Source: an uncultured Acidimicrobiaceae bacterium (GTDB lineage: Bacteria > Actinomycetota > Acidimicrobiia > Acidimicrobiales > Bog-793). From it: DNA of 64,000 bases. The notes beneath the pieces are model-generated. The model made no database searches. It was not told the origin of the DNA and saw only the letters and a list, made by a program, of their open reading frames with translations. The translations under genes were made by a program, and so were the position numbers. Every line of letters begins with the position of its first letter. Position 1 is the first letter of the stretch. The stretch covers positions 33,067 through 97,066 of the forward strand of contig CAWKGD010000002.1 in assembly GCA_963849105.1 (NCBI GenBank). Direction: 5' to 3'. Shown here piece after piece: positions 1 to 64,000 of this stretch.

Positions 1-2
1 GA

Positions 3-233
3 CTCGAGATCGAGACGGTGAACTGGTGCCGCGAGATGTTGCGTCTCTCGCCGACCGCGCTCAGATTGCTGAAGGCGGGGTTCAACGCGGCGGACGATGG
101 GCTCGCCGGCATCCAGCAACTCGCCGGTGACGCGACGATGCTCTTCTACATGACCGAAGAGGCCCAGGAGGGCCGCGACGCGTTTGTCGAGAAACGAGAC
201 CCGGACTTCAGTCGGTTTCCCCGGCGTCCGTGA
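3..233 (+). CDS. menB: 1,4-dihydroxy-2-naphthoyl-CoA synthase, C-terminal fragment (runs in from the left edge)
   Basis: Typical MenB C-terminus ([52 protein letters not shown]); next to menA. Confidence 0.93.
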
Positions 234-1132
234 GCGCGCAACGCGCGCCGAACCGTTCCGTCCACGTGGCGAGCACCTCGGACTGGATCTCCGCAGCTCG
301 GCCGCGCACTCTCTCGGTGTCGTTGGCGGCGGTCGCGGTCGGCGTCGGGGTCGCCCGGGCGACCGGGCACCTCGACTGGTGGCACGCGCTCTTGGCGCTC
401 GTAGTCGCGCTCTCGATGCAGATCGGCACGAACTACGCGAACGACTATTCCGACGGCGTGCGCGGCACCGACGCCCGACGTGTCGGACCATTGCGTCTCG
501 TTGCCTCGGGCCGGGCGAGCCCCGACGCGGTGAAGCGCGCCGCAATCGTCACCTACGCGGTCGGCGCGTTGTGCGGCCTCGCCCTCGCGATCGTCACCTC
601 GCCGTGGCTCATCGCGCTCGGCGCGGCGTCGATCGGCGCCGGCTGGCTGTATACAGGCGGCCCGCGCCCTTACGGCTACTTGGGGCTCGGGGAGTTGTTC
701 GTCTTCTGTTTCTTCGGCCTGCTCGCGGTCGTCGGGACCACGTACGTCTCTTCGGGGACTATTCCCGGATTGGCCTGGATCGCCGCTTCGGCCGTCGGGT
801 TCATCGCCGTCGCGCTTTTGGTGGTGAACAACCTGCGGGATCGGATCACTGACGAGGCCGCGGGAAAGCGCACCCTCGCGGTCAAGATCGGCGATCGCGC
901 GACCCGACTCCTCTACGTGGCTCTCCTTGTCGGCGCGTTCGGCCTCGCGGGCGTTGCGACGGGATATCGAAACTTTGCCGCTCTCGCCCTCGTTGGGTTG
1001 CCGATCGCCCTCCGCCCGGCGTCAATCGTCCTCGACGGAGGAGAGGGCAAAGAACTGATTCCGGCGCTTGCGAAGACCGGGCTCGTGCAACTGGTTTTTG
1101 GAGTCGCGTTCGCGATCGGGATCGCGATTTGA
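230..1132 (+). CDS. menA: 1,4-dihydroxy-2-naphthoate polyprenyltransferase
   Basis: UbiA-family motifs [32 protein letters not shown]; multiple TM segments; GTGA overlap with menB. Confidence 0.95.
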
Positions 1133-1146
1133 TGCGCGATCGAGAT

Positions 1147-1950
1147 TCAGCCGCCGTGTTCACGCATCCAGTCCTCGAGCAAGGAAACGAAGGCACGCGG
1201 GTTTTCGAACGGGGCGGCGTGTCCCGACGATTCGATGACCGCCGTTGTCGCGTTCTCGCCGAGGACCGCCGCCAACTGGTCGCCGAGCGCGCGGTACTTC
1301 GCGTCTCGCTCACCAGCGACGAGGAGGACCGGCATCGAAACTTGGCTCAGCTGCTCGTCGGAGTAGCGCTGGGTTCCGGTCCCGAGGTGACGCAGCGCGT
1401 GGGCGAGTCCGGCCGCGGAGTTCTCCTCGCGCGCTTCTCGGTTCTGCGCCGCACTCGGCAGATCGGCGAACAGCGGCTGCGAGAGCCACTCGTCCAGGAA
1501 TTCGCTGATCGGAAGCGGTGTCGGCCCGACGCCCTGCAATCGGTCGGCGAGCGCCGCGTCGGCGCGCTGTCGATCGGCGCGTTCGCGTTCGTCCGGGATG
1601 CCGGGCGAGACACCGACGAGCACCATCGATCGCACCGAATAAGGGGCCTGGAAGGCCGCGTGCAAGAGGACCCGGCCGCCCATCGAATATCCGACGTACG
1701 TCGCCTCTCCGACCGCTTCGACGAGCATGCGCCCCGCTGCGTCGAGGTCTGCCGCGTCGATCGCCGTCGATCGGCCGTGACCGGGAAGGTCGACGGTCAC
1801 CACCTCGAAGCGCGTACTGAGGTCGTCGACGATCGTTCGCCACGACCTCCCGGTTTGGGTGAAACCGTGCACGAGGGCGATGCGGGTGCCCGATCCGAAC
1901 TGCTCCGTAGCGAGCGGGCGGGACGAATCGCCGAATCGTTGATCGGACAC
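1147..1950 (-). CDS. menH: alpha/beta hydrolase, probable SHCHC synthase
   Basis: HGFTQTG, DLPGHG, GYSMGGR nucleophile elbow, GERDAKY, GHAAPFENP; men cluster context; GTG start at 1950 chosen. Confidence 0.85.
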   Translation of the reverse strand: MSDQRFGDSSRPLATEQFGSGTRIALVHGFTQTGRSWRTIVDDLSTRFEVVTVDLPGHGRSTAIDAADLDAAGRMLVEAVGEATYVGYSMGGRVLLHAAFQAPYSVRSMVLVGVSPGIPDERERADRQRADAALADRLQGVGPTPLPISEFLDEWLSQPLFADLPSAAQNREAREENSAAGLAHALRHLGTGTQRYSDEQLSQVSMPVLLVAGERDAKYRALGDQLAAVLGENATTAVIESSGHAAPFENPRAFVSLLEDWMREHGG

Positions 1951-1955
1951 GATTC

Positions 1956-3752
1956 GTGACCCTACAAGCGACGTTCGCGGCGACGCTTGTCGACGAGTGG
2001 GTGCGCGCCGGGGTTCGCGACGCGGTCGTGTCGCCGGGGTCGCGTTCGAGCGTGCTCGCGACGGCACTCGTCGGCGACGGGCGGATCGCGACGCACGTCC
2101 GAGTCGACGAACGCTCGTCGGGGTTCTTCGCGATCGGCATCGCGCTCGTTTCGGCGCGTCCAGTCATCGTCGTGACGACGAGTGGCACGGCGGCGGCCGA
2201 GTTGCATGCCGCGGTGATCGAGGCCGATCTCGCCGGGGTGCCCATTGTCGTCTGTACAGCCGACCGCCCATTCGAGCTGCAGGACGTCGGCGCCCCCCAG
2301 ACCGTCGACCAACGGCACCTCTACGGGAGAGCCGTCCGCTTCTACGCCGATTTCGACGTGCCGAGCGAGGAAGCAAAGCCGAGCTGGCGGTCGCTCGCCG
2401 TCCGGCTCGTCCTCGAAGCAGAGCACTCGGTGAACGGGCCGGGTCCGGTCCACGCGAACCTTCCATTCCGCGAGCCGCTCGGCGGCGAGCCGGACGAGCT
2501 GCCGACGGGGCGTCCCGGCGGGCGCCCCTTCCACGAGGTCGTCGGCGCGTCGCCGCTCGCCGAGCGCGCCGTCGGCCACCTCGTCGAACTCGCCAATTCG
2601 ACGAAGCAGGGGGTCATCGTCGCCGGTCGCTGCGGGGCGGGCTGCGAGTCGACACTCGCCTTTTCGAGAGCGAGCGGCTGGCCGATCCTTGCCGACTCGC
2701 TCTCCTTCCCCCGCGAGACGAACGAGGGGCTCGTCGGCGCCTGGGAGACGATCGTGAAATCCCCGCTCGCGACGACCGCGCTGCGGCCTGACGTCGTCCT
2801 GCGCGTCGGTGCGCCGCCGGCGTCCCGGCCGCTCGCGACCTGGCTCGCGAAGGGCGCGGCGGCCGGCACGCAACACGTGCTCGTCGACCCGTACGGCAAG
2901 TTCGCCGATCCAGGGCGCACCTCGGCCACGGTGTTGCGGGCGCGACCCGACGAGCTGTTGTCGGAAGCGGAGCGCCGCCTCGGTGGCGCGGCCTTGACGA
3001 GGCCGCTGTTCGACGCGTGGATGGCCGCCGACCGATCCGCGCAGCTCGCGATCGACGAGATTCTCGGCAAGATTCCCGAGGCGAGCGAGCCCGCCATCGC
3101 TCGCGATCTCTTCGCGTTGCTGCCCCACCGCTCGGCGATCGTCGTCTCGTCGTCGATGCCGATCCGCGACGTCGACGGCTTTGCGCAGCCGCGCGCCGGT
3201 GCACCGATCGTCTACGCGAACCGGGGGGCAAACGGCATCGACGGCGTCGCGTCGACGGTGCGCGGTGTCGCCACCGCTCGTTTCGCGATGGTGCCGAACG
3301 TGCCGCCGACCGTCGGCCTGCTCGGAGATCTCGCCTTCCTGCACGACCTCTCTGCGCACGTGCGGGGCGTGGATGAAGAGCGCGTCGGGGTCACCTACGT
3401 TGTGATCGACAACAGGGGCGGGGGCATCTTCTCGTTCCTCCCGTACGCGCCCAAGCTTCGTCGTGACGTCTTCGAGCGCGCCTTCGCGACGCCGCAGGCG
3501 ACCGACATAGCCGCCGTGGCTAGCGCGTTCGGATTCGGCGTCTTCGACCTCGACGAGCGCGCGGCGTTCACGCCCGCCGTGCTGGCGGCGATCTCGTCGG
3601 GATCCGACCAGCTCGTGCTTGTCCATACCGATCGTGCTCGCAACGTCGAAATCCATGCAGAGCTCGACCGCGCCGTCGAGGCTTCTCTTGGGAGCCCGCT
3701 CGGCAGCCGCGGGGGAAAACCGAGAACTACGCCTCCTCGCCAGCCGCGCTGA
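1956..3752 (+). CDS. menD: SEPHCHC synthase (ThDP-dependent)
   Basis: SPGSRS, DERSSGFFAIG, TTSGTAAAE, TADRP, NRGANGIDG, GDLAFLHD, DNRGGGIF. Confidence 0.96.
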   Translation: MTLQATFAATLVDEWVRAGVRDAVVSPGSRSSVLATALVGDGRIATHVRVDERSSGFFAIGIALVSARPVIVVTTSGTAAAELHAAVIEADLAGVPIVVCTADRPFELQDVGAPQTVDQRHLYGRAVRFYADFDVPSEEAKPSWRSLAVRLVLEAEHSVNGPGPVHANLPFREPLGGEPDELPTGRPGGRPFHEVVGASPLAERAVGHLVELANSTKQGVIVAGRCGAGCESTLAFSRASGWPILADSLSFPRETNEGLVGAWETIVKSPLATTALRPDVVLRVGAPPASRPLATWLAKGAAAGTQHVLVDPYGKFADPGRTSATVLRARPDELLSEAERRLGGAALTRPLFDAWMAADRSAQLAIDEILGKIPEASEPAIARDLFALLPHRSAIVVSSSMPIRDVDGFAQPRAGAPIVYANRGANGIDGVASTVRGVATARFAMVPNVPPTVGLLGDLAFLHDLSAHVRGVDEERVGVTYVVIDNRGGGIFSFLPYAPKLRRDVFERAFATPQATDIAAVASAFGFGVFDLDERAAFTPAVLAAISSGSDQLVLVHTDRARNVEIHAELDRAVEASLGSPLGSRGGKPRTTPPRQPR

Positions 3753-4608
3753 GAACGGCGTGCGCGCGTCGCACCATCGGCTCGTCGATCATCGAACCGT
3801 CGATGCTGACCGCACCCTTACCCTTCTCCTCGGCGGCGCGATACGCGTCGACGACGCGCCGCGGATAGGCGATCTGTTCCGCGCTCGGCGTGAATGCTTC
3901 GTTCGCCAGTGGAACCTGGCGAGGGTGGATGCACATCTTTCCGGAGTACGAGAGCCCGCGGGCGAGCGCGGCTTCTTCCCGGAAGCGATCGTCGTCTGAG
4001 TAGTTGGCGACGATGCCGTCGAGGGACTCGATACCCGCGACGGAAGCAGCAAGCGCGACTTTCGAGCGCGCGTAGAGGACTTCGAGACCCTCACGGCTGC
4101 GCTCGCCACCGATGTCCGCGGCCAGGTCTTCGGCGCCGAAGTAGAGCGCGGCGACCCGCGGGTGCGACGCGATGGCGCGGGCGTCGAGCACACCGCGGCC
4201 CGTCTCGATACCGGCGACGACCAACAGGTGACCGAACCCGAGGGTCGAGAGCCGGTCATCTGCCTCGTCGAGCTGCGACGTCTGCTCCACCTTCGGGAGC
4301 ACGATCCCGGCGAGATCCGGAACGAGGGCGTCGGCGAGGTCGTCATTGAAGTGCACCGATGTCACCGGATTCACACGGACGAAGAGCGCGAACCAAGGCG
4401 CTTTGCCGGCAACCTCCGCCGACACCGAGCGCGCCTGTGCTCGAGCCTCGACCTTGGCCGATTCGGGAACGGCGTCTTCCAAGTCGATGATGCCGAGATC
4501 GCATCCGAGCTCGGGCAGTTTGGCGGCCCGATCGGGCGTCGTCGCCGGCGTGAAGAGCGCACTGCGCCATCGCCGGCAAATCGGTGCGTCCGTGCGCGCG
4601 TTGATCAT
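3727..4608 (-). CDS. HpcH/HpaI aldolase / CitE-like CoA-ester lyase
   Basis: RSALFTP, DLEDAVP, VRVN, LPKVE, IETGRG, FGAEDL, GKMCIHPRQ; start overlaps the MaoC stop. Confidence 0.88.
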   Translation of the reverse strand: MINARTDAPICRRWRSALFTPATTPDRAAKLPELGCDLGIIDLEDAVPESAKVEARAQARSVSAEVAGKAPWFALFVRVNPVTSVHFNDDLADALVPDLAGIVLPKVEQTSQLDEADDRLSTLGFGHLLVVAGIETGRGVLDARAIASHPRVAALYFGAEDLAADIGGERSREGLEVLYARSKVALAASVAGIESLDGIVANYSDDDRFREEAALARGLSYSGKMCIHPRQVPLANEAFTPSAEQIAYPRRVVDAYRAAEEKGKGAVSIDGSMIDEPMVRRAHAVLSAAGEEA

Positions 4609-5108
4609 CACGTCGCTGGTGCCCGCCGCCCGCGGCTCGGTGCGTGGCCGCGCTTGTAGATCATCGCCGTTCGCTTGAAGCTGATCACGACCTCGCCGCG
4701 TTGGTTGTGGCCAGTCGTGCGAACGGTGACGATGCCGGCTTCGGGGTGCGACGCCGAAACTCGTGCCTCCAAGACCTCCGAACGCGAGTAGATCGTGTCG
4801 CCTTCGAAGACCGGATGCGGGAGCTCCACCTCGTCCCACCCGAGGTTCGCCACCACGTTCTGGGAGATGTCCGGCACGCTCTGGCCGGTCACAAGCGCGA
4901 GCGTGAAACACGAGTTCACGAGGGGACGGCCGAACACGGTTTGCGCGGCGTAGTGCTTGTCGATGTGGATCGGTTGCGGATTCTGCGTGAGCAGTGAGAA
5001 CCACACGTTGTCGGTCTCTGTGACCGTCCGCCCGGCGGCGTGCTCGAAGACGTCACCCACCGCGAGGTCCTCGAAGAACGGACCGGTTGGCACCTCATGC
5101 AGCGCCAC
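4608..5108 (-). CDS. MaoC-family (hotdog) dehydratase
   Basis: FFEDLAVGD..H..GRTVTETDN..F..LT.NPQPIHID, PVFEGDT; GGAGG upstream of GTG 5108. Confidence 0.9.
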   Translation of the reverse strand: MALHEVPTGPFFEDLAVGDVFEHAAGRTVTETDNVWFSLLTQNPQPIHIDKHYAAQTVFGRPLVNSCFTLALVTGQSVPDISQNVVANLGWDEVELPHPVFEGDTIYSRSEVLEARVSASHPEAGIVTVRTTGHNQRGEVVISFKRTAMIYKRGHAPSRGRRAPAT

Positions 5109-5162
5109 GTCGCCTCCCTGGATCGGAACCGGGCCGATCGTAGAAGGAGGCTTGGAGTGTTC

Positions 5163-5183
5163 GCCTGTTGTGCCGCAACAGGC
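5163..5183. promoter_or_regulatory. 8-bp inverted repeat GCCTGTTG-N5-CAACAGGC, candidate operator
   Basis: Perfect palindrome in the divergent maoC/ptcA intergenic region, about 55 nt upstream of maoC. Confidence 0.4.
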
Positions 5184-5462
5184 CACTTCATCCGTCACGG
5201 AACGATGCGCCGTCGACCCCTTGCACCCCCAACGGACAGGACCGAATCGCGGCTCACCCCGGCCGATCCGGCTCGGAACGACGGTCAACCCTTCGCTTCG
5301 GCCCCTTACGACCGTTGTGCCGTCCGACTAGGACCAATGCCCCTGCACTACGCGAGGAGCGAGTCGCAATCTAAATCCGTGGTTGCGTCGTCGGATGAGG
5401 TCCTTCGGTTGCGAGCCACTGCCTCCACGAACCGTGCAGAGCGCGAGGAGGTCTTGGGCGAC

Positions 5463-6518
5463 GTGGCTCAGATACCGCCGGCCGAGCACTTCATCGACAC
5501 CCAACAACTGACTCCCGAACTGCTGGTGAGGCAGATGGAGCTGATCCGACTGCTGAAGCGGGCAGACGCCCACCGGGCGTGTCCGGCGCTTCTGAGCGGC
5601 GCCTCCTTGGGGATGATTTTCGAGGAGCCGTCGACGCGGACACGCGTGTCGTTCGAGGTCGCGATGACGAGGCTCGGCGGACACGCCCTCTACCTGAAGC
5701 CAGGCGAGATCCACCTCGGTCAGAAAGAGAACATCAAAGACACCGCCGAGGTCTTGTCGCGGATGGTCGACGTGATCGAGATCCGCGCCCTCAGGCACGA
5801 AACCGTCACCGCCTTCGCCGAGCACGCCACCGTCCCGGTGATCAACGGACTGACCGATTACAACCACCCGACTCAGGCACTCTGCGACGCCTTCACGATG
5901 AGCGAGCACAAGCTCGCGGAGAAGTCGTGGCGGGATCTCACCGTCGTCTTCGTCGGTGACGCCACCAATGTCTGTACGTCGACAGCGCTCATCGTGACGA
6001 TGCTCGGGGGCACCTTCGTCCACGCGCGTCCCGAGCGCTACAGCATCAAAGCGCAGTGGCCCGTCGTTCTAGACGAAGTCGCCCTGAATTCCGAGCGTTA
6101 CGGCGGGCGCTTCGTCGAGACCGAAGAGGTCGAAGACGCCGTACGCGACGCCGACTTCATCTACACCGACACCTGGTGGTGGATCGGCCAAGAAGACGAG
6201 ATCCCCGAGCGCGTGCAGGCATTCAAACCCAGGTACCAGGTGACCACCGAACTGCTCTCGCGCGCACCCGAACACGTCCGTTTCATGCATTGTCTGCCCG
6301 CCTCGCGCGGCGTTGAGGTGACTGACGACGTCATCGACGGACCGCACTCGATCGTCTATCCGCAGAGCGCCAACCGTCTCCACACGGAAAAGGGACTTCT
6401 CACTTGGTACGTCTACCCGCGCCTCGATCGGCCTTCCGCCGCGACCAAGGCGCTCCACAAAGAGCGGGTGCAGGCGTTCTTGGACGGCCTAGCCGGCCGC
6501 GCGCTTGACGACGGCTGA
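5463..6518 (+). CDS. ptcA: putrescine carbamoyltransferase
   Basis: Transcarbamylase motifs STRTR, HPTQ, HCLP; PTC-like GDATNVC and C-terminal extension; next to agmatine deiminase; GAGGAGG upstream. Confidence 0.85.
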   Translation: MAQIPPAEHFIDTQQLTPELLVRQMELIRLLKRADAHRACPALLSGASLGMIFEEPSTRTRVSFEVAMTRLGGHALYLKPGEIHLGQKENIKDTAEVLSRMVDVIEIRALRHETVTAFAEHATVPVINGLTDYNHPTQALCDAFTMSEHKLAEKSWRDLTVVFVGDATNVCTSTALIVTMLGGTFVHARPERYSIKAQWPVVLDEVALNSERYGGRFVETEEVEDAVRDADFIYTDTWWWIGQEDEIPERVQAFKPRYQVTTELLSRAPEHVRFMHCLPASRGVEVTDDVIDGPHSIVYPQSANRLHTEKGLLTWYVYPRLDRPSAATKALHKERVQAFLDGLAGRALDDG

Positions 6519-6537
6519 GCCAAAGGAAGCAGCGAAC

Positions 6538-6918
6538 ATGGCCGGTTCCCTGGTCGCGCAAGTTTCGTCGACGCCGGCGGCGCGGGGGACCCTTTGTCGC
6601 TTCGACATCATCCTGTTCAGCGTGACGGCGATCTTGTGCCTCTCCCAGGTGCCGATCAGCGCCGGCCTCGGGCAATCGGTCATCGTCTGGACGGCCGTCG
6701 TCATCTTCTTGTTCTTCGTCCCCTACGGCCTCATCACGGCAGAGTCCGATTCCACCTACCCGGACGCCGGTGGGATCTACTCCAGGGTGTCGGTCGACTG
6801 GTCGTTCATCGAGCAGATGGCGATCGGCTTGGGGGTCCTCATCCTGAGGCCGACGCGGAGGTCGAGCTGTCAGGTCTCGCACCCGACACGAGCTGTTGGA
6901 GCAGGAGCTTTCTTTTAG
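6538..6918 (+). pseudogene. APC-family amino acid/polyamine permease remnant (probable agmatine/putrescine antiporter with a large deletion)
   Basis: APC N-terminus (LFSVTAIL...FFVPYGLITAE...YPDAGGIY) but only about 126 aa against about 450 expected; lies between ptcA and aguA. Confidence 0.75.
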
Positions 6919-6927
6919 GAGCAAACG

Positions 6928-8028
6928 ATGACGCGACAACTCGAAAGCACCCCGATCCAGGACCACTTCTCGATGCCGGCCGAATGGGAGCCCCACGCCG
7001 GCACGTGGGTCGCGTGGCCGGAACGGCCCGACAACTGGCGACTCGGCGGCAAGCCTGCGCAGGCCGCCTTCACGACAGTCATCGATGCGATCGCCGACCA
7101 CGAGCTGGTGACAGTGCTCGTTTCCCGCGGACAATTCGTCAACGCCCGCAACCGCCTACCGGGCAACGTCCGCGTGATCGAGACCTCAACCGACGACGCC
7201 TGGATGCGCGACATCGGGGCGAGTTTCGTCGTCGGTCCGCATGGGGAGGTCCGCGGCGTCGATTGGACGTTCAACGCCTGGGGCGGCTTGGTCGACGGCC
7301 TGTACTTCCCTTGGGACGACGACGACCTCGTCGCCCGCAAGATGTGCGACATCGAACGTCTCGACTACTACCGCACGAACGGCTTCGTCCTCGAAGGTGG
7401 GTCGATCGATGTCGACGGGCAAGGGACGGTGCTGACCACCGAGGAGTGCCTCCTTTCGGCCGGGCGCAACCGGACGATGAGCCAGGATGAAATCGAGCGA
7501 ACGGTGCTCGACTACCTCGGCGCATCGAAGATGATCTGGCTACCCGAAGGCATCTACCTCGACGAGACCGACGGGCACGTGGACAACATCTGCCGCTTCG
7601 TGGCGCCGGGAAAGGTGATCTTGGCCTGGACCGACGACGAGTCGGACCCCCAGTTCAAGCGGTCGCTCGCCGCTCTCCAAGCCCTGGAGGAGACGACCGA
7701 TGCCCGCGGGCGGCACCTCGAGGTGGTGAAGGTCCACCAGCCGAATCCGATCCTCATCACCGAACAGGAGGCGCGCGGCGTCGACGTTGTTCCGGGCAGC
7801 CAGCCGCGTACCGCTGGTGAGCGCCTCGCCGGCTCCTACGTGAACTCCTACTTCGCGCACGGCATCATCGTGCTGCCCGTTTTCGACGACCCGCACGATC
7901 TGGCCGCTGTCGAGACGTACAAGCGACTGTTTCCCGAGCGCGTCATCGTCACGGTGCCCGGCAGGGAGATCCTGCTCGGCGGTGGTGACGTTCACTGCAT
8001 TACCCAGCAGCAGCCAGCAGGCCGTTGA
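6928..8028 (+). CDS. aguA: agmatine deiminase
   Basis: [56 protein letters not shown]; TAGGAG RBS. Confidence 0.96.
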
Positions 8029-8091
8029 GGCCCCCGGTATGCAGCAGGGAGCGCAGGAAGCTGACCGCTCGACCCGGGCGGTCGAAACGAG

Positions 8092-8823
8092 CTAATCCGC
8101 GAAGCGACGCGCGTCGCGCGCCGCGTAGCGCGCGACGTCGTTGTCGGTTTCGGACGCTTGCTCGATCGCGCCCACGATGTCGCTCAGCGAGTCCGCAGGG
8201 AACGCGCATGTCATCTCGTCGGGGGACATCCCGGTGCGCGCCCGGGACAAAGCGCAACCGACGCTCGCTGCCGGGACGCGGTGTTCCTTCGCGATCGCGA
8301 CGACGTGGCACTGGGGCTTGCCGCTGATCGACATCGACGGGATCGCATCGGAGATCACCATCAACTGTCGACCGTTCACCCGGATGAGCACGACGTCGGG
8401 CTGGACGTCTTCGGGAAAGTCGCTGAGCGGTCCGTAGGTGATGGCTTCCGATCGCATCGAAACGGCGGGCAGCGCTGCGACGTCGTCCTCGCCGACCCAG
8501 TGTGCGTCGAGGAGAGTCTTCACGTCCTCGTTCTTCGCTACGTCCGCCAAACTGGCGAGCCCGTGGGTCACGCGGCCCACCGAGCAGTTGCCGTGATCCT
8601 CGGGCACCGTCGTGAAGACGCGCTCGGCCGCCTTCACCCAGAAGACACAGCCGGCGGGGACCCGCCCGCGACGTCCGTCCGCAGCCGGTTCCGACATCGG
8701 TTCGTTGAACGGCGCCACCGAGGCCGGTTTCGCCGCAGAGAACGCGATCGCGATCGGCGGCGACTGCAGATGGAGCGCCGCGGCTAGACGGCGCGCGGTC
8801 TCGGACGAGCGGGAATTCGCCAT
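8092..8823 (-). CDS. DUF169-family protein
   Basis: L.L..PPIAIAF start; Cys motifs AGCVFW, HGNCSVG, PQC, SVGCALSR. Confidence 0.7.
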   Translation of the reverse strand: MANSRSSETARRLAAALHLQSPPIAIAFSAAKPASVAPFNEPMSEPAADGRRGRVPAGCVFWVKAAERVFTTVPEDHGNCSVGRVTHGLASLADVAKNEDVKTLLDAHWVGEDDVAALPAVSMRSEAITYGPLSDFPEDVQPDVVLIRVNGRQLMVISDAIPSMSISGKPQCHVVAIAKEHRVPAASVGCALSRARTGMSPDEMTCAFPADSLSDIVGAIEQASETDNDVARYAARDARRFAD

Positions 8824-8879
8824 GGTGATCGTTTTATCGCATCGAGGCCCCGAGCGAGACGTGTGGCAGGCTGATTTTT

Positions 8880-10163
8880 GTGGGGAGCGCCTCTGAAGAT
8901 CTCGCATTCCGCGGTCTCGTGCATCAGGTGAGCGACGCCGCGCTGCTCGGACGACTCGACCGCGCGCACGAGACGGTCTACGCCGGCTTCGATCCCTCCA
9001 CCGACAGCCTGCACATCGGCAACTTGCTCCTGTTGTGCACACTCCGGCGTCTGCAGAGCTTCGGCCACCGGCCGATCGCCGTCGCGGGGAGCGGAACGGG
9101 GCTGATCGGCGACCCGGGAGGAAAAGACGCCGAACGTCCCCTCATCTCCAAGGACGAGCTCGCCGCGAACATCGAAGGGATCCGGCCGCAACTCGAGCGG
9201 TTCTTGGACTTTTCCAAGTCGGCGGGTGAGTCGCGGGCGGTCGTCGTCGACAACGGCGCCTGGCTCGAGGAGCTCGGCGTGATCGACTTTCTCCGCGAGG
9301 TCGGCAAGCACTTCACCGTGAACCAGATCGTCGCGAAGGAGGCGGTGCGGACCCGCTTCGAGCGACCCGACCAAGGGATCTCCTACACCGAGTTCTCCTA
9401 CATGCTTTTGCAGGCTTATGACTTCCTCCACCTGTTCGACGAGTACGGTTGCCGCCTCCAGATCGGCGGCAGCGACCAGTGGGGGAACATCACCCTCGGC
9501 GTCGAGCTGATCCGCAAGGTCCGCGGCGAGACCGCGTACGCGCTGACGACGCCGCTTGTCACGAAGCCCGACGGGACGAAGTTCGGCAAGTCCGAAGCGG
9601 GCGCGTTCTACCTCGACAAGCGACGCACGAGCCCGTTCGCGCTCTACCAGTTCTTCTTTCGCACCGACGACGCCGTCGCGCCGACGTACCTCCGCTTTTT
9701 CAGCTTCCTCGACCACGACGCGATCTCGGCGCTCGACGAGGCGACCGAAAAGCACCCCGAGCGACGCGAGGCACAGCGCGTGCTCGCGCGCGAGGTGACG
9801 ACGCTCGTCCACGGAGAACAGGAGACCGCGCGCGTCGAGCGGGCGTCGGAGGCGCTCTACACCGAGGACGTCACCGGCCTCGATGAACAGACGCTGCTCG
9901 AGGTGTTCGCCGACGCGCCGTCCTCGACGCTCTCGCGGAGCGCGATCGACGGGGCAGGGCTTGACCCGGTCGAAGCCTTCGCCGCGTCGGGCCTCGTGGC
10001 ATCGAGATCGGGGGCGCGCTCCGCACTCGAACAGGGGGGCGCCTACGTGAACAACCGCCGACTCGAGCCGGGCGAGCGGATCACGCCCGATCGGCTGATC
10101 GGCGGTCGGTATCTCGTCCTGCGCCGGGGGCGTCGAGAGCTCCACCTGCTTCGCTTCGAGTGA
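8880..10163 (+). CDS. tyrS: tyrosine--tRNA ligase
   Basis: YAGFDPSTDSLHIGN, QIGGSDQWGNI, KFGKS; C-terminal S4 domain. Confidence 0.97.
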   Translation: MGSASEDLAFRGLVHQVSDAALLGRLDRAHETVYAGFDPSTDSLHIGNLLLLCTLRRLQSFGHRPIAVAGSGTGLIGDPGGKDAERPLISKDELAANIEGIRPQLERFLDFSKSAGESRAVVVDNGAWLEELGVIDFLREVGKHFTVNQIVAKEAVRTRFERPDQGISYTEFSYMLLQAYDFLHLFDEYGCRLQIGGSDQWGNITLGVELIRKVRGETAYALTTPLVTKPDGTKFGKSEAGAFYLDKRRTSPFALYQFFFRTDDAVAPTYLRFFSFLDHDAISALDEATEKHPERREAQRVLAREVTTLVHGEQETARVERASEALYTEDVTGLDEQTLLEVFADAPSSTLSRSAIDGAGLDPVEAFAASGLVASRSGARSALEQGGAYVNNRRLEPGERITPDRLIGGRYLVLRRGRRELHLLRFE

Positions 10164-10612
10164 GCAGGTCGCGTCTCCTCGCAGCGGCGGCCACCCTCGG
10201 TCTCGCGCTGATCGCCTCGGCGTGCGGGGGATCGCATGCGACGCTCGCCGCGCGCCTTACGGCGTGGAAGTCGGGCTCGTCGTACTCTTCGGATCAGGGC
10301 CTTATCTCGACCGACATCCGTGAGATCGCGACGGGGATTCGCAGCGGTCCGCTCAAGGCGCTCCAAACCGCCTGCGACGGTCTCGGGGTCGACGCGGCGG
10401 ACGCCTACGGCGAGCTTCCGACGCCGGACGAGAAATTGACCGACGACCTCAACGACGAGTACCTGACGGCAGAGAACGCCGCGGAGTCGTGCTCGACGGC
10501 GGCGGAGTTGCACGGAGGCCGCGTCGAGCGCTACCTCACGCTGATCGCCCGCGCCGAGCGCGACCTCCACGCCGCGCAGGCGCGGATGCAGGCGATCCTG
10601 ACCGCCACGTAA
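10160..10612 (+). CDS. hypothetical lipoprotein
   Basis: Signal peptide with lipobox-like IASAC-GG; GTGA overlap with tyrS; two further Cys. Confidence 0.7.
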   Translation: MSRSRLLAAAATLGLALIASACGGSHATLAARLTAWKSGSSYSSDQGLISTDIREIATGIRSGPLKALQTACDGLGVDAADAYGELPTPDEKLTDDLNDEYLTAENAAESCSTAAELHGGRVERYLTLIARAERDLHAAQARMQAILTAT

Positions 10613-12241
10613 TCAGCCGCCCTCGACGAGCGCCCTTTCGGCGAGCGGGATCGGCAAGGTGCCGGTTCCGGCGATCAGGTCGTGGAACTTGCGGAGGTCC
10701 GAGGAGGCGTCGGCCAGGAACCGCTCGCGCATCCGTTCGATCTCGAGGCATCCGGTGAGGTACGACGGTGCCTGGGTCGGCCACTGGCAGTAGCGCCCGA
10801 CTTCGGCCCGGGCGACCGGTTCGGTGAGTCCGACGCGCTCCCGCATGTAGGCGACGGCGTCGTCGAAGCTGAGATCGCCGATGTGCAGGCCGGTGTCGAC
10901 GATGATGCGCGCCGCGCGCCAGATGCGGGCGTTGACGTGACCGAGCAGGCTCGAGTCATCGGTGAAGTAGCCCTGCTCGCGCATCATCTTCTCGGCGTAC
11001 AGCGCCCAGCCCTCGGAGAAATAGGAGGAGTGGATCAGCTGGCGAACGCGGCGCGGGTTCGCCTTCATCCAGGTGAGGTGCCAGTGGTGACCGGGGTACG
11101 CCTCGTGGACCGTGACCGTCGGGATCGATTGGAAACTGTTCGCCGCCAGCCGGCGCTCGTTTTCCTCGGGCGTTGAGTCCTGCGGTGGCCACGGGACATT
11201 GAAATGCCCGCGTCGGCCGGGACGGAATGCCGGCGGGGGGAAGTAGGACGCGACGCCAAGGATTGGTCGCAACACCTCTGGGGTTGGTTCGACGACACAC
11301 TCCTCGTCATCGGGGAAGCTGACCAGGCCGTGCTCGACGAGATACGCGCGCGCCTTTTCCGATTCGTTCTGATACGCGATGCGCAACCCTTCGAAGTCCG
11401 CGGCGTGGTGCGCGAGGTCTCGGTTGAAGACTTCGATCCACGACGTTGCCGAACTGTCGATGCGCGCCGCGATCTCGTTCGCCTCTTCTTCGAGCTCGGC
11501 GAGCACGCGCCGTCCACGTTCGCGAAGCTCGGCTGTCGAGAAGTCGAAGAGTTCGCGTTTTTGCAAGAGATCCGAGTACCGCTCCTCGCCGAGCGCGTAC
11601 GAACCTCTCGCGGACTGCGCGAGTTCACCGAGGTGTGCCCCGAAGGACGCGCACGCTTGTGCAGCGATCCGTCCCGCCTCCGCGACTGATTCACGCAGCT
11701 CTCCGTCGGAGAATTCCAAGGGAAGCGTCTCTTCGAAGTACGAGACGGCGGCTTCGCACTGCTGCCGGGCCCGACCCACGATGAGGGGACTTGCGAGTTC
11801 GGCTTCGAGTGCGGCGCGTCCCGACTGGAGCGCGGTCGGTACGGACCGCAGTCGACTTTGGACATACCCTGCGAGCTCAGATTCGGGGAAGCTGCGGTGG
11901 ACGACGAGCATCAAGATGCCGTCGAAGCACGGATCGACGTAGGTCATCGGGTCGCGTCGCCACGCCTCCCACGACTCGAGGATGACCCGTCCCCGCAACG
12001 TCGACAGCACGGCATCGCGGTCGACGCGTTGCGCGGCAGACAGTCCGTCGTCGCCGACCGACTCGAGGCGTTCGACCCACTCGTGATTTGCGCTGCGTCT
12101 TCTGGCGAACGCTTCTTCGCGCAGGTCGTCGATCTCGCCGTGCGCGCCGTCCGCGCCGAGCGCGGTCGCCAGAATTGGTGATTCGGTGAGTTGTTCTTGC
12201 AGCCAGTCCTCGAGGACTCGGTCGAACGCGTAATCGCTCAT
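10613..12241 (-). CDS. DUF885-family protein (putative metallopeptidase-like)
   Basis: HEAYPGHH, EGWALYAE, WRAARIIVDTGLH, PTQAPSYLTG. Confidence 0.9.
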   Translation of the reverse strand: MSDYAFDRVLEDWLQEQLTESPILATALGADGAHGEIDDLREEAFARRRSANHEWVERLESVGDDGLSAAQRVDRDAVLSTLRGRVILESWEAWRRDPMTYVDPCFDGILMLVVHRSFPESELAGYVQSRLRSVPTALQSGRAALEAELASPLIVGRARQQCEAAVSYFEETLPLEFSDGELRESVAEAGRIAAQACASFGAHLGELAQSARGSYALGEERYSDLLQKRELFDFSTAELRERGRRVLAELEEEANEIAARIDSSATSWIEVFNRDLAHHAADFEGLRIAYQNESEKARAYLVEHGLVSFPDDEECVVEPTPEVLRPILGVASYFPPPAFRPGRRGHFNVPWPPQDSTPEENERRLAANSFQSIPTVTVHEAYPGHHWHLTWMKANPRRVRQLIHSSYFSEGWALYAEKMMREQGYFTDDSSLLGHVNARIWRAARIIVDTGLHIGDLSFDDAVAYMRERVGLTEPVARAEVGRYCQWPTQAPSYLTGCLEIERMRERFLADASSDLRKFHDLIAGTGTLPIPLAERALVEGG

Positions 12242-12308
12242 GGCGTGACCTTACGCGCCGGCTCGTACTAGCGCATTCGCGCGTTGGGCACTCCGGTATC
12301 GTCGGCGC

Positions 12309-12863
12309 GTGCCAAAAGGGAGTCGGCCGGCGAGCAGCGTGCCTGACGACGTGGGCGACGAGGCGTATGACCGGCTGCGTCGGCGAGTCCTGTGGTCGAT
12401 GCCGACGGGGCTCTATCTGATCGGCTCGATCGCCGAACAGGAGCGCAACATGATGACGGCGAGCCTGGTTACCCAGGTGTGCGTCGACCCGAAGCTCGTC
12501 GGTGCGGCGATCGAGAGCGCCTCGCGTACCCACGATCTCATCGAACGTGGAAAGGTATTTGCCCTAACGATGCTGGAACGAGACGACCGTGCGATCGTCC
12601 GGAAGTTTGTGAAGCCCGCTGCGGACGACCGTGAGGCTCGAACGTTGAACGGATATGACTACATAGACGCGCCGGTCACCGGCGCCCCGATCCTTACGGC
12701 GGCGATCGCGTACCTTGATTGCCGGCTCGAACACGCGTTGCCGCTCGGTTCGCACACGTTTTTCGTCGGCGAAGTTGTCGACGCCGCGTTCGGGCCGAAG
12801 ACGACCGAAGACGATCGCAAGGTGATGCGCGTCGAGGACACTCGGATGAGTTACGGCGGATGA
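12309..12863 (+). CDS. flavin reductase-like protein
   Basis: MPTGLYLIG, N.MTASLVTQV, TGAPIL, GSHTFFVGEVV; TATCGT 6 nt upstream of the GTG. Confidence 0.88.
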   Translation: MPKGSRPASSVPDDVGDEAYDRLRRRVLWSMPTGLYLIGSIAEQERNMMTASLVTQVCVDPKLVGAAIESASRTHDLIERGKVFALTMLERDDRAIVRKFVKPAADDREARTLNGYDYIDAPVTGAPILTAAIAYLDCRLEHALPLGSHTFFVGEVVDAAFGPKTTEDDRKVMRVEDTRMSYGG

Positions 12864-12933
12864 TCGCTCCCATCGGGGGGCAAACCGAATCAGCACTCGC
12901 ACAGCAACAGACCCGGGGCGACCGGGAGCCAGC

Positions 12934-14163
12934 ATGAGGACGCCGGCCGGATCGAGTTCACGCTCAGAACGTCGTGGTCGATCCTCGCGGCTCGAGGAGG
13001 TCGCCGTCCGCTTCATCGACACCGACGCCGATTTCGAGATACTCGTCACCGAACTCGATGTCGTCTCGGACTACGCGATCGACACTGAGTTCCACCGCGA
13101 GCGGACGTATTTCGCGCAGTTGGCGCTCGTGCAGCTGGCGTGGCACGGGGGTGTTGCCGTCATCGACCCGCTGTCAGTCGACCTTGTGCCGTTGGCGAAG
13201 CTGTTCCGGAAAGACGCGATCGCGGTGCTCCATGCTGCCGATCAAGATCTCGAAGTCCTCGAACGGGCGACGGGCGCGGTACCGACGCAGATGTTCGATA
13301 CCCAACTCGCGGCGCGCTTTCTCGGATTGTCATCACCGTCGCTCGTCTCGCTCGCCGAGAAGATGCTCGGTCTCCGGCTCGAAAAAGGCGACCAGCTCGC
13401 TGATTGGACGAGGCGGCCGCTCCGTTCTGAGCAGCTTCAATACGCCGCGCACGACGTCGCCCACCTGATCGAATTGAAGCGCGAGATCTGTGCCGAGCTC
13501 GCGCGCCGCGGCCGGCTCGAGTGGGCGGAGGAGGAGTGCGCGGCGCACCTCGAGCGGGCGCGCGCGCTTCCCCCGCCGGAACAGGCGTGGTGGCGGCTTC
13601 GCCAGGCGCGTCAGCTTCGTGGCACCGCGCGGGGCGTAGCTCAGAGCGTCGCGGCCTGGCGGGAGCGGCGCGCCCAGGCGATCGACCGGCCGGTTCGCTA
13701 TGTGCTCTCTGACCTCGCGCTCGCCTCGATCGCGCATCGCCCGCCGCACAGCCGCGCCGACCTCGAGCACGTCCGCAACCTCGATGTGCGGTCGTTGTCA
13801 CAGGGTCTCGTCACCGAACTGCTCGGCGCCGTCTTAGAGGGAGAGTCACTGCGCCACTCGGCGATCGTGCTTCCTCCCGGGCCCGACGGGGTCGTGGTGG
13901 CGAAGCCCGCCGTCGCGCTGGCGCTCGCCTACGCCGGCGAGCTCGCAAAGGCACTCGAGATCGACGCGTCGCTGCTCGCGACGCGCGCCGACATCGTCGA
14001 CTTTCTACAGGTTCCGCCGACCGGCCGGCTGACAAGGTCATGGCGCCACCAACTCGTCGGCGAGCCCCTCGCCAGGCTCGCGGCGGGGAATGCGGCGCTC
14101 GCCCTTGAGGGTGGCGGCCTCGTCATCGAGGAGCGCTCGCACCGACCGATCGCGAGCACCTGA
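12934..14163 (+). CDS. rnd: ribonuclease D (DEDDy exonuclease + HRDC)
   Basis: AIDTEFHRERTY, HAADQDLE, FDTQLAA, DWTRRPL..EQLQYAAHDV, WRE..A...D.P. Confidence 0.92.
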   Translation: MRTPAGSSSRSERRGRSSRLEEVAVRFIDTDADFEILVTELDVVSDYAIDTEFHRERTYFAQLALVQLAWHGGVAVIDPLSVDLVPLAKLFRKDAIAVLHAADQDLEVLERATGAVPTQMFDTQLAARFLGLSSPSLVSLAEKMLGLRLEKGDQLADWTRRPLRSEQLQYAAHDVAHLIELKREICAELARRGRLEWAEEECAAHLERARALPPPEQAWWRLRQARQLRGTARGVAQSVAAWRERRAQAIDRPVRYVLSDLALASIAHRPPHSRADLEHVRNLDVRSLSQGLVTELLGAVLEGESLRHSAIVLPPGPDGVVVAKPAVALALAYAGELAKALEIDASLLATRADIVDFLQVPPTGRLTRSWRHQLVGEPLARLAAGNAALALEGGGLVIEERSHRPIAST

Positions 14164-14181
14164 GCGGACGCACCGCGTCGC

Positions 14182-14433
14182 CTACGACTCGGGGCCTTCG
14201 CTGTCCTTCCCGTTCGGTGCGGGGCGCAGATCGACGGTCAGGGTGAGGATCCCGTCCTCGAGGCTGGCCTCGGCATCGCCGAGCATCGCGAAATCCATGT
14301 AGTCGAACTCCATCTGCTCGACGAACCGACGGCGCTCGGGACCCTCAATCGGGGGAATGCCCCGGTTCCGGACCGCCGCGGCGCGCTCGCGAAAGCGGGC
14401 CACCATCGCCATTGGGTCGAAGACTTCTGGCAC
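14182..14433 (-). CDS. small conserved hypothetical protein
   Basis: Normal codon pattern; FDPMAMVARFRERAAAVRNRGIPPIEG; TACAGT 7 nt upstream of GTG 14433. Confidence 0.7.
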   Translation of the reverse strand: MPEVFDPMAMVARFRERAAAVRNRGIPPIEGPERRRFVEQMEFDYMDFAMLGDAEASLEDGILTLTVDLRPAPNGKDSEGPES

Positions 14434-14601
14434 AAAGCGGACTGTACCGGGGCCTGTTCGGGCTTGCGGTGCGGGATTCGCCCACGTCGCCGGCGTTATG
14501 CTCGCTGCGGACGCTGACGAGCCGAGGCCCACGTTCTGGACGCGCCAGTGCGCCCGGCGGAGGGGGACGGCGCGTTCTCGCTGGATCTTCAGGAGTTACC
14601 C

Positions 14602-14775
14602 GTGAAAAAGGGACGTCACCGCCGCTTCGAAGAAGCACGCAGTCTGAAACGCTCGATCGAGGTCGTCGTCGAGCCCTGTCCAGAGTGCGGGGCCGATCCC
14701 GAGGAGGACCACGCCAGCTGGTGCCTCTATGAGGCCGAAGAGCTCGACGAGGACGAAAACACCGAGCGGCTCTGA
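14602..14775 (+). CDS. small putative Zn-binding protein (CPECG...HASWC, acidic tail)
   Basis: AGGAG at 14591-14595 before GTG; basic N-terminus, CxxC-x8-HxxxC, acidic C-terminus; 57 aa. Confidence 0.6.
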   Translation: MKKGRHRRFEEARSLKRSIEVVVEPCPECGADPEEDHASWCLYEAEELDEDENTERL

Positions 14776-15503
14776 TCGCGTCGCCGAACGACGGGGTGGG
14801 GAAGTACAACGCGTGCCCCCGAGCGCGTCTCTAAGTATTCGACGAGCATCGAATAGACGGTCGGCCCGATCATCTCTTTCAGTTCGTTCGCATTGGAGAC
14901 GTAGACGGGCTCCTTGCCGACAAACGCTTCGGGCGACTCGGTGCACCACCAGTGGAACTCCTCACCCGCTGGTCCCCAGTGGCGCCGATCCCATTGGGTG
15001 ACGGTCGAGGTGACGTGGCCGTCGTCTTCTTCGAAGTCCTCCCGTCGTAGCGGTAGCTGCCAACAGACCTCGGGCTTCGTCGTGAGCGGCGCCACACCGG
15101 CCTCGAGCGCCGCGCGGTGCAGCGAACAGCCCGGTCCGCCGGGAAAGCCCGGCCGGTTCAAGAAGATGCACGCCCCGTCGACGAGGCGCGTCTTCCATTC
15201 ACCTTGGTGCAGGCGGTAGAAGCCGAGCTTCTTCGCCCTGTCGTGGTGCTGGAACTGTTCGGGCGTCAGCTTCGCCGCAGCCTTTTCGACGCGTCGGAGA
15301 TCCTTTTTGTCCGCGAAGTGCGCGCCGTAGCTGCAGCAGCCCTGGACAAGTTCGGGCGCCGGTCCGGTGAGCACTCCCTGGCAGCCGGCGCCGAAAATGC
15401 ACATCCAGGGGCTCGTCAAGAACGTGAGGTCGAGCACCCACGTGCGCTCCTCGTCAGGATCCTCGAAGCTCACCCACTCGTGCGCGTCGTCGATTGCGGA
15501 CAC
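14727..15503 (-). CDS. Cys-rich conserved hypothetical protein (DUF3109-like, possible Fe-S/Zn binding)
   Basis: WMCIFGAGCQG, GCCSYGAHF, GACIFLN, GCSLH, KPEVCWQLPLRR, WWCTE; starts 11 nt after the radical SAM stop. Confidence 0.8.
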   Translation of the reverse strand: MSAIDDAHEWVSFEDPDEERTWVLDLTFLTSPWMCIFGAGCQGVLTGPAPELVQGCCSYGAHFADKKDLRRVEKAAAKLTPEQFQHHDRAKKLGFYRLHQGEWKTRLVDGACIFLNRPGFPGGPGCSLHRAALEAGVAPLTTKPEVCWQLPLRREDFEEDDGHVTSTVTQWDRRHWGPAGEEFHWWCTESPEAFVGKEPVYVSNANELKEMIGPTVYSMLVEYLETRSGARVVLPHPVVRRRDQSRSVFSSSSSSSAS

Positions 15504-15514
15504 GGTGCGGAAAC

Positions 15515-16957
15515 CTACTGGCTGACCGACCGCGCGGCGGACATCGCGACCGGGATGACCGCGTCGATCTGCGCGCGGGTCGGTTCCGCGCAACAGAACC
15601 ATGCCTCGGTGAGGTGTGGTCGCATTTGTGCGGGCGGACCGAGTGGTTCTCGAGCGGCGGGGCGACCGGGATCGGGACGGCCGAACGCGGCGAACACCGT
15701 CGCGCGCACCGCGTCGTACGTCTCGGTTGCACTCGTTCCGAGCGCGCCCTTCTCCTCGATGAGCGTCGCGAGCTTGTCTTGGAGTTCGTCGAGCGCCGGG
15801 TCCGGCGATCTCCAGGTGTAGCTCAACGCATCGGGGTCGAACGCATCAAGGGCGGCTCGGAACGTCGGATCCTCGAGATCGAGGAGCAGCGACCCGGGCG
15901 GGAGGAGGAGGCGGATCGCGTATTGCACCGCGTCGACGTTGTCGATGAGATCGTGGGCTGCGACGAAGTCCAAGATCTCGACGACGTCATCGCGCGTCGT
16001 CCACGGCGTGAAGGGAAGGAACGAGGGCCGGATCTCCACACCGAGTGTGCGCAGCTCACGCACAGCGAGCGCCGCGTCGTCCGCATTGTGTCCCTTGTCG
16101 AGTCTTTCAAGGATCGTGTCGCTCATCGATTCGAACGCGGAGACGACGAACGCCAGGCCGTGTTGTGCGAGCTCGGCGACCGCGTCGCGGTGACGCAGCA
16201 GGTGCTCGACCTTGATCGTCGCGTCGAAGCTCAATTGCGGGTGGCGCTCGTGCATTCGCTGCGTGACTCGGACCGCGTGCGTCGGGCGGTTCAAGAAGTC
16301 GGGGTCGGCGAAGCGGATGTGCCCCGCGCCGAGTCCGACGAGCTCGTCGATTTCGGCGATCACGGCGTCCTGACCGACGACGCGGGAACGACCGCGGTAG
16401 ACGACCGGCACCGGGCAGTGCCGGCAGCGGTGGTTGCAGCCTCGCGTCGATTCGACGGTCCCGACCAGGTGCTCGGCATCGCCGGCGACGAATCGCGCGT
16501 AGCGCTCGAGCGGCGAAAGGAGATCTCGTCCAGAGACCGAGCCGCCCCGGCGCACGGTCCCGAGCTCGACGACGGTCGCGTCGAATGAGCCGTCATCCCC
16601 GTCGAGCCAGGCGGTGATCGCTCCGAGCGCTTCACCGGCGACGAAGAGGTCCCCAGCAATCGCAACGCCCGAGATACGCGCCGCCTCCGCGTAGAGGCCG
16701 AAGAAACACGCCGGCACTTCCTTTCGTTGTTGCCCGAGACGTGAGCGTGCCGCCAGCGCGAGGCGCAGCGCCGTGTGCATCGGCACCGAGAAACCGACGG
16801 CGTCTGGCCAGTCGAGATCGACCCCGTCGAACGACTCGATGGCGAGATCGGAGGCGCGCACCTCGTGACCCGCAGACCGCAACGACCCGGCGATCGACGC
16901 CAGACCGAGCGGCTGCGCGCCGAGTTCATAGGTCGAGATCAAAAGGACGCGGCTCAC
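15515..16957 (-). CDS. B12-binding-domain radical SAM protein of the CUAEP/CCAEP-tail type
   Basis: N-terminal cobalamin-binding-like domain (LLISTYELGAQPLGLAS, FSVPMHTALR), CxxxCxxC (GCNHRCRHC), C-terminal WFCCAEPT. Confidence 0.9.
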   Translation of the reverse strand: MSRVLLISTYELGAQPLGLASIAGSLRSAGHEVRASDLAIESFDGVDLDWPDAVGFSVPMHTALRLALAARSRLGQQRKEVPACFFGLYAEAARISGVAIAGDLFVAGEALGAITAWLDGDDGSFDATVVELGTVRRGGSVSGRDLLSPLERYARFVAGDAEHLVGTVESTRGCNHRCRHCPVPVVYRGRSRVVGQDAVIAEIDELVGLGAGHIRFADPDFLNRPTHAVRVTQRMHERHPQLSFDATIKVEHLLRHRDAVAELAQHGLAFVVSAFESMSDTILERLDKGHNADDAALAVRELRTLGVEIRPSFLPFTPWTTRDDVVEILDFVAAHDLIDNVDAVQYAIRLLLPPGSLLLDLEDPTFRAALDAFDPDALSYTWRSPDPALDELQDKLATLIEEKGALGTSATETYDAVRATVFAAFGRPDPGRPAAREPLGPPAQMRPHLTEAWFCCAEPTRAQIDAVIPVAMSAARSVSQ

Positions 16958-18216
16958 GAGTCTGGCTCTTTCGTGATTTCAATCGACAGGTGCGCGTGGG
17001 CGACGCGCAGCGCCTTTTCCACGTCGCCGGGGTCGTCCGCCCGCGCGAAGAGGAAGCCGAGATAACGATCGCCTTCCGGCCACGCCGCGATCGTCCGGCC
17101 GGAGGGAACGGTGATCTCGAGCTCGGTGACGTGCTCGACGGCAAGCGCCTCGTCTCGTCCGTCCACGCCTTCGAAGCGACCAGCTCTTGGGATCGGGATC
17201 ATCATCACGCCGGACGCGCCGGGCTGGCGGGAAGGTGGAACATCGTCGATGCCGAGCGCGTGCGCGAGCACGAGCTCTTCGAGCGAACGGTTCGAGACGA
17301 AGCGGAGCGCCTTCGAGCACTTGCCGCCGATCGTGCGCGCCGCGGCCTCGAGGACGATGACCGCGGCGTCTGGATCGGCACCGGACGGCGAGAGCCGCGC
17401 TTCGGCGTGCACGGGACCGTCGACGAGGCCGATCGCCGCGCAGGCGCGCCCGATCTCGTCTTTGACGCGCACTAAGAGGTCCGGGTGATGGCGCGACGGG
17501 GTGACGTAGATCGTCTCCTCGAAATATGGGCCGGTGAGCGGGTCGGGCTTGTCGAAGATCGCAAGCGTCGAAAGCACTCCATCGGTGAGCATGCCCTCGA
17601 GCGCGACCTCGTCACCTGCGACGTAGCGCTCGACGAGAAGCGGCTCGCCCAGCGCACACCCGGCTGCGAGCGCGACCCGGCGCGTCCGCGCCGCTGCCCG
17701 GCGCGCGCCGTCCGCGTCGTCAGCACGTTCGACGCCGCGGCTCGCGGAGAGCGACACCGGCTTGATGACAACCGAATAGCCGAGAAGATCGGCCGCGTCG
17801 GCGACATCGTCGTGTTCCCGCTCGCCCGCGTCGATGACCGCGAACGGCGGCTGGCTCACGTCCGCCTTTGCGAACAGTCGGCGCATCGTCACCTTGTCGC
17901 GCGTCGCCTCGATCGCCGAAGGAGGGTTCTTGTCGATCCCGAGTCGCTCGGCGGCGTACGCTGCCGCGAGCGCGCCCTCGTCGTCGACGGCGACGACGGC
18001 GTCGATCGGCGTGTTCTTCGCGAAGCGTTCGACGATCTGCGCCGCCGTTGCTGGTTCGCGCAGGGGAAGCGCGACGAAGCGCTCGGGCGAGGACGCCGCC
18101 ATCGCCTGAGGGACGTCCGAGGCGGAAACGACGTCGACGCCGAGACGTGCCGCGGCGTCGAGGAACTCCTTTGCCCGGTACGTCTGGGACGGCAGGACGA
18201 GCATCACCCGGGGCAC
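16954..18216 (-). CDS. ATP-grasp ligase (L-amino acid ligase-like)
   Basis: RDKVTMR, VVIKPVSLSASRGV, LLVERYV.G.EV, FDKPDPL.GPYFEET, HAE.R, LEAAARTIGG; GTGA overlap with the radical SAM gene. Confidence 0.88.
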   Translation of the reverse strand: MPRVMLVLPSQTYRAKEFLDAAARLGVDVVSASDVPQAMAASSPERFVALPLREPATAAQIVERFAKNTPIDAVVAVDDEGALAAAYAAERLGIDKNPPSAIEATRDKVTMRRLFAKADVSQPPFAVIDAGEREHDDVADAADLLGYSVVIKPVSLSASRGVERADDADGARRAAARTRRVALAAGCALGEPLLVERYVAGDEVALEGMLTDGVLSTLAIFDKPDPLTGPYFEETIYVTPSRHHPDLLVRVKDEIGRACAAIGLVDGPVHAEARLSPSGADPDAAVIVLEAAARTIGGKCSKALRFVSNRSLEELVLAHALGIDDVPPSRQPGASGVMMIPIPRAGRFEGVDGRDEALAVEHVTELEITVPSGRTIAAWPEGDRYLGFLFARADDPGDVEKALRVAHAHLSIEITKEPDS

Positions 18217-18289
18217 ACCTCATTGTGCCGGGAAATGGCCAGGTCGCCGTCGCTTCGGGCGGCGCGCCGGCTGGCCATACGATGGTCGC

Positions 18290-18931
18290 GTGGCTGATTC
18301 GGACGACGGCTCTGGCGCGACTCCCGTCCTCAAGCTGACCGACGCCGCCCGCCAGGCGGTCCTGGAGGCGCGAGCCGGCGAGGCGAACGCCGAGAGCCTG
18401 GCGCTGTTCGTCGAGGTGACCGGCGCCCAGAACGGTGCGTACACCTACGAGATGTGGTTCGAGGCGCTCGCCGACGCGACCTCACGCGACGTCGTCAACG
18501 ACTTCGACGACCTCGCCGTGGTGGTCGGTGGGGACAGCGTCGACAAACTCACCGGCGCCACGCTGGACGCCGGCGAGCACGGGCTCGTGATGTTGAACCC
18601 GAACACGCCACGCACCCCCGCGCCGACGTCACCGGCTCCCCAGGGCGACACGACGAGCCCGGTCGCTCGCTCGGTGATCGCCATTCTCGAAGAGCAGGTG
18701 AATCCCCAGATCGCGATGCACGGCGGCCGGGCGGACCTCGTCGCCGTCGACAACGGGATCGCCTACCTGCGGCTGTCAGGGGGATGCCAGGGATGTGGCC
18801 TCGCCGCGCTGACGCTTTCCCAGGGGATCCTGGTCGCGATCAAAGACGCGGTCCCCGAGATCGTCGACGTCGTCGACGTGACGGCGCACGCCGAGGGGAC
18901 GAACCCCTACTACGAACCGGCAAAGAAGTAA
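18290..18931 (+). CDS. nfuA: Fe-S cluster carrier NfuA
   Basis: Degenerate A-type N-terminal domain plus NifU domain (VNPQIAMHGG, LSGGCQGCG, DVTAHAEGTNPYY). Confidence 0.9.
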   Translation: MADSDDGSGATPVLKLTDAARQAVLEARAGEANAESLALFVEVTGAQNGAYTYEMWFEALADATSRDVVNDFDDLAVVVGGDSVDKLTGATLDAGEHGLVMLNPNTPRTPAPTSPAPQGDTTSPVARSVIAILEEQVNPQIAMHGGRADLVAVDNGIAYLRLSGGCQGCGLAALTLSQGILVAIKDAVPEIVDVVDVTAHAEGTNPYYEPAKK

Positions 18932-18941
18932 CTCGCCGGGC

Positions 18942-20147
18942 GTGCTCCGTTTCCTCACCGCCGGGGAATCGCACGGGAGGGCTCTCGTCGTCATCGTCGA
19001 GGGGCTCCCTGCCGGCCTGCGCGTCTCCGCGGAGGCGATCTCGGACGAGCTCGCCAGGCGCCGCCTCGGTTACGGGCGCGGACCGCGCATGCGCTTCGAG
19101 CGCGATGAACTGACGCTTCTGGGCGGCGTGCGCCATGGGCGCACCCTCGGCTCGCCGGTCGCGATCGAGATCGCCAACACCGAGTGGGCGAAGTGGGAAC
19201 AAGAGATGTCTCCGGAGCCGGGCGCGCCGGCGCGCGAGCTCAGCACACCGCGGCCCGGCCACGCGGACCTCGCCGGCATGTTGAAGTACGGCTTTTCCGA
19301 CGCCCGCGACGTCCTCGAGCGCGCCTCGGCGCGCGAGACGGCGGCGCGCGTCGCGGCGGGGGGACTCGCGAAGGCGCTCCTTCAAGAGATCGGCGTCGCA
19401 GTTTTGAGCCACGTCGTCGCGATGGGCTCGGTGAAGGCCGCACCAGGGCTGCGGCCCGCACCGGGAGATCTCGAGGGGGTCGACGCGTCCGAGGTGCGCT
19501 GTTTCGACGCCGACGCCGAGCAGAAGATGATCGCCGAGATCAAAGAGGCGGCGAAGGACGGCGACTCGCTCGGCGGCGCCGCCGAGGTGCTCGCCTACGG
19601 GGTGCCGGTCGGCCTCGGAAGCCATGTCCAGTGGGACCGCAAACTCGACGGATTGCTCGCGCAGGCGGTGATGAGCATCCCGGCGGTGAAAGCGGTCGAG
19701 ATCGGCGAGGCATTCGCGATCGCGGAACGGCGCGGCTCGGAGTCGCACGACGCGATCGAGTGGGACGGCTCGGCGAAGCGCTACTCGCGACCGACCTCGC
19801 GGGCGGGTGGGATCGAGGGCGGGATCTCGAACGGCTCGTTGATCGCCGTGCGCGCGGTCATGAAGCCGCTCTCGACGCTCTCGCGGCCCGTCATCCCGAC
19901 GGTCGACACGAAGACGAAGGAATCGACGGTCTCTTTCAAAGAGCGCACCGACGTGACGTCGGTGCCGGCGATGGGCGTCGTCGCCGAGACGATGGTCGCG
20001 CTCGTGCTCGCCTCCGAGGCGCTCCGCAAGTTCGGCGGCGACTCGGTCGCCGAATTCGTCCGCAACCATGCAAACTTCGAAGCCGCGACGCACGAGACGC
20101 CGTCGGCGGCGCCCGAGCTCACCGTCGTGCCCGAAGTCGGGACGTGA
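18942..20147 (+). CDS. aroC: chorismate synthase
   Basis: LRFLTAGESHG, PRPGHADL, ERASARETA, GGIEGGISNG. Confidence 0.97.
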   Translation: MLRFLTAGESHGRALVVIVEGLPAGLRVSAEAISDELARRRLGYGRGPRMRFERDELTLLGGVRHGRTLGSPVAIEIANTEWAKWEQEMSPEPGAPARELSTPRPGHADLAGMLKYGFSDARDVLERASARETAARVAAGGLAKALLQEIGVAVLSHVVAMGSVKAAPGLRPAPGDLEGVDASEVRCFDADAEQKMIAEIKEAAKDGDSLGGAAEVLAYGVPVGLGSHVQWDRKLDGLLAQAVMSIPAVKAVEIGEAFAIAERRGSESHDAIEWDGSAKRYSRPTSRAGGIEGGISNGSLIAVRAVMKPLSTLSRPVIPTVDTKTKESTVSFKERTDVTSVPAMGVVAETMVALVLASEALRKFGGDSVAEFVRNHANFEAATHETPSAAPELTVVPEVGT

Positions 20148-21720
20148 TGGGGTTTCCCGATCCGCGCGGGCGCCGCCACATCGTGCTCGTCGGGATGATG
20201 GGCGCCGGCAAGACGTCAACTGGTCGACGTCTTGCCGCGCTGTTGCAGCGGAAGTTCGTCGACACCGACGCGGTGATCGAGACCGAGTCCCAGATGACGA
20301 TCGGTGAGCTGTTCCAACGTGACGGCGAGCAGGCGTTCCGGGTGATCGAGCGCCGGGTGTTCGCCGACGCGCTCTCGTCAACCGAGCCGTCGGTGATCGC
20401 CACTGGTGGCGGCGCGGTCTTGGACGACGAGATCCGAAAGCGCGTCGCGCAAGAGGGCGAAGTCGTCTGGCTGCGTGCGCGGACCGCGACGCTTGCCGAG
20501 CGGGTCGAAGGGATCCCGGAGCGACCGCTGCTCGGCGAGGACGCGCACGCCACCCTCGCCGACTTGGAGCCGCAGCGACGGCCGCTCTACGAGCAGGTGG
20601 CGAGTTCGGTCATCGACGTCGACGACCTCGATCCCGAAGCGACGGTGACGGCGGTCATCCGCGCCATCCAACGGCGCGTCGACGTCCTGACGGCGCAGCG
20701 GAGCTACCCGGTCATCGTCGGCCCGGGTGCCCGTCACCTCCTCCGGGAGTTCGTCCCGCCAAGGGCGCGCACGGCGGCGATCGTCACCCAAGCCGGACTG
20801 AACATCTCTGTCGTCCCCGGCATCGAAGAGGCCGAGTTCGTCATCGGCCTCGGCGAGCAGGCGAAGTCGCTCGAGACGATCGAAGAGCTCTGTCGGGGCT
20901 TTGCCCGGGCGGGGATGCACCGTGACGACGTCGTCGTCGCGCTCGGCGGCGGCGTCGTGACCGACGTATCGGGGTTCGCCGCGGCGTGTTTCCATCGCGG
21001 CCTGGCGGTGATCCACGTCGCGACGACCCTCCTTGCGCAGATCGACGCGGCGATCGGTGGCAAGACGGGCGTCAACCTGCCGGAGGGAAAGAACCTCGTC
21101 GGTGCGTACTGGCAGCCCCTGGCGGTCGTCTGTGACACCGATCTGCTGGCGTCGCTTCCCGATGCCGAGTGGGTCTCGGGATTGGGTGAGATGGCGAAGT
21201 ACGAGCTGCTGGGGCTCGGCAATCTCGGCGACTTGCCGCTCCCCGATCGGGTCGCGTCGTGCGTGGCGATGAAGGCGGAGTACGTCTCGGCCGACGAACG
21301 CGACGGCGACAGGAGGCGGCTGCTGAACTACGGTCACACGCTCGCCCACGCCCTCGAGGCCGAGCACTTCGGCGCCGACGGTGGTCACATCCGCCACGGC
21401 GAGGCCGTCGCCATCGGGCTCGTCTTCGCCGCCCGGCTCGCCCGCGTTTTGGGCCGGGTCGACGACGACGCCGTCGCGCACCACGTCGCCGTCGTCGAGG
21501 GTTACGGACTGCCGAGCGCGCTTCCCACCGGGGTCGACCTCAGCCGGCTCGTCGAGTTCATGGAGCGCGACAAGAAGGGCGGCGAGGGCCTCACCTTCGT
21601 GCTCGACGGTCCGCAAGGCTTCGCCGTTGTGAGCGGGGTCGAAGAAAACGCCGTCCGCGAGGCGCTCGCCGAGTCCCGGGCGGCCGAAGCCGTCGCCGGC
21701 CCGCCGGGGGGACGCGATGA
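20147..21720 (+). CDS. aroKB: bifunctional shikimate kinase / 3-dehydroquinate synthase; as assembled it has no in-frame stop at its expected end
   Basis: GMMGAGKT P-loop, GEQAFR, ATGGG; then GGGVVTD, TTLLAQIDAAIGGKTGVN, LNYGHTLAHALE, HGEAV. End placed at the TGA of the ATGA overlap with aroQ, which is one base out of frame. Confidence 0.88.
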
Positions 21721-22175
21721 GTCTCCCGGTCGTGTTGTTGTTGTCGGGGCCGAACCTCGCGCTGCTCGGCGAACGCGAACCCGCCGTCTATGGCACAGAG
21801 ACCCTCGCCGAGCACGTCGAACGGGCCGAGAAGGTCGCCGCCCGCCTCGGTGCGGCGCTCGAGCACGTCCAGTCCGACAGCGAAGCGGGCCTCGTCGAAG
21901 CGGTGCACCGGGCGAGGGATCGCGTCGCGGCGATCGTTGTCAACGCCGGGGCGCTGTCGCATTACGGTTGGTCGTTGCACGACGCGCTTGGCGCGTTTTC
22001 TGGTCCGATCATCGAGGTACACCTGTCGAACCCGCTTGCGCGCGAGCGATGGAGACACGCATCGGTGATTGCTCCGGTCGCCGACGGGTACGTCGCGGGT
22101 ATGGGGGGGTTCGGCTACGAGCTGGCGGTCATGGCTGCCGCTCGGATGCTCGATCTGTCAGGAGAGGATTCCTAG
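21717..22175 (+). CDS. aroQ: type II 3-dehydroquinate dehydratase
   Basis: GPNLALLGEREPAVYG, NAGALSH, IEVHLSN..ARE.WRH.S. Confidence 0.95.
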   Translation: MSLPVVLLLSGPNLALLGEREPAVYGTETLAEHVERAEKVAARLGAALEHVQSDSEAGLVEAVHRARDRVAAIVVNAGALSHYGWSLHDALGAFSGPIIEVHLSNPLARERWRHASVIAPVADGYVAGMGGFGYELAVMAAARMLDLSGEDS

Positions 22176-23320
22176 TGGTCGTCGAAGTGATCGCTGATCC
22201 AAAGCGCGCGCGCAAGAAGGCACCCGGGCGCGAGCTGCCGCCGATGGAGGTAGCAAAGCGCCTCGGCAAGTTGCGCCACCGTCTCGAACAAGAGCACTTG
22301 GGTGGGTTGCTCGTCACCGCGCTGGCGAATGTCCGATACCTGACGGGGTTCTCGGGGTCGGCGGCGATGCTGCTCGTCACCCCGTCGCGGGTGCTGTTCC
22401 TCACCGACGGCCGGTACAAGGACCAGTCGGCGGCGCAGCTTTCCGCGGCCGGCGTCGAGGCGGACCTCGTCGTCGGCAAGAACGCCGACCAGCTGAAAGC
22501 GCTCGAGCGCTCGACTAAGGCGCTCAAGCGCGTCGGTTTGGAGGCCGACGCAGCGTCCTGGAAGTTCGCAACGCGCCTTTCCGAGCAGCTGGCACCGGAG
22601 ATATCGGCGACGTCTGGGCTCGTCGAAGCGCTCCGGGCCGTGAAGGACGCCGGCGAGGTGGCGCGCATCGAGCGTGCCTGTGACATCGCCGACGTCGCCC
22701 TCGCGCAGACGAAGGAGCGACTGAAGCACGGCGTCACCGAAGAGGAGTTCGCAGCCGAGCTCGACTATGAGATGCGCAAGCGCGGCGCCGCGTCGCTGGG
22801 ATTCGACACGATCGTCGCCTGCGGTCCGAACGCCGCGCTGCCGCACCACCAACCGACCGATCGGGCGATCGTCGAAGGGGAGCTCATCGTCATCGACTTC
22901 GGCGCCTGTTTCGACGGATACCGCTCCGACATGACTCGCACCGTGTGCATCGGGGAGCCGAAAGGTGTCGCGGCGGAGGTCCTCGACGCGGTCGCCGCAT
23001 CGCAACGGGCAGGCCTGCTTGCCGTGAAGGCGGGCGTGCGCGCCGGCGACGTCGACAGGGCCTGCCGTGAGTCGCTCGCCGAGGCCGGGTATGCCGAAGC
23101 ATTCAGCCATTCGACCGGCCACGGCGTCGGCCTCGACATCCACGAGGCTCCGACCGTTGCCGACGGCAGCGAGGACGTGTTGGAAGCAGGAACGGTGATC
23201 ACCGTCGAACCCGGTGTCTATCTCCCCGGCGAAACGGGTGCGCGCATCGAGGACACCGTCGTCGTGACGACATCAGGTTGCCGCCCGCTGACAAAGACGA
23301 CGAAGGATGCGGTGATCTGA
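22175..23320 (+). CDS. pepQ: Xaa-Pro peptidase (M24B)
   Basis: NVRYLTGFSGS, TDGRY, ALPHH, DFGA...GYRSDMTRT, HSTGHGVGLDIHE, TVEPGVY, RIED; GGAGAGG before GTG 22175. Confidence 0.9.
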   Translation: MVVEVIADPKRARKKAPGRELPPMEVAKRLGKLRHRLEQEHLGGLLVTALANVRYLTGFSGSAAMLLVTPSRVLFLTDGRYKDQSAAQLSAAGVEADLVVGKNADQLKALERSTKALKRVGLEADAASWKFATRLSEQLAPEISATSGLVEALRAVKDAGEVARIERACDIADVALAQTKERLKHGVTEEEFAAELDYEMRKRGAASLGFDTIVACGPNAALPHHQPTDRAIVEGELIVIDFGACFDGYRSDMTRTVCIGEPKGVAAEVLDAVAASQRAGLLAVKAGVRAGDVDRACRESLAEAGYAEAFSHSTGHGVGLDIHEAPTVADGSEDVLEAGTVITVEPGVYLPGETGARIEDTVVVTTSGCRPLTKTTKDAVI

Positions 23321-23880
23321 TGGCGATCTCGACGAACGACTTGAAAAACGGGATGGCGCTCGATCTCCCAGACGGTCTGTACGCGGTCGTCGAGTTCCAG
23401 CATGTGAAGCCCGGCAAGGGTGGCGCGTTCGTGCGGACGAAGCTGCGCAACATGCGGACGAAGGCGGTCTTGGAGCGGACCTTCCGCGCCGACGAACGTG
23501 TCGAGCAGGCGGTCATCGACAAGCGCGAGATGCAGTACCTCTACCGCGACGGCGCCGACTTCGTACTCATGGACAACGTCTCGTTCGACCAGATGACGGT
23601 CCCCGAGTCCTCTGTCGGCGAGGCGGCGAACTTTTTGAAGGCCGGTGACTCGGTGGTCGTCGTCTTGTACGGGACCGAGATCGTCGACATCGAGCTGCCC
23701 GCCGCGGTCGAGCTGGAGGTGACCGAGACCGAACCGGGAATGCAGGGGGATCGCGTCTCGGGTGCCCGCAAACCGGCAACGACCGAGACCGGACTCGTCG
23801 TCCAGGTCCCGCTCTTCATCAGCATCGGGGAGCGCATCAAAGTCGACACGCGCTCTGGTGAGTACCTCACGCGCGCGTAG
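23320..23880 (+). CDS. efp: elongation factor P
   Basis: ISTNDLKNG, HVKPGKGGAFVRTKL, TEPG.QGD, VDTRSGEY. Confidence 0.97.
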   Translation: MAISTNDLKNGMALDLPDGLYAVVEFQHVKPGKGGAFVRTKLRNMRTKAVLERTFRADERVEQAVIDKREMQYLYRDGADFVLMDNVSFDQMTVPESSVGEAANFLKAGDSVVVVLYGTEIVDIELPAAVELEVTETEPGMQGDRVSGARKPATTETGLVVQVPLFISIGERIKVDTRSGEYLTRA

Positions 23881-24286
23881 GGGACAGGAACCCACCCCCA
23901 GCGAGCGGCGCGCCGCGCGTGAGCGCGCGCTCGACCTTTTATACGAATCAGAAGCGAAGGACACGACACCGAGCGAAGTGCTCGCTGCCTTGCCGGTCGA
24001 ACCTGATCCTTTCGCCGAAGAGCTCGTGCGGGGCGTCGAAGGTGATCTCGAGACGATCGACGCGTTGATCGCCAAGCACGCCGAAGGGTGGGCGGTCGAT
24101 CGGATGCCGGCCGTCGACCGGCAGCTGATGCGGATCGCGACCTACGAGTTGATCGCGCGGCTCGACGTGAGTCGGGCCGTTGTCATCGACGAAGCGGTCG
24201 ATTTGGCGAAGGACTTCTCGACGGCGGAGTCCGGTGCCTACGTGAACGGTGTGCTCTCCGCGATCGCCGACGAGCTCGGCCGATGA
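23858..24286 (+). CDS. nusB: transcription antitermination factor NusB
   Basis: RRAARERALDLLYE, W..DRMPAVDR, VVIDEAVDLAK, YVNGVL; start approximate. Confidence 0.93.
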   Translation: MSTSRARRGQEPTPSERRAARERALDLLYESEAKDTTPSEVLAALPVEPDPFAEELVRGVEGDLETIDALIAKHAEGWAVDRMPAVDRQLMRIATYELIARLDVSRAVVIDEAVDLAKDFSTAESGAYVNGVLSAIADELGR

Positions 24287-25380
24287 CTAGCAACGACGCC
24301 TACGCCGACTCGGGCGTCGACTACACGGTCTTGGACGAGGGAAAGCGTCGCGCGCTGACCGCGGCGCGGGCGACTGCGCAAAATGCCGTTGGGCGCGGAG
24401 CGGTCGTTGACCCATCGAGTTACGGCGAACCGGCGGCGATCGTCCACGTCGGCGACGAGGATTTCGCCTTCGTGCTCGAATGCCTCGGCACGAAGTCGCT
24501 TGTCGCGAGCGAGGTCGAGGCCGAGCTCGGGATCGACCGCTTCGCGGACGTCGGATACGACACCGTGGCGGCGGCGGTGAACGACTGCGCGTCCATCGGC
24601 GCCCTTCCCCTCGTCGTCAACGCCTACTTCGCGGCCGGGCCGGACTTCTACGAGACCGGGCGCCACGTGTCACTCGTCGAGGGATTCCGTCTCGCCTGCG
24701 ACCAGGCGGGCGCGGCGTGGGGTGGAGGTGAGTCGCCGACGCTCGCTGGACTTGTCGCCGACGGCGCCGTCGACCTCGCCGCGGCTGTTCTCGGAAAGCT
24801 GCCGAGGGGGCGGGCGCCGCTGCTCGGCGGAGCGCTCGAAGCGGGCGATGTGATCGTGCTCGTCGCGTCGAGCGGCCTCCACCAAAACGGCGCCTCGCTC
24901 GCCCGCCGTGTCGCGCAGCAGGACCCGGCGTCGTGGTCGACGAAGCTGGGGTCTGGGCGCGCGCTCGGCGAGGCGGTTTTGGACCGTGGCCTCATCTACG
25001 TCGGACTGATGGAGGCGCTTTACGCGGTCGGCGTCGTCCCGCACTACGCGAGCCACATCACCGGACACGGGTGGCGAAAGCTGATGCGTGCCGATCGCGA
25101 GCTCACCTACCGGATCGACATGCTTCCCGAAGTGCCCGATGTCCTGGCGTTCCTGGTCGAGCGGGCGGGACTCGAACCGTCTGAGGCGTACGCGACGTTC
25201 AACATGGGCGCCGGCCTCGCACTCTTTGTCGCCGAGGGCGCGGCGGGAGAAGTGGTCGACGTCGCGCGCTCGGTCGGGATTCCGGCGCACGCGGCGGGTC
25301 GGGTGCAGGAGGGTGCGCGCCGGGTCCTCATCGCGCCGCTCGGCATCGAGTACGCATCAGACAGTCTCGAGATCCGCTAA
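24283..25380 (+). CDS. purM: phosphoribosylformylglycinamidine cyclo-ligase (AIR synthase), divergent type
   Basis: YADSGVD, LGTK, VND, GGESP, SSGLHQNGASLAR, HITGHG, TFNMGAG. Confidence 0.82.
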   Translation: MTSNDAYADSGVDYTVLDEGKRRALTAARATAQNAVGRGAVVDPSSYGEPAAIVHVGDEDFAFVLECLGTKSLVASEVEAELGIDRFADVGYDTVAAAVNDCASIGALPLVVNAYFAAGPDFYETGRHVSLVEGFRLACDQAGAAWGGGESPTLAGLVADGAVDLAAAVLGKLPRGRAPLLGGALEAGDVIVLVASSGLHQNGASLARRVAQQDPASWSTKLGSGRALGEAVLDRGLIYVGLMEALYAVGVVPHYASHITGHGWRKLMRADRELTYRIDMLPEVPDVLAFLVERAGLEPSEAYATFNMGAGLALFVAEGAAGEVVDVARSVGIPAHAAGRVQEGARRVLIAPLGIEYASDSLEIR

Positions 25381-25406
25381 CGAATCGGGTCCGCGAGGAG
25401 AGTCAA

Positions 25407-25778
25407 ATGTCAGAGACGGACTACGTCATCAACATGGAGCCGCTTTATTCCGCGCTCGAGCGATTCGACGTCGACCAGATCGTCACCGGCGTCGACGCGC
25501 CCTGGTGGAACCAGACGTTGATCGGCATCGGCGACGACCTCGTCCGCCTCGGCGTGTTCGAAGGGCAGTATCACTGGCACAAACACGACGACCAGGACGA
25601 GTTCTTCTTCGTGCTCGACGGCGCGATGCGCATCGAGCTCGAAGGTCATGACCCCGCCGAGCTCCGCAAGCACCAGGGCTTTTCTGTCCCGAAGGGCCTC
25701 AAGCACCGACCTGTCGTGCCGACGCGGTCGGTCGTTCTGATGATCGAGAAGGCGAGCATCGTTCCGACGGGAGACTGA
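25407..25778 (+). CDS. cupin-domain protein
   Basis: YHWHKHDDQDEFFFVLDG...VPKGLKHRP; GAGGAG RBS. Confidence 0.88.
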   Translation: MSETDYVINMEPLYSALERFDVDQIVTGVDAPWWNQTLIGIGDDLVRLGVFEGQYHWHKHDDQDEFFFVLDGAMRIELEGHDPAELRKHQGFSVPKGLKHRPVVPTRSVVLMIEKASIVPTGD

Positions 25779-26453
25779 TCAGCTCACGCGGCGGACCTCT
25801 GCGGACTCGTCCTCGCGCAGCGCGGCGATTCCGTGGCGCGGCACGATGATCTCGTCGATCAGCCCATAACTTCGTGCTTCTTCGGGCGTCAAGAAGTAGT
25901 CGCGTTCGATGTCGCGCTTCACTTCTTCGACGGGCTTTCCGGAGTGGAAAGCGATGATCTCCGCCATCCGCTGGGTGAGCGAGAGCACTTCGCGCAGCTG
26001 GATCTCCATGTCGGTCGGCGCGCCCCGCGTCCCGGCGTGTCCTTGGTGGATCATCACCTTCGACGAGGGCAGCGCGAAGCGCTTCCCCCTCGCCCCACCG
26101 CACAACACCATCGCCGCAGCGGACATCGCCATGCCGACGGAGGTCGTCGAGACGTCGCAGCGGACGTGCTGCATCACGTCGTAGATCGCCATACCGGCGT
26201 ACGCCGCTCCGCCCGGGGAATTGATGTAGAGCGTGATGTCCTTTTCGGGATCTTCTGCTTCCAGGTAGAGCATCTCGGCGATGATCAGGTTGGCGACGTC
26301 ATCGTCGATCTCGCTTCCGAGAAACACGATGCGTTCTTTCAACAGCAACGAGAAGATGTCGAAGACGCGTTCACCGCGTCCCGACGACTCGATGACCGTC
26401 GGGATGATGGAGCGGAGTTGGGAACAGGCGGCGGAATCCCGTGTCGTTGGCAT
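25779..26453 (-). CDS. clpP: ATP-dependent Clp protease proteolytic subunit (intact triad)
   Basis: IPTVIE, DIFSLLLKERIVFL, YINSPGG, GMAMSAAA (Ser), MIHQ (His), ERDYF (Asp). Confidence 0.94.
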   Translation of the reverse strand: MPTTRDSAACSQLRSIIPTVIESSGRGERVFDIFSLLLKERIVFLGSEIDDDVANLIIAEMLYLEAEDPEKDITLYINSPGGAAYAGMAIYDVMQHVRCDVSTTSVGMAMSAAAMVLCGGARGKRFALPSSKVMIHQGHAGTRGAPTDMEIQLREVLSLTQRMAEIIAFHSGKPVEEVKRDIERDYFLTPEEARSYGLIDEIIVPRHGIAALREDESAEVRRVS

Positions 26454-26463
26454 CTCGGTTATG

Positions 26464-26483
26464 ATATCTCAGATATGAGATAT
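26464..26483. promoter_or_regulatory. perfect inverted repeat ATATCTCA-N4-TGAGATAT, probable XRE operator overlapping divergent -10 boxes
   Basis: AT-rich palindrome in the 49-nt gap between clpP and the HTH gene; overlaps TATCAT (- strand, 7 nt before the clpP ATG) and TATGAT (+ strand). Confidence 0.75.
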
Positions 26484-26502
26484 GCGACGCGGGTCGTGCT
26501 CG

Positions 26503-26775
26503 ATGGCTGATGCAGCGCGCAAGCGCCGGCTGCCGGGCTTCAAGGAGATGGCCGAACGCCAGCGTGAGCTCGGCGCCGAGTTCGCACTGCGACGCCAGGC
26601 GCTCGGGCTCTCCCAGACCGAAGTCGCAGCGCGGATGGGAACCTCGCAGTCGGCCGTGGCGCGTCTCGAGGCGGGCGCGCTCGACGTGCGGCTTTCGACG
26701 CTCGCCCGCTATGCCCAGGCACTCGGCGACGACGTCGACGTGCGCCTTCTCGGGCGAGACGCAAAGCGCCGATGA
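26503..26775 (+). CDS. XRE-family (HTH_3) transcriptional regulator
   Basis: RRQALGLSQTEVAARMGTSQSAVARLEAG..DVRLSTLARYAQALG. Confidence 0.9.
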   Translation: MADAARKRRLPGFKEMAERQRELGAEFALRRQALGLSQTEVAARMGTSQSAVARLEAGALDVRLSTLARYAQALGDDVDVRLLGRDAKRR

Positions 26776-27380
26776 ACACGCCGGAATTCTCCGACGCGAT
26801 CCGCGGGCGGCTCTTTGAAGAACGCGTCATCTCGCTCTTCGGCCCGCTCACCGACGAGGCGGTGCCGGAGGTCGCCGGACAGCTCTGGACGCTCGACGCG
26901 ACGGGAGACGATCCGGTGACGCTGATGCTGTCGTGCCGGCAGGGATCCGTGCGCGCGACGCTCGCCCTGGTCGACGCGTTCGACGTCGTCGATGTCGAGG
27001 TGCACGCGACCTGCCTCGGCGCACTCGAGGGTCCCCCGGTCGGAATCCTCGCCGCCTGCTCGCGCCGGCGCGCCGCGCCGAACACGCGGCTGTTCCTGCG
27101 GGACGAGCCGGCATCGATCGACGGGTCGTATCGGACGTTGCAGCAATCCGCCGAGGTGCTCTTCGAGGAGCGGCGACAGCTGCTCGAGCGGCTCGCCGCC
27201 TCGACGAACGGCCGGCGGTCGCTCGGCGACCTCGTGGCCGACTTTGAGAAAGGACGCATCCTCACTGCCGAGGAGGCGATCGCCTACGGCCTGATCGACG
27301 AGGTGACGCCAGAGGTCGACAGGATCGTCGCGTTGCGACGGCAGAACCCAGGGATCGGTTTCAAAAAGCCGCGGCGTTAG
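26772..27380 (+). CDS. non-catalytic ClpP-like protein (ClpR-like) with C-terminal IGF motif
   Basis: ClpP fold (LFEERVISLFG, TAEEAIAYGLIDEV) with triad positions replaced (GALEGPP, FLRDEP, FEKGR); ends PGIGFKKPRR; ATGA overlap with the HTH gene. Confidence 0.82.
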   Translation: MNTPEFSDAIRGRLFEERVISLFGPLTDEAVPEVAGQLWTLDATGDDPVTLMLSCRQGSVRATLALVDAFDVVDVEVHATCLGALEGPPVGILAACSRRRAAPNTRLFLRDEPASIDGSYRTLQQSAEVLFEERRQLLERLAASTNGRRSLGDLVADFEKGRILTAEEAIAYGLIDEVTPEVDRIVALRRQNPGIGFKKPRR

Positions 27381-27404
27381 GGCGCCCTCTCTGAGCGCGG
27401 CTGG

Positions 27405-28889
27405 TTACTGCGCGCCCGCCGGGCTCGGCACCGCGCCCGGTCCGAGTGCCACCTCGGGAACCGCCCGACGCGGATTGCGGATCGTCGCCAACGCGAGCAG
27501 TCCGCCCGCCGCGCACGCGCCGGCGGCGATCAGCACCGCGTTGCGAAATCCCGAGTTGAACAGCAGCGGCTTCAAGTAGGACCGCCCGCCGATCCCTGCC
27601 GCCGCCGGAAGGACGGCGACGGCGATCAAGCTCGCGGCGCGCGCGACGGCGTTGTTCACGGCCGACGCGACACCCGTGTTCTGGTCCGGCGCCGAGCCGA
27701 GCACGGTCGCGGTCAGCGGAGCGACGGTCAAGCTGAGACCGAAACCGAAGACCAGGATCGCTGGCAGCACGACTCCCAGATAGGTCGCGCTCGGGCCGAT
27801 GCGCGCGAAGAGCGCGAGCCCGCCTCCGGCGACGATCGGACCGAGGCCCATGAAAAAGCGCGGTCCGTAGCGCGAGGAGAGCGCGCCAAATCGCGCTGAA
27901 AGGAAAAAGAGCACCATCGACGCCGGCAGCAGGCCCGCTCCCGCTTCGAGCGGCGTGAAGTGCAGCACTTGTTCGAGCTCGACCGGTGCGAGGAAAAACG
28001 CCCCACCGAACGCGCCGTAGATGAAAAACGTCGCAAGGTTGGCGGCGCTGAACTGTCGCGACGAGAAGATGCGGAGCGGTACGAGCGGATTCGCCGAGCG
28101 GCGCTCGATGAAGATGAACGCCACCAAGACCGCAGCGCCGCCGATGATCGCGACGAGGTCGCTTGGTGACGTCCAGCCGACCGAAGGTCCTTCGATCAAC
28201 CCATAGGTGAGGCCGACGAGCCCGAAGGTCGCGGCCGCTGCTCCGGTGAGGTCGACGCGCCCGGTCTCGAGCGGGTTGCGGGTCTCGGGGACGTGACGCT
28301 GCGCGAGCACGACGACGGCGATGGCGATCGGGGCGTTGATGTAGAAGATCAGCCTCCACGAAACGGCGTCGATCAAGTAGCCGCCGAGGAACGGCCCGAT
28401 CGCCGCCGCGATGACGCCGAGCCCGGACCAGGCGCCGATGGCGCGTGAGCGGTCCTCTTTCACGAAGACGGCTTCGATGATCGCGAGACTTCCCGGCGTC
28501 AACAGCGCACCGCCGACGCCCTGCGCGGCGCGCGCCCCGATCAGCACGCCGGTGTCCGGAGCCACGCCGCAGACCATCGAGGCGACGGCGAACGCGATGA
28601 CGCCGATGACGAAGATCCGTCGGCGTCCGTAGCGGTCACCGAGAGCACCCCCGAGGAGGATCAATCCGGACAGGGTGAGCATGTAGGCGTTGACGAGCCA
28701 CTGGAGATCCGCGACCGAGGCGTGGAAGTCCTTGCCGATCGCGGGCAGTGCGATGCTCACCACGGTGCTGTCGATGAAGGCCATTCCGGAGCCGAGGACG
28801 GTCGCGGCGAGGACGAAGCGTCCCTTCGCCGTCGCGTAGCGGATCGGGTCGAATGCCGCCGTGGCGGCTCCGGACTGCTGAATCGCCAT
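27405..28889 (-). CDS. MFS transporter, DHA2/EmrB-QacA type
   Basis: [49 protein letters not shown]; about 14 TM segments. Confidence 0.92.
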
Positions 28890-28994
28890 CGCTCGGTCCT
28901 TTCCGAACGCTCCGATGGGGAGAATATTGGCGACCTTTTGGTCCGCGTCGGTTGGTTCACAGAGGGCTCGGCGACGTGGCATTGTGGGAGGCAC

Positions 28995-29020
28995 GTGAAG
29001 CGGGTCCCGCGAGGCCCGCA
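28995..29020 (+). promoter_or_regulatory. PyrR-binding RNA hairpin in the pyr operon leader
   Basis: GCGGG-TCCCGCGAGG-CCCGC matches the PyrR loop consensus UCCNGNGAGG; directly upstream of the pyrR RBS. Confidence 0.75.
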
Positions 29021-29039
29021 CGGACGGAGAGGGAGCACG

Positions 29040-29609
29040 GTGGCGGAGCGTGAGCGGAGGCTGGCCCGCCCGACGGGGCGCGTCTTCGTTCCCCGTGCCT
29101 TCGTGATGGACCCCGAAGATGTCCGCCGTGCCCTGACGCGCATCGCCCACGAGATACTCGAGCGCAACCACGGGACCGACGACCTCGTCGTCATCGGCCT
29201 GCAGACGGGCGGTGTCCCCCTCGCCAAGCGGATCGTCGGCGAGATCGCCCGCATCGACGGGTCGAAAATCCCCTTTGGCACGATCGACGTCGCCTTCTAC
29301 CGCGACGACTTCGGGCTCCGGCCCGTGCTACCGGAGGAGGCGACGGAGATCCCGGTCGACCTCACCGGGCGCGTCGTCGTCTTGGTCGACGACGTCTTGT
29401 TCACCGGCCGCACGGTGAGGGCCGCGCTCGACGCCCTCGCCGACCACGGCCGTGCGCGGACGATCCAACTTGCGGTGATGGTCGACCGCGGACACCGTGA
29501 GCTGCCGATCCGACCGGATTACGTCGGCAAGAACCTGCCGACGAGCCGCAAGGAGATGGTCGACGTCAGCGAAGAGGGCGTCGCGCTCGGCGACTTGATC
29601 GAGGGGTGA
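29040..29609 (+). CDS. pyrR: pyr operon regulator / uracil phosphoribosyltransferase
   Basis: [52 protein letters not shown]. Confidence 0.96.
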
Positions 29610-30634
29610 TCGCCGTGAAGCATCGCCATTTGCTCGGCATCGAGGACCTCGATCGCGCAGAGTTCGTCGAGCTCTTGCAGCTTTCGAGCCGATTCGCCGA
29701 GGTCGCCGCCCGCCCGATACCCCGCGTCCCGGCGCTTCGCGGAAAGACGGTGGCGACGATGTTCTTCGAGAACTCGACCCGCACCCGGCTCTCCTTCGAA
29801 GCGGCCGCGAAGCGCCTCTCCGCGGAGACGATGTCGTTTTCTGTCGGTACGTCCTCGGTCGCAAAGGGGGAGTCGCTGCGCGACACCGTTGAGACGATCG
29901 ACGCGATGGGCGTCGACGCGATGGTGGTGCGTCACCATTCCGCCGGCGCGCCGCACCGCGTCACGTCGTGGGTCGACGCGTCGGTGATCAATGCGGGCGA
30001 CGGCCAGCACGAGCATCCGACTCAGGCGCTCGCCGACTGCTACACGCTCCTCGACGCGCTCGGCGACGGCCGTCTCGCGCGGGGAGATCTCGCCGATCTG
30101 TCGATTGCGATCGTCGGTGACATCCGCCACAGTCGAGTCGCGCGATCGGATGCGATGGCGTTTCGGCTCCTCGGCGCACGCGTCATCTTCGTCGCGCCGA
30201 CGACGCTGCTGCCGCCGTCGCTCGAGGGTTTCGACGTCGATATCGAGCACGAGCTAGATCCGATCATCGGTGACCTGGACGTCGTCTACGCGCTGCGGCT
30301 GCAGACCGAACGGATGACCGAGTCGTACATCCCCTCGATGCGTGAGTACGCGACGCGCTACGGGCTCAATGCCGATCGAGCACGTCGCATGCGCAAAGGG
30401 TCCTTCATCATGCACCCCGGTCCGATGAACCGCGGCGTCGAGATCGAAGCCGAGGTGGCTTCAGCCGAGAATGCGCTCGTCACGCGCCAGGTGACGAGTG
30501 GTGTGGCAGTCCGCATGGCGGTGCTGTTCGCACTGTTGGCATCGCCGGGCGCGATCGACGCCGCGACACCGGACTTTGGTGAACAGGGCGCCGAAATCGA
30601 GGAGATCGAGCGCTCCGGACGGCGAAGTGCCTGA
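29606..30634 (+). CDS. pyrB: aspartate carbamoyltransferase catalytic subunit
   Basis: [48 protein letters not shown]. Confidence 0.97.
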
Positions 30635-31964
30635 CTCCCGGGCCGCGAGCTCGAGACGCCGGGTCGTCATCCGGGGCGGGACGCTCGTCGACGAGACGGG
30701 CGAGCGCCGCGGCGACGTCGCTATCGAAGGCGGTCGCATCGTCGAGGTCGCGACCTCGATCGAGCCGCCGAAGGGCGCGATGGTGCTCGACGCCGAGGGT
30801 TGCCTCGTTTCGCCGGGCCTCGTCGATCTGCACACGCACCTTCGCGAGCCGGGTGGCGAAACCGCAGAGACCATCGAGTCCGGCACGCGAGCAGCGGCGT
30901 TCGGCGGATACACGGCGGTCGTCGCGATGGCCAACACCGATCCGCCGATCGACTCCGCCGCCGTCGCCCGCGATGTCCTGTCACTCGCCGCGGACGCGAG
31001 CTGCCAGGTCGCCGTCGCCGGTGCGATCACCGTCGGACGCAACGGCGAGCGGCTTGCTCCGCTCGCCGAAATGGCCGCGCTCGGAGTGCGGATGTTCTCC
31101 GACGACGGGCGCGGAGTGCAGGACGCGGGTGTGATGCGGCGCGCCCTCGAGTACGCCTCCGACCTCGGCGTGGTCGTCGCGCAGCACTGTGAGGACGAGT
31201 CGCTCTCCAAGGGTGGCCACATGCACGAGGGCGCGATTTCTTCGCGCCTCGGCATCCCCGCCCAGCCGGCGTACGCAGAAGAACAGATGGTTTTGCGCGA
31301 CATCGAACTCGCGCAGCTGACCGGCGCGAGGGTCCACTTCTGCCACCTCTCGACGCGGCGATCCGTCGATCTCGTCGCTGCGGCGAAAAAGGTTCGGGCC
31401 GCAGTGACGTGCGAGGTGACGCCGCACCACCTGTCGCTCACCCATGCCGCGGTCGAGTCGTTCGACCCGAGGTTCAAGGTCAATCCGCCGCTGCGCACCG
31501 ACGACGACATGGAGGAACTGCGAGCCGCGTGCGCGGATGGGCGCGTCGACGCGATCGCGACCGACCACGCGCCGCATTCCGACGCGGCGAAGGAAGCGAC
31601 CTTCGACGAGGCACCGTTTGGAATGATCGGACTCGAAACGGCGTATGCCGTTGCGTACTCGGTGCTCGTCGCGGATCGGGCCAACGACACGACGCCGATC
31701 GAGCGCTTGGTCGGGTTGCTCTCGTCGCGCCCGGCGCGCATCGCCGGATTGCACGCCTCCTCGGGACAGGGCGGGTCGATCGCGCACGGTGCTGTTGCGC
31801 ATCTGTGCGTCTTCGATCCGACCGAGCACTGGGTCGTCGACCCGCAGAACTTCGCGAGCCGCTCGCACAATTCGCCATTCGCCGGCAACACGCTGACCGG
31901 GCGCGTCCGCCACACGATTTATCGCGGCGAACCGGTCGTTGTCGACGGACAGGCGACCCGATGA
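30627..31964 (+). CDS. pyrC: dihydroorotase
   Basis: PGLVDLHTHLREPG, FSDDG, QHCED, EVTPHHL, KVNPPLR, ATDHAPH. Confidence 0.96.
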   Translation: MPDSRAASSRRRVVIRGGTLVDETGERRGDVAIEGGRIVEVATSIEPPKGAMVLDAEGCLVSPGLVDLHTHLREPGGETAETIESGTRAAAFGGYTAVVAMANTDPPIDSAAVARDVLSLAADASCQVAVAGAITVGRNGERLAPLAEMAALGVRMFSDDGRGVQDAGVMRRALEYASDLGVVVAQHCEDESLSKGGHMHEGAISSRLGIPAQPAYAEEQMVLRDIELAQLTGARVHFCHLSTRRSVDLVAAAKKVRAAVTCEVTPHHLSLTHAAVESFDPRFKVNPPLRTDDDMEELRAACADGRVDAIATDHAPHSDAAKEATFDEAPFGMIGLETAYAVAYSVLVADRANDTTPIERLVGLLSSRPARIAGLHASSGQGGSIAHGAVAHLCVFDPTEHWVVDPQNFASRSHNSPFAGNTLTGRVRHTIYRGEPVVVDGQATR

Positions 31965-33070
31965 GCCCACGCACCAAGCGCACTCCCGCCCACCTCGTTC
32001 TGGCGGACTCCGCGGTCTTCGAAGGCGAGGCGATCGGTGCTCGGGCGACCGACGGCGCCTCGGTGTTTTCCGGAGAGGTTGTCTTCAACACCGCGCTCAC
32101 CGGCTACCAGGAGATCCTCACCGACCCTTCCTACGCCGGACAGGTGATCGCGTTCACCTACCCGCACATCGGCAACTACGGGGTGACGGGGCGGGACGAC
32201 GAGGCGGCGCGCCCGTACTGTCGCGGTGTCGTCGTGCGCGACCTCGCGCCGCGGCCGTCGAACTGGCGTTCAGAGCGCGACCTCGACCACTTCCTCTCCT
32301 CCCACGGCATCGGCGGCATCTCCGGGGTCGACACGCGCCGTCTGACCCGGCACATCCGTGAAGCGGGCGCGATGCCGTGCGCGTTCGGGACCGCCTCCTT
32401 GGAGGATCTCCACGCCGCGGCACGATCGGAGCCCGGGACACTCGGCCAGGACCTCGTCAAGCAGGTAACGACGGACGAGGCGTACAGGATCGACGGCGGG
32501 CCGTACCGCGTCGTCGCCTACGACTACGGGATCAAGCGCTCGATCCTCGACCAACTGAAACAGTTCTCCGCCGTCGACGTCGTCCCGGCGACGACCCCGG
32601 CGACAGAGGTGCTCGCCCGTCGTCCGGACGGGGTTTTCTTGTCGAACGGTCCGGGCGATCCCGCCGCGCTCAGCCACCTCACCAACGAGGTGCGCACGCT
32701 GATCGGAGCGGTGCCGCTGTTCGGTGTCTGCCTCGGCCACCAGCTCTATGCGAGCGCGCTCGGTGGGCGGACCTACAAGCTCGCCTTCGGTCACCACGGC
32801 GCGAACCACCCGGTGCGGCGCGTCGCGACCGGGACCGTCGAGATCGCCTGCGAGAACCACGGCTACGCCGTCGAACAAGGAAGCGTCAAGGATGCCGCCG
32901 TGACGCACGTCAACTTGAACGACGACGTGGTCGAAGGGATCGCCACACCATCGGCGCGCGCTTTCAGCGTTCAGTACCACCCCGAAGCCGGTCCCGGACC
33001 GCACGACGGCCGCTATTTGTTCACCGAGTTCCGCCGGCTGATGGATGCGGCGAAGGGATCCGCCGCCTGA
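31961..33070 (+). CDS. carA: carbamoyl-phosphate synthase small subunit
   Basis: [44 protein letters not shown]. Confidence 0.96.
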
Positions 33071-36000
33071 TGGGAAGACGGACCGATCTCGACTCGGTGC
33101 TCGTCATCGGGTCGGGGCCGATCGTGATCGGGCAGGCGTGCGAGTTCGACTACTCGGGCACCCAGGCCTGCCGCGCGCTGAGAGACGAGGGACTGAGAGT
33201 CATCCTCGTCAACTCCAACCCGGCGACGATCATGACCGACCCCGACGTCGCCCACCGCACCTACGTCGAACCGTTGGTGCCGGAGGTGATCGCGGCGGTC
33301 CTCGAGCGCGAACGCCCTCAAGCGCTCTTGCCGACGATGGGCGGCCAGACGGCGCTCAACCTGGCGATGGCGCTCTCGCGCTCTGGGGTCCTCGCCGATC
33401 TCGGCGTCGAGCTGATCGGCGCTAACGCGGAGGCGATCGCGACAGCCGAGGACCGAGAGATGTTCAAGGAGGCGATGACCGAGATCGGGCTCGAGGTGAC
33501 GGCATCGGGGTTCGCGCACAGCATCGAGGAGGCGCTCGCCGTCGCCGACGAGATCGGCTACCCGGCGATGGTGCGCCCGTCGTTCATCCTGGGCGGGGGA
33601 GGGACCGGCATCGCGCGATCCCGTGACGACCTCGCCGAGATCGCGCGGCTCGGCATCGGGGCGAGCCCGATCGGCGAGATCCTCGTCGAGCGGTCGATCG
33701 CCGGCTGGAAGGAGTACGAGCTAGAGGTGATGCGCGACCGTCTCGACAACTGCGTCGTCATCTGCTCGATCGAGAACGTCGACCCGATGGGGGTGCACAC
33801 CGGTGACTCGATCACCGTCGCCCCCGCGCAGACGCTTTCCGACGTCGAGTACCAGAACATGCGCGACGACGCGTTCGCCTGCATCCGGCGCGTCGGTGTC
33901 GAAACGGGTGGATCGAACATTCAGTTCGCCGTCGATCCGCGAACCGGTCACCAGCTCGTCATCGAGATGAACCCACGCGTCTCGCGCTCTTCCGCGCTGG
34001 CGTCGAAGGCGACCGGCTTTCCGATCGCGAAGATCGCGGCGCGGCTCGCGATCGGCTACACGCTCGACGAGATCGAGAACGAGATCACCCGCGCCACGCC
34101 GGCGAGCTTCGAGCCGACGATCGACTATGTCGTCACGAAGGTGCCGCGTTGGGCCTTCGAGAAGCTGCCCGGCGTCCCGGACCGTCTCGGCACACGCATG
34201 CAATCGGTCGGCGAGGTGATGGCGATCGGCAGGACTTTTCCCGAGTCGTTCCAAAAAGCGCTGCGCGGTCTCGAGCAGGGTCGCTTCGGGCTGAACTGCG
34301 ACCCGGGCGAGGTGGCCCTCGACGCGCTGCGGGTCGAGGATCTGCTCGAGCGCGCCTCCCTGCCGAGTCCGCTGCGCCCCTTCGAAGTGGAAGCGGCGCT
34401 GCGCCGCGGTGCGAGCATCGACGAGGTCGCGCGGGCGACCGGGATCGACCCATGGTTCTTGGATCAGATCGTCGCGATCTTCGATGCGCGGGCGGTGTTG
34501 GACGAAGCAGCCGACGCCTCACAGCCGCTCGCCGCGCTCGATCGCGCCGACTGGCGCTACTTGAAGCGTCTCGGGTTCTCCGACGCGCAGATCGCGTGGC
34601 GCCTCGGCGTACCCGAGGACGCGGCGCGCGCGGCGCGCCTTTCTGCCGGGGTCCCAGCGACCTTCAAGACCGTCGACACCTGCGGCGCCGAGTTCGAGGC
34701 GGAGACGCCCTACTACTACTCGACCTTCGAGGACGAAGATGAGGTTCGCCCGGCAGAAAAGCCCCGCGTCGTGATCCTCGGGTCGGGTCCGAATCGCATC
34801 GGCCAGGGAATCGAGTTCGATTACTGCTGCGTGCACGCCAGCCTTGCGTTGCGCGATGCCGGGTACGAGACGGTGATGGTGAACTGCAATCCCGAGACCG
34901 TCTCGACCGATCACGACACGTCCGATCGCCTCTACTTCGAGCCGATCACCGAAGAAGACGTGTGCGCGGTGATCGAGGCGGAGAACGCCGCCGGTGCGGG
35001 TGGCGTCGTCGGCGTGATCGTGAGCCTCGGCGGCCAGACGCCCTTGAAGCTCGCCGACGTGTTGCCGGAGGACCTCGTTCTCGGGACGCCGCCGCCGTCG
35101 ATCGATCTCGCCGAGGACCGGGAGCGCTTTGGCGCGTTGTTGCGTTCGCTCGAGATCGCGCAACCCGAGGGCGGCACGGCTCGCACGACCGATGAGGCAT
35201 ACGAGATCGCAAGGCGCGTCGGCTACCCGGTTCTCGTCCGGCCGAGCTACGTGCTCGGCGGACGGGCGATGGAGATCGTTTACGACGACGCGGGTTTGAA
35301 GGACGCGATGGCGGCGCTCATGCAGACCGGATCGCTCGGGAAAGAGGGCGGGCTTTCCGCGACCCGACCGGTGCTTATCGACAGCTTTTTGGAGGACGCG
35401 ACTGAGGTCGACGTCGATGCGGTGCGCGACCGCTCGGGCGAGGTGCTCATCTGCGGAGTGCTGGAGCACGTCGAAGAGGCCGGGGTGCACTCGGGGGACT
35501 CGGCGTGCGCGATCCCACCGCCGTCGCTCGCCGGAGAGATCATCGACCAGCTCGTCGAACAGACGACGAAGATCGCCGACGCGCTGAAAGTCGTCGGCCC
35601 GATCAACATCCAGTTCGCGGTGAAACAGGACGACGTCTACGTGATCGAGGCCAACCCGCGTGCTTCGCGCACCGTGCCGTTCGTCGCGAAGGCAACAGGG
35701 CGGCCTGTGGCGAAGATCGCCGCGCGGGTGATCGTCGGGGCGACTCTCGAAGAGCTGCGCGGAGAAGGACTTCTCAACGGGGGTGACCCGACGGAGATGG
35801 CGCGGGTCTGTGTGAAAGAGGCCGTGCTGCCCTTCGACCGCTTCCCCGAGGTCGACGCGCTCTTGGGACCGGAGATGCGCTCGACAGGGGAGGTGATGGG
35901 CACCGCGACGACCTTCGGTCTCGCGTTTGCGAAGGCCCAGACGGCGGCCGGAAACCGTCTGCCGTACTCCGGCGAGCTCTTCTTCTCGCTCGCCGATCGG

Positions 36001-36393
36001 GACAAACCCGCCGGCGTCGACGTGGCGCGGGAGTTCTCCCGTCTCGGCTTCCTCATCGCGGCGACCGAGGGGACCGCCGCCCACCTCCAATCGGCGGGGA
36101 TCCCGATCCACCGTCTCGTCGCAAAGGTCGGATTCGAATCGGCGCGCGCGGGAGAACTCGCCGACGCGGTCGAGCTCATCTCCTCGGGCGCGATCGCGTT
36201 CGTCGTGAACACGCCGCGCGGTCGCGGGGCTCGTGCCGATGGCGCCTATATCCGACGCGCCGCGTCGGCGAACGGCGTTCCGATCGTGACGACCACGCGA
36301 GCTGCGCTCGCCGCAGCGCGCGGCATCGCTGAGTCGCGGGATTCTGGGGTGAGCGTCGAGAGCCTGCAAGAGCTGCACGCCACCGCGCGATGA
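33070..36393 (+). CDS. carB: carbamoyl-phosphate synthase large subunit
   Basis: [44 protein letters not shown]; duplicated halves; MGS domain. Confidence 0.98.
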
Positions 36394-37292
36394 GCACGAC
36401 ACGAGCATCCGAACTCGAGACGCGCATCGGTTCCGTCGTCCTTCCGAACCCCGTGCTCACCGCCAGCGGAACCTCGGGTCACGGCGCCGAGCTCGGCGCG
36501 TACTTCGATCTGTCGCGACTCGGCGCGATCGTCGTGAAATCGCTCGCCGCGTTCTCGTGGCCCGGTAACCCGGCGCCGCGCCTGCGACCGGTCGAAGACG
36601 GGATGCTGAACAGCGTCGGTCTGCAGGGCCCGGGAGTGGCGGGCTGGCTGCGCCGCGATCTCCCCGGTCTCTTGCGCGCACGGGCGCGCGTCGTCGCGAG
36701 CATCTGGGGCCGGACGGTGGGCGAGTTCGCCGAAGCGGCGCGCCAACTTGCCGACGCGCCCGCGGAGGTCGTGGCGGTCGAGGTCAACGTCTCGTGTCCG
36801 AACCTCGACGACGGCGAGGCGATGTTCGCCGAAACGGCGTCGGCGACCGCGGCGGCAGTCGAAGCGGCGCGCGCTGCCGATCGTCCGTGCTGGGCGAAGC
36901 TGTCGCCGGCCGCCACCGACCTCGTTCTCGTCGCCAAAGCGGCAGTCGGAGCGGGCGCCGAAGCGCTCGTGTTGGTCAACACCCTTCCCGCCCGTATCTG
37001 GAAACCCGACTTCGAGGCGGCGCTCGGCTCGGGATCGGGCGGACTGTCCGGTCCGTTGCTGCGGCCGGTCGCGTTGCGGGCGGTGCAGGCGATCGCCGAG
37101 AACATCCCCGGTTTTCCGATCATCGGTGTCGGCGGGATCCAGACCGGTGCCGACGCGCTCGAGTTCCTCGCCGCCGGTGCGGTGGCGATCGAAGTGGGAA
37201 CCGCGACACTCGTCGAGCCCCGCGCGCCGATGCGCGTGCTCGACGAGCTCGGCGCCCTGCTGCGCGCCCCGGGTACGACCGCGTCGATCTGA
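36390..37292 (+). CDS. pyrD: dihydroorotate dehydrogenase (family 1)
   Basis: [46 protein letters not shown]. Confidence 0.94.
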
Positions 37293-37304
37293 GGAGGACG
37301 ACCA

Positions 37305-38012
37305 GTGGTTGACGACACCGCAATGTCGCCCGCACGCGATCGCCTCGTCCTCGCCCTCGACACCAACTCGCTCGAAGAGGCGCGCCAGCTCGCGCATTTG
37401 CTGAAGCCGTGGTTCAAGACGGTGAAGGTCGGACTGCAGCTCTTTTCTGCAGTCGGACCCGACGCGGTGCGGGGTCTTCGTGAGGACGGCTTCGAGGTCT
37501 TCGTCGATTTGAAGCTCTACGACATCCCCCAAACCGTGCGCCGCGCCGCGGCGGCGATCGCCGCTCTCGGCGCCGCCTACACGACGGTGCACGCGACGGG
37601 TGGCCCCGCGATGCTCGAAGCGGCGGCAGCGGGCCTCGCCGAAGGGGCGGCGCAACGGTCGTCGGGCGCACCGACGGTCGGTCTCGCCGTCACGGCGCTG
37701 ACGAGCGAGTTCCCGGCGGCGTCGCTCGTCGAAGAACGCACCGGTTACGCGAAGAAGGCCGGCTTCGTCGGCGTCGTCTGCGCGGTCGGCGACCTCGCCA
37801 CGGTGCGCGCCAGCGCGTCCGGGCTGCTCACCGTGGTTCCCGGCATCCGCTTCGAGCCCGTCGACGGCGAAGACCAGCGTCGGACGGGTACGCCGGACGA
37901 GGCCGTCGCGGCCGGTGCTGACCTGCTCGTCGTCGGCCGACCCGTGACGGGAGCCCCCGATCCGGTCGCCGCGTCCCGGCAGGTGGCAGAGGCCGTCGAG
38001 CAGGTGGGATGA
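37305..38012 (+). CDS. pyrF: orotidine-5'-phosphate decarboxylase
   Basis: LALD, KVGLQL, DLKLYDIPQTV, VPGIR, DQRR..TP, VVGRPVT; GAGGAGG RBS. Confidence 0.96.
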   Translation: MVDDTAMSPARDRLVLALDTNSLEEARQLAHLLKPWFKTVKVGLQLFSAVGPDAVRGLREDGFEVFVDLKLYDIPQTVRRAAAAIAALGAAYTTVHATGGPAMLEAAAAGLAEGAAQRSSGAPTVGLAVTALTSEFPAASLVEERTGYAKKAGFVGVVCAVGDLATVRASASGLLTVVPGIRFEPVDGEDQRRTGTPDEAVAAGADLLVVGRPVTGAPDPVAASRQVAEAVEQVG

Positions 38013-38058
38013 ATGGAAATGCTGGTCAGCGGGGGCACCCCGCGCTAGCGTGCTCGAC

Positions 38059-38379
38059 ATGCCCCAACCTCCCATGCTGACACCGGAACAGCGCGCGAAC
38101 GCCCTCGCCAAGGCGGCGCAAGCACGCAAAGCCCGGGCGGAGATCAAGGACCAGCTGAAGAACGGCCACGTCACCTTGAAGGGACTTCTCGGCCGGGCAG
38201 AGACGGACGACATCGTCGGCAAGATGAAGGTGCTCGCCGTCTTGGAAGCCCTGCCAGGGACCGGCAAGGTGAAGGCCCGCCGGCTGATGGAACAGGTCGG
38301 CATCAGCGAAACCCGACGTCTACAGGGCCTCGGCGCGAAACAGCGTGACGCGCTGCTGGAGGCTGTCGGCCGTCCCTGA
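38059..38379 (+). CDS. mihF: integration host factor, actinobacterial type
   Basis: LTPEQRANALAKAAQARKARAEIK, LEALPGTGKVKA, RRLQGLG; TAGCGT 7 nt before the ATG. Confidence 0.94.
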   Translation: MPQPPMLTPEQRANALAKAAQARKARAEIKDQLKNGHVTLKGLLGRAETDDIVGKMKVLAVLEALPGTGKVKARRLMEQVGISETRRLQGLGAKQRDALLEAVGRP

Positions 38380-38933
38380 TTCTCACGGTTTCCGGCCCCG
38401 GAGGGGTCGGTAAGGGAACAGTCGTCCGCGAGCTCGTCGCTCGCGACCCCAACCTCGTCTTGTCGCGGTCGTGGACGACCCGGCCACGCCGTCCGGGGGA
38501 GGTCGCCGACGCCTACGTGTTCGTGGACCGCCCGACGTTCGAAAGGCGCATCGCGGCAGCCGGATTCCTCGAGTACGCCCAGATCCTCGACGAGTGCTAT
38601 GGCACGCCGATGCCTGATCCCGACGACCCCCGCGACCTCGTCTTGGAGATCGACGTGCAGGGCGCCCAGCAGGTGAAAAAGGCGCGCGACAACGTCGTCT
38701 GTGTCCTGCTGGTCGCCCCCTCGGACGAGGAGCAGGTGGCTCGGCTGCGGGCCCGCGGCGACTCGGAGGAGGCGATCCGCGCCCGGCTCGAGCTCTCCCG
38801 TCACGAGGTCGAGGTCGGCAGGCGATTCTGCGATGTGGAGGTCGTAAACGACGACGTCAATCGGGCTGTCGAGGAGATCGCCGGTATAGTGGCGATCGCG
38901 CGACGCCGCGAAAGCGCGCCGCCGACCGCCTGA
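38376..38933 (+). CDS. gmk: guanylate kinase (probable non-canonical CTG/ATT start)
   Basis: ILTVSGPGGVGKGT P-loop lies upstream of the first canonical start (TTG 38460); SWTTRPRRPGE, LEIDVQGA, VVNDD. Confidence 0.9.
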   Translation: MILTVSGPGGVGKGTVVRELVARDPNLVLSRSWTTRPRRPGEVADAYVFVDRPTFERRIAAAGFLEYAQILDECYGTPMPDPDDPRDLVLEIDVQGAQQVKKARDNVVCVLLVAPSDEEQVARLRARGDSEEAIRARLELSRHEVEVGRRFCDVEVVNDDVNRAVEEIAGIVAIARRRESAPPTA

Positions 38934-39004
38934 ACCATGAGGACGCGATGCTCGCTCTGTGGCGTCGGTCGAGCGCGTCCTTGACACAGTGGACTGAGGG
39001 AGCG

Positions 39005-39325
39005 ATGGCCGAACCCCGCAACACGATGATGGACCCCGAGATCGAGGACCTCCTCGACAAGGTCGATTCGAAGTTCACCCTGGTGACCCTGTCGGCAAAG
39101 CGCGGCCGCCAGATCAACTCGTACTTCAACCAGCTCGGCGAGGGCCTCGGCGCGATCGTGCCGCCGCAAGTGACCTCCGTCGCCCGTAAGCCGCTCTCGA
39201 TCGCCCTCGAAGAGATCGCCGCTGACAAGGTGCGCGCCGGGGAGCCGGTCCCCGAACCGGAGACGCCCGAACTCGTCGAGGCCGAGAACGTCCTCGAAGG
39301 CGACGACGGGCTCGAGAGCTCCTAG
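39005..39325 (+). CDS. rpoZ: RNA polymerase omega subunit
   Basis: P.IEDLLDKVDSKFTLV..AKRGRQIN.Y, KPLSIALEEI. Confidence 0.95.
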   Translation: MAEPRNTMMDPEIEDLLDKVDSKFTLVTLSAKRGRQINSYFNQLGEGLGAIVPPQVTSVARKPLSIALEEIAADKVRAGEPVPEPETPELVEAENVLEGDDGLESS

Positions 39326-39348
39326 ACCGCCGTCCGGTCGGCCCGCCG

Positions 39349-40575
39349 ATGAGCGACGACCGCGCGCAGCAAGCTGATCTCGCCGCCCTGCAGGGCCGCG
39401 TCGTCATCCTCGGCGTCACCGGCGGCATCGCCGCTTACAAGGTCGTCGAGGTCTGCCGCCAACTCGTCGACGCCGGCGCGACCGTCGTCCCGGTGATGAC
39501 CGAGGCGGCGACGAGTTTCGTCGGGCCGATGACCTTTTCGGCGCTTGCGTCCGAGCCGGCGCGCACCGACCTGTTCGACGCGCACGACCCGCTCGCACAC
39601 ACGCGCCTCGCGCGTCGCGCCGATCTCATCGTCGTCGCGCCGGCGACCGCAACGTTCCTGTCCCAAATCGCGCTCGGACTCGCGCCCGATCTTCTGTCCG
39701 CGACGGTGATCGCGTCGAAGGCGCCGCTTCTCGTCGCGCCGGCGATGCATGCGGAGATGTGGACGAACGACGCCGTGCGGCGCAACGTCGCCACGCTCGT
39801 CGCTCAAGGTGTGAGGTTCGTTGGACCGGATGAGGGTCGACTCGCCGGCGGCGACGAGGGACCGGGCCGTCTCTCTGCACCGGAAGTGATCGTCGCCGAG
39901 GCGGCGCGCATGTTGGGTCACGATGGCGACCTCGCCGGGGTCTCGGTGCTCGTCACGGCGGGGGGAACCCGCGAACCGATCGACCCGGTACGGGTGATCA
40001 CGAACCGCTCGTCCGGCCGGCAGGGCTACGCGATCGCGACGGCGGCACGAAACAGGGGCGCCAAAGTGACCCTCGTCTCGTCGGCTGAGCTTGCCGCGCC
40101 AGAAGGTGTCGAGGTCGTATCTGTCGAGACCGCCGCCGAGCTCGCGAGGGCCGTGTTTTCTCGGTCAGACGGCGCCGACGTCGTCGTCATGGCGGCCGCC
40201 GTCGCCGACTTCCGGCCGAAGGTCGCCGCGACCGAAAAGCTGAAAAAGCGCGACGGCCCGCCCGAGATCGTCCTCGAGCCGACCGAGGACGTCCTCAGCG
40301 AGCTTGCACGGCGGCGTCGCGGTGGCCAGACCCTCGTCGGCTTCGCAGCCGAGACTGGCGACGCGCAGAAAGAAGGCGAGCGAAAGCTCGCGGAAAAGGG
40401 CGTCGACCTCCTCGTGGTGAACGACGTCACCAGGCCCGGCGCGGGTTTTTCCCACGAGACGAATGCGGTGACGATCCTTGGACGTGACGGATCCGTCACA
40501 GAAGTTGCAACGGCGCCGAAGCCTACGATCGCGGACGCCATCCTCGATGCGGTCGCCGCCTTGCGCGGGCAGTGA
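39349..40575 (+). CDS. coaBC: phosphopantothenoylcysteine decarboxylase/ligase
   Basis: [56 protein letters not shown]. Confidence 0.96.
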
Positions 40576-40609
40576 GCGGACGAGGCGACGAGTTGAGTCA
40601 GGGGTTCGA

Positions 40610-41806
40610 GTGAGCACGCACACCTTCACATCGGAGTCGGTGACCGAGGGCCATCCGGACAAGCTGGCCGACCAGATCTCCGACGCGGTGTTGGACGCGA
40701 TCTTGGAACAGGATCCGAACGGGCGCGTCGCCTGCGAGACCTTGCTTACGACCGGGCTCGTTTGCGTTGCCGGAGAGATCTCGACGACCGGCTACGTCGA
40801 GATCCCGCGCATCGTGCGCGACACGGTCTGCAGCGTCGGCTACGACCGCGAGGAATTCGGCTTCGACGGCAACACGTGCGGCGTCATCGTCGCGATCGGC
40901 GACCAGTCCGAGGACATCGCCGTTGGCGTCGATACCTCGATCGAAGCCCGCGCCGGCGACACCGACAAACTCTCGGCGCAGGGCGCGGGCGACCAGGGGA
41001 TGATGTTCGGCTTCGCCTGCGACGAGACACCGGACTTGATGCCGCTGCCGATCTGGTTCGCGCACCTGCTCGCGAGGCGGCTCTCGGAGGTGCGCAAGGG
41101 CGGCGTCGTCCCGTACCTCCGTCCCGACGGCAAGACGCAGGTGACGATCGTCTACGACGACGGCCGCCCAGTCGCACTAAAGACGATCCTCATTTCGACC
41201 CAGCACAAGCCCGGCATCGACGCCGAATCACTGCTGCAGCCGGATCTGGAAGAACACGTTCTGCGGCCGTTGCTCACGCGGCTGCCGACGAGCTTGGACA
41301 CGAGCGACTGGAAGCTGCTCGTCAACCCGACCGGCGTCTTCGAGCTCGGCGGTCCGCGAGCCGATGCGGGGTTGACGGGCCGCAAGATCATCGTCGACAC
41401 CTACGGCGGCTCGGCGCACCACGGCGGCGGCGCCTTCTCCGGCAAAGACCCCTCGAAGGTCGACCGTTCGGCCGCCTACGCGGCGCGCTGGGTCGCGAAG
41501 CACATCGTCGCCGCCGGCGCGGCGCGCCGCTGCGAGATTCAGGTCGCCTACGCGATCGGAAGGGCGCGTCCGATCTCGATCTCGGTCGAGACCTTCGGGA
41601 CCGAGGCCTGCGACCCCGAGCGCATCGAGAAGGTGGCCGCGGAGCTCTTTGACCTGCGCCCCGCGGCGATCATCAGCGAGCTGCACCTGCGACGACCGAT
41701 CTACCGGCCCACCGCCGCCTACGGACACTTCGGGCGCAACGACAAGGACTTCACCTGGGAGGCGACCCCGAAGCTCGACGAGCTCCGCTCGGCGCTCGGG
41801 CTGTAA
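40610..41806 (+). CDS. metK: S-adenosylmethionine synthetase
   Basis: [38 protein letters not shown]. Confidence 0.98.
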
Positions 41807-41812
41807 CCGGCC

Positions 41813-43621
41813 TTGAGCACGGGCGAGGACCGCTCGCCCCGCCGGATCGTGGCGGTTGTCCCCGATGTGACGGGGATCGATCGCAGCTTTTTGTATGCGG
41901 TGCCGGGCGCGTTGTCCGAGGCGATCAGCGTCGGGTCGATCGTCTGGGTGCCACTGCACGGCCGCAAGGTGCGGGGCTGGGTCGTCCACGAAGGCGGAGA
42001 GGACGAGCAGTCCGTGCGCGACCTCGATGCCGTCGTCTCGCTCGGTCCGAGCAAAGACGTCGTCGAGCTCTGCGAGCTCGGCGCCTGGCGCTACGCGGGG
42101 CGACTCCGGCCCTTCCTGCTCGCCGCCTCCCCCCCGAGGCTCGTGAACCGGCTGGCGCCGAAAAGGCGCGGCGAACGCCCGTCGCTCGTCGACGAGGTGA
42201 ACGGCGATGTCGTCTCGCTGGCGAAAGAGGCGCTCTCGCAAAAGGCGTCGGTGCTGCGGATCCCGCCATCTGGCCCACGACTCGACGTCGTCGTTGCGGC
42301 GATCGAATTCGCCGCGCCACGCGACGTGCTCGCGCTCGTTCCCGAACTCCACGACGCCGACGTGCTGGCGCGTCGGTTGAAGCGGCTGGGACTCGACGTC
42401 GCCCGCTATCCCGATGCGTGGTCCCTCGCCGCGGCGGGTGGCCGCGTCGTCGTCGGGACGCGCAGCGCGGTGTATGCGCCGATGCCGGATCTCGGTGCCA
42501 TCGTCGTCATCGACGCGCATTCCGAGTCGTACGCGGAACAACGCGCACCGACGTGGGACGCAACAACGATCGCGCGCCTGCGCGCACAGCGGGCAGGTGT
42601 GCCGTGCGTGCTCGTCAGTCCGTGTCCGCCCGTCACACACCTCAAGGGGGCACGCGTCGTCGCTTTCCCGAGAAGCGAAGAACGCGCCGGCTGGGCGCGC
42701 GTCGTCGTCTTCGACCGTCGTGAGGACGACCCGCGATCGGGATTGTTCTCGCCCAAGCTCGCCGAGACGATCCGCTCCGAGCGCCTGCGCGCCCCTGGTC
42801 GCCCCTTTGTCTGTCTCCTCAATCGCAAAGGTCGGGCGCGCCTTTTGGTGTGTACGCGCTGTGAGGAGATCGCGCGCTGTGAACGCTGCGGTGCCGCGGT
42901 CCACGAGCGCCTCGACGAGACGACGCAAACTGGCGAGCTTCACTGCGAATTGTGTCGACTGACGCGTCCCGTCATCTGCGCGAACTGCTCGTCGACCGCG
43001 CTCGCTCGACGCCGTCTCGGTACCGAGCGGGTCGCCGAGGAACTGGCCGCCCTTATCGGCGAGCGGGTGGCCGAGGTCACCGGGGATCGCAGCGAGTTCG
43101 ACCTCGACGGGGCCGGAGTGATCGTCGGCACCGAAGCCGCGCTGCACCGCGTGCGGGTGGCGTCATCGGTCTGCTTCTTGGACTTCGACCAGGAGATCGT
43201 CGCGCCGCGCTTTCGTGCCTACGAGGAGGCGTTCGCTCTGTTGGCGCGGGCGAGTCGGCTCGTCGGCTGGCGCAGCGGAGATCCGACCGACACCGGCTCG
43301 GTGTTCGTGCAGACGCGACTTCCCGGACACGAGGTGCTCGTCGCGGCGGTGAACGGAGACCCGGCGGCGCTTGCGAAAAGTGAGATGGCGCGCCGCGAGG
43401 CTCTCGGCCTTCCTCCGGCCCGCGCCCTCGCGACGATCGAGGGCGACGAGGAGGGTGCAGTTCGCGCCGGCCTGGTCGAACGCGGGATCGACGTCGGCGA
43501 GCTGGCCGATGGCCGCTTGCTTGCCCGCGCCGGCAGTTCGGCGGATCTCGCCGAGGCGCTGGCGCTGGCTGGACTGCCAAAAGAAGGCGTGCGCGTCGTC
43601 GTCGATCCCCTGCGGCTTTGA
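41813..43621 (+). CDS. priA: primosomal protein N' (short, helicase-degenerate form)
   Basis: N-terminal 3'-DNA-binding region, VVVGTRSAV.AP, Cys pairs (CTRC, CERC, CELC, CANC), GTERVAEEL, VQTR, VVDP; follows metK. Confidence 0.85.
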   Translation: MSTGEDRSPRRIVAVVPDVTGIDRSFLYAVPGALSEAISVGSIVWVPLHGRKVRGWVVHEGGEDEQSVRDLDAVVSLGPSKDVVELCELGAWRYAGRLRPFLLAASPPRLVNRLAPKRRGERPSLVDEVNGDVVSLAKEALSQKASVLRIPPSGPRLDVVVAAIEFAAPRDVLALVPELHDADVLARRLKRLGLDVARYPDAWSLAAAGGRVVVGTRSAVYAPMPDLGAIVVIDAHSESYAEQRAPTWDATTIARLRAQRAGVPCVLVSPCPPVTHLKGARVVAFPRSEERAGWARVVVFDRREDDPRSGLFSPKLAETIRSERLRAPGRPFVCLLNRKGRARLLVCTRCEEIARCERCGAAVHERLDETTQTGELHCELCRLTRPVICANCSSTALARRRLGTERVAEELAALIGERVAEVTGDRSEFDLDGAGVIVGTEAALHRVRVASSVCFLDFDQEIVAPRFRAYEEAFALLARASRLVGWRSGDPTDTGSVFVQTRLPGHEVLVAAVNGDPAALAKSEMARREALGLPPARALATIEGDEEGAVRAGLVERGIDVGELADGRLLARAGSSADLAEALALAGLPKEGVRVVVDPLRL

Positions 43622-44301
43622 GCGGCGGGCAAGCGGGAGCGCAACGCCTGTCGTCGCGCGGTGTTCTTTTCCCTGTGGCGACAGCTCCGACAGACGCCGC
43701 TTTGGACGACGCGCTCGTCGCGTCGATGATCTCCGACATCGACGCCGGCTTCGCGCGTCTCGTCGAGCACTACGCGCCGGTCGTGATCTCGGTCGCCGGC
43801 CGAGTCTCGGGTCGCGCCGATGACGCGGAGGACCTCGCCGCCGAGACGTTCTTCCGTGCCTATCGCGCGCTGCGCTCCTACAGCGACAAACGCCTCTCGG
43901 AACTGCGGGTGCGGCCCTGGCTCGTCACGATCACGCTCAACCTGGCTCGCAACGCGGCGCGCGACCGTTCGAGACGACCACAAGAGAGCGCCATCACCGA
44001 GGTTGGCGAGCCACGATCGCCCTGGCGCGAGCCGTCGGAGCTCGCACTCGCCACCTCCGAACATGACGACCTCGCCCATCGGCTGTCGTCCTTGTCGGCG
44101 AACGAGCGGGCGGCGGTCGTTCTGCGACATGTCGTCGAGATGCCGGTCGCCGAGATCGCCGAAGTGCTCGGCTGCAAGGAAGTGACCGCCCGCTCGCATA
44201 TCGCGCGCGGCCTTGCCCATCTGCGAGCCTCGTACGACAACGAGCGGACGGTCGAGAAAGAAACCCGCCGCGCTCTTGCGCGCAGAGGAGGTGAACGATG
44301 A
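43618..44301 (+). CDS. ECF-type RNA polymerase sigma-70 factor
   Basis: Region 2 DAEDLAAETFFRAY...WL.TI.LNLARN; region 4 ERAAVVLRH..EMPVAEIAEVLG..TARSHIARG. Confidence 0.92.
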   Translation: MSGGQAGAQRLSSRGVLFPVATAPTDAALDDALVASMISDIDAGFARLVEHYAPVVISVAGRVSGRADDAEDLAAETFFRAYRALRSYSDKRLSELRVRPWLVTITLNLARNAARDRSRRPQESAITEVGEPRSPWREPSELALATSEHDDLAHRLSSLSANERAAVVLRHVVEMPVAEIAEVLGCKEVTARSHIARGLAHLRASYDNERTVEKETRRALARRGGER

Positions 44302-45071
44302 GTCCTCGTCATCCAGAGGCGCTCGAGGATCGTCTGGGCGCGTTGAAGCTCGCGCCGTCGAGCGGGTTCATCGAGCGCGTCGTCGCGCACTGGGCGATCG
44401 TGCCGTCGGCGATCGGTGATGTCTTCGTCTCCTGGACGACAGAGGGGATCTGCGCCGTCGACTCCGCACGCGCCGGGACCGACGCCGCAGGATTTGTCGA
44501 GTCGGTGCGGGCGCGACTCGATCAACCGTTGCTGCGAGCCGAACAGGCGCCCCCGGGCGTCGCCGCCGCGGCGAAGAGTGGCAAGGCGACCCAGCTCCGC
44601 TTCGATCTGCGCGGCCTGACGCCGTTCGAGGCCGACGTGTTGCAGGCGACGCGCCGCATCCCGCCCGGGGAGATCCGCCCGTACGCGTGGGTGGCGGCCG
44701 AGATCGGCCGGCCGAGGGCCGTACGCGCCGTCGGGTCGGCGCTCGGTCGCAATCCGGTGCCCATCCTCATCCCCTGCCACCGCGTCACGCGCTCGGACGG
44801 GGCGGTCGGCAACTACGGCGGCGGGCCAGACATGAAAGAGGAGCTCCTGCGATTGGAGAAGGTGAACCTCGACGAGGTGATCGACCTCGCCAGCCACGGC
44901 ATCCACTTCGTCGGCAACACCTCGACGAAGTTCGTCTGCTTTCCTTCGTGCTTCGGCATCCGCCGTTCAAAGCGCGAGAACCGCGTCGGCTTCCGGTCAG
45001 TCGGGGACGCCCTCGAAGAGGGGTACCGACCGTGCGGCCATTGTCGTCCGGCGCTGTCGCTCAGCGCTTAA
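44298..45071 (+). CDS. ogt: methylated-DNA--protein-cysteine methyltransferase with C-terminal Ada Zn-binding domain
   Basis: IPPGEIRPY, RAVGSALGRNPVPILIPCHRV; C-terminal CFPSC...GYRPCGHCRP. Confidence 0.9.
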   Translation: MSPRHPEALEDRLGALKLAPSSGFIERVVAHWAIVPSAIGDVFVSWTTEGICAVDSARAGTDAAGFVESVRARLDQPLLRAEQAPPGVAAAAKSGKATQLRFDLRGLTPFEADVLQATRRIPPGEIRPYAWVAAEIGRPRAVRAVGSALGRNPVPILIPCHRVTRSDGAVGNYGGGPDMKEELLRLEKVNLDEVIDLASHGIHFVGNTSTKFVCFPSCFGIRRSKRENRVGFRSVGDALEEGYRPCGHCRPALSLSA

Positions 45072-45234
45072 AGGGCGGTTCGAGAATCGCTCAGAGCGTC
45101 GCCGGGCGGGCGACGTGCTTTCGAGTCCGACATCGATGTGCATCGGCGCATCTTCGTCGTTTGTACCTTGACGCGTCGGCTGTCTTTCCGGCCTCGGCTC
45201 CGCCGCCCGAGAGATCGGATGCGACACTTTCAAG

Positions 45235-46119
45235 ATGCGCGTTCACTTGCTCGACGGCACCTACGAGCTCTTCCGGCAGTTCTTCGGGCAACCCTCGAGG
45301 GCCGCGCTCGACGGCCACGAGATCGGCGCTGCGCGGGGCGTCGTCCTCTCGGTCCTCGTCATGCTGGAGAGGGGCGACACCTATCTCGGCGTGGCCACGG
45401 ACCACGTCATCGAGTCGTTCCGCAACGAGCTGTGGCCGGGGTACAAGACCGGGGAGGGCATCGCCGCGGAACTGCGCTCGCAGTTCGAGATCCTCGAGGG
45501 GGCGCTCTCCGCCCTCGGCGTCACCGTGTGGCCGATGGTCGAGCTCGAAGCCGACGACGCCTTGGCGTCGGCGGCTTCAGTCGCGGCGCGCGACTCGAGG
45601 GTCGAAAAGGTCGTGATCTACACGCCCGACAAGGACCTCGCGCAGTGCGTCGAGGGTGAGCGCGTCGTGCAGCTCGACCGGCGGACGAACACGGTGCGCG
45701 ACGAGGCGGGCGTCTGGGCGAAGTTCGGCGTCGCGCCGCGCTCAATCCCCGATTGGCTCGCGCTCGTCGGGGATTCCGCCGACGGTTTCCCCGGCCTCAA
45801 GGGGTGGGGGCCGCGTGCCGCCTCCGCCGTGCTCTCGCACTACGGCGCGCTCGGCAATGTGCCAGACGAGATCGCTGACTGGGACCCGGCGGTTCGACGC
45901 GCGGTGCGCGGCGCGCAGCGGCTCGCCGACACGCTCGCCCGCCAGCGTGAGCTGGCCGAGCTGTTCTGTGACCTCGCGACGCTGCGCGTCGACTCCGCGC
46001 TGCTCCGCGACGTCGCGACACTGCGCTGGCGGGGCCCGACGAAGGACTTCGACGAAACCTGCCGGCAGTTTCGCGATCCTTCGCTCGCGGCGCGCGTCAG
46101 CGCGCTCGCTCCCGGCTGA
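45235..46119 (+). CDS. stand-alone 5'-3' exonuclease / flap endonuclease
   Basis: LLDGTYELFR, SFRNELWPGYK, EADDALAS, TPDKDLAQ, ALVGDSADGFPG..GWG (H3TH). Confidence 0.9.
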   Translation: MRVHLLDGTYELFRQFFGQPSRAALDGHEIGAARGVVLSVLVMLERGDTYLGVATDHVIESFRNELWPGYKTGEGIAAELRSQFEILEGALSALGVTVWPMVELEADDALASAASVAARDSRVEKVVIYTPDKDLAQCVEGERVVQLDRRTNTVRDEAGVWAKFGVAPRSIPDWLALVGDSADGFPGLKGWGPRAASAVLSHYGALGNVPDEIADWDPAVRRAVRGAQRLADTLARQRELAELFCDLATLRVDSALLRDVATLRWRGPTKDFDETCRQFRDPSLAARVSALAPG

Positions 46120-46127
46120 GGAAGCGC

Positions 46128-47189
46128 TCAGCCCGACGTGCCGAAGACCTCTCGCAGCTCGCTCGGGACCGGGGTGTCGAGCTGCTCGTAAGTGCAGGAG
46201 GAGGCCGCGCGGTCCGGGCGCCAGCGAGAAAAGGTCGTCGCGTGGCGGAACCGGTCGCCCTGCAGGTGGTCGTAGGCGACCTCGGCGACGAGCTCGGGTC
46301 GAAGGGGTTCCCAGCTCAGGTCCTTGCCGGCGCTCCAACGGCTCTGGCCCCCTGGCACGCGCCCCTCCGGTGTCCCCTCGGCGAGCCAGACGTGATGCAC
46401 GGTGGCCCGTTTGCGATAGGGCTCGAGCAGTTCGACGAATTCCCTTCTCCGGGCGGTGCTGAACCCCGAGGCGACGCCGACGTGGTGCAGAAAACCGCCG
46501 GCGTCGAATAGGCCGAGCAAAAGCGAGCCGACTCCGCCGCCGTCCTTGTGGAATCGGAACCCGCCGACGACGCAGTCCGCCGTTCGCTCGTGCTTCACCT
46601 TCAGCATCACGCGTTTGTCGGCCTCGTAGTGCAACGTGGCGGACTTCACGACCACCCCGTCGAGACCCGCTCCTTCGAAGCGCGTGAACCAGTCGCGGGC
46701 GATCTCGGGGCTCGTCGTCACCGGTGTGAGGTGGATCGGAGGTTCCGCGCGGGCGAGCACCTTTTCAAGGGTGACCCGCCGCGAGGCGTACGGCTCGCCG
46801 CGAAGATCCGCGTCCCCGAGAGCGAGCACGTCGAAAGCGACGAACGAGGCGGGGGTCGTCTCCGAAAGCAGCTTGATCCGCGACGCCGCGGGATGGATCC
46901 GTTGCGACAGCGCGTCGAAATCGAGGCCGGTCGGTCCGGCGACCACGACCTCGCCGTCGAGAACGCAGCTGTCGGGAACGTTCGCCCGCAGCGCTTCGAC
47001 GAGTTCGGGGAAGTATCTCGTCAGGGGCTTCTCGTTGCGGCTACCGAGGACGATGTCCTCGCTGTCGCGAAAGACGATGCACCGGAAACCGTCCCACTTC
47101 GGTTCGTAAAAGAGGCCCTCTCCTTCGGGGAGGTCACGGGAGAGCTTGGCCAGCATCGGCGCAACGGGCGGAACCACCGGGAGCGCCAC
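46128..47189 (-). CDS. ligC: ATP-dependent DNA ligase, LigC type
   Basis: PMLAK, YEPKWDGFR, LDGEVV, FVAFDVL, GLDGVVVK, KVKHERTADCVV, RFRH..F.RWRPD. Confidence 0.93.
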   Translation of the reverse strand: MALPVVPPVAPMLAKLSRDLPEGEGLFYEPKWDGFRCIVFRDSEDIVLGSRNEKPLTRYFPELVEALRANVPDSCVLDGEVVVAGPTGLDFDALSQRIHPAASRIKLLSETTPASFVAFDVLALGDADLRGEPYASRRVTLEKVLARAEPPIHLTPVTTSPEIARDWFTRFEGAGLDGVVVKSATLHYEADKRVMLKVKHERTADCVVGGFRFHKDGGGVGSLLLGLFDAGGFLHHVGVASGFSTARRREFVELLEPYRKRATVHHVWLAEGTPEGRVPGGQSRWSAGKDLSWEPLRPELVAEVAYDHLQGDRFRHATTFSRWRPDRAASSCTYEQLDTPVPSELREVFGTSG

Positions 47190-47228
47190 CGGCTCATCGT
47201 AGGCCGGCGGCGGATGACAACTGGCTGG

Positions 47229-48242
47229 TCAGGAGGCGTGGCTCGCCGTCCAGTCGAGGAACTCGTCCATCGGCCGGGTGTTCACGATCCGGTTCGGTGG
47301 GACGCGCGCTTCGACCGCCTTCTCGCAGCCGTGCCACTGCCATTCGAGCTGTCCCGGAGCGTGGCCGTCTGTATCAATGACGAAGTCACAGCCGAGAGAG
47401 AGCGCCATTCCGAGCAACTCCTCGGGAGGGTCGAGGCGTTCGGGCCGCGAGTTGATCTCGACGGCGGTGCCGGTCGCGGCGCACATCGCGAAGACCGCCC
47501 CGGCGTCAAAGAGCGACGGCGGCCGGCCGCGTTCGGTGAGGAGCCGACCGGTGCAGTGCCCAAGAACGTCGGTGTGCGGGTTCGCGACCGCCGCCAGCAT
47601 GCGCCTGGTCATCGGCGCCCGCTCCATGCGCAGTTTCGAGTGGACGCTCGCCACGACGACGTCGAGTTCGGCGAGGAGCCCCTCATCCTGATCGAGCGAC
47701 CCGTCGTCCAAGATGTCGACTTCGATGCCGGTGAGAATGCGGAACGGCGAGAGCTCGTCGTTCAGCGCGGAGATGACATCGAGCTGTTCGCGGAGCCGCT
47801 CGGCGCTCAGACCGTGGGCGATGGTCAGGCGCGGGCTGTGGTCGGTGAGCGCCCAGTAGCGGTGCCCGAGGTCCCTGGCCGTCTCGGCCATCTCGCGGAT
47901 CGGGCTTCCCCCGTCGGACCAGTCCGAGTGGCTGTGACAGTCACCTTGTAGGCGATCGCGCAATCTCGCGGCAGCGTCGCTGATGGCGGGCGGCGGGCGC
48001 GCCTCGAGCTGGGCGAGGTACTCCGGCGTACCGCCGCCGAGCGCCGTGGCGATGACCTTGGCGCTCGTCGCGCCGACACGGGGGATCTCTGTCAGCTGTC
48101 GAGGGGAAAGCTTCTCGAGCTCGGTGGGAGGGATCGCTTCGATGGCGGCCGCGGCGTTGCGGAAGGCGCGCACTTTGTAGGTCTCGGCGCCGTCGCGCTC
48201 CAGCAGGTACGCGATGCGGCGCAGCGCAGTTCGCGGCTCCAC
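47229..48242 (-). CDS. PHP-domain protein with PolX-like N-terminal HhH domain
   Basis: [15 protein letters not shown] HhH; [44 protein letters not shown]. Confidence 0.88.
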
Positions 48243-48245
48243 GGG

Positions 48246-49256
48246 TCAGGCGCGCCGCGCCCTGCTCGGCGCGACCCGCGCTGGCTCGTCGGGTTGCTTC
48301 GGATACTGCGGCGGCCAGGGCGCGTCGTGCAACCCGTTCGCCTTGTCCCGCGCCGCGAGGTCCAACAGCGGTTGCAGCGACTGCTGCTGATCAGCGATCT
48401 GGGACCAAGGATCTCCCCGCCGGGCGAGGAGTTCCGGCACCGTCCGGATCGTCAACTTCTCCGGCTCGACGTCGTCGACCTCGTCCCAGGCAAGTGGCGT
48501 CGAGACCTGACCGCCGACGCGCGGGCGCGCGAACCACGCGCCAAAGACCGTCTTGTGGGGCGCGTTCTGGTTGAAATCGACGAAGACCCGTTGTCCGCGC
48601 TCTTCTTTCCACCAGTTGGCGGTGATCTCGTCCGGATAGCGACGCTCGAGCTCGCGGGCGAGCGCCAACGCAGCGGCCCGAACCTCGTAGCTGTCCCAGC
48701 GCGGTTCGAGGCGGACATAGACGTGCAGCCCGCGGTTTCCCGTCGTCTTCGGATGTCCGGCGACGCCGAGCTCGTCGAGCAGCTCATGCACGTGACGGGC
48801 GGCGACGCGGACGTCGTCGAACGAGATGCCGGGCTGCGGGTCGAGATCGATGCGGAGCTCGTCGCAGTGTGCCGGGTCGTCGGCTCGATAGGGCCAGAGG
48901 TGCAGGCCGAGGCAGCCGAGGTTCACGGCCCAAACGACATGCGCGATGTCCGCGACGACGAGCGCGTTCGACATCGTGCCGTTCGGGGTGTTCACGACGG
49001 TGGTTTCGAGCCAGTCCGGAGCGTGAGAGGGGACCCGCTTTTGGAAAAAGGACTTCCCGCCGGCGCCATCGGGAAAGCGCTCGAGCAGGGCCGGGCGACC
49101 TCGAGCGGTGTTCAACAACGCCGTCGCGACCTCGAGGTAGTACGAGACGAGCTCGAGTTTCGTGGCGCCGAGTGCGGGGAAGTAGACCTTGTCCGGGCTC
49201 GAGATCTCGACGGCGCGACCTGCAGCTTCGACGACCCGGGCGCTGGCTGCCACCAC
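48246..49256 (-). CDS. LigD-type primase-polymerase (Prim-PolC-like)
   Basis: [14 protein letters not shown]...[47 protein letters not shown]. Confidence 0.92.
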
Positions 49257-49427
49257 GCCGCAACGATAGGTGGTTCGTCGAATTGGGCCCCGGGCCGATG
49301 GAGAGTGAGATTTCGCCTGATAGCCTGCATTTGTCGGAATTCGCCGGCAGCGGCGCGCGGCCGTGATTCGGTTGGATCCCAAAGCCGCAGGCGCCGAGGA
49401 CGAGAGCTTTCGAGGATTCGCACACCC

Positions 49428-49685
49428 ATGCCCGATCACCAGGCGACGATCGCCGAGTACCGGCAGCACGAGACCGATACGGGTTCACCCGAGGTCCAGG
49501 TCGCCATACTCTCCGAGCGCATCAACGCCCTGACCGAGCACCTGAAAGTGCACCGTGGGGACCACCACACCCGCCGCGGGCTGATGAAGCTCATCGGGCG
49601 GCGCCGTCGCCTCCTCGACTACGTGCGGGGAAACGACGTCGAGCGTTACCGGTCGCTGATCGCGCGCCTCGGCATCCGCCGCTAG
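49428..49685 (+). CDS. rpsO: 30S ribosomal protein S15
   Basis: [45 protein letters not shown]. Confidence 0.97.
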
Positions 49686-49783
49686 CAGCACGCGCCGCCG
49701 GGCGGAGGCCTGCGCGGCGATCGGGGCCGAATCCCCGAACAAACGGCCGCTCCCGTGATCCCACGGGTGCGTTGACATAACCA

Positions 49784-49868
49784 CGGGCGCCCTGCGCGCC
49801 AGCTGCCAGTCGTCGGGTCCTCGGTGATCCGGGTGCTCGACGACTGGGAACTGGCCGGGTTGGTGCCC
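49784..49868 (+). promoter_or_regulatory. long pnp 5' leader hairpin (possible RNase III site / Actino-pnp-like RNA)
   Basis: Perfect stem CCAGTCGTCG (49806-49815) / CGACGACTGG (49838-49847), extended by GCCAG/CTGGC; loop contains GGTCCTCGGT. Confidence 0.6.
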
Positions 49869-49886
49869 CAGGCACCTAGGAGTGAC

Positions 49887-52316
49887 ATGGCCGAGGCCAT
49901 CTCAGTTTCGGGTCCGATCTCGGACACCGAACGCCAGCTTTCCTTCGAGACGGGCAAGCTCGCGCCCCAAGCGGACGGCGCCGTCGTCGTCCGCATCGGC
50001 GACACGCTCGTCCTCGTCACCGCGGTTGCGGCGCGAAAGGTCCGGGAGGGACAGGATTTCTTCCCGCTCACCGTCGACGTCGAAGAGCGGATGTACGCCG
50101 CGGGCAAGATCCCCGGTTCGTTCTTCCGCCGCGAGGGTCGCGCGACCGACCAGGCGATCCTGACCGCCAGGCTCATCGACCGCCCGCTGCGTCCGAGCTT
50201 CCCTGAGGGCTTCCGCAACGAGGTCCACGTCGTCGCGACGATCCTCGGCGCCGACCAGGAGAACCCGCACGACGTCGTGTCGATCAACGGCGCCTCGGCG
50301 GCGCTCATGCTCTCGGGGATCCCCTTTGAAGGACCGATCGGCGCCGTGCGCATCGCCTACACGTCTGAGGGGAAGTGGCTTCCGCACCCCTCGTACCAAG
50401 AGGGCGACGCGGCGACCTTCGAGCTCGTCGTCGCCGGCCGCGCCCTTTCGGACGCGCCCGACGCCGAGGTGGCGATCATGATGGTCGAGGCCGGCGGCAC
50501 GGAGAAGGCGTTTGAGTTCTTCGACGCCGGTGCGCCGAAGGTCACCGAGGACGTCATCGCCGAGGGACTCGAAACCTCGAAGCGCTGGATCCGCGAGTCG
50601 ATCGAGTTGCAGCGCCAGCTCGTCACGAAGGTCGGCGGGAAGCCGACCATTTCTTACGAGGTGTTCGTTGACTACGCGGACGAGGTGCTCTCCCGCGTCG
50701 TCGAAGTCGGCGGCGAGCGGATCGAAAAGGCGAACGCGACGACCGCCAAAGCAGAACGTTCCGCCGCCCTCGACGAGGTGACCGACGCGATCCTCGCCGA
50801 GTTGTCAGACGAGTTCGAAGGCCGCGAGCGCGAGCTGCGCGCCGCGATCCGTTCGCACACGAAGTCCGTCGTTCGCCGACGCATCGTCGAAGAGGGCGTG
50901 CGCATCGACGGCCGCGGTCCAACAGACATCCGTCCCCTCTCTGCCGAGGTTGGCATCCTCCCCACGGCACACGGCTCGGGGTTGTTCCAGCGCGGTGACA
51001 CCCAGGTGCTCAGCGTCGCGACGCTCGGCATGCCGCGCATGAACCAGATGCTCGACACGATCGGCGTCGACGAGACGAAGCGCTACATGCACCACTACAA
51101 CTTCCCGCCCTTTTCGACGGGTGAGCCGGGCTTTATGCGCGGGCCGAAGCGCCGCGAGATCGGCCACGGCCTGCTCGCCGAGCGCGCGCTTTTGCCGGTG
51201 ATCCCCTCCGAAGAGGAGTTCCCCTACACGCTGCGGGTCGTCTCCGATGTGTTGTCGTCGAACGGTTCGACTTCGATGGCGTCGGTGTGTGGCTCGACGC
51301 TCTCGTTGATGGACGCCGGCGTACCGGTTCGCGAACCCGTCGGTGGGATCGCGATGGGTCTCGTCTACGCGGAGGGTCGCTACACGACGCTCACCGACAT
51401 CCTGGGCGCCGAGGACGCATTCGGTGACATGGATTTCAAAGTCGCAGGCACCCGAGACGTCGTCACCGCGCTGCAGCTCGACACGAAGATCGACGGCATT
51501 CCCGCCGACGTGCTCGCGCAGGCGCTCCGTCAGGCGCGCGACGCGCGCCTCCTCGTGCTCGACGTGATGAACAAGGCGATCGAGGCACCGCGGGCGACCG
51601 TGAACACGAACGCTCCGAAGATCGTCACCTTCGAGATCCCGCTCGATCGGATCGGCGAGATCATCGGTCCGAAGGGCAAGATCATCAACGCAATGCAGCA
51701 GGAGACCGGCGCCGACATCGCCGTCGACGATGACGGCACCATCGGACGCGTGACGATCGGCGCGAAGGAGTCGTCGGCGGTCGAGGATGCGCGCCAGCGG
51801 ATCGAGCTGATCCTGAATCCGCCGGCGGCCGAGATCGGCAAGACCTACGACGGCAAGGTCGTGAACATCACGAAGTTCGGGGCGTTCGTGAACATCCTCC
51901 CCGGGCGCGATGGTCTGCTCCACATCTCGCGCATCGGCGGCGGCAAGCGGATCGACCGCGTCGAGGATGTGCTGTCGCTCGGTGACCCTGTCAAGGTGAT
52001 CGTCGAGGACATCGACCCGCAGGGCAAGGTCTCGCTCTCGCTCGTCGGCGAGGACGGGGCACCCGTCGGTGCGTCACGCGAGCCCCGATCAACCGAGGCG
52101 GAAGGCGAACGCGAGTCGCGTCGTGCACCGTCGCGCGAGCGCGCGCCGCGCGCCGAGGTGGAAGAGCCAACCGACGGTGTGCGCCGTGTCTCGTTCGAGG
52201 ACGAGTTCGCCCGCGAGATCGAGGGCGCTTTCGGCGACCTCGGACCGGGTGGGGTGTCGGGCGGCGGTGAGTCGCGCTCTTCGGGGCCGCGCCGGCGCGG
52301 CCGTCCGCGACACTGA
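49887..52316 (+). CDS. pnp: polyribonucleotide nucleotidyltransferase
   Basis: DFFPLTVD.EE, FFRREGR, RLIDRPLRP, RREIGHG, SNGSTSMASVC, GDMDFKVAG; KH and S1 domains; AGGAG RBS. Confidence 0.98.
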   Translation: MAEAISVSGPISDTERQLSFETGKLAPQADGAVVVRIGDTLVLVTAVAARKVREGQDFFPLTVDVEERMYAAGKIPGSFFRREGRATDQAILTARLIDRPLRPSFPEGFRNEVHVVATILGADQENPHDVVSINGASAALMLSGIPFEGPIGAVRIAYTSEGKWLPHPSYQEGDAATFELVVAGRALSDAPDAEVAIMMVEAGGTEKAFEFFDAGAPKVTEDVIAEGLETSKRWIRESIELQRQLVTKVGGKPTISYEVFVDYADEVLSRVVEVGGERIEKANATTAKAERSAALDEVTDAILAELSDEFEGRERELRAAIRSHTKSVVRRRIVEEGVRIDGRGPTDIRPLSAEVGILPTAHGSGLFQRGDTQVLSVATLGMPRMNQMLDTIGVDETKRYMHHYNFPPFSTGEPGFMRGPKRREIGHGLLAERALLPVIPSEEEFPYTLRVVSDVLSSNGSTSMASVCGSTLSLMDAGVPVREPVGGIAMGLVYAEGRYTTLTDILGAEDAFGDMDFKVAGTRDVVTALQLDTKIDGIPADVLAQALRQARDARLLVLDVMNKAIEAPRATVNTNAPKIVTFEIPLDRIGEIIGPKGKIINAMQQETGADIAVDDDGTIGRVTIGAKESSAVEDARQRIELILNPPAAEIGKTYDGKVVNITKFGAFVNILPGRDGLLHISRIGGGKRIDRVEDVLSLGDPVKVIVEDIDPQGKVSLSLVGEDGAPVGASREPRSTEAEGERESRRAPSRERAPRAEVEEPTDGVRRVSFEDEFAREIEGAFGDLGPGGVSGGGESRSSGPRRRGRPRH

Positions 52317-53593
52317 GCGCCGACGCCAGGCGCCCCGCGTCGGCGGGGCGCCAAGTCGTCACGATCTCGTCGCTCGAGAGCGGCATCCGACTCGTCACCG
52401 AGTCGATGCCGGACGTCCACTCGGCCTGCGCCGGGTTCTGGGTCGGCACGGGCTCGCGCGACGAGTCCCCTGAACAGGCTGGGATTTCGCACTTCTTGGA
52501 GCACCTGTTGTTCAAAGGCTCTCCGACGCGCTCGGCGCGCTCGATCGCAGAACAGATCGACGCGGTCGGCGGCGACATGAACGCCTTCACGACAAAGGAG
52601 TTCACCGCCTTTTACGTCCGCACGCTCGCGAGCGACGTCGAACTCGGCCTCGACATCTTGTCGGACATCTTCTGGGAGCCGGCGTTGCGCGTCGACGAAG
52701 TCGACTCCGAACGCCAGGTGATCCTGGAGGAGGTGCTGATGCATCGCGACGAACCCGCCGACGTCGTCCAGGAACGCTTCGCCGACGCGTGCTTCCCGGG
52801 ACACCCGCTCGGGCGCGAGGTCCTCGGTGAACTGGAGGTGATCACGAACGTCACCGTCGACGCGATCCGGGCATTTCTTGCCGAGCACTATCGGCCGGCG
52901 AACGTCGTCGTCGCCGTCGCGGGCGACATCGATCACGATCGGATCGCCGACGGCATCGAGCGCCGCTTCGCGGGTGTGGTGGGCGGCACGTCGCCCGCGC
53001 GCTCCGCGCCTTCGGGCGATGTGCGCCGTCTCGACGTGACGACACGCGACACCGAGCAAGCACAGATCGTCCTCGGCATGCGGGCGCTCGATCGCCGCTC
53101 GCCGAGGCGGTTCGCCCTCTCGCTGCTCAACCACATTTTGGGCGGCGGCATCTCCTCGCGGCTTTTCCAAACGATCCGCGAAGAGCGCGGACTCGCCTAC
53201 TCGGTTGTCTCCGAGCGGCTCGCCTTCGAGGACTCCGGGGCGCTTGCGATTTCGGTCGGAACCGGGCCGGAACGGGTCCACGAGGTCCTCGACCTCATCT
53301 CAGAAGAGCTCGATCTGCTGGCGGCGAAGGGGGTCACCCAAGACGAGCTCGACCGGGCGAAGGGTCACGTCCACGCCGACACCTGGCTCGGCCTCGAGGA
53401 CACCGGCACGCGCATGTCGCGCATCGCGTCGGGTCTGTTGTTGATGGACGAAGTGCCGAGTGTCGACGAGCAGCTCGGAAAAGTCGATGCCGTCCGCCTG
53501 GACGAGGTCGCGCAACTCGCCCGCGAGGTGCTCGAAGCTGAACGCGTCTGCGCGGTCGTCGGTCCCTTCGAGGAGTCGGACTTCACCGCCTGA
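52313..53593 (+). CDS. M16-family zinc peptidase (first canonical start is ATG 52406; probable CTG start at 52313)
   Basis: GSRDE...GISHFLEHLLFKG (HXXEH), NAFTTKE, LGGGISSRLFQ.IREERGLAYSV; family-like N-terminal SLESGIRLVTE precedes the ATG. Confidence 0.9.
   Translation: MSADARRPASAGRQVVTISSLESGIRLVTESMPDVHSACAGFWVGTGSRDESPEQAGISHFLEHLLFKGSPTRSARSIAEQIDAVGGDMNAFTTKEFTAFYVRTLASDVELGLDILSDIFWEPALRVDEVDSERQVILEEVLMHRDEPADVVQERFADACFPGHPLGREVLGELEVITNVTVDAIRAFLAEHYRPANVVVAVAGDIDHDRIADGIERRFAGVVGGTSPARSAPSGDVRRLDVTTRDTEQAQIVLGMRALDRRSPRRFALSLLNHILGGGISSRLFQTIREERGLAYSVVSERLAFEDSGALAISVGTGPERVHEVLDLISEELDLLAAKGVTQDELDRAKGHVHADTWLGLEDTGTRMSRIASGLLLMDEVPSVDEQLGKVDAVRLDEVAQLAREVLEAERVCAVVGPFEESDFTA
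52329..52352 (+). terminator. GC hairpin after the pnp stop (terminator or 3' stabiliser, no U-tract)
   Basis: GGCGCCCCGC-GTCG-GCGGGGCGCC, perfect 10-bp stem. Confidence 0.4.
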
Positions 53594-53680
53594 GCGGCGG
53601 GCTGTATTCGAGGGTTTCGAGGGATCCGGGGGCAGCGCGCAAAGGCGATCCCTGCCAACGAAAGCTCAGAACGAGCGTTC

Positions 53681-54646
53681 TCAGTGCAGCCGAACTCGGG
53701 GGTCGAGCATCGCGTAGCCGATGTCGACGAGCAGGTTGGCGACGACGACCGCGGCGGCCGTGACGATCACAACGCCGATGATGACCGGCAGGTCCTGGTT
53801 GGTGATCGCCTGGACGGCGGTGTAGCCGAGCCCAGGGAGACCGAAGACGACCTCGGTGATCACCGCCCCGCCGAACAGCGTGCCGGTGTCGATCCCGAGC
53901 TGGGTGATCACCGGCGCGAGCGCGGCGCGCAGCCCATGGCGGAAGGTGATCCGCGATTCACGCAGCCCCTTGGCGCGCGCCGTGCGGATGTAGTCCTCGC
54001 CGAGCACGTCGAGCATCGATGTGCGCGTGAGGCGCGTGTAGGCGGCCGCCGAGACGAGGGCGAGCGTGACCCAGGGGAGGATCAGGTGCTGGAACCAGCC
54101 GAAGACGCTCTGACCCGGCGAGACGTATCCCGATGCCGGGAACCAGTGCAACCCGTGCACGCTCAACTCGAAGTAGAGCAGCTCGAGCAACAGCAGGCCG
54201 AGGACGAACGAGGGCATCGAATAGAAGAAAAGCGCGAGCACCGTGAAGACGCGGTCGAGCAGCGAGCGCGGTCGGACTGCCGAAGCGACACCGGAGAGCA
54301 CTCCGATCGTGAACCAGATCACGGCTGCACCGATCACGAGCGAGAGCGTGATCGGGAAGGCCTGGGCGATGATCGAGTTCACCGATTCCCCGTGGTAGTA
54401 GTCGTAGCCGAGGTTGCCGTGCGCGAGTTGTGACACAAAGTGCCCGTACTGCACGTACCACGGGCGATCGAGCAAAAGCCGCTGCGCGATCAGCTTCACC
54501 GTCGATGGCAGCGCTTCGCGCCCAGCGAGCGCCCGGGCGACGAACGCCGGGCCGGGTCCGACGTAAAAGATCAGGAAGACGATCACCGTGACGAAGAACA
54601 TCACGAGCACACCGAGCGCGATCCGGCGGGCGAGAAAGCGGATCAT
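53681..54646 (-). CDS. peptide/nickel ABC transporter permease (OppB/DppB)
   Basis: RTSMLDVLGEDYIRTARAKGL, GGAVITEVVFGLPGLG, DIGYAMLDPRVR. Confidence 0.93.
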   Translation of the reverse strand: MIRFLARRIALGVLVMFFVTVIVFLIFYVGPGPAFVARALAGREALPSTVKLIAQRLLLDRPWYVQYGHFVSQLAHGNLGYDYYHGESVNSIIAQAFPITLSLVIGAAVIWFTIGVLSGVASAVRPRSLLDRVFTVLALFFYSMPSFVLGLLLLELLYFELSVHGLHWFPASGYVSPGQSVFGWFQHLILPWVTLALVSAAAYTRLTRTSMLDVLGEDYIRTARAKGLRESRITFRHGLRAALAPVITQLGIDTGTLFGGAVITEVVFGLPGLGYTAVQAITNQDLPVIIGVVIVTAAAVVVANLLVDIGYAMLDPRVRLH

Positions 54647-55701
54647 TGCTTCTCTGCGATCAGTCGGCTGGCGCGAGGATCGAAGGCGTCGCGGATTCCG
54701 TCCCCCAAGACGTTGAACGCGACTGTCGTAATCAATAGCGCCAGGCTCGGGAACAGCACGTACCACCAGGCTTCCTGGAGGTAGGGCTGTGAGTCGGAGA
54801 TCATCGATCCCCAGTCGGCGGTCGGCGCCGGAATGCCGACCCCGAGAAACGAAAGCGTCGCCTCGGCGACGATGCTCAAGGGGATCAACAGCGACGCGTA
54901 GACGATGATCGTCGCGACGACGTTCGGCACGACGTCGACGAGCAGCACCCGCCACGCAGACGCCCCGAGCGAGCGCGCCGCTTCGATGTACTCCTTTTCC
55001 CGAATCGCCAACACCTGGCCGCGCACGATGCGCGCCACCGTCGACCAAGAGAAGATTCCGATCACGAGGATCACGATCGCGATCCCCTGGTGGAGCGAGA
55101 TCGGCCCGAAGTGCAACGGCGTGATCGAGACGACCGAGGCGAGCGAGATCGCGAACAACAGGAACGGGATCGCGAGCATGATGTCGACGAGGCGGGAGAG
55201 GAGTGTGTCGACGATGCCGCCGAAGTAGCCGGCGAGCAGTCCGATGATTGCCCCGATCACGACGGTGAGCAGCGTGGCGACGACGCCGACAAGGAGGGAC
55301 ACCTGTGCGCCGTAGGCGATGCGCACGAGGAGATCTCGGCCCAAATCATCGGTGCCGAGGAGGAAATGCGCCGAGGGGGGTACCGGCAAGCCGTCGACCG
55401 TCGTTCCGTTCGCGTACTGGGTGTTCGGCGGGTGTCCGGTCAGGATCGCGACGACGGGCGCGAAAATCGCTAGCAGCGCGATCAGGATGACCACGCCGAG
55501 AGCGATCATCGCCGCTCGGTCGTGAACGAGGCGCTCGAGCGCGAGCCGTGTCGGGCTGCGCGCTTCGACTCGGCGTTCGACGATGGGCGCTTCGATCCCG
55601 AGCCCGTCGAGCTCTCGGCGCTCTTCATCGTCGAGCGCCGTGGCGACGACGCCGTCCTGATACTCGATCGTCACGGGTACGTTCAGCCCGCCCGGGATCA
55701 C
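54643..55701 (-). CDS. peptide ABC transporter permease (OppC/DppC)
   Basis: LLGTDDLGRD, EYIEAARSLGAS, EATLSFLGVG, FNVLGDGIRDAFDP. Confidence 0.93.
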   Translation of the reverse strand: MIPGGLNVPVTIEYQDGVVATALDDEERRELDGLGIEAPIVERRVEARSPTRLALERLVHDRAAMIALGVVILIALLAIFAPVVAILTGHPPNTQYANGTTVDGLPVPPSAHFLLGTDDLGRDLLVRIAYGAQVSLLVGVVATLLTVVIGAIIGLLAGYFGGIVDTLLSRLVDIMLAIPFLLFAISLASVVSITPLHFGPISLHQGIAIVILVIGIFSWSTVARIVRGQVLAIREKEYIEAARSLGASAWRVLLVDVVPNVVATIIVYASLLIPLSIVAEATLSFLGVGIPAPTADWGSMISDSQPYLQEAWWYVLFPSLALLITTVAFNVLGDGIRDAFDPRASRLIAEKQ

Positions 55702-56849
55702 TTTCGGCCTTCCTCGCTTGGCGCGGCGCCACCGAACGACATCGTCTGTGAGCCGGTGCCGGTGCTCGTCGCCACGAGGGTCTCACCGTCCGCGAGCGGG
55801 TAGTGGCAGGCGGCGACGTGCCCGGACGGGTCGCCGAGCTGGGGTTGCAGCATCGGCTCCTCGCTCCGACAGAGATCGGTGGCCCGCGGGCAGCGGGAGT
55901 TGAAGCGGCATCCAAGCGGCGGGTGGATCGGAGACGGCAGGTCTCCGGTCAGCACGATCCGGGGCTTGTGGTCGACGTAGTCGGGGTCAGGGACCGGAAC
56001 CGCCGCCAGCAGCGCGGCGCTGTAGGGATGACGAGGCGAGCGGTAGATGTCACCGACCGGTCCGCGCTCGACGACCTTGCCGAGATACATCACCTCGACC
56101 CGGTCACTGACGTGACGGACGACGGAGAGGTCGTGCGCGATGAAGACATAGGTGAGGCCGAACTCGGCCTGCAGGTCGGTGAGGAGGTTGAGGATCTGGG
56201 CCTGAATGCTGACGTCGAGGGCCGACACCGGCTCGTCGCAGACGACGAGCTTGGGTCGGAGCGCGAGGGCTCTCGCGACGCCGATTCGCTGTCGTTGACC
56301 GCCGGAGAACTCGTTCGGGAAACGGTTGTAGTGCTCCGGGTTGAGCCCGACGCGCGCCATCAGCTCTTGCACGTGCCGCCGGCGTTCGGCGCGCGACTCC
56401 TTCGTGTGGATCGCGAGCGGGTCGGCGATGATCGAGCCGACCCGCCGTCGCGGGTTCAGCGCGCCATAGGGATCCTGAAAGACCATCTGCATCTCGCGAC
56501 GCAACGGCCGTAGCCGTCGCGTCGAAAGCGAGCTGATCTCCCGATCGTCGAAAAAGACCTTGCCAGCGGTCACCGGGTACAGGCCGAGTAGGCATCGCGC
56601 GAGCGTCGACTTGCCCGACCCGGATTCGCCGACGATGCCGAGGGTCTCGCCGCGGCGGACATCGAAGCTCACATCGTCGACAGCGTGGACGACCTCGCGC
56701 TCGGTGCCGATCCGGCGGGCGCCCTGAACAGGGAAGTGCTTCACGACGTGTTCGACGCGGACGAGCTCCTCGCCCGAAATACTCGCGTCGGGCCTAGCGG
56801 CGGCGCCGACTTTTCGCCGCGGTTCCGGCGAGACCGCGAGTTCGCTCAC
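55698..56849 (-). CDS. peptide ABC transporter ATP-binding protein (OppF/DppF)
   Basis: [33 protein letters not shown]-terminal HPY/Cys domain. Confidence 0.94.
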
Positions 56850-58144
56850 CGCGACCCCGCGTTTGGCTCGATCGAATCCATTGGCGATACCGCAGCGTTT
56901 TTGCTCGCGGGCGAGATGGTCGCGTCATCCGCTTCGAGCCAACAGGACGAGACGTGCGCGCTGGCGGCGGCGGCGCCGCTGCCTGATTTGCTCGCGCCGT
57001 CCGTGCCGGTCGCGTCAGTGTCCGGCCGACGGTCCAATTTGAAGCGGGTCGAACGGCTGGCGATCGCGACCGCTGGTGTCGCGGCAACGGTGAACAGTGG
57101 TGGGCGCTCGCGCGCACACCGTTCCATGCGGTAGGCGCAGCGCGGCGTGAAGGGGCACCCCGGTGCCAGCCCGAGCAGGCTCGGTGGTTGGCCCGGGATC
57201 GAGTGGAGGTGGCGGCGCGCGAACGGGTCGACGACCTCGTCGCCACCCGCCGTCGTCCCGGCGCTGCTCGCCGGGGTTTCCGCCGAAGGTGCCGCGTCGG
57301 GCGCCGCCGTTGAAGAGGCGGGGAGGTCTTCCACGAGTTCGCCAGAGGCCGAAAGCTCGTCGTAGCTCGGGAGCGATTGCAGCAATCCGATCGTGTAGGG
57401 ATGGCGGCCGTCGTAGAACAGCTCACGGCGCGGTGCGCGCTCCATCACCGAGCCGGCGTACATCACGACTACCTCGTCGGCGACCTCGGCGATCACGCCG
57501 AGGTCGTGGGTGATGAGGATGATCGCCATCGCGAAGGACCGCTGCAGATCCGCGAGGACGGCGAGGATCTGCGCTTGAACGGTGACGTCGAGAGCGGTTG
57601 TCGGCTCGTCGGCGATGAGGAGTGACGGGTTGAGCGCCATCGACATGGCGATCATCACTCGTTGGCGCATCCCGCCCGAGAACTGGTGCGGGTAGTCATC
57701 GACGCGCCGGGAAGGCTCGGGGATCCCGACGAGGTCCAACAACTCGATCGCGCGACGCCGCGCCGCGTGACGGTTCACCGAGCGATCGTGGGCACGCAAC
57801 AGCTCGACGATCTGCCAGCCGACCTTGTAGTACGGGTGCAGGCTCGAAAGCGGGTCTTGGAAGATCATCCCGATGCGCGCGCCGCGCAGCGCGCGGAACT
57901 TCGCGGGCGGCATTTTGAGGAGGTCCTCACCCTCGAAGAGCGCTTCGCCGCGGATCCGCACAGAAGCACCGCGCGTCAATCCGAGGATCGTCTGCACCGA
58001 GACGCTCTTGCCCGATCCGGACTCGCCGACGATGCCGAGCGTCTGACCGCGCTCAAGGGAAAACGAGAGGTCCCGCACCGCCCGCACCGAACCATCGGGC
58101 GTGTCGAACGCCACGTTCAGCGCGTTCACCTCGAGCAGCGACAT
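56846..58144 (-). CDS. peptide ABC transporter ATP-binding protein (OppD/DppD)
   Basis: [47 protein letters not shown]. Confidence 0.94.
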
Positions 58145-58240
58145 CTGCCCCCATTACGACCCGACCATCTCCCACCGCACCGCTGCTTTCGACGGTGTGG
58201 CGAGTCAGAAAGTGCGTTCACGCTAGTTGTCGTCGCCGTT

Positions 58241-58278
58241 CGGTAAGCCTGCGCCCCCTTACGGGCGCAGGCTTACCG
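58241..58278 (-). terminator. 16-bp perfect hairpin downstream of the substrate-binding protein gene
   Basis: CGGTAAGCCTGCGCCC (58241-58256) / GGGCGCAGGCTTACCG (58263-58278). Confidence 0.65.
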
Positions 58279-58317
58279 GTGGCGTTTGTCGCCGTTCGGG
58301 TTTCTTTTCGAACCTGC

Positions 58318-60144
58318 TCAGGTGTTCTGCCGGTTATTCGGCGACAGCCAGACGTTCGTCGGGTCGATTGCCTGGATCTGCGGCACGAAGACAGCGTTGT
58401 TCACCTGGCTCGCGTAGTAGGTGGCAAAGGTCGGGTCGTTGATCGGATAGGCGGCGGCGTCGGCCATCAGCGAATGGTCGGCCTCGCCCCAAAGCGTCGC
58501 CGCCTGCGCCGTCGTCGGCGCGACGATCGCCTCGCTGATCAAGGTGTTCGCCTTCGCATCGTTCACCCAGCCGAAGTCAGAGCCGGCGGGCGGGAAAGCG
58601 TCCGCGTCGTAGGTCGGTTGCAGGAAGCTGTCCGAGTCGTTCGCGCCGTACCAGTCGGGGAACCACTGCCCGAAGCCGAGATCCCACGTTCCGGCCTTCG
58701 CGACAGTCGGCACCTCGTAGTACTTGGCGTAGATGTCCGCCGACGGAACGCCGACGCCCGAGACGCTCACCCCGACCTGTGAGAGTTCGAACTGGATTGT
58801 CTGGAACATCTTCACCTGGGTCGGGTTGTCCGTCTGATAGAGGAACTTCAGCTTCAGGTGGAGAGGCTCAAGGACCGCCTTCGCCTTCGTCGGGTTGTAG
58901 GGGTAGTCGTTGAAGTTCGAGTACCCGATCGCCGACGGCGCCAATAGCTGGGTCAGCGCCGGGGACGCCTGCGGGCCGCCGGCGTCTTTGATCAGCGCCG
59001 ACCGGTCGATCGCGTCCGAGATCGCTTGGCGGACTTTGAGGCTCGCCATCGCCTTGTTCTCGTTAGGCGACACCTCGTTGAACAACACATACGGGTCGAG
59101 GCCGTACGTCGAGCCCAGCACGACCTGTTTGTTGTGGCTGTTGAGCAGCGCCGGAAGCTGCGCCGGCGGGATCGGCGTGTCACCCCAGGCGAGATCCGCG
59201 CTCGACGAGTTCGTCTCGAGTTGTTGTTGGACCGAGGTGGCGCTAACGGTCTCGTTCACCTTGATCTCGTCGACGTACGCCTTACTAATCGGGTCGCTCG
59301 ACGCTTTCCAAGCCGGGTTGCGGACGAAGACGATGCTGCGCGTCGGGTTGTACGACTGGATCTCGTAGGGCCCGTCCGAAATCGTGTGCTGGGCGAAGGC
59401 GGCGCTCGCCGGCAGGTAGTTCAGATCCTCGGCCGGCGCCGGGTTGAAGGCTTCCATCGCCAGCAAGTCGTCGAAGTACGAGGTCGGATGGACGAGCTTG
59501 TAGCTCACCGTAAGACCGCTGGCGGTTATCCCGGAGATCGAGTGCGTGGCGAGAAACGACTTGATGTTCGCCACGCTCGGCTTCACCTTCAAAAAGGCGG
59601 TGCAGAAGCTCTCCATCCCCGAAATCAGGAACTCGAAGTCGGTCACGCCACCGAAGGGCTCCTGCGGGTTGCAGGTCCGCTCGATCCCGAGCTTCGCGTC
59701 CGCACCGGTCACCTGCCGGGGCGGCGAGGTATTCCACATTGCACCCTTGCGGATCGTGATCGTGTAGACGAGCCCGTTGTCACTCACCGTCGGCATCGCC
59801 GTCGCGAGGTCCGGCACCACGGTGGTCGTCTTTCCGGGTACGGCGGGGTAATTGAGGATGCTCCTCGAATACATGCGGATCGCCTCGTAGCCGACCGTGT
59901 AGTACGAGACGTTCGGGTCCATGTAGTCAACGTCGCCGCTGCCCAGCATGTAGAGCACGCCGCCGTATTTCGAGCTCGACGCCTTCGATGAAGCGTGCTG
60001 TGACACTGCCGCTCTGGACGCGTCTCGACGTACCGCCGCCGAGCTGGTTGCCGGGGAAACGCTCAGCGCGCCGAGCGAAGCCGCCGCCAGTATCGAGAAG
60101 GTCAGCGTCGTTCGGCGCCACCTCGAATGAAGGTTGCTGATCAC
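58318..60144 (-). CDS. peptide ABC transporter substrate-binding protein (family 5)
   Basis: Signal peptide; DVDYMDP, VPDLA..MP.VS..G..YT..IRKG, GPYEI; GGAGG 6 nt before GTG 60144. Confidence 0.92.
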   Translation of the reverse strand: MISNLHSRWRRTTLTFSILAAASLGALSVSPATSSAAVRRDASRAAVSQHASSKASSSKYGGVLYMLGSGDVDYMDPNVSYYTVGYEAIRMYSRSILNYPAVPGKTTTVVPDLATAMPTVSDNGLVYTITIRKGAMWNTSPPRQVTGADAKLGIERTCNPQEPFGGVTDFEFLISGMESFCTAFLKVKPSVANIKSFLATHSISGITASGLTVSYKLVHPTSYFDDLLAMEAFNPAPAEDLNYLPASAAFAQHTISDGPYEIQSYNPTRSIVFVRNPAWKASSDPISKAYVDEIKVNETVSATSVQQQLETNSSSADLAWGDTPIPPAQLPALLNSHNKQVVLGSTYGLDPYVLFNEVSPNENKAMASLKVRQAISDAIDRSALIKDAGGPQASPALTQLLAPSAIGYSNFNDYPYNPTKAKAVLEPLHLKLKFLYQTDNPTQVKMFQTIQFELSQVGVSVSGVGVPSADIYAKYYEVPTVAKAGTWDLGFGQWFPDWYGANDSDSFLQPTYDADAFPPAGSDFGWVNDAKANTLISEAIVAPTTAQAATLWGEADHSLMADAAAYPINDPTFATYYASQVNNAVFVPQIQAIDPTNVWLSPNNRQNT

Positions 60145-60628
60145 TCCATGCCTCCCTCGTGTTGTTTCGGGCCGATCTCGACCCGCGCTCCCCCCTTCGC
60201 AGGCCACGCCGGCGCACCGAGAGCGACGACGCGAGCAAAGGGTGAAAGTTTTCTTGGCGCTGGTCCGATGCACCGCTGTTCGGCCCGCTTCGTCGCCACA
60301 GACTGCATTGTCGCGACTGAAATTGCCAACGCTGGATTGCGAACCGTCGACCCCCCATTCAGCTGAACCCCGAATTATCGAGCGCGAGCATCGTACCCAG
60401 TCGGTGCGGGAGCGGAGGACGGGTCGCGCAGCAGGGACTGGCGAAGGCACTGAGTCGGTTGTCTTCACCACTTCGATTCGTCGCCTTGTATCTCGAAGCC
60501 GGCTGTCTCTTCTGGCGGGCGCGACGTCGCCTCGTGCGAATTGGTGTCGGGTCTCCTCGGTTGATGGCGTTCGGAGCCCAGCGTCGGATTGCCGCCGACT
60601 TGGTTACTCCAGTAAAGTCACCGATTCA

Positions 60629-61543
60629 GTGGACTTCTCGCCCTCAGCCTTTGTCGCCGGTCTCGGCGTCGGCCTCGTTGTTGGGCTGACCGGCTCGGGA
60701 GGCGGCGCGCTGTTGACGCCGATCCTCATCCTCGCCGTCGGGGCGAACGCCAAATCGGCGGTAGCGACCGACCTCGTCGCGTCGTTGGTGATGCGCCCCG
60801 TCGCGGCGGCTGTCCACCTCAGGCGATCGCTTGTCAACTGGTCGATCGCGAAATGGATGGTCGTCGGGTCGGTGCCGGCCGCGTTCACCTCGGGCGCTCT
60901 CTCCGGCGCGTTCATCCCGACGAAGTCGGCCGACGCGCTTCTCGAGCCGGTGATCGGCGCGTTGCTCATCGTCTCGGGAGCAGGCGCGATCGCCCGCCGA
61001 TTCGTTCGCACGCGCAATGGGACCGCAACGCGTGTCAGCGGAGGCGCCATCGTCGCGCGACCGCTTCTCACCGTGGCGGTCGGAGTCGCCGGCGGCGTCG
61101 CGGTCGGAGTGACTTCGGTGGGTTCGGGCACCCTGATGCTCGTCGCGTTGGCCTTCATCTACCCGGGGCTCAGCGCGCACGAGCTCGTCGGCACCGACCT
61201 CGTCCAGGCCGTGCCCCTCGTACTCGCCGCAGCAACCGGTCACCTCGTAGCAGGAGGCGTGCATATTCCCCTCACCGCCGCGGTCGCGCTCGGTGGCATC
61301 CCGGGTGCGCTCTTCGGCGCGTGGGTGTCGAAGTTCTTCTCTGCGCGAAAGCTCGGCGCAATCGTCGCCACGGTGATCTTCGCTTCCGGTTGCGCGCTGA
61401 TCGGATGGCTGCCCGGCGCGATCGTCGGAGCGATCGCTGCGCTAACCACCGCAGTCGCGATCGGTGCCGCCCGACGTCTAGGTGCGAGCCGTGACGAGAC
61501 GACGGCACCGATCGAAACGGTGACGGCGGCTTCGGGTACCTAG
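60629..61543 (+). CDS. sulfite exporter TauE/SafE-family membrane protein
   Basis: GLVVGLTGSGGGALLTP, AVATDL, VGVTSVGSGTL, LVGTDLVQAVPL. Confidence 0.9.
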   Translation: MDFSPSAFVAGLGVGLVVGLTGSGGGALLTPILILAVGANAKSAVATDLVASLVMRPVAAAVHLRRSLVNWSIAKWMVVGSVPAAFTSGALSGAFIPTKSADALLEPVIGALLIVSGAGAIARRFVRTRNGTATRVSGGAIVARPLLTVAVGVAGGVAVGVTSVGSGTLMLVALAFIYPGLSAHELVGTDLVQAVPLVLAAATGHLVAGGVHIPLTAAVALGGIPGALFGAWVSKFFSARKLGAIVATVIFASGCALIGWLPGAIVGAIAALTTAVAIGAARRLGASRDETTAPIETVTAASGT

Positions 61544-61672
61544 CGACCGCTGCGCAGCTTCGCATCGCGAAAGGCGGCGCTCGTACGCAACTTTGGACGC
61601 TCGCTCGGATGTTAAATCCGGCCGCGATCCTCGCGAAGTGCCGCTTCGCGGGGCGATGTACGGTCAGAGACC

Positions 61673-64000
61673 GTGGGTGCGCGCGAAGGTGCGGTCCGAC
61701 CTCGCCTCGGACTGATCGCGCACACGCTCAGGTGGCGGTTCGGCTCGTCGCTGATGCTGTTCGTCATCGCGACGCTCGCCATCGCGGGCGCCGCGGTCGG
61801 GCCGATCTTCCTCTCCTCTTCGGCGACCTCGGTCCTCGCGACGACGTTGTCGTCGTCGCCGCCGGGGCTCGCGGACGTTTTGTTCTTGGAAAGCGGTTCG
61901 GAATCGATCGTCCACCAAGTCGACGACGCCGCGAAGACCGCGAACACAGCCAGTCACGACCTGCTTGCAAAACCGATCTTCGTCGCCGACCTCGGCACTG
62001 GCTACCTGAAATCGCGCGTCCTGTTCGTCGAGGATTTGTTGTGGCGGACGGATATCTGTCAGCACCTCCGCATGATCCAAGGGGTCTGCGCGACAAAGAA
62101 CGGCACCGTGTCGCTCTCCGCGAGGAGCGCAAAGGCGCTCGGCGATCACGTCGGTAGCCGGATCCACCTGAGCCTCGCCAACAACCCGAAGCACACCTGG
62201 GTGACCGTCGTCGGGATCTACCTGCAGCCGCCGACGGCGAACACGTCGTACTGGCGGGGGATCAATTACTTCCAATACGGCTCAGGCAGCACGGTCGGAA
62301 CGAACGCCGGTGCGAAGGCTGGTGCAATCGCGTCGATCGTGCTCGACCCGTTGGTCACATCGCGCGCGACGGTCTTTGCCGCCAGCGCCGCGAACGAACA
62401 GGTTCAGTATTCCGCAGACGCCCCCTGGCGCCCGAAGGCATGGGTCATCGGCAAGGGTGCGCTGCGAGGCGCGCTCGCAAGGATCGAATCCTCGCTCGCG
62501 AAGACGTACCAGATACAGGTGGAGTCTGGCTTGCCTTCGATCATCGCCTCCGCCCAACACAACGTGAACCTGATGAGCGCAATCGTGCTCGCGATCGTCT
62601 TGCAACTCGTGCTGCTCGCGCTCGTCGTGCTGTACGGGCTGGGGCGATCGACTGCTGCCGGACGGCGCGTCGAAGCGGACTTCGCGCGTCGGCGCGGATT
62701 CACGCGAGCCGGGTTGCTGTTCCTCGCCGTCTCCGAACCCGCGGCATTGATCGGTGCGGCGCTCCCCGTCGGCATCCTCGTCGCCTGGGGAGCGATGCGC
62801 ATCTTCGGCGACGCGTATCTCTACCGCGGCGTATCGGTCGGCATCACCTGGCTCTCGGTCGTCGCCGGACTCGCCGCGTTCGTCGCCGCGATCGTCGCCA
62901 CGGCGCTCGCCTCGTACGGGCTGTGGCGCCACGCGTCGCGCGAGAACCGCCGGGCGGGGACGACCGCGGTGATGGTCGACGCGTTCGGGGTGGCGCTCGG
63001 GGTCGCCGGCCTGCTCGCGTTGGCGACGAAAGGCGCGTTGAACGGCACGCACGCCAACCCGCTCGCTGCCATCGCCCCTGGTCTGCTCGCCGTCGGCGGC
63101 GCCGTTATCGGGCTGCGCCTGACGGCGGTGTTGGCTGGCGGGCTCGTGCGCTCCACGCGCGCCTCGCGCCATGTGGCGTGGTTCCTCGCCATCCGGCAGA
63201 TCGGACGTCGGCCGGACGTGTTGCGTCGGCTCTTCCCGCTCGCCGCGGCGACGTCGGTCGTGATGTTCGCCGTCGGCAGCTACGCGCTCGCCTCGGTGAA
63301 CCGCACCCGGGTCGCGGACTTCGAGACCGGCGCCTATCGCGTCGTCGACGTCACCCCTCCGCTCGGAGCGAACTTCCTTGCCGCGGTGCGCGCCGCCGAC
63401 CCGAGCGGCAAGCAGGCGATGGCCGTCGCGTACGACTACGCGCAGAACGGCGAGCTTCTGGCGGTCGACTCGACGCGATTCGCGAGCATCGCGTCGTGGC
63501 CGTCGGGTCTGACCCGTCAATCCGCCGCGTCGATCATCCGTCGCGTCGAGGTGAAGTTGCCTCACGCGGTGACGTTCGTCGGCTCGACTTTGAAGATGAC
63601 GCTCGACATGCCGAGCAGGACACCGGCGATTCTCGCCGCGGTCGATGTGCTGAACGAGGCGTACGTCGGGCAGTACTACCAGTACTTCGGCCCGCTTCGA
63701 CAAGGCACCCACTCCTATGTCGTGCCGCTCCAAGGCGACTGCGTCGAGACGTGTCGTCTCGCCGGCCTCGACTTCGCGTTCTTGAACTCGAACAACTTCG
63801 GCGGAAAGCGCGTGACGATCCGACTGGAGTCGCTCTCGATCGACGCCGCAGGGTCGGTGTGGAAGCCGATCGCCTTCGGTGCGCGCTCGCGTGATTCGTG
63901 GACGCCGGCGTCCGCGGGAGTAAGCGTCACTTCCTTCGTGCACGGCGTGCCCGGCGTGCTGTTCGAGATCCCGTCCGAATACCTGATCTCGGGTGTCGCC
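61673..64000 (+). CDS. large FtsX-like ABC permease (partial, runs off the right edge; absent from the ORF track)
   Basis: Open frame from GTG 61673: LRWRFGSSLMLFVIATLAIAGAAVGPIF; FtsX-like RRVEADFARRRGF..GLLFLAVSEP; TM clusters alternate with extracytoplasmic domains. Confidence 0.8.
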   Translation, partial: MGAREGAVRPRLGLIAHTLRWRFGSSLMLFVIATLAIAGAAVGPIFLSSSATSVLATTLSSSPPGLADVLFLESGSESIVHQVDDAAKTANTASHDLLAKPIFVADLGTGYLKSRVLFVEDLLWRTDICQHLRMIQGVCATKNGTVSLSARSAKALGDHVGSRIHLSLANNPKHTWVTVVGIYLQPPTANTSYWRGINYFQYGSGSTVGTNAGAKAGAIASIVLDPLVTSRATVFAASAANEQVQYSADAPWRPKAWVIGKGALRGALARIESSLAKTYQIQVESGLPSIIASAQHNVNLMSAIVLAIVLQLVLLALVVLYGLGRSTAAGRRVEADFARRRGFTRAGLLFLAVSEPAALIGAALPVGILVAWGAMRIFGDAYLYRGVSVGITWLSVVAGLAAFVAAIVATALASYGLWRHASRENRRAGTTAVMVDAFGVALGVAGLLALATKGALNGTHANPLAAIAPGLLAVGGAVIGLRLTAVLAGGLVRSTRASRHVAWFLAIRQIGRRPDVLRRLFPLAAATSVVMFAVGSYALASVNRTRVADFETGAYRVVDVTPPLGANFLAAVRAADPSGKQAMAVAYDYAQNGELLAVDSTRFASIASWPSGLTRQSAASIIRRVEVKLPHAVTFVGSTLKMTLDMPSRTPAILAAVDVLNEAYVGQYYQYFGPLRQGTHSYVVPLQGDCVETCRLAGLDFAFLNSNNFGGKRVTIRLESLSIDAAGSVWKPIAFGARSRDSWTPASAGVSVTSFVHGVPGVLFEIPSEYLISGVA

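Follow-up and report, generated by a model that had tools for sequence, protein, structure and literature searches.

What might an ATP-grasp ligase and a radical SAM enzyme with a C-terminal pair of vicinal cysteines produce, when their genes form an operon lying head-to-head with the gene of an NfuA-like Fe-S carrier? This question is raised by a 64,000-nt stretch of DNA (hereafter the window) from an uncultured Acidimicrobiaceae bacterium (GCA_963849105.1 CAWKGD010000002.1:33067-97066), in which positions are counted from the first letter. In a preliminary description of this DNA, the ligase, the radical SAM enzyme and a Cys-rich protein were taken together as a three-gene pathway, and nfuA was a mere landmark. 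We have established the identities of the genes in this cassette, their homology, their conservation and their co-occurrence, and we delimit the unit with high confidence as the ligase and the CC-tail radical SAM enzyme together with the divergent NfuA-like carrier; the DUF169 gene is a frequent fourth member, and the Cys-rich gene, probably of PF11307, is merely a lineage-specific neighbour.

Gene layout and conservation of the cassette

The NfuA-like gene (18290-18931, plus strand, 213 aa) diverges from the ATP-grasp gene of the L-amino-acid-ligase type (16954-18216, minus strand, 420-aa ORF, start at 18216), and the two are separated by a head-to-head intergenic region of 73 nt (18217-18289). 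The gene of the CC-tail radical SAM enzyme, here in its Cys variant (15515-16957, minus strand, 480-aa ORF), comes next, and its GTG start codon (16957-16955) overlaps the TGA stop codon of the ligase gene (16956-16954) in the sequence GTGA. Its own TAG stop codon (15517-15515) is followed after 11 nt by the GTG at 15503 that opens the ORF of the Cys-rich protein (probably PF11307, Rv0495c/DUF3109-type; 14727-15503, minus strand, 258 aa, 8 Cys). The DUF169 gene (8092-8823, minus strand, 243 aa from the ATG at 8823) is located 5.9 kb from the cassette and is divergent from tyrS; the other neighbours in the window are aroC and the genes for RNase D-like, flavin reductase and DUF885 proteins. When the ORFs, the overlap, the tail and both gaps were re-read, all coordinates of the preliminary description proved correct; the DUF169 partner sits outside the interval that it covered. 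In 13 related loci, inspection by eye and without statistics pointed to two elements in the nfuA/ligase intergenic region: a TACSAT box immediately preceding the start of nfuA, and one resembling GGCGCGCCGCG.

Gene neighbourhoods were counted in the best 80 loci related to the radical SAM gene and in 20 wider loci (11 Sec variants). The ligase gene is directly upstream of the radical SAM gene in 65/73 related loci, an adjacency on whose conservation the preliminary description had made its proposal depend, and the divergent NfuA-like gene lies at most 2.5 kb from the radical SAM gene in 66/69, so that the supposed outside landmark is in fact the most constant partner in the cassette. Since this arrangement recurs in most related loci, it represents more than chance. 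Among the wider loci, the ligase and the NfuA gene were each present in 13/19, and in 6/19 the radical SAM gene had neither of them nearby. In four loci (L027, L048, L055 and L071) the ligase gene is absent and the NfuA gene directly abuts the radical SAM gene, and in Thermomicrobium roseum the neighbours of the radical SAM gene encode an aminotransferase and an MFS transporter. In a phylum sample of 401 genomes, 32 of the 34 radical-SAM-positive genomes also had the ligase and NfuA, and nine ligase-positive genomes (e.g. G119 and G133, 98-100% complete) had no radical SAM match. The ligase and NfuA are non-obligate partners of the radical SAM enzyme. The DUF169 protein (PF02596, 73.6-74.3 bits at a cut-off of 27) contains the invariant residues C59, C80, C172 and C190; its gene occurs in 32/60 related loci, and orthologues were detected in 18 of the 401 phylum genomes, 16 of these 18 being radical-SAM-positive and a 17th (G053) containing frameshifted pieces of the radical SAM gene.

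The Cys-rich protein is assigned tentatively to PF11307 from its relatives: all 120 closest homologues listed (62-86% identical) carry a precomputed match to PF11307.14, and the nearest ESM Atlas clusters are 100% PF11307; neither a Pfam-A scan nor the PF11307.13 model, run over the whole genome, matched the protein itself. A longer reading frame from the ATG at 15602 is also open, and we favour the GTG at 15503 because the homologues, mostly 240-262 aa long, begin to align near residue 5 of that shorter frame. The short spacing suggests that here the Cys-rich gene is co-transcribed with the radical SAM gene, and the same order is found in 12 related Acidimicrobiales loci, as a pathway composed of ligase, radical SAM enzyme and Cys-rich protein would have it. 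However, the two genes adjoin in just 12/67 related and 0/20 wider loci, and NfuA is better conserved as a partner. In the class sample the Cys-rich gene was matched in 36/81 genomes, among them those of two families (f2, 4/4; f3, 10/10) for which no radical SAM gene turned up in the phylum sample, and it was not found in f9 (0/9), a radical-SAM-positive family of the class; in one genome (G077) about 0.9 Mb separates them. The Cys-rich gene is spread across the class independently of the radical SAM gene and is a bystander. The three-gene pathway, which already fails on the distribution of the Cys-rich gene relative to the radical SAM gene, deserves hardly any credence.

The radical SAM enzyme and its relation to ArsL

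The radical SAM protein matched NF040546, the model of the CUAEP/CCAEP-tail radical SAM (seleno)proteins, with 486.1 bits (E 1e-145, positions 1-467 of 468; 485.7 bits in the whole-genome search). As this is 14 bits below the curated cut-off of 500 bits, we regard the protein as a divergent relative of NF040546 and not as a member of the curated equivalog. It also matched PF04055 (57.7 bits). Both motifs noted previously are present, namely the CxxxCxxC cluster motif (C174-N-H-R-C178-R-H-C181; 16415-16438, minus strand) and the C-terminal WFCCAEPT (residues 453-460), which includes the C[U/C]AEP motif of NF040546. Across 75 homologues C174, C178 and C181 are invariant, as are W453, F454, C455, C456, E458, P459, T460 and Q463 of the tail, and the tail consensus R..LxExWFC[C/U][A/S]EPTxxQ is invariant among homologues. 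The codons of CCAEP with the vicinal C455 and C456 (TGT TGC GCG GAA CCG; 15581-15595, minus strand) sit inside ...LTEAWFCCAEPTRAQ... in the tail of the gene.

Reading TGT TGC at 15595-15581 agrees with the earlier assignment of this copy to the Cys (non-Sec) variant, and neither SelA nor SelD was found in the source genome, whose radical SAM enzyme is the Cys form. The second tail Cys is encoded by TGA in 11/20 loci from the phylum sample and also in T. roseum. Selenocysteine variants of the CC-tail enzyme are common, and the TGA codons in relatives, together with the NF040546 match, bear out the idea of a CUAEP/CCAEP-tail lineage with some Sec members. As the preliminary description had supposed, no characterised reaction or published function of this family was found in the literature searched, and NF040546 (Haft 2022, 10.1101/2022.07.06.499078) is given as uncharacterised. 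Since the family has no assigned function, membership explains nothing mechanistic.

The AF2 model of the enzyme has a pLDDT of 92 and a pTM of 0.91; the stretch leading to the tail motif is confidently placed, with pLDDT values of 97 and 95 over residues 431-450 and 78 over residues 451-460. The nearest solved fold is AprD4 (PDB 6FD2; TM 0.66/0.70, E 1e-15), and the nearest solved folds taken together (AprD4, OxsB, MgmA, TsrM and MiaB) are just 13-19% identical to the radical SAM protein. AprD4 and OxsB, the first and second fold matches, presumably differ in their use of cobalamin. From the former label of a cobalamin-domain radical SAM enzyme, the radical SAM part stands and the B12 part is tentative, the PF02310 B12-binding match (30.2 bits) being below the Pfam cut-off of 32.1.

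The clear second-best model was that of ArsL (NF040542), with 241.7 bits (E 1.6e-71), short of its cut-off of 450 bits. In addition, a Priestia protein with an RCCLKC tail shares 30% identity with the enzyme over 420 aa (E 4e-65). In a six-sequence alignment (A5), many polar residues invariant in both families span the whole core, and C455 and C456 align with the first two Cys of RCCLKC, with no third Cys aligned. Judged by these comparisons, the enzyme is most readily placed as a sister of ArsL, and what had been offered as an analogy is real full-length homology. ArsL belongs to the biosynthesis of the arsenic antibiotic arsinothricin; it yields MTA and a 3-amino-3-carboxypropyl (ACP) radical from SAM, and the three Cys of its C-terminal RCCLKC bind As(III).

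On the model of ArsL, we propose with a probability of about 0.4 that the CC-tail enzyme transfers ACP to a soft atom on its tail and that dipeptide ligation follows. SAM would be cleaved as in ArsL to MTA and the ACP radical or an Fe-C intermediate, and ACP would be attached to a soft nucleophile bound at the Cys-Cys pair (elsewhere Cys-Sec), candidates for this nucleophile being a metalloid and species of sulfur or selenium; the product of this step would be a 4-substituted 2-aminobutanoate. The substrate, the order of steps and the product are what we infer, as is the mode of SAM cleavage, which is taken from the sister family ArsL only; metalloid handling by the tail is likewise an analogy from ArsL only.

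If the likeness to ArsL extended to the same job, the enzyme would form an arsenic-carbon bond on the way to an arsinothricin-like amino acid or dipeptide. The full-length homology and the alignment of the vicinal Cys pair with RCCLKC are in keeping with this, and ATP-grasp genes also occur near ArsL-family genes in Bacillus and Priestia: in both arsenic islands inspected, drawn from 36 plasmid records in which an RCCLKC-type match was obtained, an ATP-grasp_4 gene is located 3-4 kb from the gene for the radical SAM protein with the RCCLKC tail. The LAL_C2 match of this island gene is sub-threshold (28.5 bits, cut-off 29.4), and the Bacillus ATP-grasp protein is just 19% identical to the window ligase (E 8e-7). 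However, the score against the ArsL model falls well below the cut-off and the third tail Cys is missing, whereas ArsL uses all three to bind As(III). Moreover, no arsM, arsR, aquaporin, ArsN, efflux or other metalloid genes were found nearby in the window and the related loci scanned, and a scan of 20 extra flanking genes revealed nothing recurrent. Islands of the ArsL family (L105 and L106) contain many ars genes, whereas the setting in the window is one of core genes (aroC, tyrS, RNase D). We consider an arsenic-carbon product very unlikely.

The enzyme could alternatively use canonical 5'-deoxyadenosyl (5'-dA) chemistry and abstract hydrogen from an amino acid or small peptide, perhaps the dipeptide formed beforehand by the ligase, with the tail as a redox or H-atom-donating shuttle and not a substrate-binding site. 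C-terminal tails act as shuttles of this kind in thioredoxin reductase and ribonucleotide reductase, and Cys/Sec exchange at one position, as occurs in this tail, is typical of redox-active sites. The canonical CxxxCxxC motif, the 5'-dA type of the nearest solved folds and the presence of two conserved tail Cys as against three in ArsL also fit. On the other side, ArsL, the closest homologue of known chemistry, has the same cluster motif and makes MTA and the ACP radical, the residues shared invariantly with it span the whole core, and the structural neighbours are of low identity. Such a reaction is conceivable, though we doubt it.

The ligase, the NfuA-like carrier and the putative product

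The ATP-grasp protein matched ATP-grasp_4 (75.5 bits), LAL_C2 (52.2 bits) and ATPgrasp_N (43.9 bits), all above the Pfam cut-offs. Its family profile recovered BL00235 (3VOT) over the full length (positions 21-404 of 410, E 7.7e-59) and BacD with E 8e-31; because the single sequence reached just E 6e-27 against BL00235, we treat it as a separate subfamily. The protein is of the L-amino-acid-ligase type, and its nearest relatives are these free-amino-acid ligases and not the protein-modifying RimK or LysX. According to a review table, BL00235 produces Met-Gly and Met-Met. Met is itself a 4-substituted 2-aminobutanoate.

The carrier matched PF01106 (NifU) over residues 131-195 with 67.9 bits (cut-off 27). 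It is named NfuA-like because it is below the NfuA equivalog cut-offs (TIGR03341, 89.1 bits vs 269.35; NF008392, 63 vs 268). Its N-terminal domain is a weak match to TIGR00049 (residues 14-105) with no conserved Cys, its C-terminal domain has GGCxGCG with C166 and C169 invariant (alignment A3), and its gene is the sole full-length copy in the genome. NfuA was present in 22/22 sampled genomes of the same order, 21 of them without the radical SAM gene; in the lineage of the window the operon may have in nfuA a housekeeping gene for its neighbour. A complex of ligase and carrier was predicted on our own alignments with a score of 0.37 (best control 0.09), with contacts agreeing between runs by at least 40% and a partner pLDDT of at least 71. 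The mark for a complex is reached by 58/80 solved complexes and 2/110 mismatched pairs, counts that are roughly valid with own alignments, and at scores of at most 0.60 by both mismatched pairs and just 7 of the 80 solved complexes. The score supports a complex weakly, and weak passes of this kind are wrong in the majority of cases.

This predicted contact bears on a further explanation, in which the cassette makes no free metabolite and serves Fe-S, sulfur or selenium trafficking: NfuA would be the protein partner or substrate of the ligase, and the radical SAM enzyme and DUF169 would handle a cluster-derived or relay-delivered chalcogen. In its favour, the ligase gene stays beside nfuA even where the radical SAM gene is found 16-34 kb off or sits on a different contig (G017, G047, G160, G238, G092 and G369), and outside the class of the window 25/30 NfuA-positive genomes are radical-SAM-positive. 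The four invariant Cys of DUF169 would also suit it, as would a SaoD/DsrE-family gene (NF040913, 199 bits, cut-off 152) that follows the radical SAM gene in 7/73 and 2/20 loci. However, the ligase is nearest to BL00235 and BacD, and the carrier ends in ...AKK and not in the acidic tail typical of protein substrates of ATP-grasp enzymes. Together with the caution attached to the complex score, this makes pure trafficking rather unlikely.

Under ACP transfer followed by ligation, the translationally coupled ligase would condense the product of the radical SAM enzyme with a second amino acid into a dipeptide. The role of NfuA would be to load the [4Fe-4S] cluster or repair it, perhaps while bound to the ligase. 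The heteroatom would be handed over by DUF169 and, in some lineages, also by the SaoD/DsrE-family protein. A bolder and distinctly speculative extension is that soil Actinomycetota and Chloroflexota have a widespread second branch of ArsL-type, non-canonical radical SAM chemistry, in which the CC/CU-tail enzyme would put ACP on a chalcogen or metalloid supplied by DUF169, the SaoD-like protein or NfuA, and a dedicated L-amino-acid ligase in physical contact with NfuA would form the dipeptide. If true, this would yield an as yet undescribed amino acid containing sulfur, selenium or a metalloid, and the resulting dipeptide would be a new small-molecule thiol/selenol or antimetabolite.

Comparison with known systems

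With AprD4 (6FD2) the radical SAM enzyme shares a B12-binding-like N-terminal domain and a radical SAM core, but AprD4, a diol dehydratase with 5'-dA chemistry, is 18% identical and lacks a Cys-Cys tail. The exact tail motif and the gene context are common to the named NF040546 members, from whose curated set the protein differs as a divergent Cys-form member by its score. E. coli NfuA carries Fe-S clusters for the radical SAM enzymes LipA and MiaB; like it, the carrier studied here combines a degenerate, Cys-free A-type N-terminal domain with a NifU C-terminal domain containing CxxC, and it differs in its sub-cut-off score and in the gene-order link to one ligase and radical SAM operon. The ligase has the three-domain ATP-grasp architecture of BL00235 and BacD, and its E-x-A-A-R-x-G-G region aligns with theirs. 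Unlike those enzymes, it is always paired with nfuA, a pairing which to our knowledge has not been reported for known L-amino-acid ligases.

MerA and thioredoxin reductase have C-terminal vicinal Cys-Cys or Cys-Sec tails, and by analogy the pair of the radical SAM enzyme, similarly placed near the C-terminus, could hold a soft metal or pass electrons on. CU motifs are also listed for SaoL, HgcA and MerT by Haft (2022, 10.1101/2022.07.06.499078). With all five proteins the likeness is one of motif only, without homology.

The closest comparison is with ArsL, with which the enzyme shares an N-terminal Rossmann-like, B12-binding-like domain, the CxxxCxxC core and a C-terminal vicinal Cys pair, as well as an ATP-grasp gene close by in Bacillus and Priestia. 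In contrast to RCCLKC with its three Cys, the tail WFC[C/U][A/S]EPT has two and lies about 45 residues further from the core, connected by an extra linker; because of these two differences, the substrate held may differ from that of ArsL, or the pair may be redox-active. The CC-tail family also differs in having Sec variants and in its partners, which are NfuA and DUF169, whereas ArsL is accompanied by ArsM and ArsQ.

Layout and protein families of the cassette

The ATP-grasp gene of the L-amino-acid-ligase type (16954-18216, minus strand, 420 aa; hereafter the ligase) ends in a TGA stop that overlaps the GTG start of the radical SAM gene (15515-16957, minus strand, 480 aa). The latter encodes C174-x3-C178-x2-C181 and a tail that near the C-terminus reads ...LTEAWFCCAEPTRAQ..., with TGT TGC GCG GAA CCG at 15595-15581. 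The Cys-rich ORF, which encodes 258 aa with 8 Cys, runs on the minus strand from GTG 15503 to 14727 and starts 11 bases past the radical SAM TAG; a longer frame from ATG 15602 is also open, the homologues are about 240-262 aa long, and they align from near residue 5 of the shorter version. On the plus strand, the nfuA-like ORF (18290-18931) is separated from the ligase by 73 nt between the two starts. When read in the sequence, the overlap, the CxxxCxxC motif, the CC tail and both gaps were all as given in the preliminary description. The DUF169 gene (PF02596; 8092-8823, minus strand), which is divergent from tyrS (8880-10163), encodes four invariant Cys.

An Rfam scan of 7500-20500 at E 0.1 gave no match, no promoter-like site was found, and the frequency of terminator-like sites was not above that in shuffles. 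No RNA run containing 14700-18950 was listed; six DNA runs from three studies contain part of it. In the nfuA-ligase intergenic region (18217-18289) and its counterparts in 13 related loci, two kept elements were recognised by eye: a TACSAT box lying a few bases 5' of the nfuA start, which could be the -10 box of a leaderless transcript, and a central GGCGCGCCGCG-like element. Two small conserved ORFs gave no family match, namely a 75-aa ORF with CPECG...HASWC (14548-14775, plus strand; ORF cluster in 6 loci), which convergently overlaps the 3' end of the Cys-rich gene, and a 116-aa ORF beyond that gene (14182-14532, minus strand), whose cluster in 16 loci includes unrelated shikimate-kinase-like ORFs.

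The radical SAM protein scored 486.1 bits over positions 1-467 of 468 against NF040546, the family of radical SAM (seleno)proteins with a CUAEP or CCAEP tail, which is 14 bits below the curated cut-off of 500. The second-best model (241.7 bits) was NF040542, that of ArsL, the radical SAM enzyme of arsinothricin biosynthesis with an RCCLKC tail, and identity to a Priestia RCCLKC-tail protein was 30% over 420 aa. For the cobalamin domain ascribed to the enzyme at the outset, the Pfam B12-binding model stayed sub-threshold (30.2 vs 32.1). The solved fold nearest to the confident AF2 model (75 homologues, pLDDT 92, pTM 0.91) was that of AprD4, followed by OxsB, MgmA, TsrM and MiaB. By sequence, the PDB yielded only OxsB (E 4e-4).

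The ligase contains the ATP-grasp_4, LAL_C2 and ATPgrasp_N domains, and its family profile aligned with BL00235 (3VOT) along the full length (E 7.7e-59) and also matched BacD (8e-31); the BL00235 products listed in a review table are Met-Gly and Met-Met (PMC6920838). The NfuA-like protein combines a Cys-free A-type-like N-domain with a NifU domain bearing an invariant GGCxGCG, scores under the NfuA equivalog cut-offs, and has no second full-length copy in the genome (2.64 Mb, 93% complete). The Cys-rich protein matched no Pfam or NCBIfam model even at E 1, nor did the PF11307.13 model match anywhere in the genome; its family was instead assigned through homologues: all 120 of the closest homologues listed carry PF11307.14 and the nearest ESM Atlas clusters are 100% PF11307, there named Rv0495c. 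Deletion of Rv0495c is described as disturbing redox balance in M. tuberculosis (10.1101/2023.08.22.554105). For the DUF169 protein, the PDB gave no match by sequence at E 1, the best Foldseek hit had E 8e-3 and a TM of about 0.2, and the best wide match in VIA-align (Z 5.4 on 44 aligned residues) identified no relative; the lack of a solved relative does not show a new fold.

Conserved neighbours and a bystander

Pattern scanning across species-representative genomes picked up at least 599 stretches, at least 581 of which encode a relative of the radical SAM protein, and the best 80 of these loci (L002-L081) served as the near-relative set. Since the CC tail is part of one of the two patterns, this set is biased to Cys forms and near relatives; Acidimicrobiales, Solirubrobacterales and Thermoleophilaceae make up most of it, next to a few Chloroflexota and a single Acidobacteriota MAG. 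All neighbours were counted by tblastn, because GC3-based ORF calls were noisy and sometimes on the wrong strand, and counts were restricted to loci with enough flank. The ligase lay no more than 400 nt upstream of the radical SAM gene, and on its strand, in 65 of 73 loci (exceptions L025, L027, L029, L048, L052, L055, L064 and L071) and anywhere in the locus in 67/73, and a divergent NfuA gene lay within 2.5 kb in 66/69 (exceptions L022, L052 and L064). In L027, L048, L055 and L071, which have no ligase, NfuA and the radical SAM gene are about 105 nt apart. Within the best 80, a DUF169 gene was found in 32 of 60 loci and aroC in 12 of 66. Directly downstream of the radical SAM gene, 7/73 loci have a gene of the SaoD/DsrE family (NF040913, 199 bits, cut-off 152); its 121-aa protein with a CxxC was seen in L032 (2545-2910, minus strand) and six other Solirubrobacterales-type loci, and also in L086 and L087.

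A wider sample of 401 genomes of the phylum, scored at a radical SAM match threshold of E 1e-60, contained matches in 34 genomes at 36 places, of which 20 were analysed as loci. The other 16 comprised seven in unpublished genomes, five cut by contig ends (G358, G265:C35, G262, G347 and G303), G023, G038, G225 and the window itself. The ligase adjoined the radical SAM gene in 10/19 and was present in 13/19 of these wider loci, as was NfuA (13/19), and directly downstream of the radical SAM gene stood DUF169 in 7/20 and the SaoD/DsrE-family gene in 2/20. A Pfam scan of 20 flanking genes in the wider loci revealed nothing recurrent (FdhE-like, M20 peptidase, ABC, MFS, kinases and others).

On the genome level, a ligase orthologue occurred in 41 of the 401 genomes, including 32 of the 34 radical-SAM-positive ones (not G038 and G174, the match in G174 being cut by a contig end), NfuA-like in 61 genomes, including the same number of the 34, and a DUF169 orthologue in 18, 16 of them radical-SAM-positive (the others being G053 and G252). 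These are raw counts from related, non-independent genomes, and they include the unpublished G018, G082, G120, G174, G239 and G268, with G088 also in the ligase and NfuA tallies. The ligase was found without a radical SAM match in nine genomes (G053, G088, G094, G119, G133, G170, G215, G281 and G291). G053 was tallied as negative because its radical SAM pieces are frameshifted: in its locus L111 (contig C2, 2401-3778), a radical SAM gene lies between the ligase and DUF169 but is broken across several frames, which marks either a pseudogene or indels in the assembly. The ligase still adjoins nfuA where the radical SAM gene is 16-34 kb off or on another contig (G017, G047, G160, G238, G092 and G369). 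NfuA was present in all 22 genomes sampled from the window's order, of which only G225 (partial match) has the radical SAM gene or the ligase; beyond the window's class there were 30 NfuA-positive genomes, 25 of them radical-SAM-positive. Beside four ligase-only loci there was an MFS transporter once and nothing common to them. In L109 (G291:C3, 2444-3811, plus strand), from a genome that has the ligase-NfuA pair and no radical SAM match, an MFS_3 exporter-type gene follows the ligase.

The Cys-rich gene behaved differently. It lay directly downstream of the radical SAM gene in 12 of 67 loci of the best 80 and in none of the 20 wider loci, and it was found in 36 of 81 genomes of the class on a distribution of its own: 4/4 genomes of family f2 and 10/10 of f3, for both of which the phylum sample gave no radical SAM match, and 0/9 of f9, a radical-SAM-positive family. 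One genome (G077) has both genes about 0.9 Mb apart. The Cys-rich gene is thus a bystander, and its adjacency here is a matter of local synteny: the closest Acidimicrobiales have in common a block of aroC, nfuA, the ligase, the radical SAM gene, PF11307, small ORFs, an RNase D-like gene, flavin reductase and DUF885. Of the pathway originally proposed, the pairing of ligase and radical SAM is therefore conserved, and the membership of the Cys-rich protein fell on these counts and its independent distribution in the class.

Cysteine and selenocysteine forms

The CC tail read in the sequence makes the window's enzyme a Cys form, as had been described, so that no selenocysteine (Sec) insertion is needed in a heterologous host. 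In the source genome (93% complete) selA was not found, and the selD model reached only 53 bits, with a cut-off of 125. The comparison of Sec and Cys forms suggested earlier gave this distribution: 23 of the 36 radical SAM places of the 401-genome sample have one in-frame TGA each, and in 11 of the 20 wider loci the TGA stands exactly at the second tail Cys (WFC*AEPT or WYC*AEPT), the other nine being CC. On the megaplasmid of T. roseum DSM 5159 (NC_011961.1; L104, 6935-8371 and beyond), the annotated radical SAM protein stops at ...WFC, followed by TGA and then AEP. As the TGA read as Sec continues UAEP, this CDS is truncated at Sec; on that reading, the cultured Thermomicrobium roseum carries the Sec form with a truncated annotation. 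In place of the ligase and NfuA, its radical SAM gene is flanked by genes for a PLP aminotransferase (divergent) and an MFS transporter, and no ligase orthologue was found on the megaplasmid record at E 1e-10. The MFS genes here and at L109, two cases, hint at an exported product.

One in-frame TGA was also observed in NfuA-like matches from the window's order and class (G346, G133, G277, G199, G147, G324 and G251), which may be Sec forms or broken genes.

Proposed chemistry and relation to ArsL

The NF040546 family is called uncharacterised in the Haft 2022 preprint (10.1101/2022.07.06.499078), which was the only paper found in full-text literature on CUAEP, CCAEP and NF040546, a coverage outside which most subscription journals lie. 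Of 8000 candidates scored, 6972 proteins matched at E 1e-20 or better, and with 581 or more loci among species-representative genomes this sister family without a known reaction is far larger than ArsL. The latter was characterised only recently (10.1101/2024.02.01.577332; 10.64898/2026.04.29.721666): it splits SAM to methylthioadenosine and a 3-amino-3-carboxypropyl (ACP) radical, with As(III) bound via the RCCLKC tail (10.1101/2024.02.01.577332), and an Fe-C(ACP) intermediate attacked by arsenous acid has been proposed (10.64898/2026.04.29.721666). In these two ArsL papers, ArsL and Dph2 stand as the only two enzyme types that derive an ACP radical from SAM.

From the homology to ArsL, the tail alignment and the ligase theme in arsenic islands, we propose that the radical SAM enzyme would transfer ACP, as ArsL does, to a soft atom held on its CC or CU tail, and that the ligase would then ligate the resulting 4-substituted 2-aminobutanoate; NfuA would serve the cluster, and DUF169 or SaoD-like proteins would act as carriers. 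We give this whole scheme, which is drawn from sequence and analogy, a probability of about 40%. A predicted ligase-NfuA complex scored 0.37 (runs 0.37, 0.37 and 0.41; best control 0.09), with at least 40% of contacts shared between runs and a partner pLDDT of at least 71. Of 80 solved complexes, 58 passed the calibration mark, as did 2 of 110 mismatched pairs; scores of 0.60 or below account for only 7 of these 80 and for both mismatches. The calibration holds only roughly here because the alignments were built for this analysis; the prediction lends weak support to such a complex. Either outcome for the family's reaction would show how widespread or confined ACP-radical chemistry is, and could uncover a new metabolite that contains sulfur, selenium or a metalloid.

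The ligase theme recurs beside ArsL-family genes of Bacillus. Among 37 plasmid records with a match, 36 were of the RCCLKC type (Bacillus, Priestia, Pantoea and others), and in both of the two inspected an ATP-grasp_4 gene with a sub-threshold LAL_C2 lies 3-4 kb from the radical SAM gene in an arsenic island. On these plasmids, from Priestia megaterium (L105, 1662-2885) and Bacillus cereus (L106, 1441-2664), we observed an operon of a carboxymuconolactone-decarboxylase-family gene, the ATP-grasp gene and arsR. The Bacillus-type ATP-grasp protein is only 19% identical to the window's ligase, and a literature search pairing arsinothricin with ATP-grasp found no relevant paper. What was an orphan gene has become a defined, expressible and assayable cassette, in which the ligase, the Fe-S carrier and DUF169 travel with the family and from which the PF11307 neighbour can be omitted.

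In this cassette ArsL has a conserved sister system, as yet uncharacterised, of which the window's copy is an ordinary member in the Cys form. In an alignment of six sequences, many polar residues are invariant across both families and the CC pairs align. The tail of the window's enzyme is separated from the core by about 45 more residues than that of ArsL and has no third Cys.

What the first reader, a model, noticed from the sequence alone, without database searches (positions are those of the whole stretch)
25779..27380. Self-contained Clp divergon: active ClpP faces an XRE regulator and a triad-less ClpP that carries its own IGF docking motif
Seen: clpP (25779-26453, -) has an intact Ser-His-Asp triad. 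Divergently, an XRE HTH gene is coupled by an ATGA overlap to a ClpP paralogue. In that paralogue all three catalytic positions look replaced (GALEGPP vs GxAxSxA; FLRDEP vs MIHQP; FEKGR vs xRDxF), and it ends in ...NPGIGFKKPRR (IGF at 27354-27362). Established: the IGF/IGL loops of ClpX/ClpA/ClpC dock into ClpP hydrophobic clefts and open the pore, and ADEP antibiotics mimic this. Inactive ClpR subunits are known mainly from cyanobacteria, plastids and apicomplexans. ClgR/PopR-type XRE proteins regulate actinobacterial clp operons. Inference: this may be a dedicated accessory protease in which the dead subunit co-assembles with ClpP, and its IGF tail either activates the partner without an ATPase or blocks unfoldase docking. 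No Clp ATPase gene is present in the window.
Basis: partly seen in the sequence, partly recalled or inferred. Interest (0 to 1): 0.82.

Follow-up and report, generated by a model that had tools for sequence, protein, structure and literature searches.

The report
Dead ClpP paralogue with unfoldase-like tail
A soil actinobacterium carries a compact three-gene unit (an active third ClpP protease, a small repressor-type regulator and a catalytically dead ClpP copy) in which the dead copy ends in the same short docking motif that the ClpX motor uses to grip ClpP, suggesting a built-in way of switching or blocking a protease.

Summary
Window 25779-26453(-) is an intact ClpP. Window 26503-26775(+) is a Cro/CI-type HTH gene, coupled by ATGA to 26772-27380(+). 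That third gene is a ClpP-fold protein with Ser->Gly87, His->Arg110 and Asp->Gly161. It lacks the N-terminal axial loop and ends in ...NPGIGFKKPRR.

The trio is conserved in Acidimicrobiales MAGs, giving 86 distinct dead-paralogue sequences. Of these, 70 carry [ILMFV]G[FY] in the last 28 residues (consensus PPxGFRPxR). The motif is near absent from the protein's core and from ClpP3 tails. dN/dS is 0.14-0.29, so the gene is not a pseudogene.

The tail copies the genome's own ClpX loop (SGIGFR). The dead protein's own docking pocket is degenerate, while the neighbouring ClpP keeps its pocket. A conserved palindrome (ATATCTCA-N4-TGAGATAT, unique in the genome) lies between the divergent genes.

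Best reading: an XRE-repressed accessory Clp module in which the dead subunit's tail occupies a ClpP hydrophobic pocket, most likely on the neighbouring ClpP. Binding, and whether it activates or blocks, is not shown. The regulator is not shown to be ClgR/PopR-like. I found no description of such a tail on a ClpP paralogue in the searches named in the report. I rate it a new variant of a known kind.

The parts
25779..26453 (-). clpP3: third, catalytically intact ClpP of this genome (224 aa). It has the full N-terminal axial loop (IPTVIESSGRGER), a conserved hydrophobic-pocket Tyr and its own conserved C-terminal extension.
   Evidence: PF00574 240.8 bits. NF001368 278.6 bits, over the cut-off of 249. 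Ser111, His136 and Asp185 are invariant in 72 orthologues. Pocket positions are conserved.
25830..25841 (-). ClpP3 C-terminal extension motif P-R-(R/H)-G, residues 205-208.
   Evidence: P205, R206, R207 and G208 are nearly invariant in alignment A3 of 72 ClpP3 orthologues. Its function was not tested.
26454..26502 (.). 49-nt divergent control region between the clpP3 start codon and the likely xre start codon.
   Evidence: Sequence read. No sigma-70 consensus promoter was found by the simple scan.
26464..26483 (.). Operator-like perfect palindrome ATATCTCA-GATA-TGAGATAT.
   Evidence: 8-nt arms, 100% complementary. The exact core TATCTC-N4-8-GAGATA is unique in the 2.64-Mb genome, and the reversed control pattern scores 0. 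TATC-N6-14-GATA lies between clpP3 and xre in 81 of 83 distinct loci, against 12 hits in 331 kb (both strands) of flanks.
26503..26775 (+). xre: Cro/CI-type HTH regulator (90 aa from ATG 26503; an alternative ATG at 26482 gives 97 aa).
   Evidence: HTH_31 46.9 bits and HTH_3 44.8 bits. 53-88% identical orthologues lie upstream of the dead paralogue in 93 of 95 loci.
26530..26541 (+). Conserved N-terminal L-P-G-F motif of the regulator (FPGF in most orthologues).
   Evidence: [FL]PGF is present in 93 of 93 xre orthologues (85 FPGF, 8 LPGF). It is also present in distant tail-less modules L122, L138 and L025. Its function is unknown.
26772..26775 (+). ATGA overlap of the xre stop and the dead-paralogue start (translational coupling).
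   Evidence: Stop/start overlap (ATGA, GTGA or TGATG) in 15 of 15 loci L008-L022.
26772..27380 (+). Dead ClpP paralogue ('ClpR-like', 202 aa). It has the ClpP fold, no catalytic triad, no N-terminal axial loop and a degenerate own hydrophobic pocket.
   Evidence: PF00574 81.2 bits. It is below every NCBIfam ClpP cut-off (best 84.6 against 228). The AlphaFold2 model has pLDDT 87.6. Foldseek to ClpP chains gives TM 0.77-0.91. dN/dS is 0.14-0.29.
27030..27032 (+). Gly87 at the catalytic Ser position.
   Evidence: Alignments. Gly in 15 of 15 orthologues (G87 invariant).
27099..27101 (+). Arg110 at the catalytic His position.
   Evidence: R, V, A, C, T, G or S in the 15 orthologues, never His.
27252..27254 (+). 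Gly161 at the catalytic Asp position.
   Evidence: Gly in 14 of 15 orthologues and Arg in 1.
27306..27377 (+). Flexible C-terminal tail, residues 179-202.
   Evidence: pLDDT is below 50 for residues 186-196 in the monomer model. The linker from the last helix to xGF is 13-36 residues, median 18, in 70 orthologues.
27354..27362 (+). I195-G196-F197: an unfoldase-type docking tripeptide, followed by Lys-Lys-Pro-Arg-Arg.
   Evidence: Present in 70 of 86 distinct orthologues. Arg or Lys follows Phe in 58 of 68. The genome's ClpX loop reads KSGIGFRSE.

Best explanation
This is a self-contained, XRE-controlled accessory Clp module.

**Regulator.** The Cro/CI-type regulator binds the palindrome ATATCTCA-N4-TGAGATAT in the 49-nt gap between the divergent genes. 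Because the site abuts the clpP3 start codon, it most likely represses both clpP3 and its own xre-clpR operon. This step is inferred.

**Dead paralogue.** The downstream gene encodes a ClpP-fold subunit that cannot cleave peptides. It also has no axial gating loop and no proper docking pocket of its own. These points are shown by sequence and model. It is kept under purifying selection and is made in fixed ratio with the regulator through translational coupling.

**Tail.** Its flexible C-terminal tail carries a copy of the ClpX docking loop tip, (G)xGF followed by Arg/Lys. I propose that the dead subunit associates with the co-regulated active ClpP3 and that the tail inserts into a ClpP hydrophobic (H) pocket, most likely ClpP3's. 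This step is inferred.

**Consequence.** Occupying the pocket that ClpX/ClpC loops and ADEP antibiotics use must either prop the ClpP3 gate open without an ATPase or keep unfoldases off. I lean slightly to the ATPase-independent, ADEP-like activation, which would explain the tight local repression. The sign of the effect is open.
For: **Dead but selected**
- Triad positions are Gly, Arg and Gly. The triad is absent in 15 of 15 orthologues.
- dN/dS is 0.14-0.29, against 0.06-0.14 for ClpP3.
- The ClpP fold is modelled at pLDDT 87.6 and matches ClpP chains at rmsd about 1.5 A.

**Module conservation**
- xre and a divergent clpP are present in 93 of 95 loci.
- Stop/start overlap holds in 15 of 15.
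- Of the 25 genomes of the window's family, 15 have the intact trio and 1 has a frameshifted dead gene beside xre and clpP3. The other 9 have neither the dead gene nor a third ClpP.
- Flanking genes are not conserved beyond the genus, and no fourth gene or AAA+ gene recurs.

**Tail**
- xGF is present in 70 of 86 distinct proteins, with 0 of 84 in ClpP3 tails and 4 hits in 14,295 core positions.
- The tail is flexible.
- The genome's ClpX loop is SGIGFR, and GIGFR is found in 15 of 16 family genomes examined. The tail has Arg or Lys after Phe in 58 of 68.

**Which pocket**
- At the position of the Tyr that PMC6889138 (passages read) calls conserved in all ClpPs, the tailed dead subunits have R33, Q12, H11, L6 and M3 of 69.
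- ClpP3 has Tyr there in 80 of 80 and keeps the other pocket positions.

**Precedent (passages read)**
- The C-terminal extension of M. smegmatis ClpP1 docks in a hydrophobic pocket 'in a similar manner to ADEP' and obstructs ATPase docking (PMC6889138).
- The Listeria ClpP2 C-terminus can occupy the H site (PMC9035409).
- The human ClpP extension sits over the LGF pocket (PMC12852852).

**Operator**
- Unique in the genome, and present in 81 of 83 loci against a background of 0.018 per kb per strand.
Against: - No binding was demonstrated by any tool.
- The tail has been lost in several sub-lineages that keep xre, the dead gene and clpP3. 16 of 86 lack it; the tree needs 7 changes and starred branches force at least 3. 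So the dead subunit has a tail-independent role.
- In other actinobacterial families the xre plus dead-ClpP pair occurs with the same kind of palindrome but without a tail and without a clpP within about 1.5 kb (L122, L138, L025). This points to a primary partnership with the regulator rather than with ClpP3.
- If the two proteins formed separate stacked rings, as ClpP1P2 does, the tail would sit on the face far from ClpP3's pockets. A mixed ring or a face-to-face cap is needed, and neither is shown.
- ClpP3 pocket residues do not differ clearly between tailed and tail-less loci.
- Covariation of the tail's first residue with ClpP3 pocket columns is weak and confounded by relatedness (ranks 3, 10, 13, 18, 27, 43 and 62 of 102).
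- The list of E. coli pocket residues used for the mapping is recalled. Only the conserved Tyr and two further positions are backed by passages read in PMC6889138.
Confidence: 0.5

Rival explanations
1. Cis pocket guard. The tail folds back into the dead subunit's own pocket, as the M. smegmatis ClpP1 extension does. This merely makes the dead ring blind to unfoldases in a ClpP3(7)-dead(7) double ring, so that ClpX/ClpC dock only on the ClpP3 face.
For: There is a direct precedent in an actinobacterial ClpP1 (PMC6889138, passages read). The C-terminus of ClpP lies beside its own pocket (PMC12852852). The dead subunit lacks the axial loop that unfoldases also contact, much like ClpP1-type subunits. 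The handle region is kept at full length, which is compatible with ring stacking.
Against: The dead subunit's own pocket is degenerate. Arg, Gln or His stands at the conserved Tyr position. Ec F112 is R, A, T or S, and Ec L189 is C, A, T, S or G. There is therefore little to guard and little hydrophobic surface for Phe. The tail copies the ClpX loop including the following basic residue, which suggests that it targets the pocket ClpX uses.
Confidence: 0.15
2. Regulatory pseudo-protease. The dead ClpP is first of all the partner of the XRE regulator, acting as anti-repressor, co-repressor or an adaptor that hands the regulator to a ClpP. This would parallel XRE-protease pairs such as ImmR/ImmA or CapH/CapP. 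The xGF tail, where present, only tethers this complex to ClpP cores.
For: Translational coupling of xre and the dead gene holds in 15 of 15 loci. The pair, with the same type of palindrome, persists in distant families without a tail or adjacent clpP. The regulator has an invariant N-terminal [FL]PGF motif in 93 of 93 orthologues, which resembles the xGF docking motif. The regulator scores weakly on the PADLOC capH model (26.4 bits) and on HipB/HigA-type antitoxins. ClgR and PopR are themselves ClpP substrates in Streptomyces (PMC9765437, passages read).
Against: No interaction was tested. The [FL]PGF motif may simply be a DNA-contacting N-terminal arm. The partner in the named analogues is an active metalloprotease, not a dead serine-protease fold. 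The names ImmR/ImmA and the CapH/CapP mechanism are recalled, not read here. This reading does not exclude the best explanation.
Confidence: 0.15
3. The xGF motif has nothing to do with ClpP pockets. It could be a degron, a contact for another partner, or a lineage-specific structural element, and the resemblance to IGF loops is coincidental.
For: The conserved block is longer than the tripeptide (PPxGFRPxR). The motif is dispensable in several sub-lineages. No binding evidence exists.
Against: The motif sits on a ClpP-fold protein, at the terminus that emerges beside the pocket, on a flexible linker of 13-36 residues. It matches the cognate ClpX loop in four or five consecutive residues. It is encoded next to a ClpP with an intact pocket.
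Confidence: 0.1
4. The dead paralogue is a decaying pseudogene or an annotation artefact.
For: One family member (G008, locus L150) has the gene in two frames. One locus (L068) has the tail motif out of frame.
Against: The frame is intact in 15 of 16 family genomes that carry it. dN/dS is 0.14-0.29. There are invariant non-catalytic residues and a confident fold. 248 cluster representatives score E<=1e-30.
Confidence: 0.02

Closest known systems
ClpR, the inactive ClpP-family subunit of cyanobacterial and plastid Clp cores (ClpP3/R rings; Chlamydomonas ClpR6 in 10.1101/2021.07.26.453741, abstract seen in the listing)
   Same: Both have the ClpP fold without a catalytic triad. Both are encoded beside or act with an active ClpP paralogue, and both presumably serve a structural or regulatory role in a hetero-oligomeric core.
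   Different: There is no evidence of orthology; this is an actinobacterial lineage. Here the N-terminal axial loop is missing and the protein's own pocket is degenerate. The subunit carries an unfoldase-type xGF motif on a C-terminal tail and is translationally coupled to an HTH regulator. No xGF tail on ClpR turned up in my literature searches.
C-terminal extension of Mycobacterium smegmatis ClpP1 (PMC6889138); related observations for Listeria ClpP2 and human ClpP
   Same: In each case a C-terminal extension of a ClpP-family subunit lies at or in the hydrophobic pocket, ADEP-like, and modulates unfoldase docking.
   Different: Those extensions belong to active subunits, dock in their own pockets and, in the passages read, are not described as carrying the IGF/LGF tripeptide. 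Here the carrier is dead, its own pocket is degenerate, and the tail reproduces the ClpX loop tip.
IGF/LGF loops of ClpX, ClpA and ClpC, and ADEP antibiotics (PMC9035409)
   Same: The tripeptide [ILMF]-G-F sits on a flexible segment. In this genome the match to ClpX extends to G-I-G-F plus a basic residue.
   Different: The motif is carried by a ClpP homologue that would form 7-fold rings rather than by a hexameric AAA+ motor. It is a free C-terminal tail, not a loop, and no ATPase domain is present.
Streptomyces popR-clpP3clpP4 and clgR circuits (PMC9765437)
   Same: Both are accessory clpP genes in an actinobacterium under a dedicated small HTH regulator encoded at the locus. A possible feedback through proteolysis of the regulator is shared.
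   Different: PopR and ClgR are described as activators degraded by ClpP1P2, and both Streptomyces ClpP3 and ClpP4 are treated as proteases. Here the operator position suggests repression, the regulator is nearest to HigA/434-type proteins, and the second 'ClpP' is dead.
11S/PA26-type proteasome activators (recalled, not read here)
   Same: It is conceivable that a 7-fold ring without ATPase activity opens a protease gate by inserting C-terminal tails into pockets on the protease's end face.
   Different: The fold and protease are unrelated. This is a functional analogy only and is untested.

Membership tests
ClpP family fold (Pfam PF00574 / MEROPS S14 fold) | Sequence match to the family model and the ClpP alpha/beta fold with handle helix. 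| tested here: met
   81.2 bits against a cut-off of 20.2. The AF2 model has pLDDT 87.6. Foldseek TM is 0.77-0.91 with rmsd 1.4-2.4 A to ClpP chains.
Active ClpP peptidase (NCBIfam ClpP equivalogs/subfamilies) | Ser-His-Asp catalytic triad. | tested here: not met
   Gly87, Arg110 and Gly161 stand at the three positions. The triad is absent in 15 of 15 orthologues.
Active ClpP peptidase (NCBIfam ClpP equivalogs/subfamilies) | Score over a curated family cut-off. | tested here: not met
   The best is NF009205 at 84.6 bits against a cut-off of 228; all ten listed models are below cut-off. The neighbouring ClpP3 passes NF001368 (278.6 against 249).
Active ClpP peptidase (NCBIfam ClpP equivalogs/subfamilies) | N-terminal axial loop that gates the pore and contacts unfoldases. 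| tested here: not met
   The dead paralogue starts about 23 alignment columns after the ClpP3 and E. coli loop segment and lacks the P-x-V-(I/V)-E...RGER block.
ClpR (inactive subunit of cyanobacterial/plastid cores) | ClpP homologue lacking the triad. | tested here: met
ClpR (inactive subunit of cyanobacterial/plastid cores) | Co-assembly with an active ClpP in one core complex. | not testable with these tools
   Only co-occurrence and co-regulation are shown.
ClpR (inactive subunit of cyanobacterial/plastid cores) | Common descent with cyanobacterial ClpR. | not tested
   No tree with cyanobacterial ClpR was built. The relatives found are labelled Actinomycetota or Acidimicrobiales.
Unfoldase IGF/LGF docking element | [ILMV]-G-[FL] tripeptide on a flexible, exposed segment. 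| tested here: met
   IGF at residues 195-197. The tail has pLDDT below 50. The motif is in 70 of 86 orthologues. It matches the own ClpX loop GIGFR.
Unfoldase IGF/LGF docking element | Insertion into the ClpP hydrophobic pocket. | not testable with these tools
   No tool result bears on insertion. The one modelling attempt is recorded under Tried and rejected. This needs biochemistry or a structure.
M. smegmatis ClpP1-type self-docking C-terminal extension | C-terminal extension beyond the canonical ClpP end. | tested here: met
   About 24 extra residues relative to E. coli ClpP.
M. smegmatis ClpP1-type self-docking C-terminal extension | Aromatic residues in the subunit's own pocket that receive the extension (Y60, Y88 and Y110 of MsmClpP1; PMC6889138). 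| tested here: not met
   At the conserved Tyr position the dead subunits have R, Q, H, L or M. The mapping of the other two positions rests on the E. coli numbering given in that paper (I104) and on recalled equivalences.
ClgR/PopR clp regulators | XRE-family HTH encoded with clp genes. | tested here: met
   HTH_31 and HTH_3 matches, with locus arrangement.
ClgR/PopR clp regulators | Specific relatedness to ClgR/PopR, activator function, and degradation through a C-terminal Ala-Ala (last item recalled). | tested here: inconclusive
   No ClgR/PopR sequence was compared. The nearest solved relatives are HigA antitoxins and 434/lambda repressors. None of 15 orthologues ends in Ala-Ala. The operator abuts the clpP3 start codon.
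XRE-protease regulatory pairs / type II toxin-antitoxin-like pairs | XRE gene translationally coupled to a partner gene, with a palindromic operator upstream. | tested here: met
XRE-protease regulatory pairs / type II toxin-antitoxin-like pairs | Partner is an active (metallo)protease or a toxin. | tested here: not met
   The partner is a triad-less ClpP fold. There is no PADLOC match for it or for ClpP3.

The most novel reading that the evidence does not exclude
The dead paralogue forms a seven-fold ring that caps the end face of ClpP3 and inserts seven C-terminal xGF tails into all seven hydrophobic pockets. It would be a genetically encoded, symmetry-matched, ATP-independent 'ADEP'. That is functionally like an 11S/PA26 cap on the proteasome, but built from the protease's own fold. 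The cap would convert ClpP3 into an unfoldase-independent protease, and this is why the pair is kept under a dedicated repressor. The regulator's invariant FPGF arm could then compete for the same pockets and make it a substrate or sensor of the complex.
Probability: 0.15. Interest if true: 0.9.

Novelty: new variant of a known kind. Interest (0 to 1): 0.72.

Why it matters
- **Pocket control.** ClpP is controlled through one surface pocket, used by all its AAA+ partners and hijacked by ADEP-class antibiotics and anticancer ClpP activators. A natural protein that presents the docking tripeptide from a ClpP-fold scaffold would be a new principle of Clp regulation, whether as an endogenous activator or as an anti-unfoldase.
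- **Tool value.** Such a protein would offer a symmetry-matched tool for probing gate opening.
- **Pseudo-proteases.** It would show how a pseudo-protease can acquire a function by borrowing its partner's partner's motif.
- **Annotation.** It shows that hundreds of actinobacterial 'ATP-dependent Clp protease proteolytic subunit' annotations are triad-less proteins.
- **Testability.** The module is small (three genes, about 1.6 kb) and can be tested directly in vitro.

Tried and rejected
1. **Complex prediction.** Three copies of ClpP3 (alignment A3) were folded with the tail, residues 171-202 (alignment A2). The scores were 0.20 and 0.00, against a mark of 0.32. The verdict was 'no answer', the controls were not run, and I do not use it for or against binding.
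2. **The look-up of sequencing runs, kind rna.** No RNA holder was listed.
4. **Phylum-wide sample.** Among the 300 other genomes the profile's best score was 131.5 bits, against 306.9 for the window itself. Among the 28 best loci inspected (L137, from an unpublished genome, was left out), 26 carried a His motif at the catalytic position: 22 also matched the Ser regex, and the 4 that did not score 48-51% identity to ClpP3, so I read them as canonical ClpPs that the crude Ser regex missed. 2 were xre plus dead-ClpP pairs without a tail (L122, L138). The sample therefore added context but no close orthologue.
5. **Tailed versus tail-less contrast of pocket residues, and mutual information between the tail's first residue and pocket columns.** The signals were weak and confounded by relatedness, so I treat them as inconclusive.
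6. **Search for a conserved fourth gene or a linked AAA+ ATPase.** The recurrent neighbours were clade-specific: CMD-family, SDR, ABC transporter, phosphoesterase and amidohydrolase. Two recurrent 'ORFs' were shadow frames with no Pfam match.
7. **Sigma-70 and terminator scan.** Nothing was found. This is uninformative for a 67% G+C actinobacterium.
8. **PADLOC.** No defence-system match for ClpP3 or the dead paralogue, so a defence-island reading was dropped.
9. **Protein Atlas.** Only generic 'Clp protease domain-containing protein' clusters were returned.
10. **Pseudogene reading.** Rejected on dN/dS and conservation.
11. **Apparent in-frame TAG in two same-genus orthologues.** This is simply their earlier stop codon; they are 200-aa proteins.


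Full report
**1. What is in the window**

One search lists three ORFs.
- clpP, 25779-26453(-), 224 aa.
- An HTH gene, 26482-26775(+). The orthologues' N-termini favour the ATG at 26503.
- A 202-aa ORF, 26772-27380(+), whose ATG overlaps the HTH gene's TGA (ATGA).

Pfam gives PF00574 at 240.8 bits for the first ORF and 81.2 bits for the third. The middle one scores on HTH_31 and HTH_3.

The first ORF passes a curated NCBIfam ClpP cut-off (NF001368, 278.6 against 249). The third is far below all of them (best 84.6 against 228). The two ClpP-family proteins are 26% identical.

Alignment to solved ClpPs and to E. coli ClpP fetched from K-12 puts Gly87, Arg110 and Gly161 at the Ser, His and Asp positions. 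The protein ends ...NPGIGFKKPRR, with IGF at window 27354-27362.

The alignment shows two further features.
- The dead protein lacks the N-terminal axial-loop segment, which ClpP3 has as IPTVIESSGRGER.
- It has a C-terminal extension of about 24 residues.

**2. The genome around it**

The window lies on contig C2 of a 2.64-Mb, 93%-complete genome.

That genome has three triad-bearing ClpPs plus the dead one.
- One sits in a ClpP-ClpX operon downstream of a 458-aa ORF, in the position that tig holds in E. coli. I did not run a family search on that ORF.
- One stands alone and has a ClpP1-like N-terminus.
- One is the window's ClpP3.

ClpX is on contig C3 and two ClpB/ClpC-type genes are on C6. 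So no Clp ATPase is in the window.

The neighbours are housekeeping genes. I read efp, nusB and pyrR/pyrB/pyrC from the translations; these names are my reading and were not run through a family search. A cupin and an MFS transporter are confirmed.

**3. Conservation of the trio**

Among 40 relatives plus the window's own genome, orthologues of the dead protein were found in 15 genomes of the window's family, the window's own included. Four are in the same genus at 75-93% identity, and ten are in other genera at 32-45%.

All 15 have the divergent clpP and the upstream xre. All 15 have an xre-stop/start overlap.

Of the 25 genomes of that family:
- 15 have the intact trio;
- 1 (G008) has xre and clpP3 but the dead gene split over two frames;
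- 9 have only one or two ClpP-family matches, meaning neither the dead gene nor a third ClpP.

ClpP3 and the dead paralogue thus come and go together.

A scan of 185,579 species genomes found 104 loci, of which 80 were kept. All are MAGs, mostly labelled Acidimicrobiales or Acidimicrobiaceae. Pooled with the 15, and after removing 9 duplicates, this gives 86 distinct dead-paralogue sequences. xre and a divergent clpP3 are each present in 93 of the 95 loci. The two loci lacking them sit at contig ends.

Flanking genes are not conserved beyond the genus, and no fourth gene or AAA+ gene recurs. The three genes therefore behave as a self-contained cassette.

**4. The dead protein is selected, not decaying**

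Within the genus, dN/dS is 0.14-0.29. The same genome pairs give 0.06-0.14 for ClpP3 and 0.10-0.25 for xre.

Non-catalytic residues are invariant, for example the LMTLDA block, R18, D68, G83 and D176.

AlphaFold2 with 69 sequences gives a confident ClpP fold, with mean pLDDT 87.6 and pTM 0.80, including the long handle helix. The tail (residues 186-196) is below pLDDT 50. Foldseek places the model on ClpP chains at rmsd about 1.5 A.

A profile search of 1.84 billion representatives found 248 clusters at E<=1e-30. Among the best 150, my crude regexes found a Ser motif in 2 and a His motif in 5. An xGF motif near the C-terminus was found in 39, concentrated among the top 41.

The tailed proteins are therefore one branch of a larger family of triad-less actinobacterial ClpP paralogues. 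Public annotation calls them 'ATP-dependent Clp protease proteolytic subunit'.

**5. The tail**

[ILMFV]G[FY] occurs in the last 28 residues of 70 of 86 distinct sequences. One more (L068) has it out of frame.

Two controls show this is not chance.
- The motif occurs 4 times in 14,295 positions of the same proteins' cores.
- It occurs in 0 of 84 ClpP3 tails.

The consensus is PPxGFRPxR. Among the tailed proteins, x is I, L, M or F. Arg or Lys follows Phe in 58 of 68, and Pro follows that in 60 of 68. The linker from the last helix to the motif is 13-36 residues, median 18.

The genome's own ClpX loop reads KSGIGFRSE. GIGFR is found in 15 of the 16 family genomes examined; in G005 my regex found no loop. 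ClpX of several other families has Ser, Gly or His after Phe. So the window's tail, PGIGFKK, reproduces the cognate unfoldase loop tip including the basic residue.

On a ClpP3 tree the tail-less state needs 7 changes, and at least 3 are forced by well-supported branches. The tail-less loci are a clade ending ...PLRRVR, three loci labelled Dormibacteria or Dormiibacterota, and scattered single loci. The tail looks ancestral to this group and has been lost repeatedly, while the trio is kept.

**6. Which pocket?**

PMC6889138 (passages read) describes a Tyr 'found in all ClpP sequences' in the hydrophobic pocket. At that position the tailed dead subunits have R33, Q12, H11, L6 and M3 of 69. ClpP3 has Tyr in 80 of 80.

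Other positions that I recall as pocket-lining in E. coli ClpP (F112, L114, L189, F82) are small or polar in the dead subunit. In ClpP3 they are conserved, with an almost invariant His at the F82 position (79 of 80).

So the dead subunit's own pocket looks unfit for a Phe-bearing ligand, while the neighbour's pocket is intact. That favours docking in trans.

Geometry then requires a mixed ring or a face-to-face cap, because in a ClpP1P2-like stack the tail would be on the wrong face. This step is inference.

Covariation tests were weak.

**7. Precedent**

All three items below come from passages read, not whole papers.
- The roughly 12-residue C-terminal extension of M. smegmatis ClpP1 docks into its own pocket 'in a similar manner to ADEP' and obstructs ATPase docking (PMC6889138).
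- The human ClpP extension sits over the LGF pocket and negatively regulates activity (PMC12852852).

These show that a ClpP C-terminus is positioned to reach the pocket. None of these passages describes an IGF/LGF tripeptide in the extension, or a dead carrier.

Three full-text searches turned up no paper describing a ClpP paralogue that carries such a motif.
- ClpP, IGF, catalytically inactive, C-terminal extension.
- ClpP, lacks the catalytic triad, actinobacteria, paralog, hydrophobic pocket.
- ClpP, pseudoprotease, LGF motif, IGF motif, C-terminal tail.

I judged the hits from titles and abstract starts, except for the papers named above. Subscription journals and supplements were not searched.

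**8. The regulator and its operator**

Between clpP3's start codon (26453) and xre's likely start (26503) lies a perfect palindrome, ATATCTCA-GATA-TGAGATAT, at 26464-26483.

Its core is unique in the genome, and the reversed control pattern gives 0.

TATC-N6-14-GATA occurs between the two genes in 81 of 83 distinct loci. The flanks give 12 hits in 331 kb on both strands.

The site is 10 nt from the clpP3 ATG. Binding there should therefore occlude both divergent promoters, which suggests repression and autoregulation. This is inferred: no promoter was mapped, and the consensus scan found none.

The regulator's nearest solved relatives are HigA antitoxins and 434/lambda repressors, at E 3e-5 and weaker. 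No ClgR/PopR comparison was made.

Streptomyces PopR and ClgR are described as activators that ClpXP1P2 degrades (PMC9765437, passages read). That circuit is the nearest known analogue in logic, not a demonstrated relative.

**9. An unexpected extra**

All 93 xre orthologues carry [FL]PGF about ten residues before the HTH.

So do xre genes paired with tail-less dead ClpPs in three other actinobacterial families (L025, L122, L138). These loci have a similar palindrome upstream (ATATCTC-N6-GAGATAT in L122) and no clpP within the roughly 1.5 kb held on either side.

The oldest unit may therefore be xre plus dead ClpP. This keeps alive a rival reading in which the dead protein's first partner is the regulator.

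The motif may equally be a DNA-contacting arm. I could not test this.

**10. Verdict**

*Shown*
- A conserved, selected, triad-less ClpP-fold protein.
- Translational coupling to a local HTH regulator with a conserved unique operator.
- Co-occurrence with a third, intact ClpP.
- A flexible tail that copies the cognate ClpX docking motif.

*Inferred*
- The tail enters a ClpP pocket, most likely ClpP3's.
- The pair forms an accessory core.

*Open*
- Activation or blockade.
- Ring architecture.
- The role of the regulator's FPGF motif.

I rate it a new variant of a known kind (inactive ClpP subunits, pocket-guarding C-terminal extensions), with high interest for Clp specialists.

Noticed in passing
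window 26530-26541 (and xre genes of L008-L118, L122, L138, L025): The regulator carries an invariant N-terminal [FL]PGF motif (93 of 93 orthologues). It is also present in distant xre genes paired with tail-less dead ClpPs. It resembles the xGF docking motif, but its function is unknown.
   Followed up: partly
L122:517-1462, L138:821-2010, L025 (minus strand, xre about 2171-2401, dead ClpP about 1504-2013): xre plus triad-less ClpP pairs occur in three other actinobacterial families. They have Pro-rich N-terminal extensions, no xGF tail and no clpP in the roughly 1.5 kb held. A similar palindrome lies upstream of xre (ATATCTCGAAGATGAGATAT in L122).
   Followed up: partly
window 25830-25841: ClpP3 has its own conserved C-terminal extension with a nearly invariant P-R-R-G block (PRHG in the window). 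It might itself lie at the hydrophobic pocket.
   Followed up: no
L150 (G008:C38:115500-120500), about 2196-2660 minus strand: In one genus of the same family the dead paralogue is split over two reading frames, while xre and clpP3 are intact. This is either a real pseudogene or an assembly frameshift.
   Followed up: partly
L006 (G000:C6:162946-163089) and L007 (G000:C5:110405-110536): Two small ORFs elsewhere in the genome (open frames of 153 and 99 aa) match only the N-terminal zinc-binding part of the ClpX model (45.1 and 38.7 bits). They are possible stand-alone ClpX-ZBD-like proteins.
   Followed up: no
L093, L098, L105: Three loci with the trio (tail-less form) come from MAGs labelled Candidatus Dormibacteria or Dormiibacterota, and they cluster together on the ClpP3 tree. 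This could reflect transfer between phyla or mis-binning.
   Followed up: no
L002:1435-2058 and L001:1453-2082: The two housekeeping clpP genes of this genome are about 80 kb apart, not in one clpP1P2 operon. The solitary one has a ClpP1-like N-terminus without the RGER loop block, and the one beside clpX has the full loop.
   Followed up: partly
window 25779-26453: ClpP3's best matches among solved structures are single-ClpP-type enzymes such as E. coli ClpP (3mt6, E 6.8e-68). An invariant His replaces E. coli pocket residue F82 in 79 of 80 orthologues.
   Followed up: no
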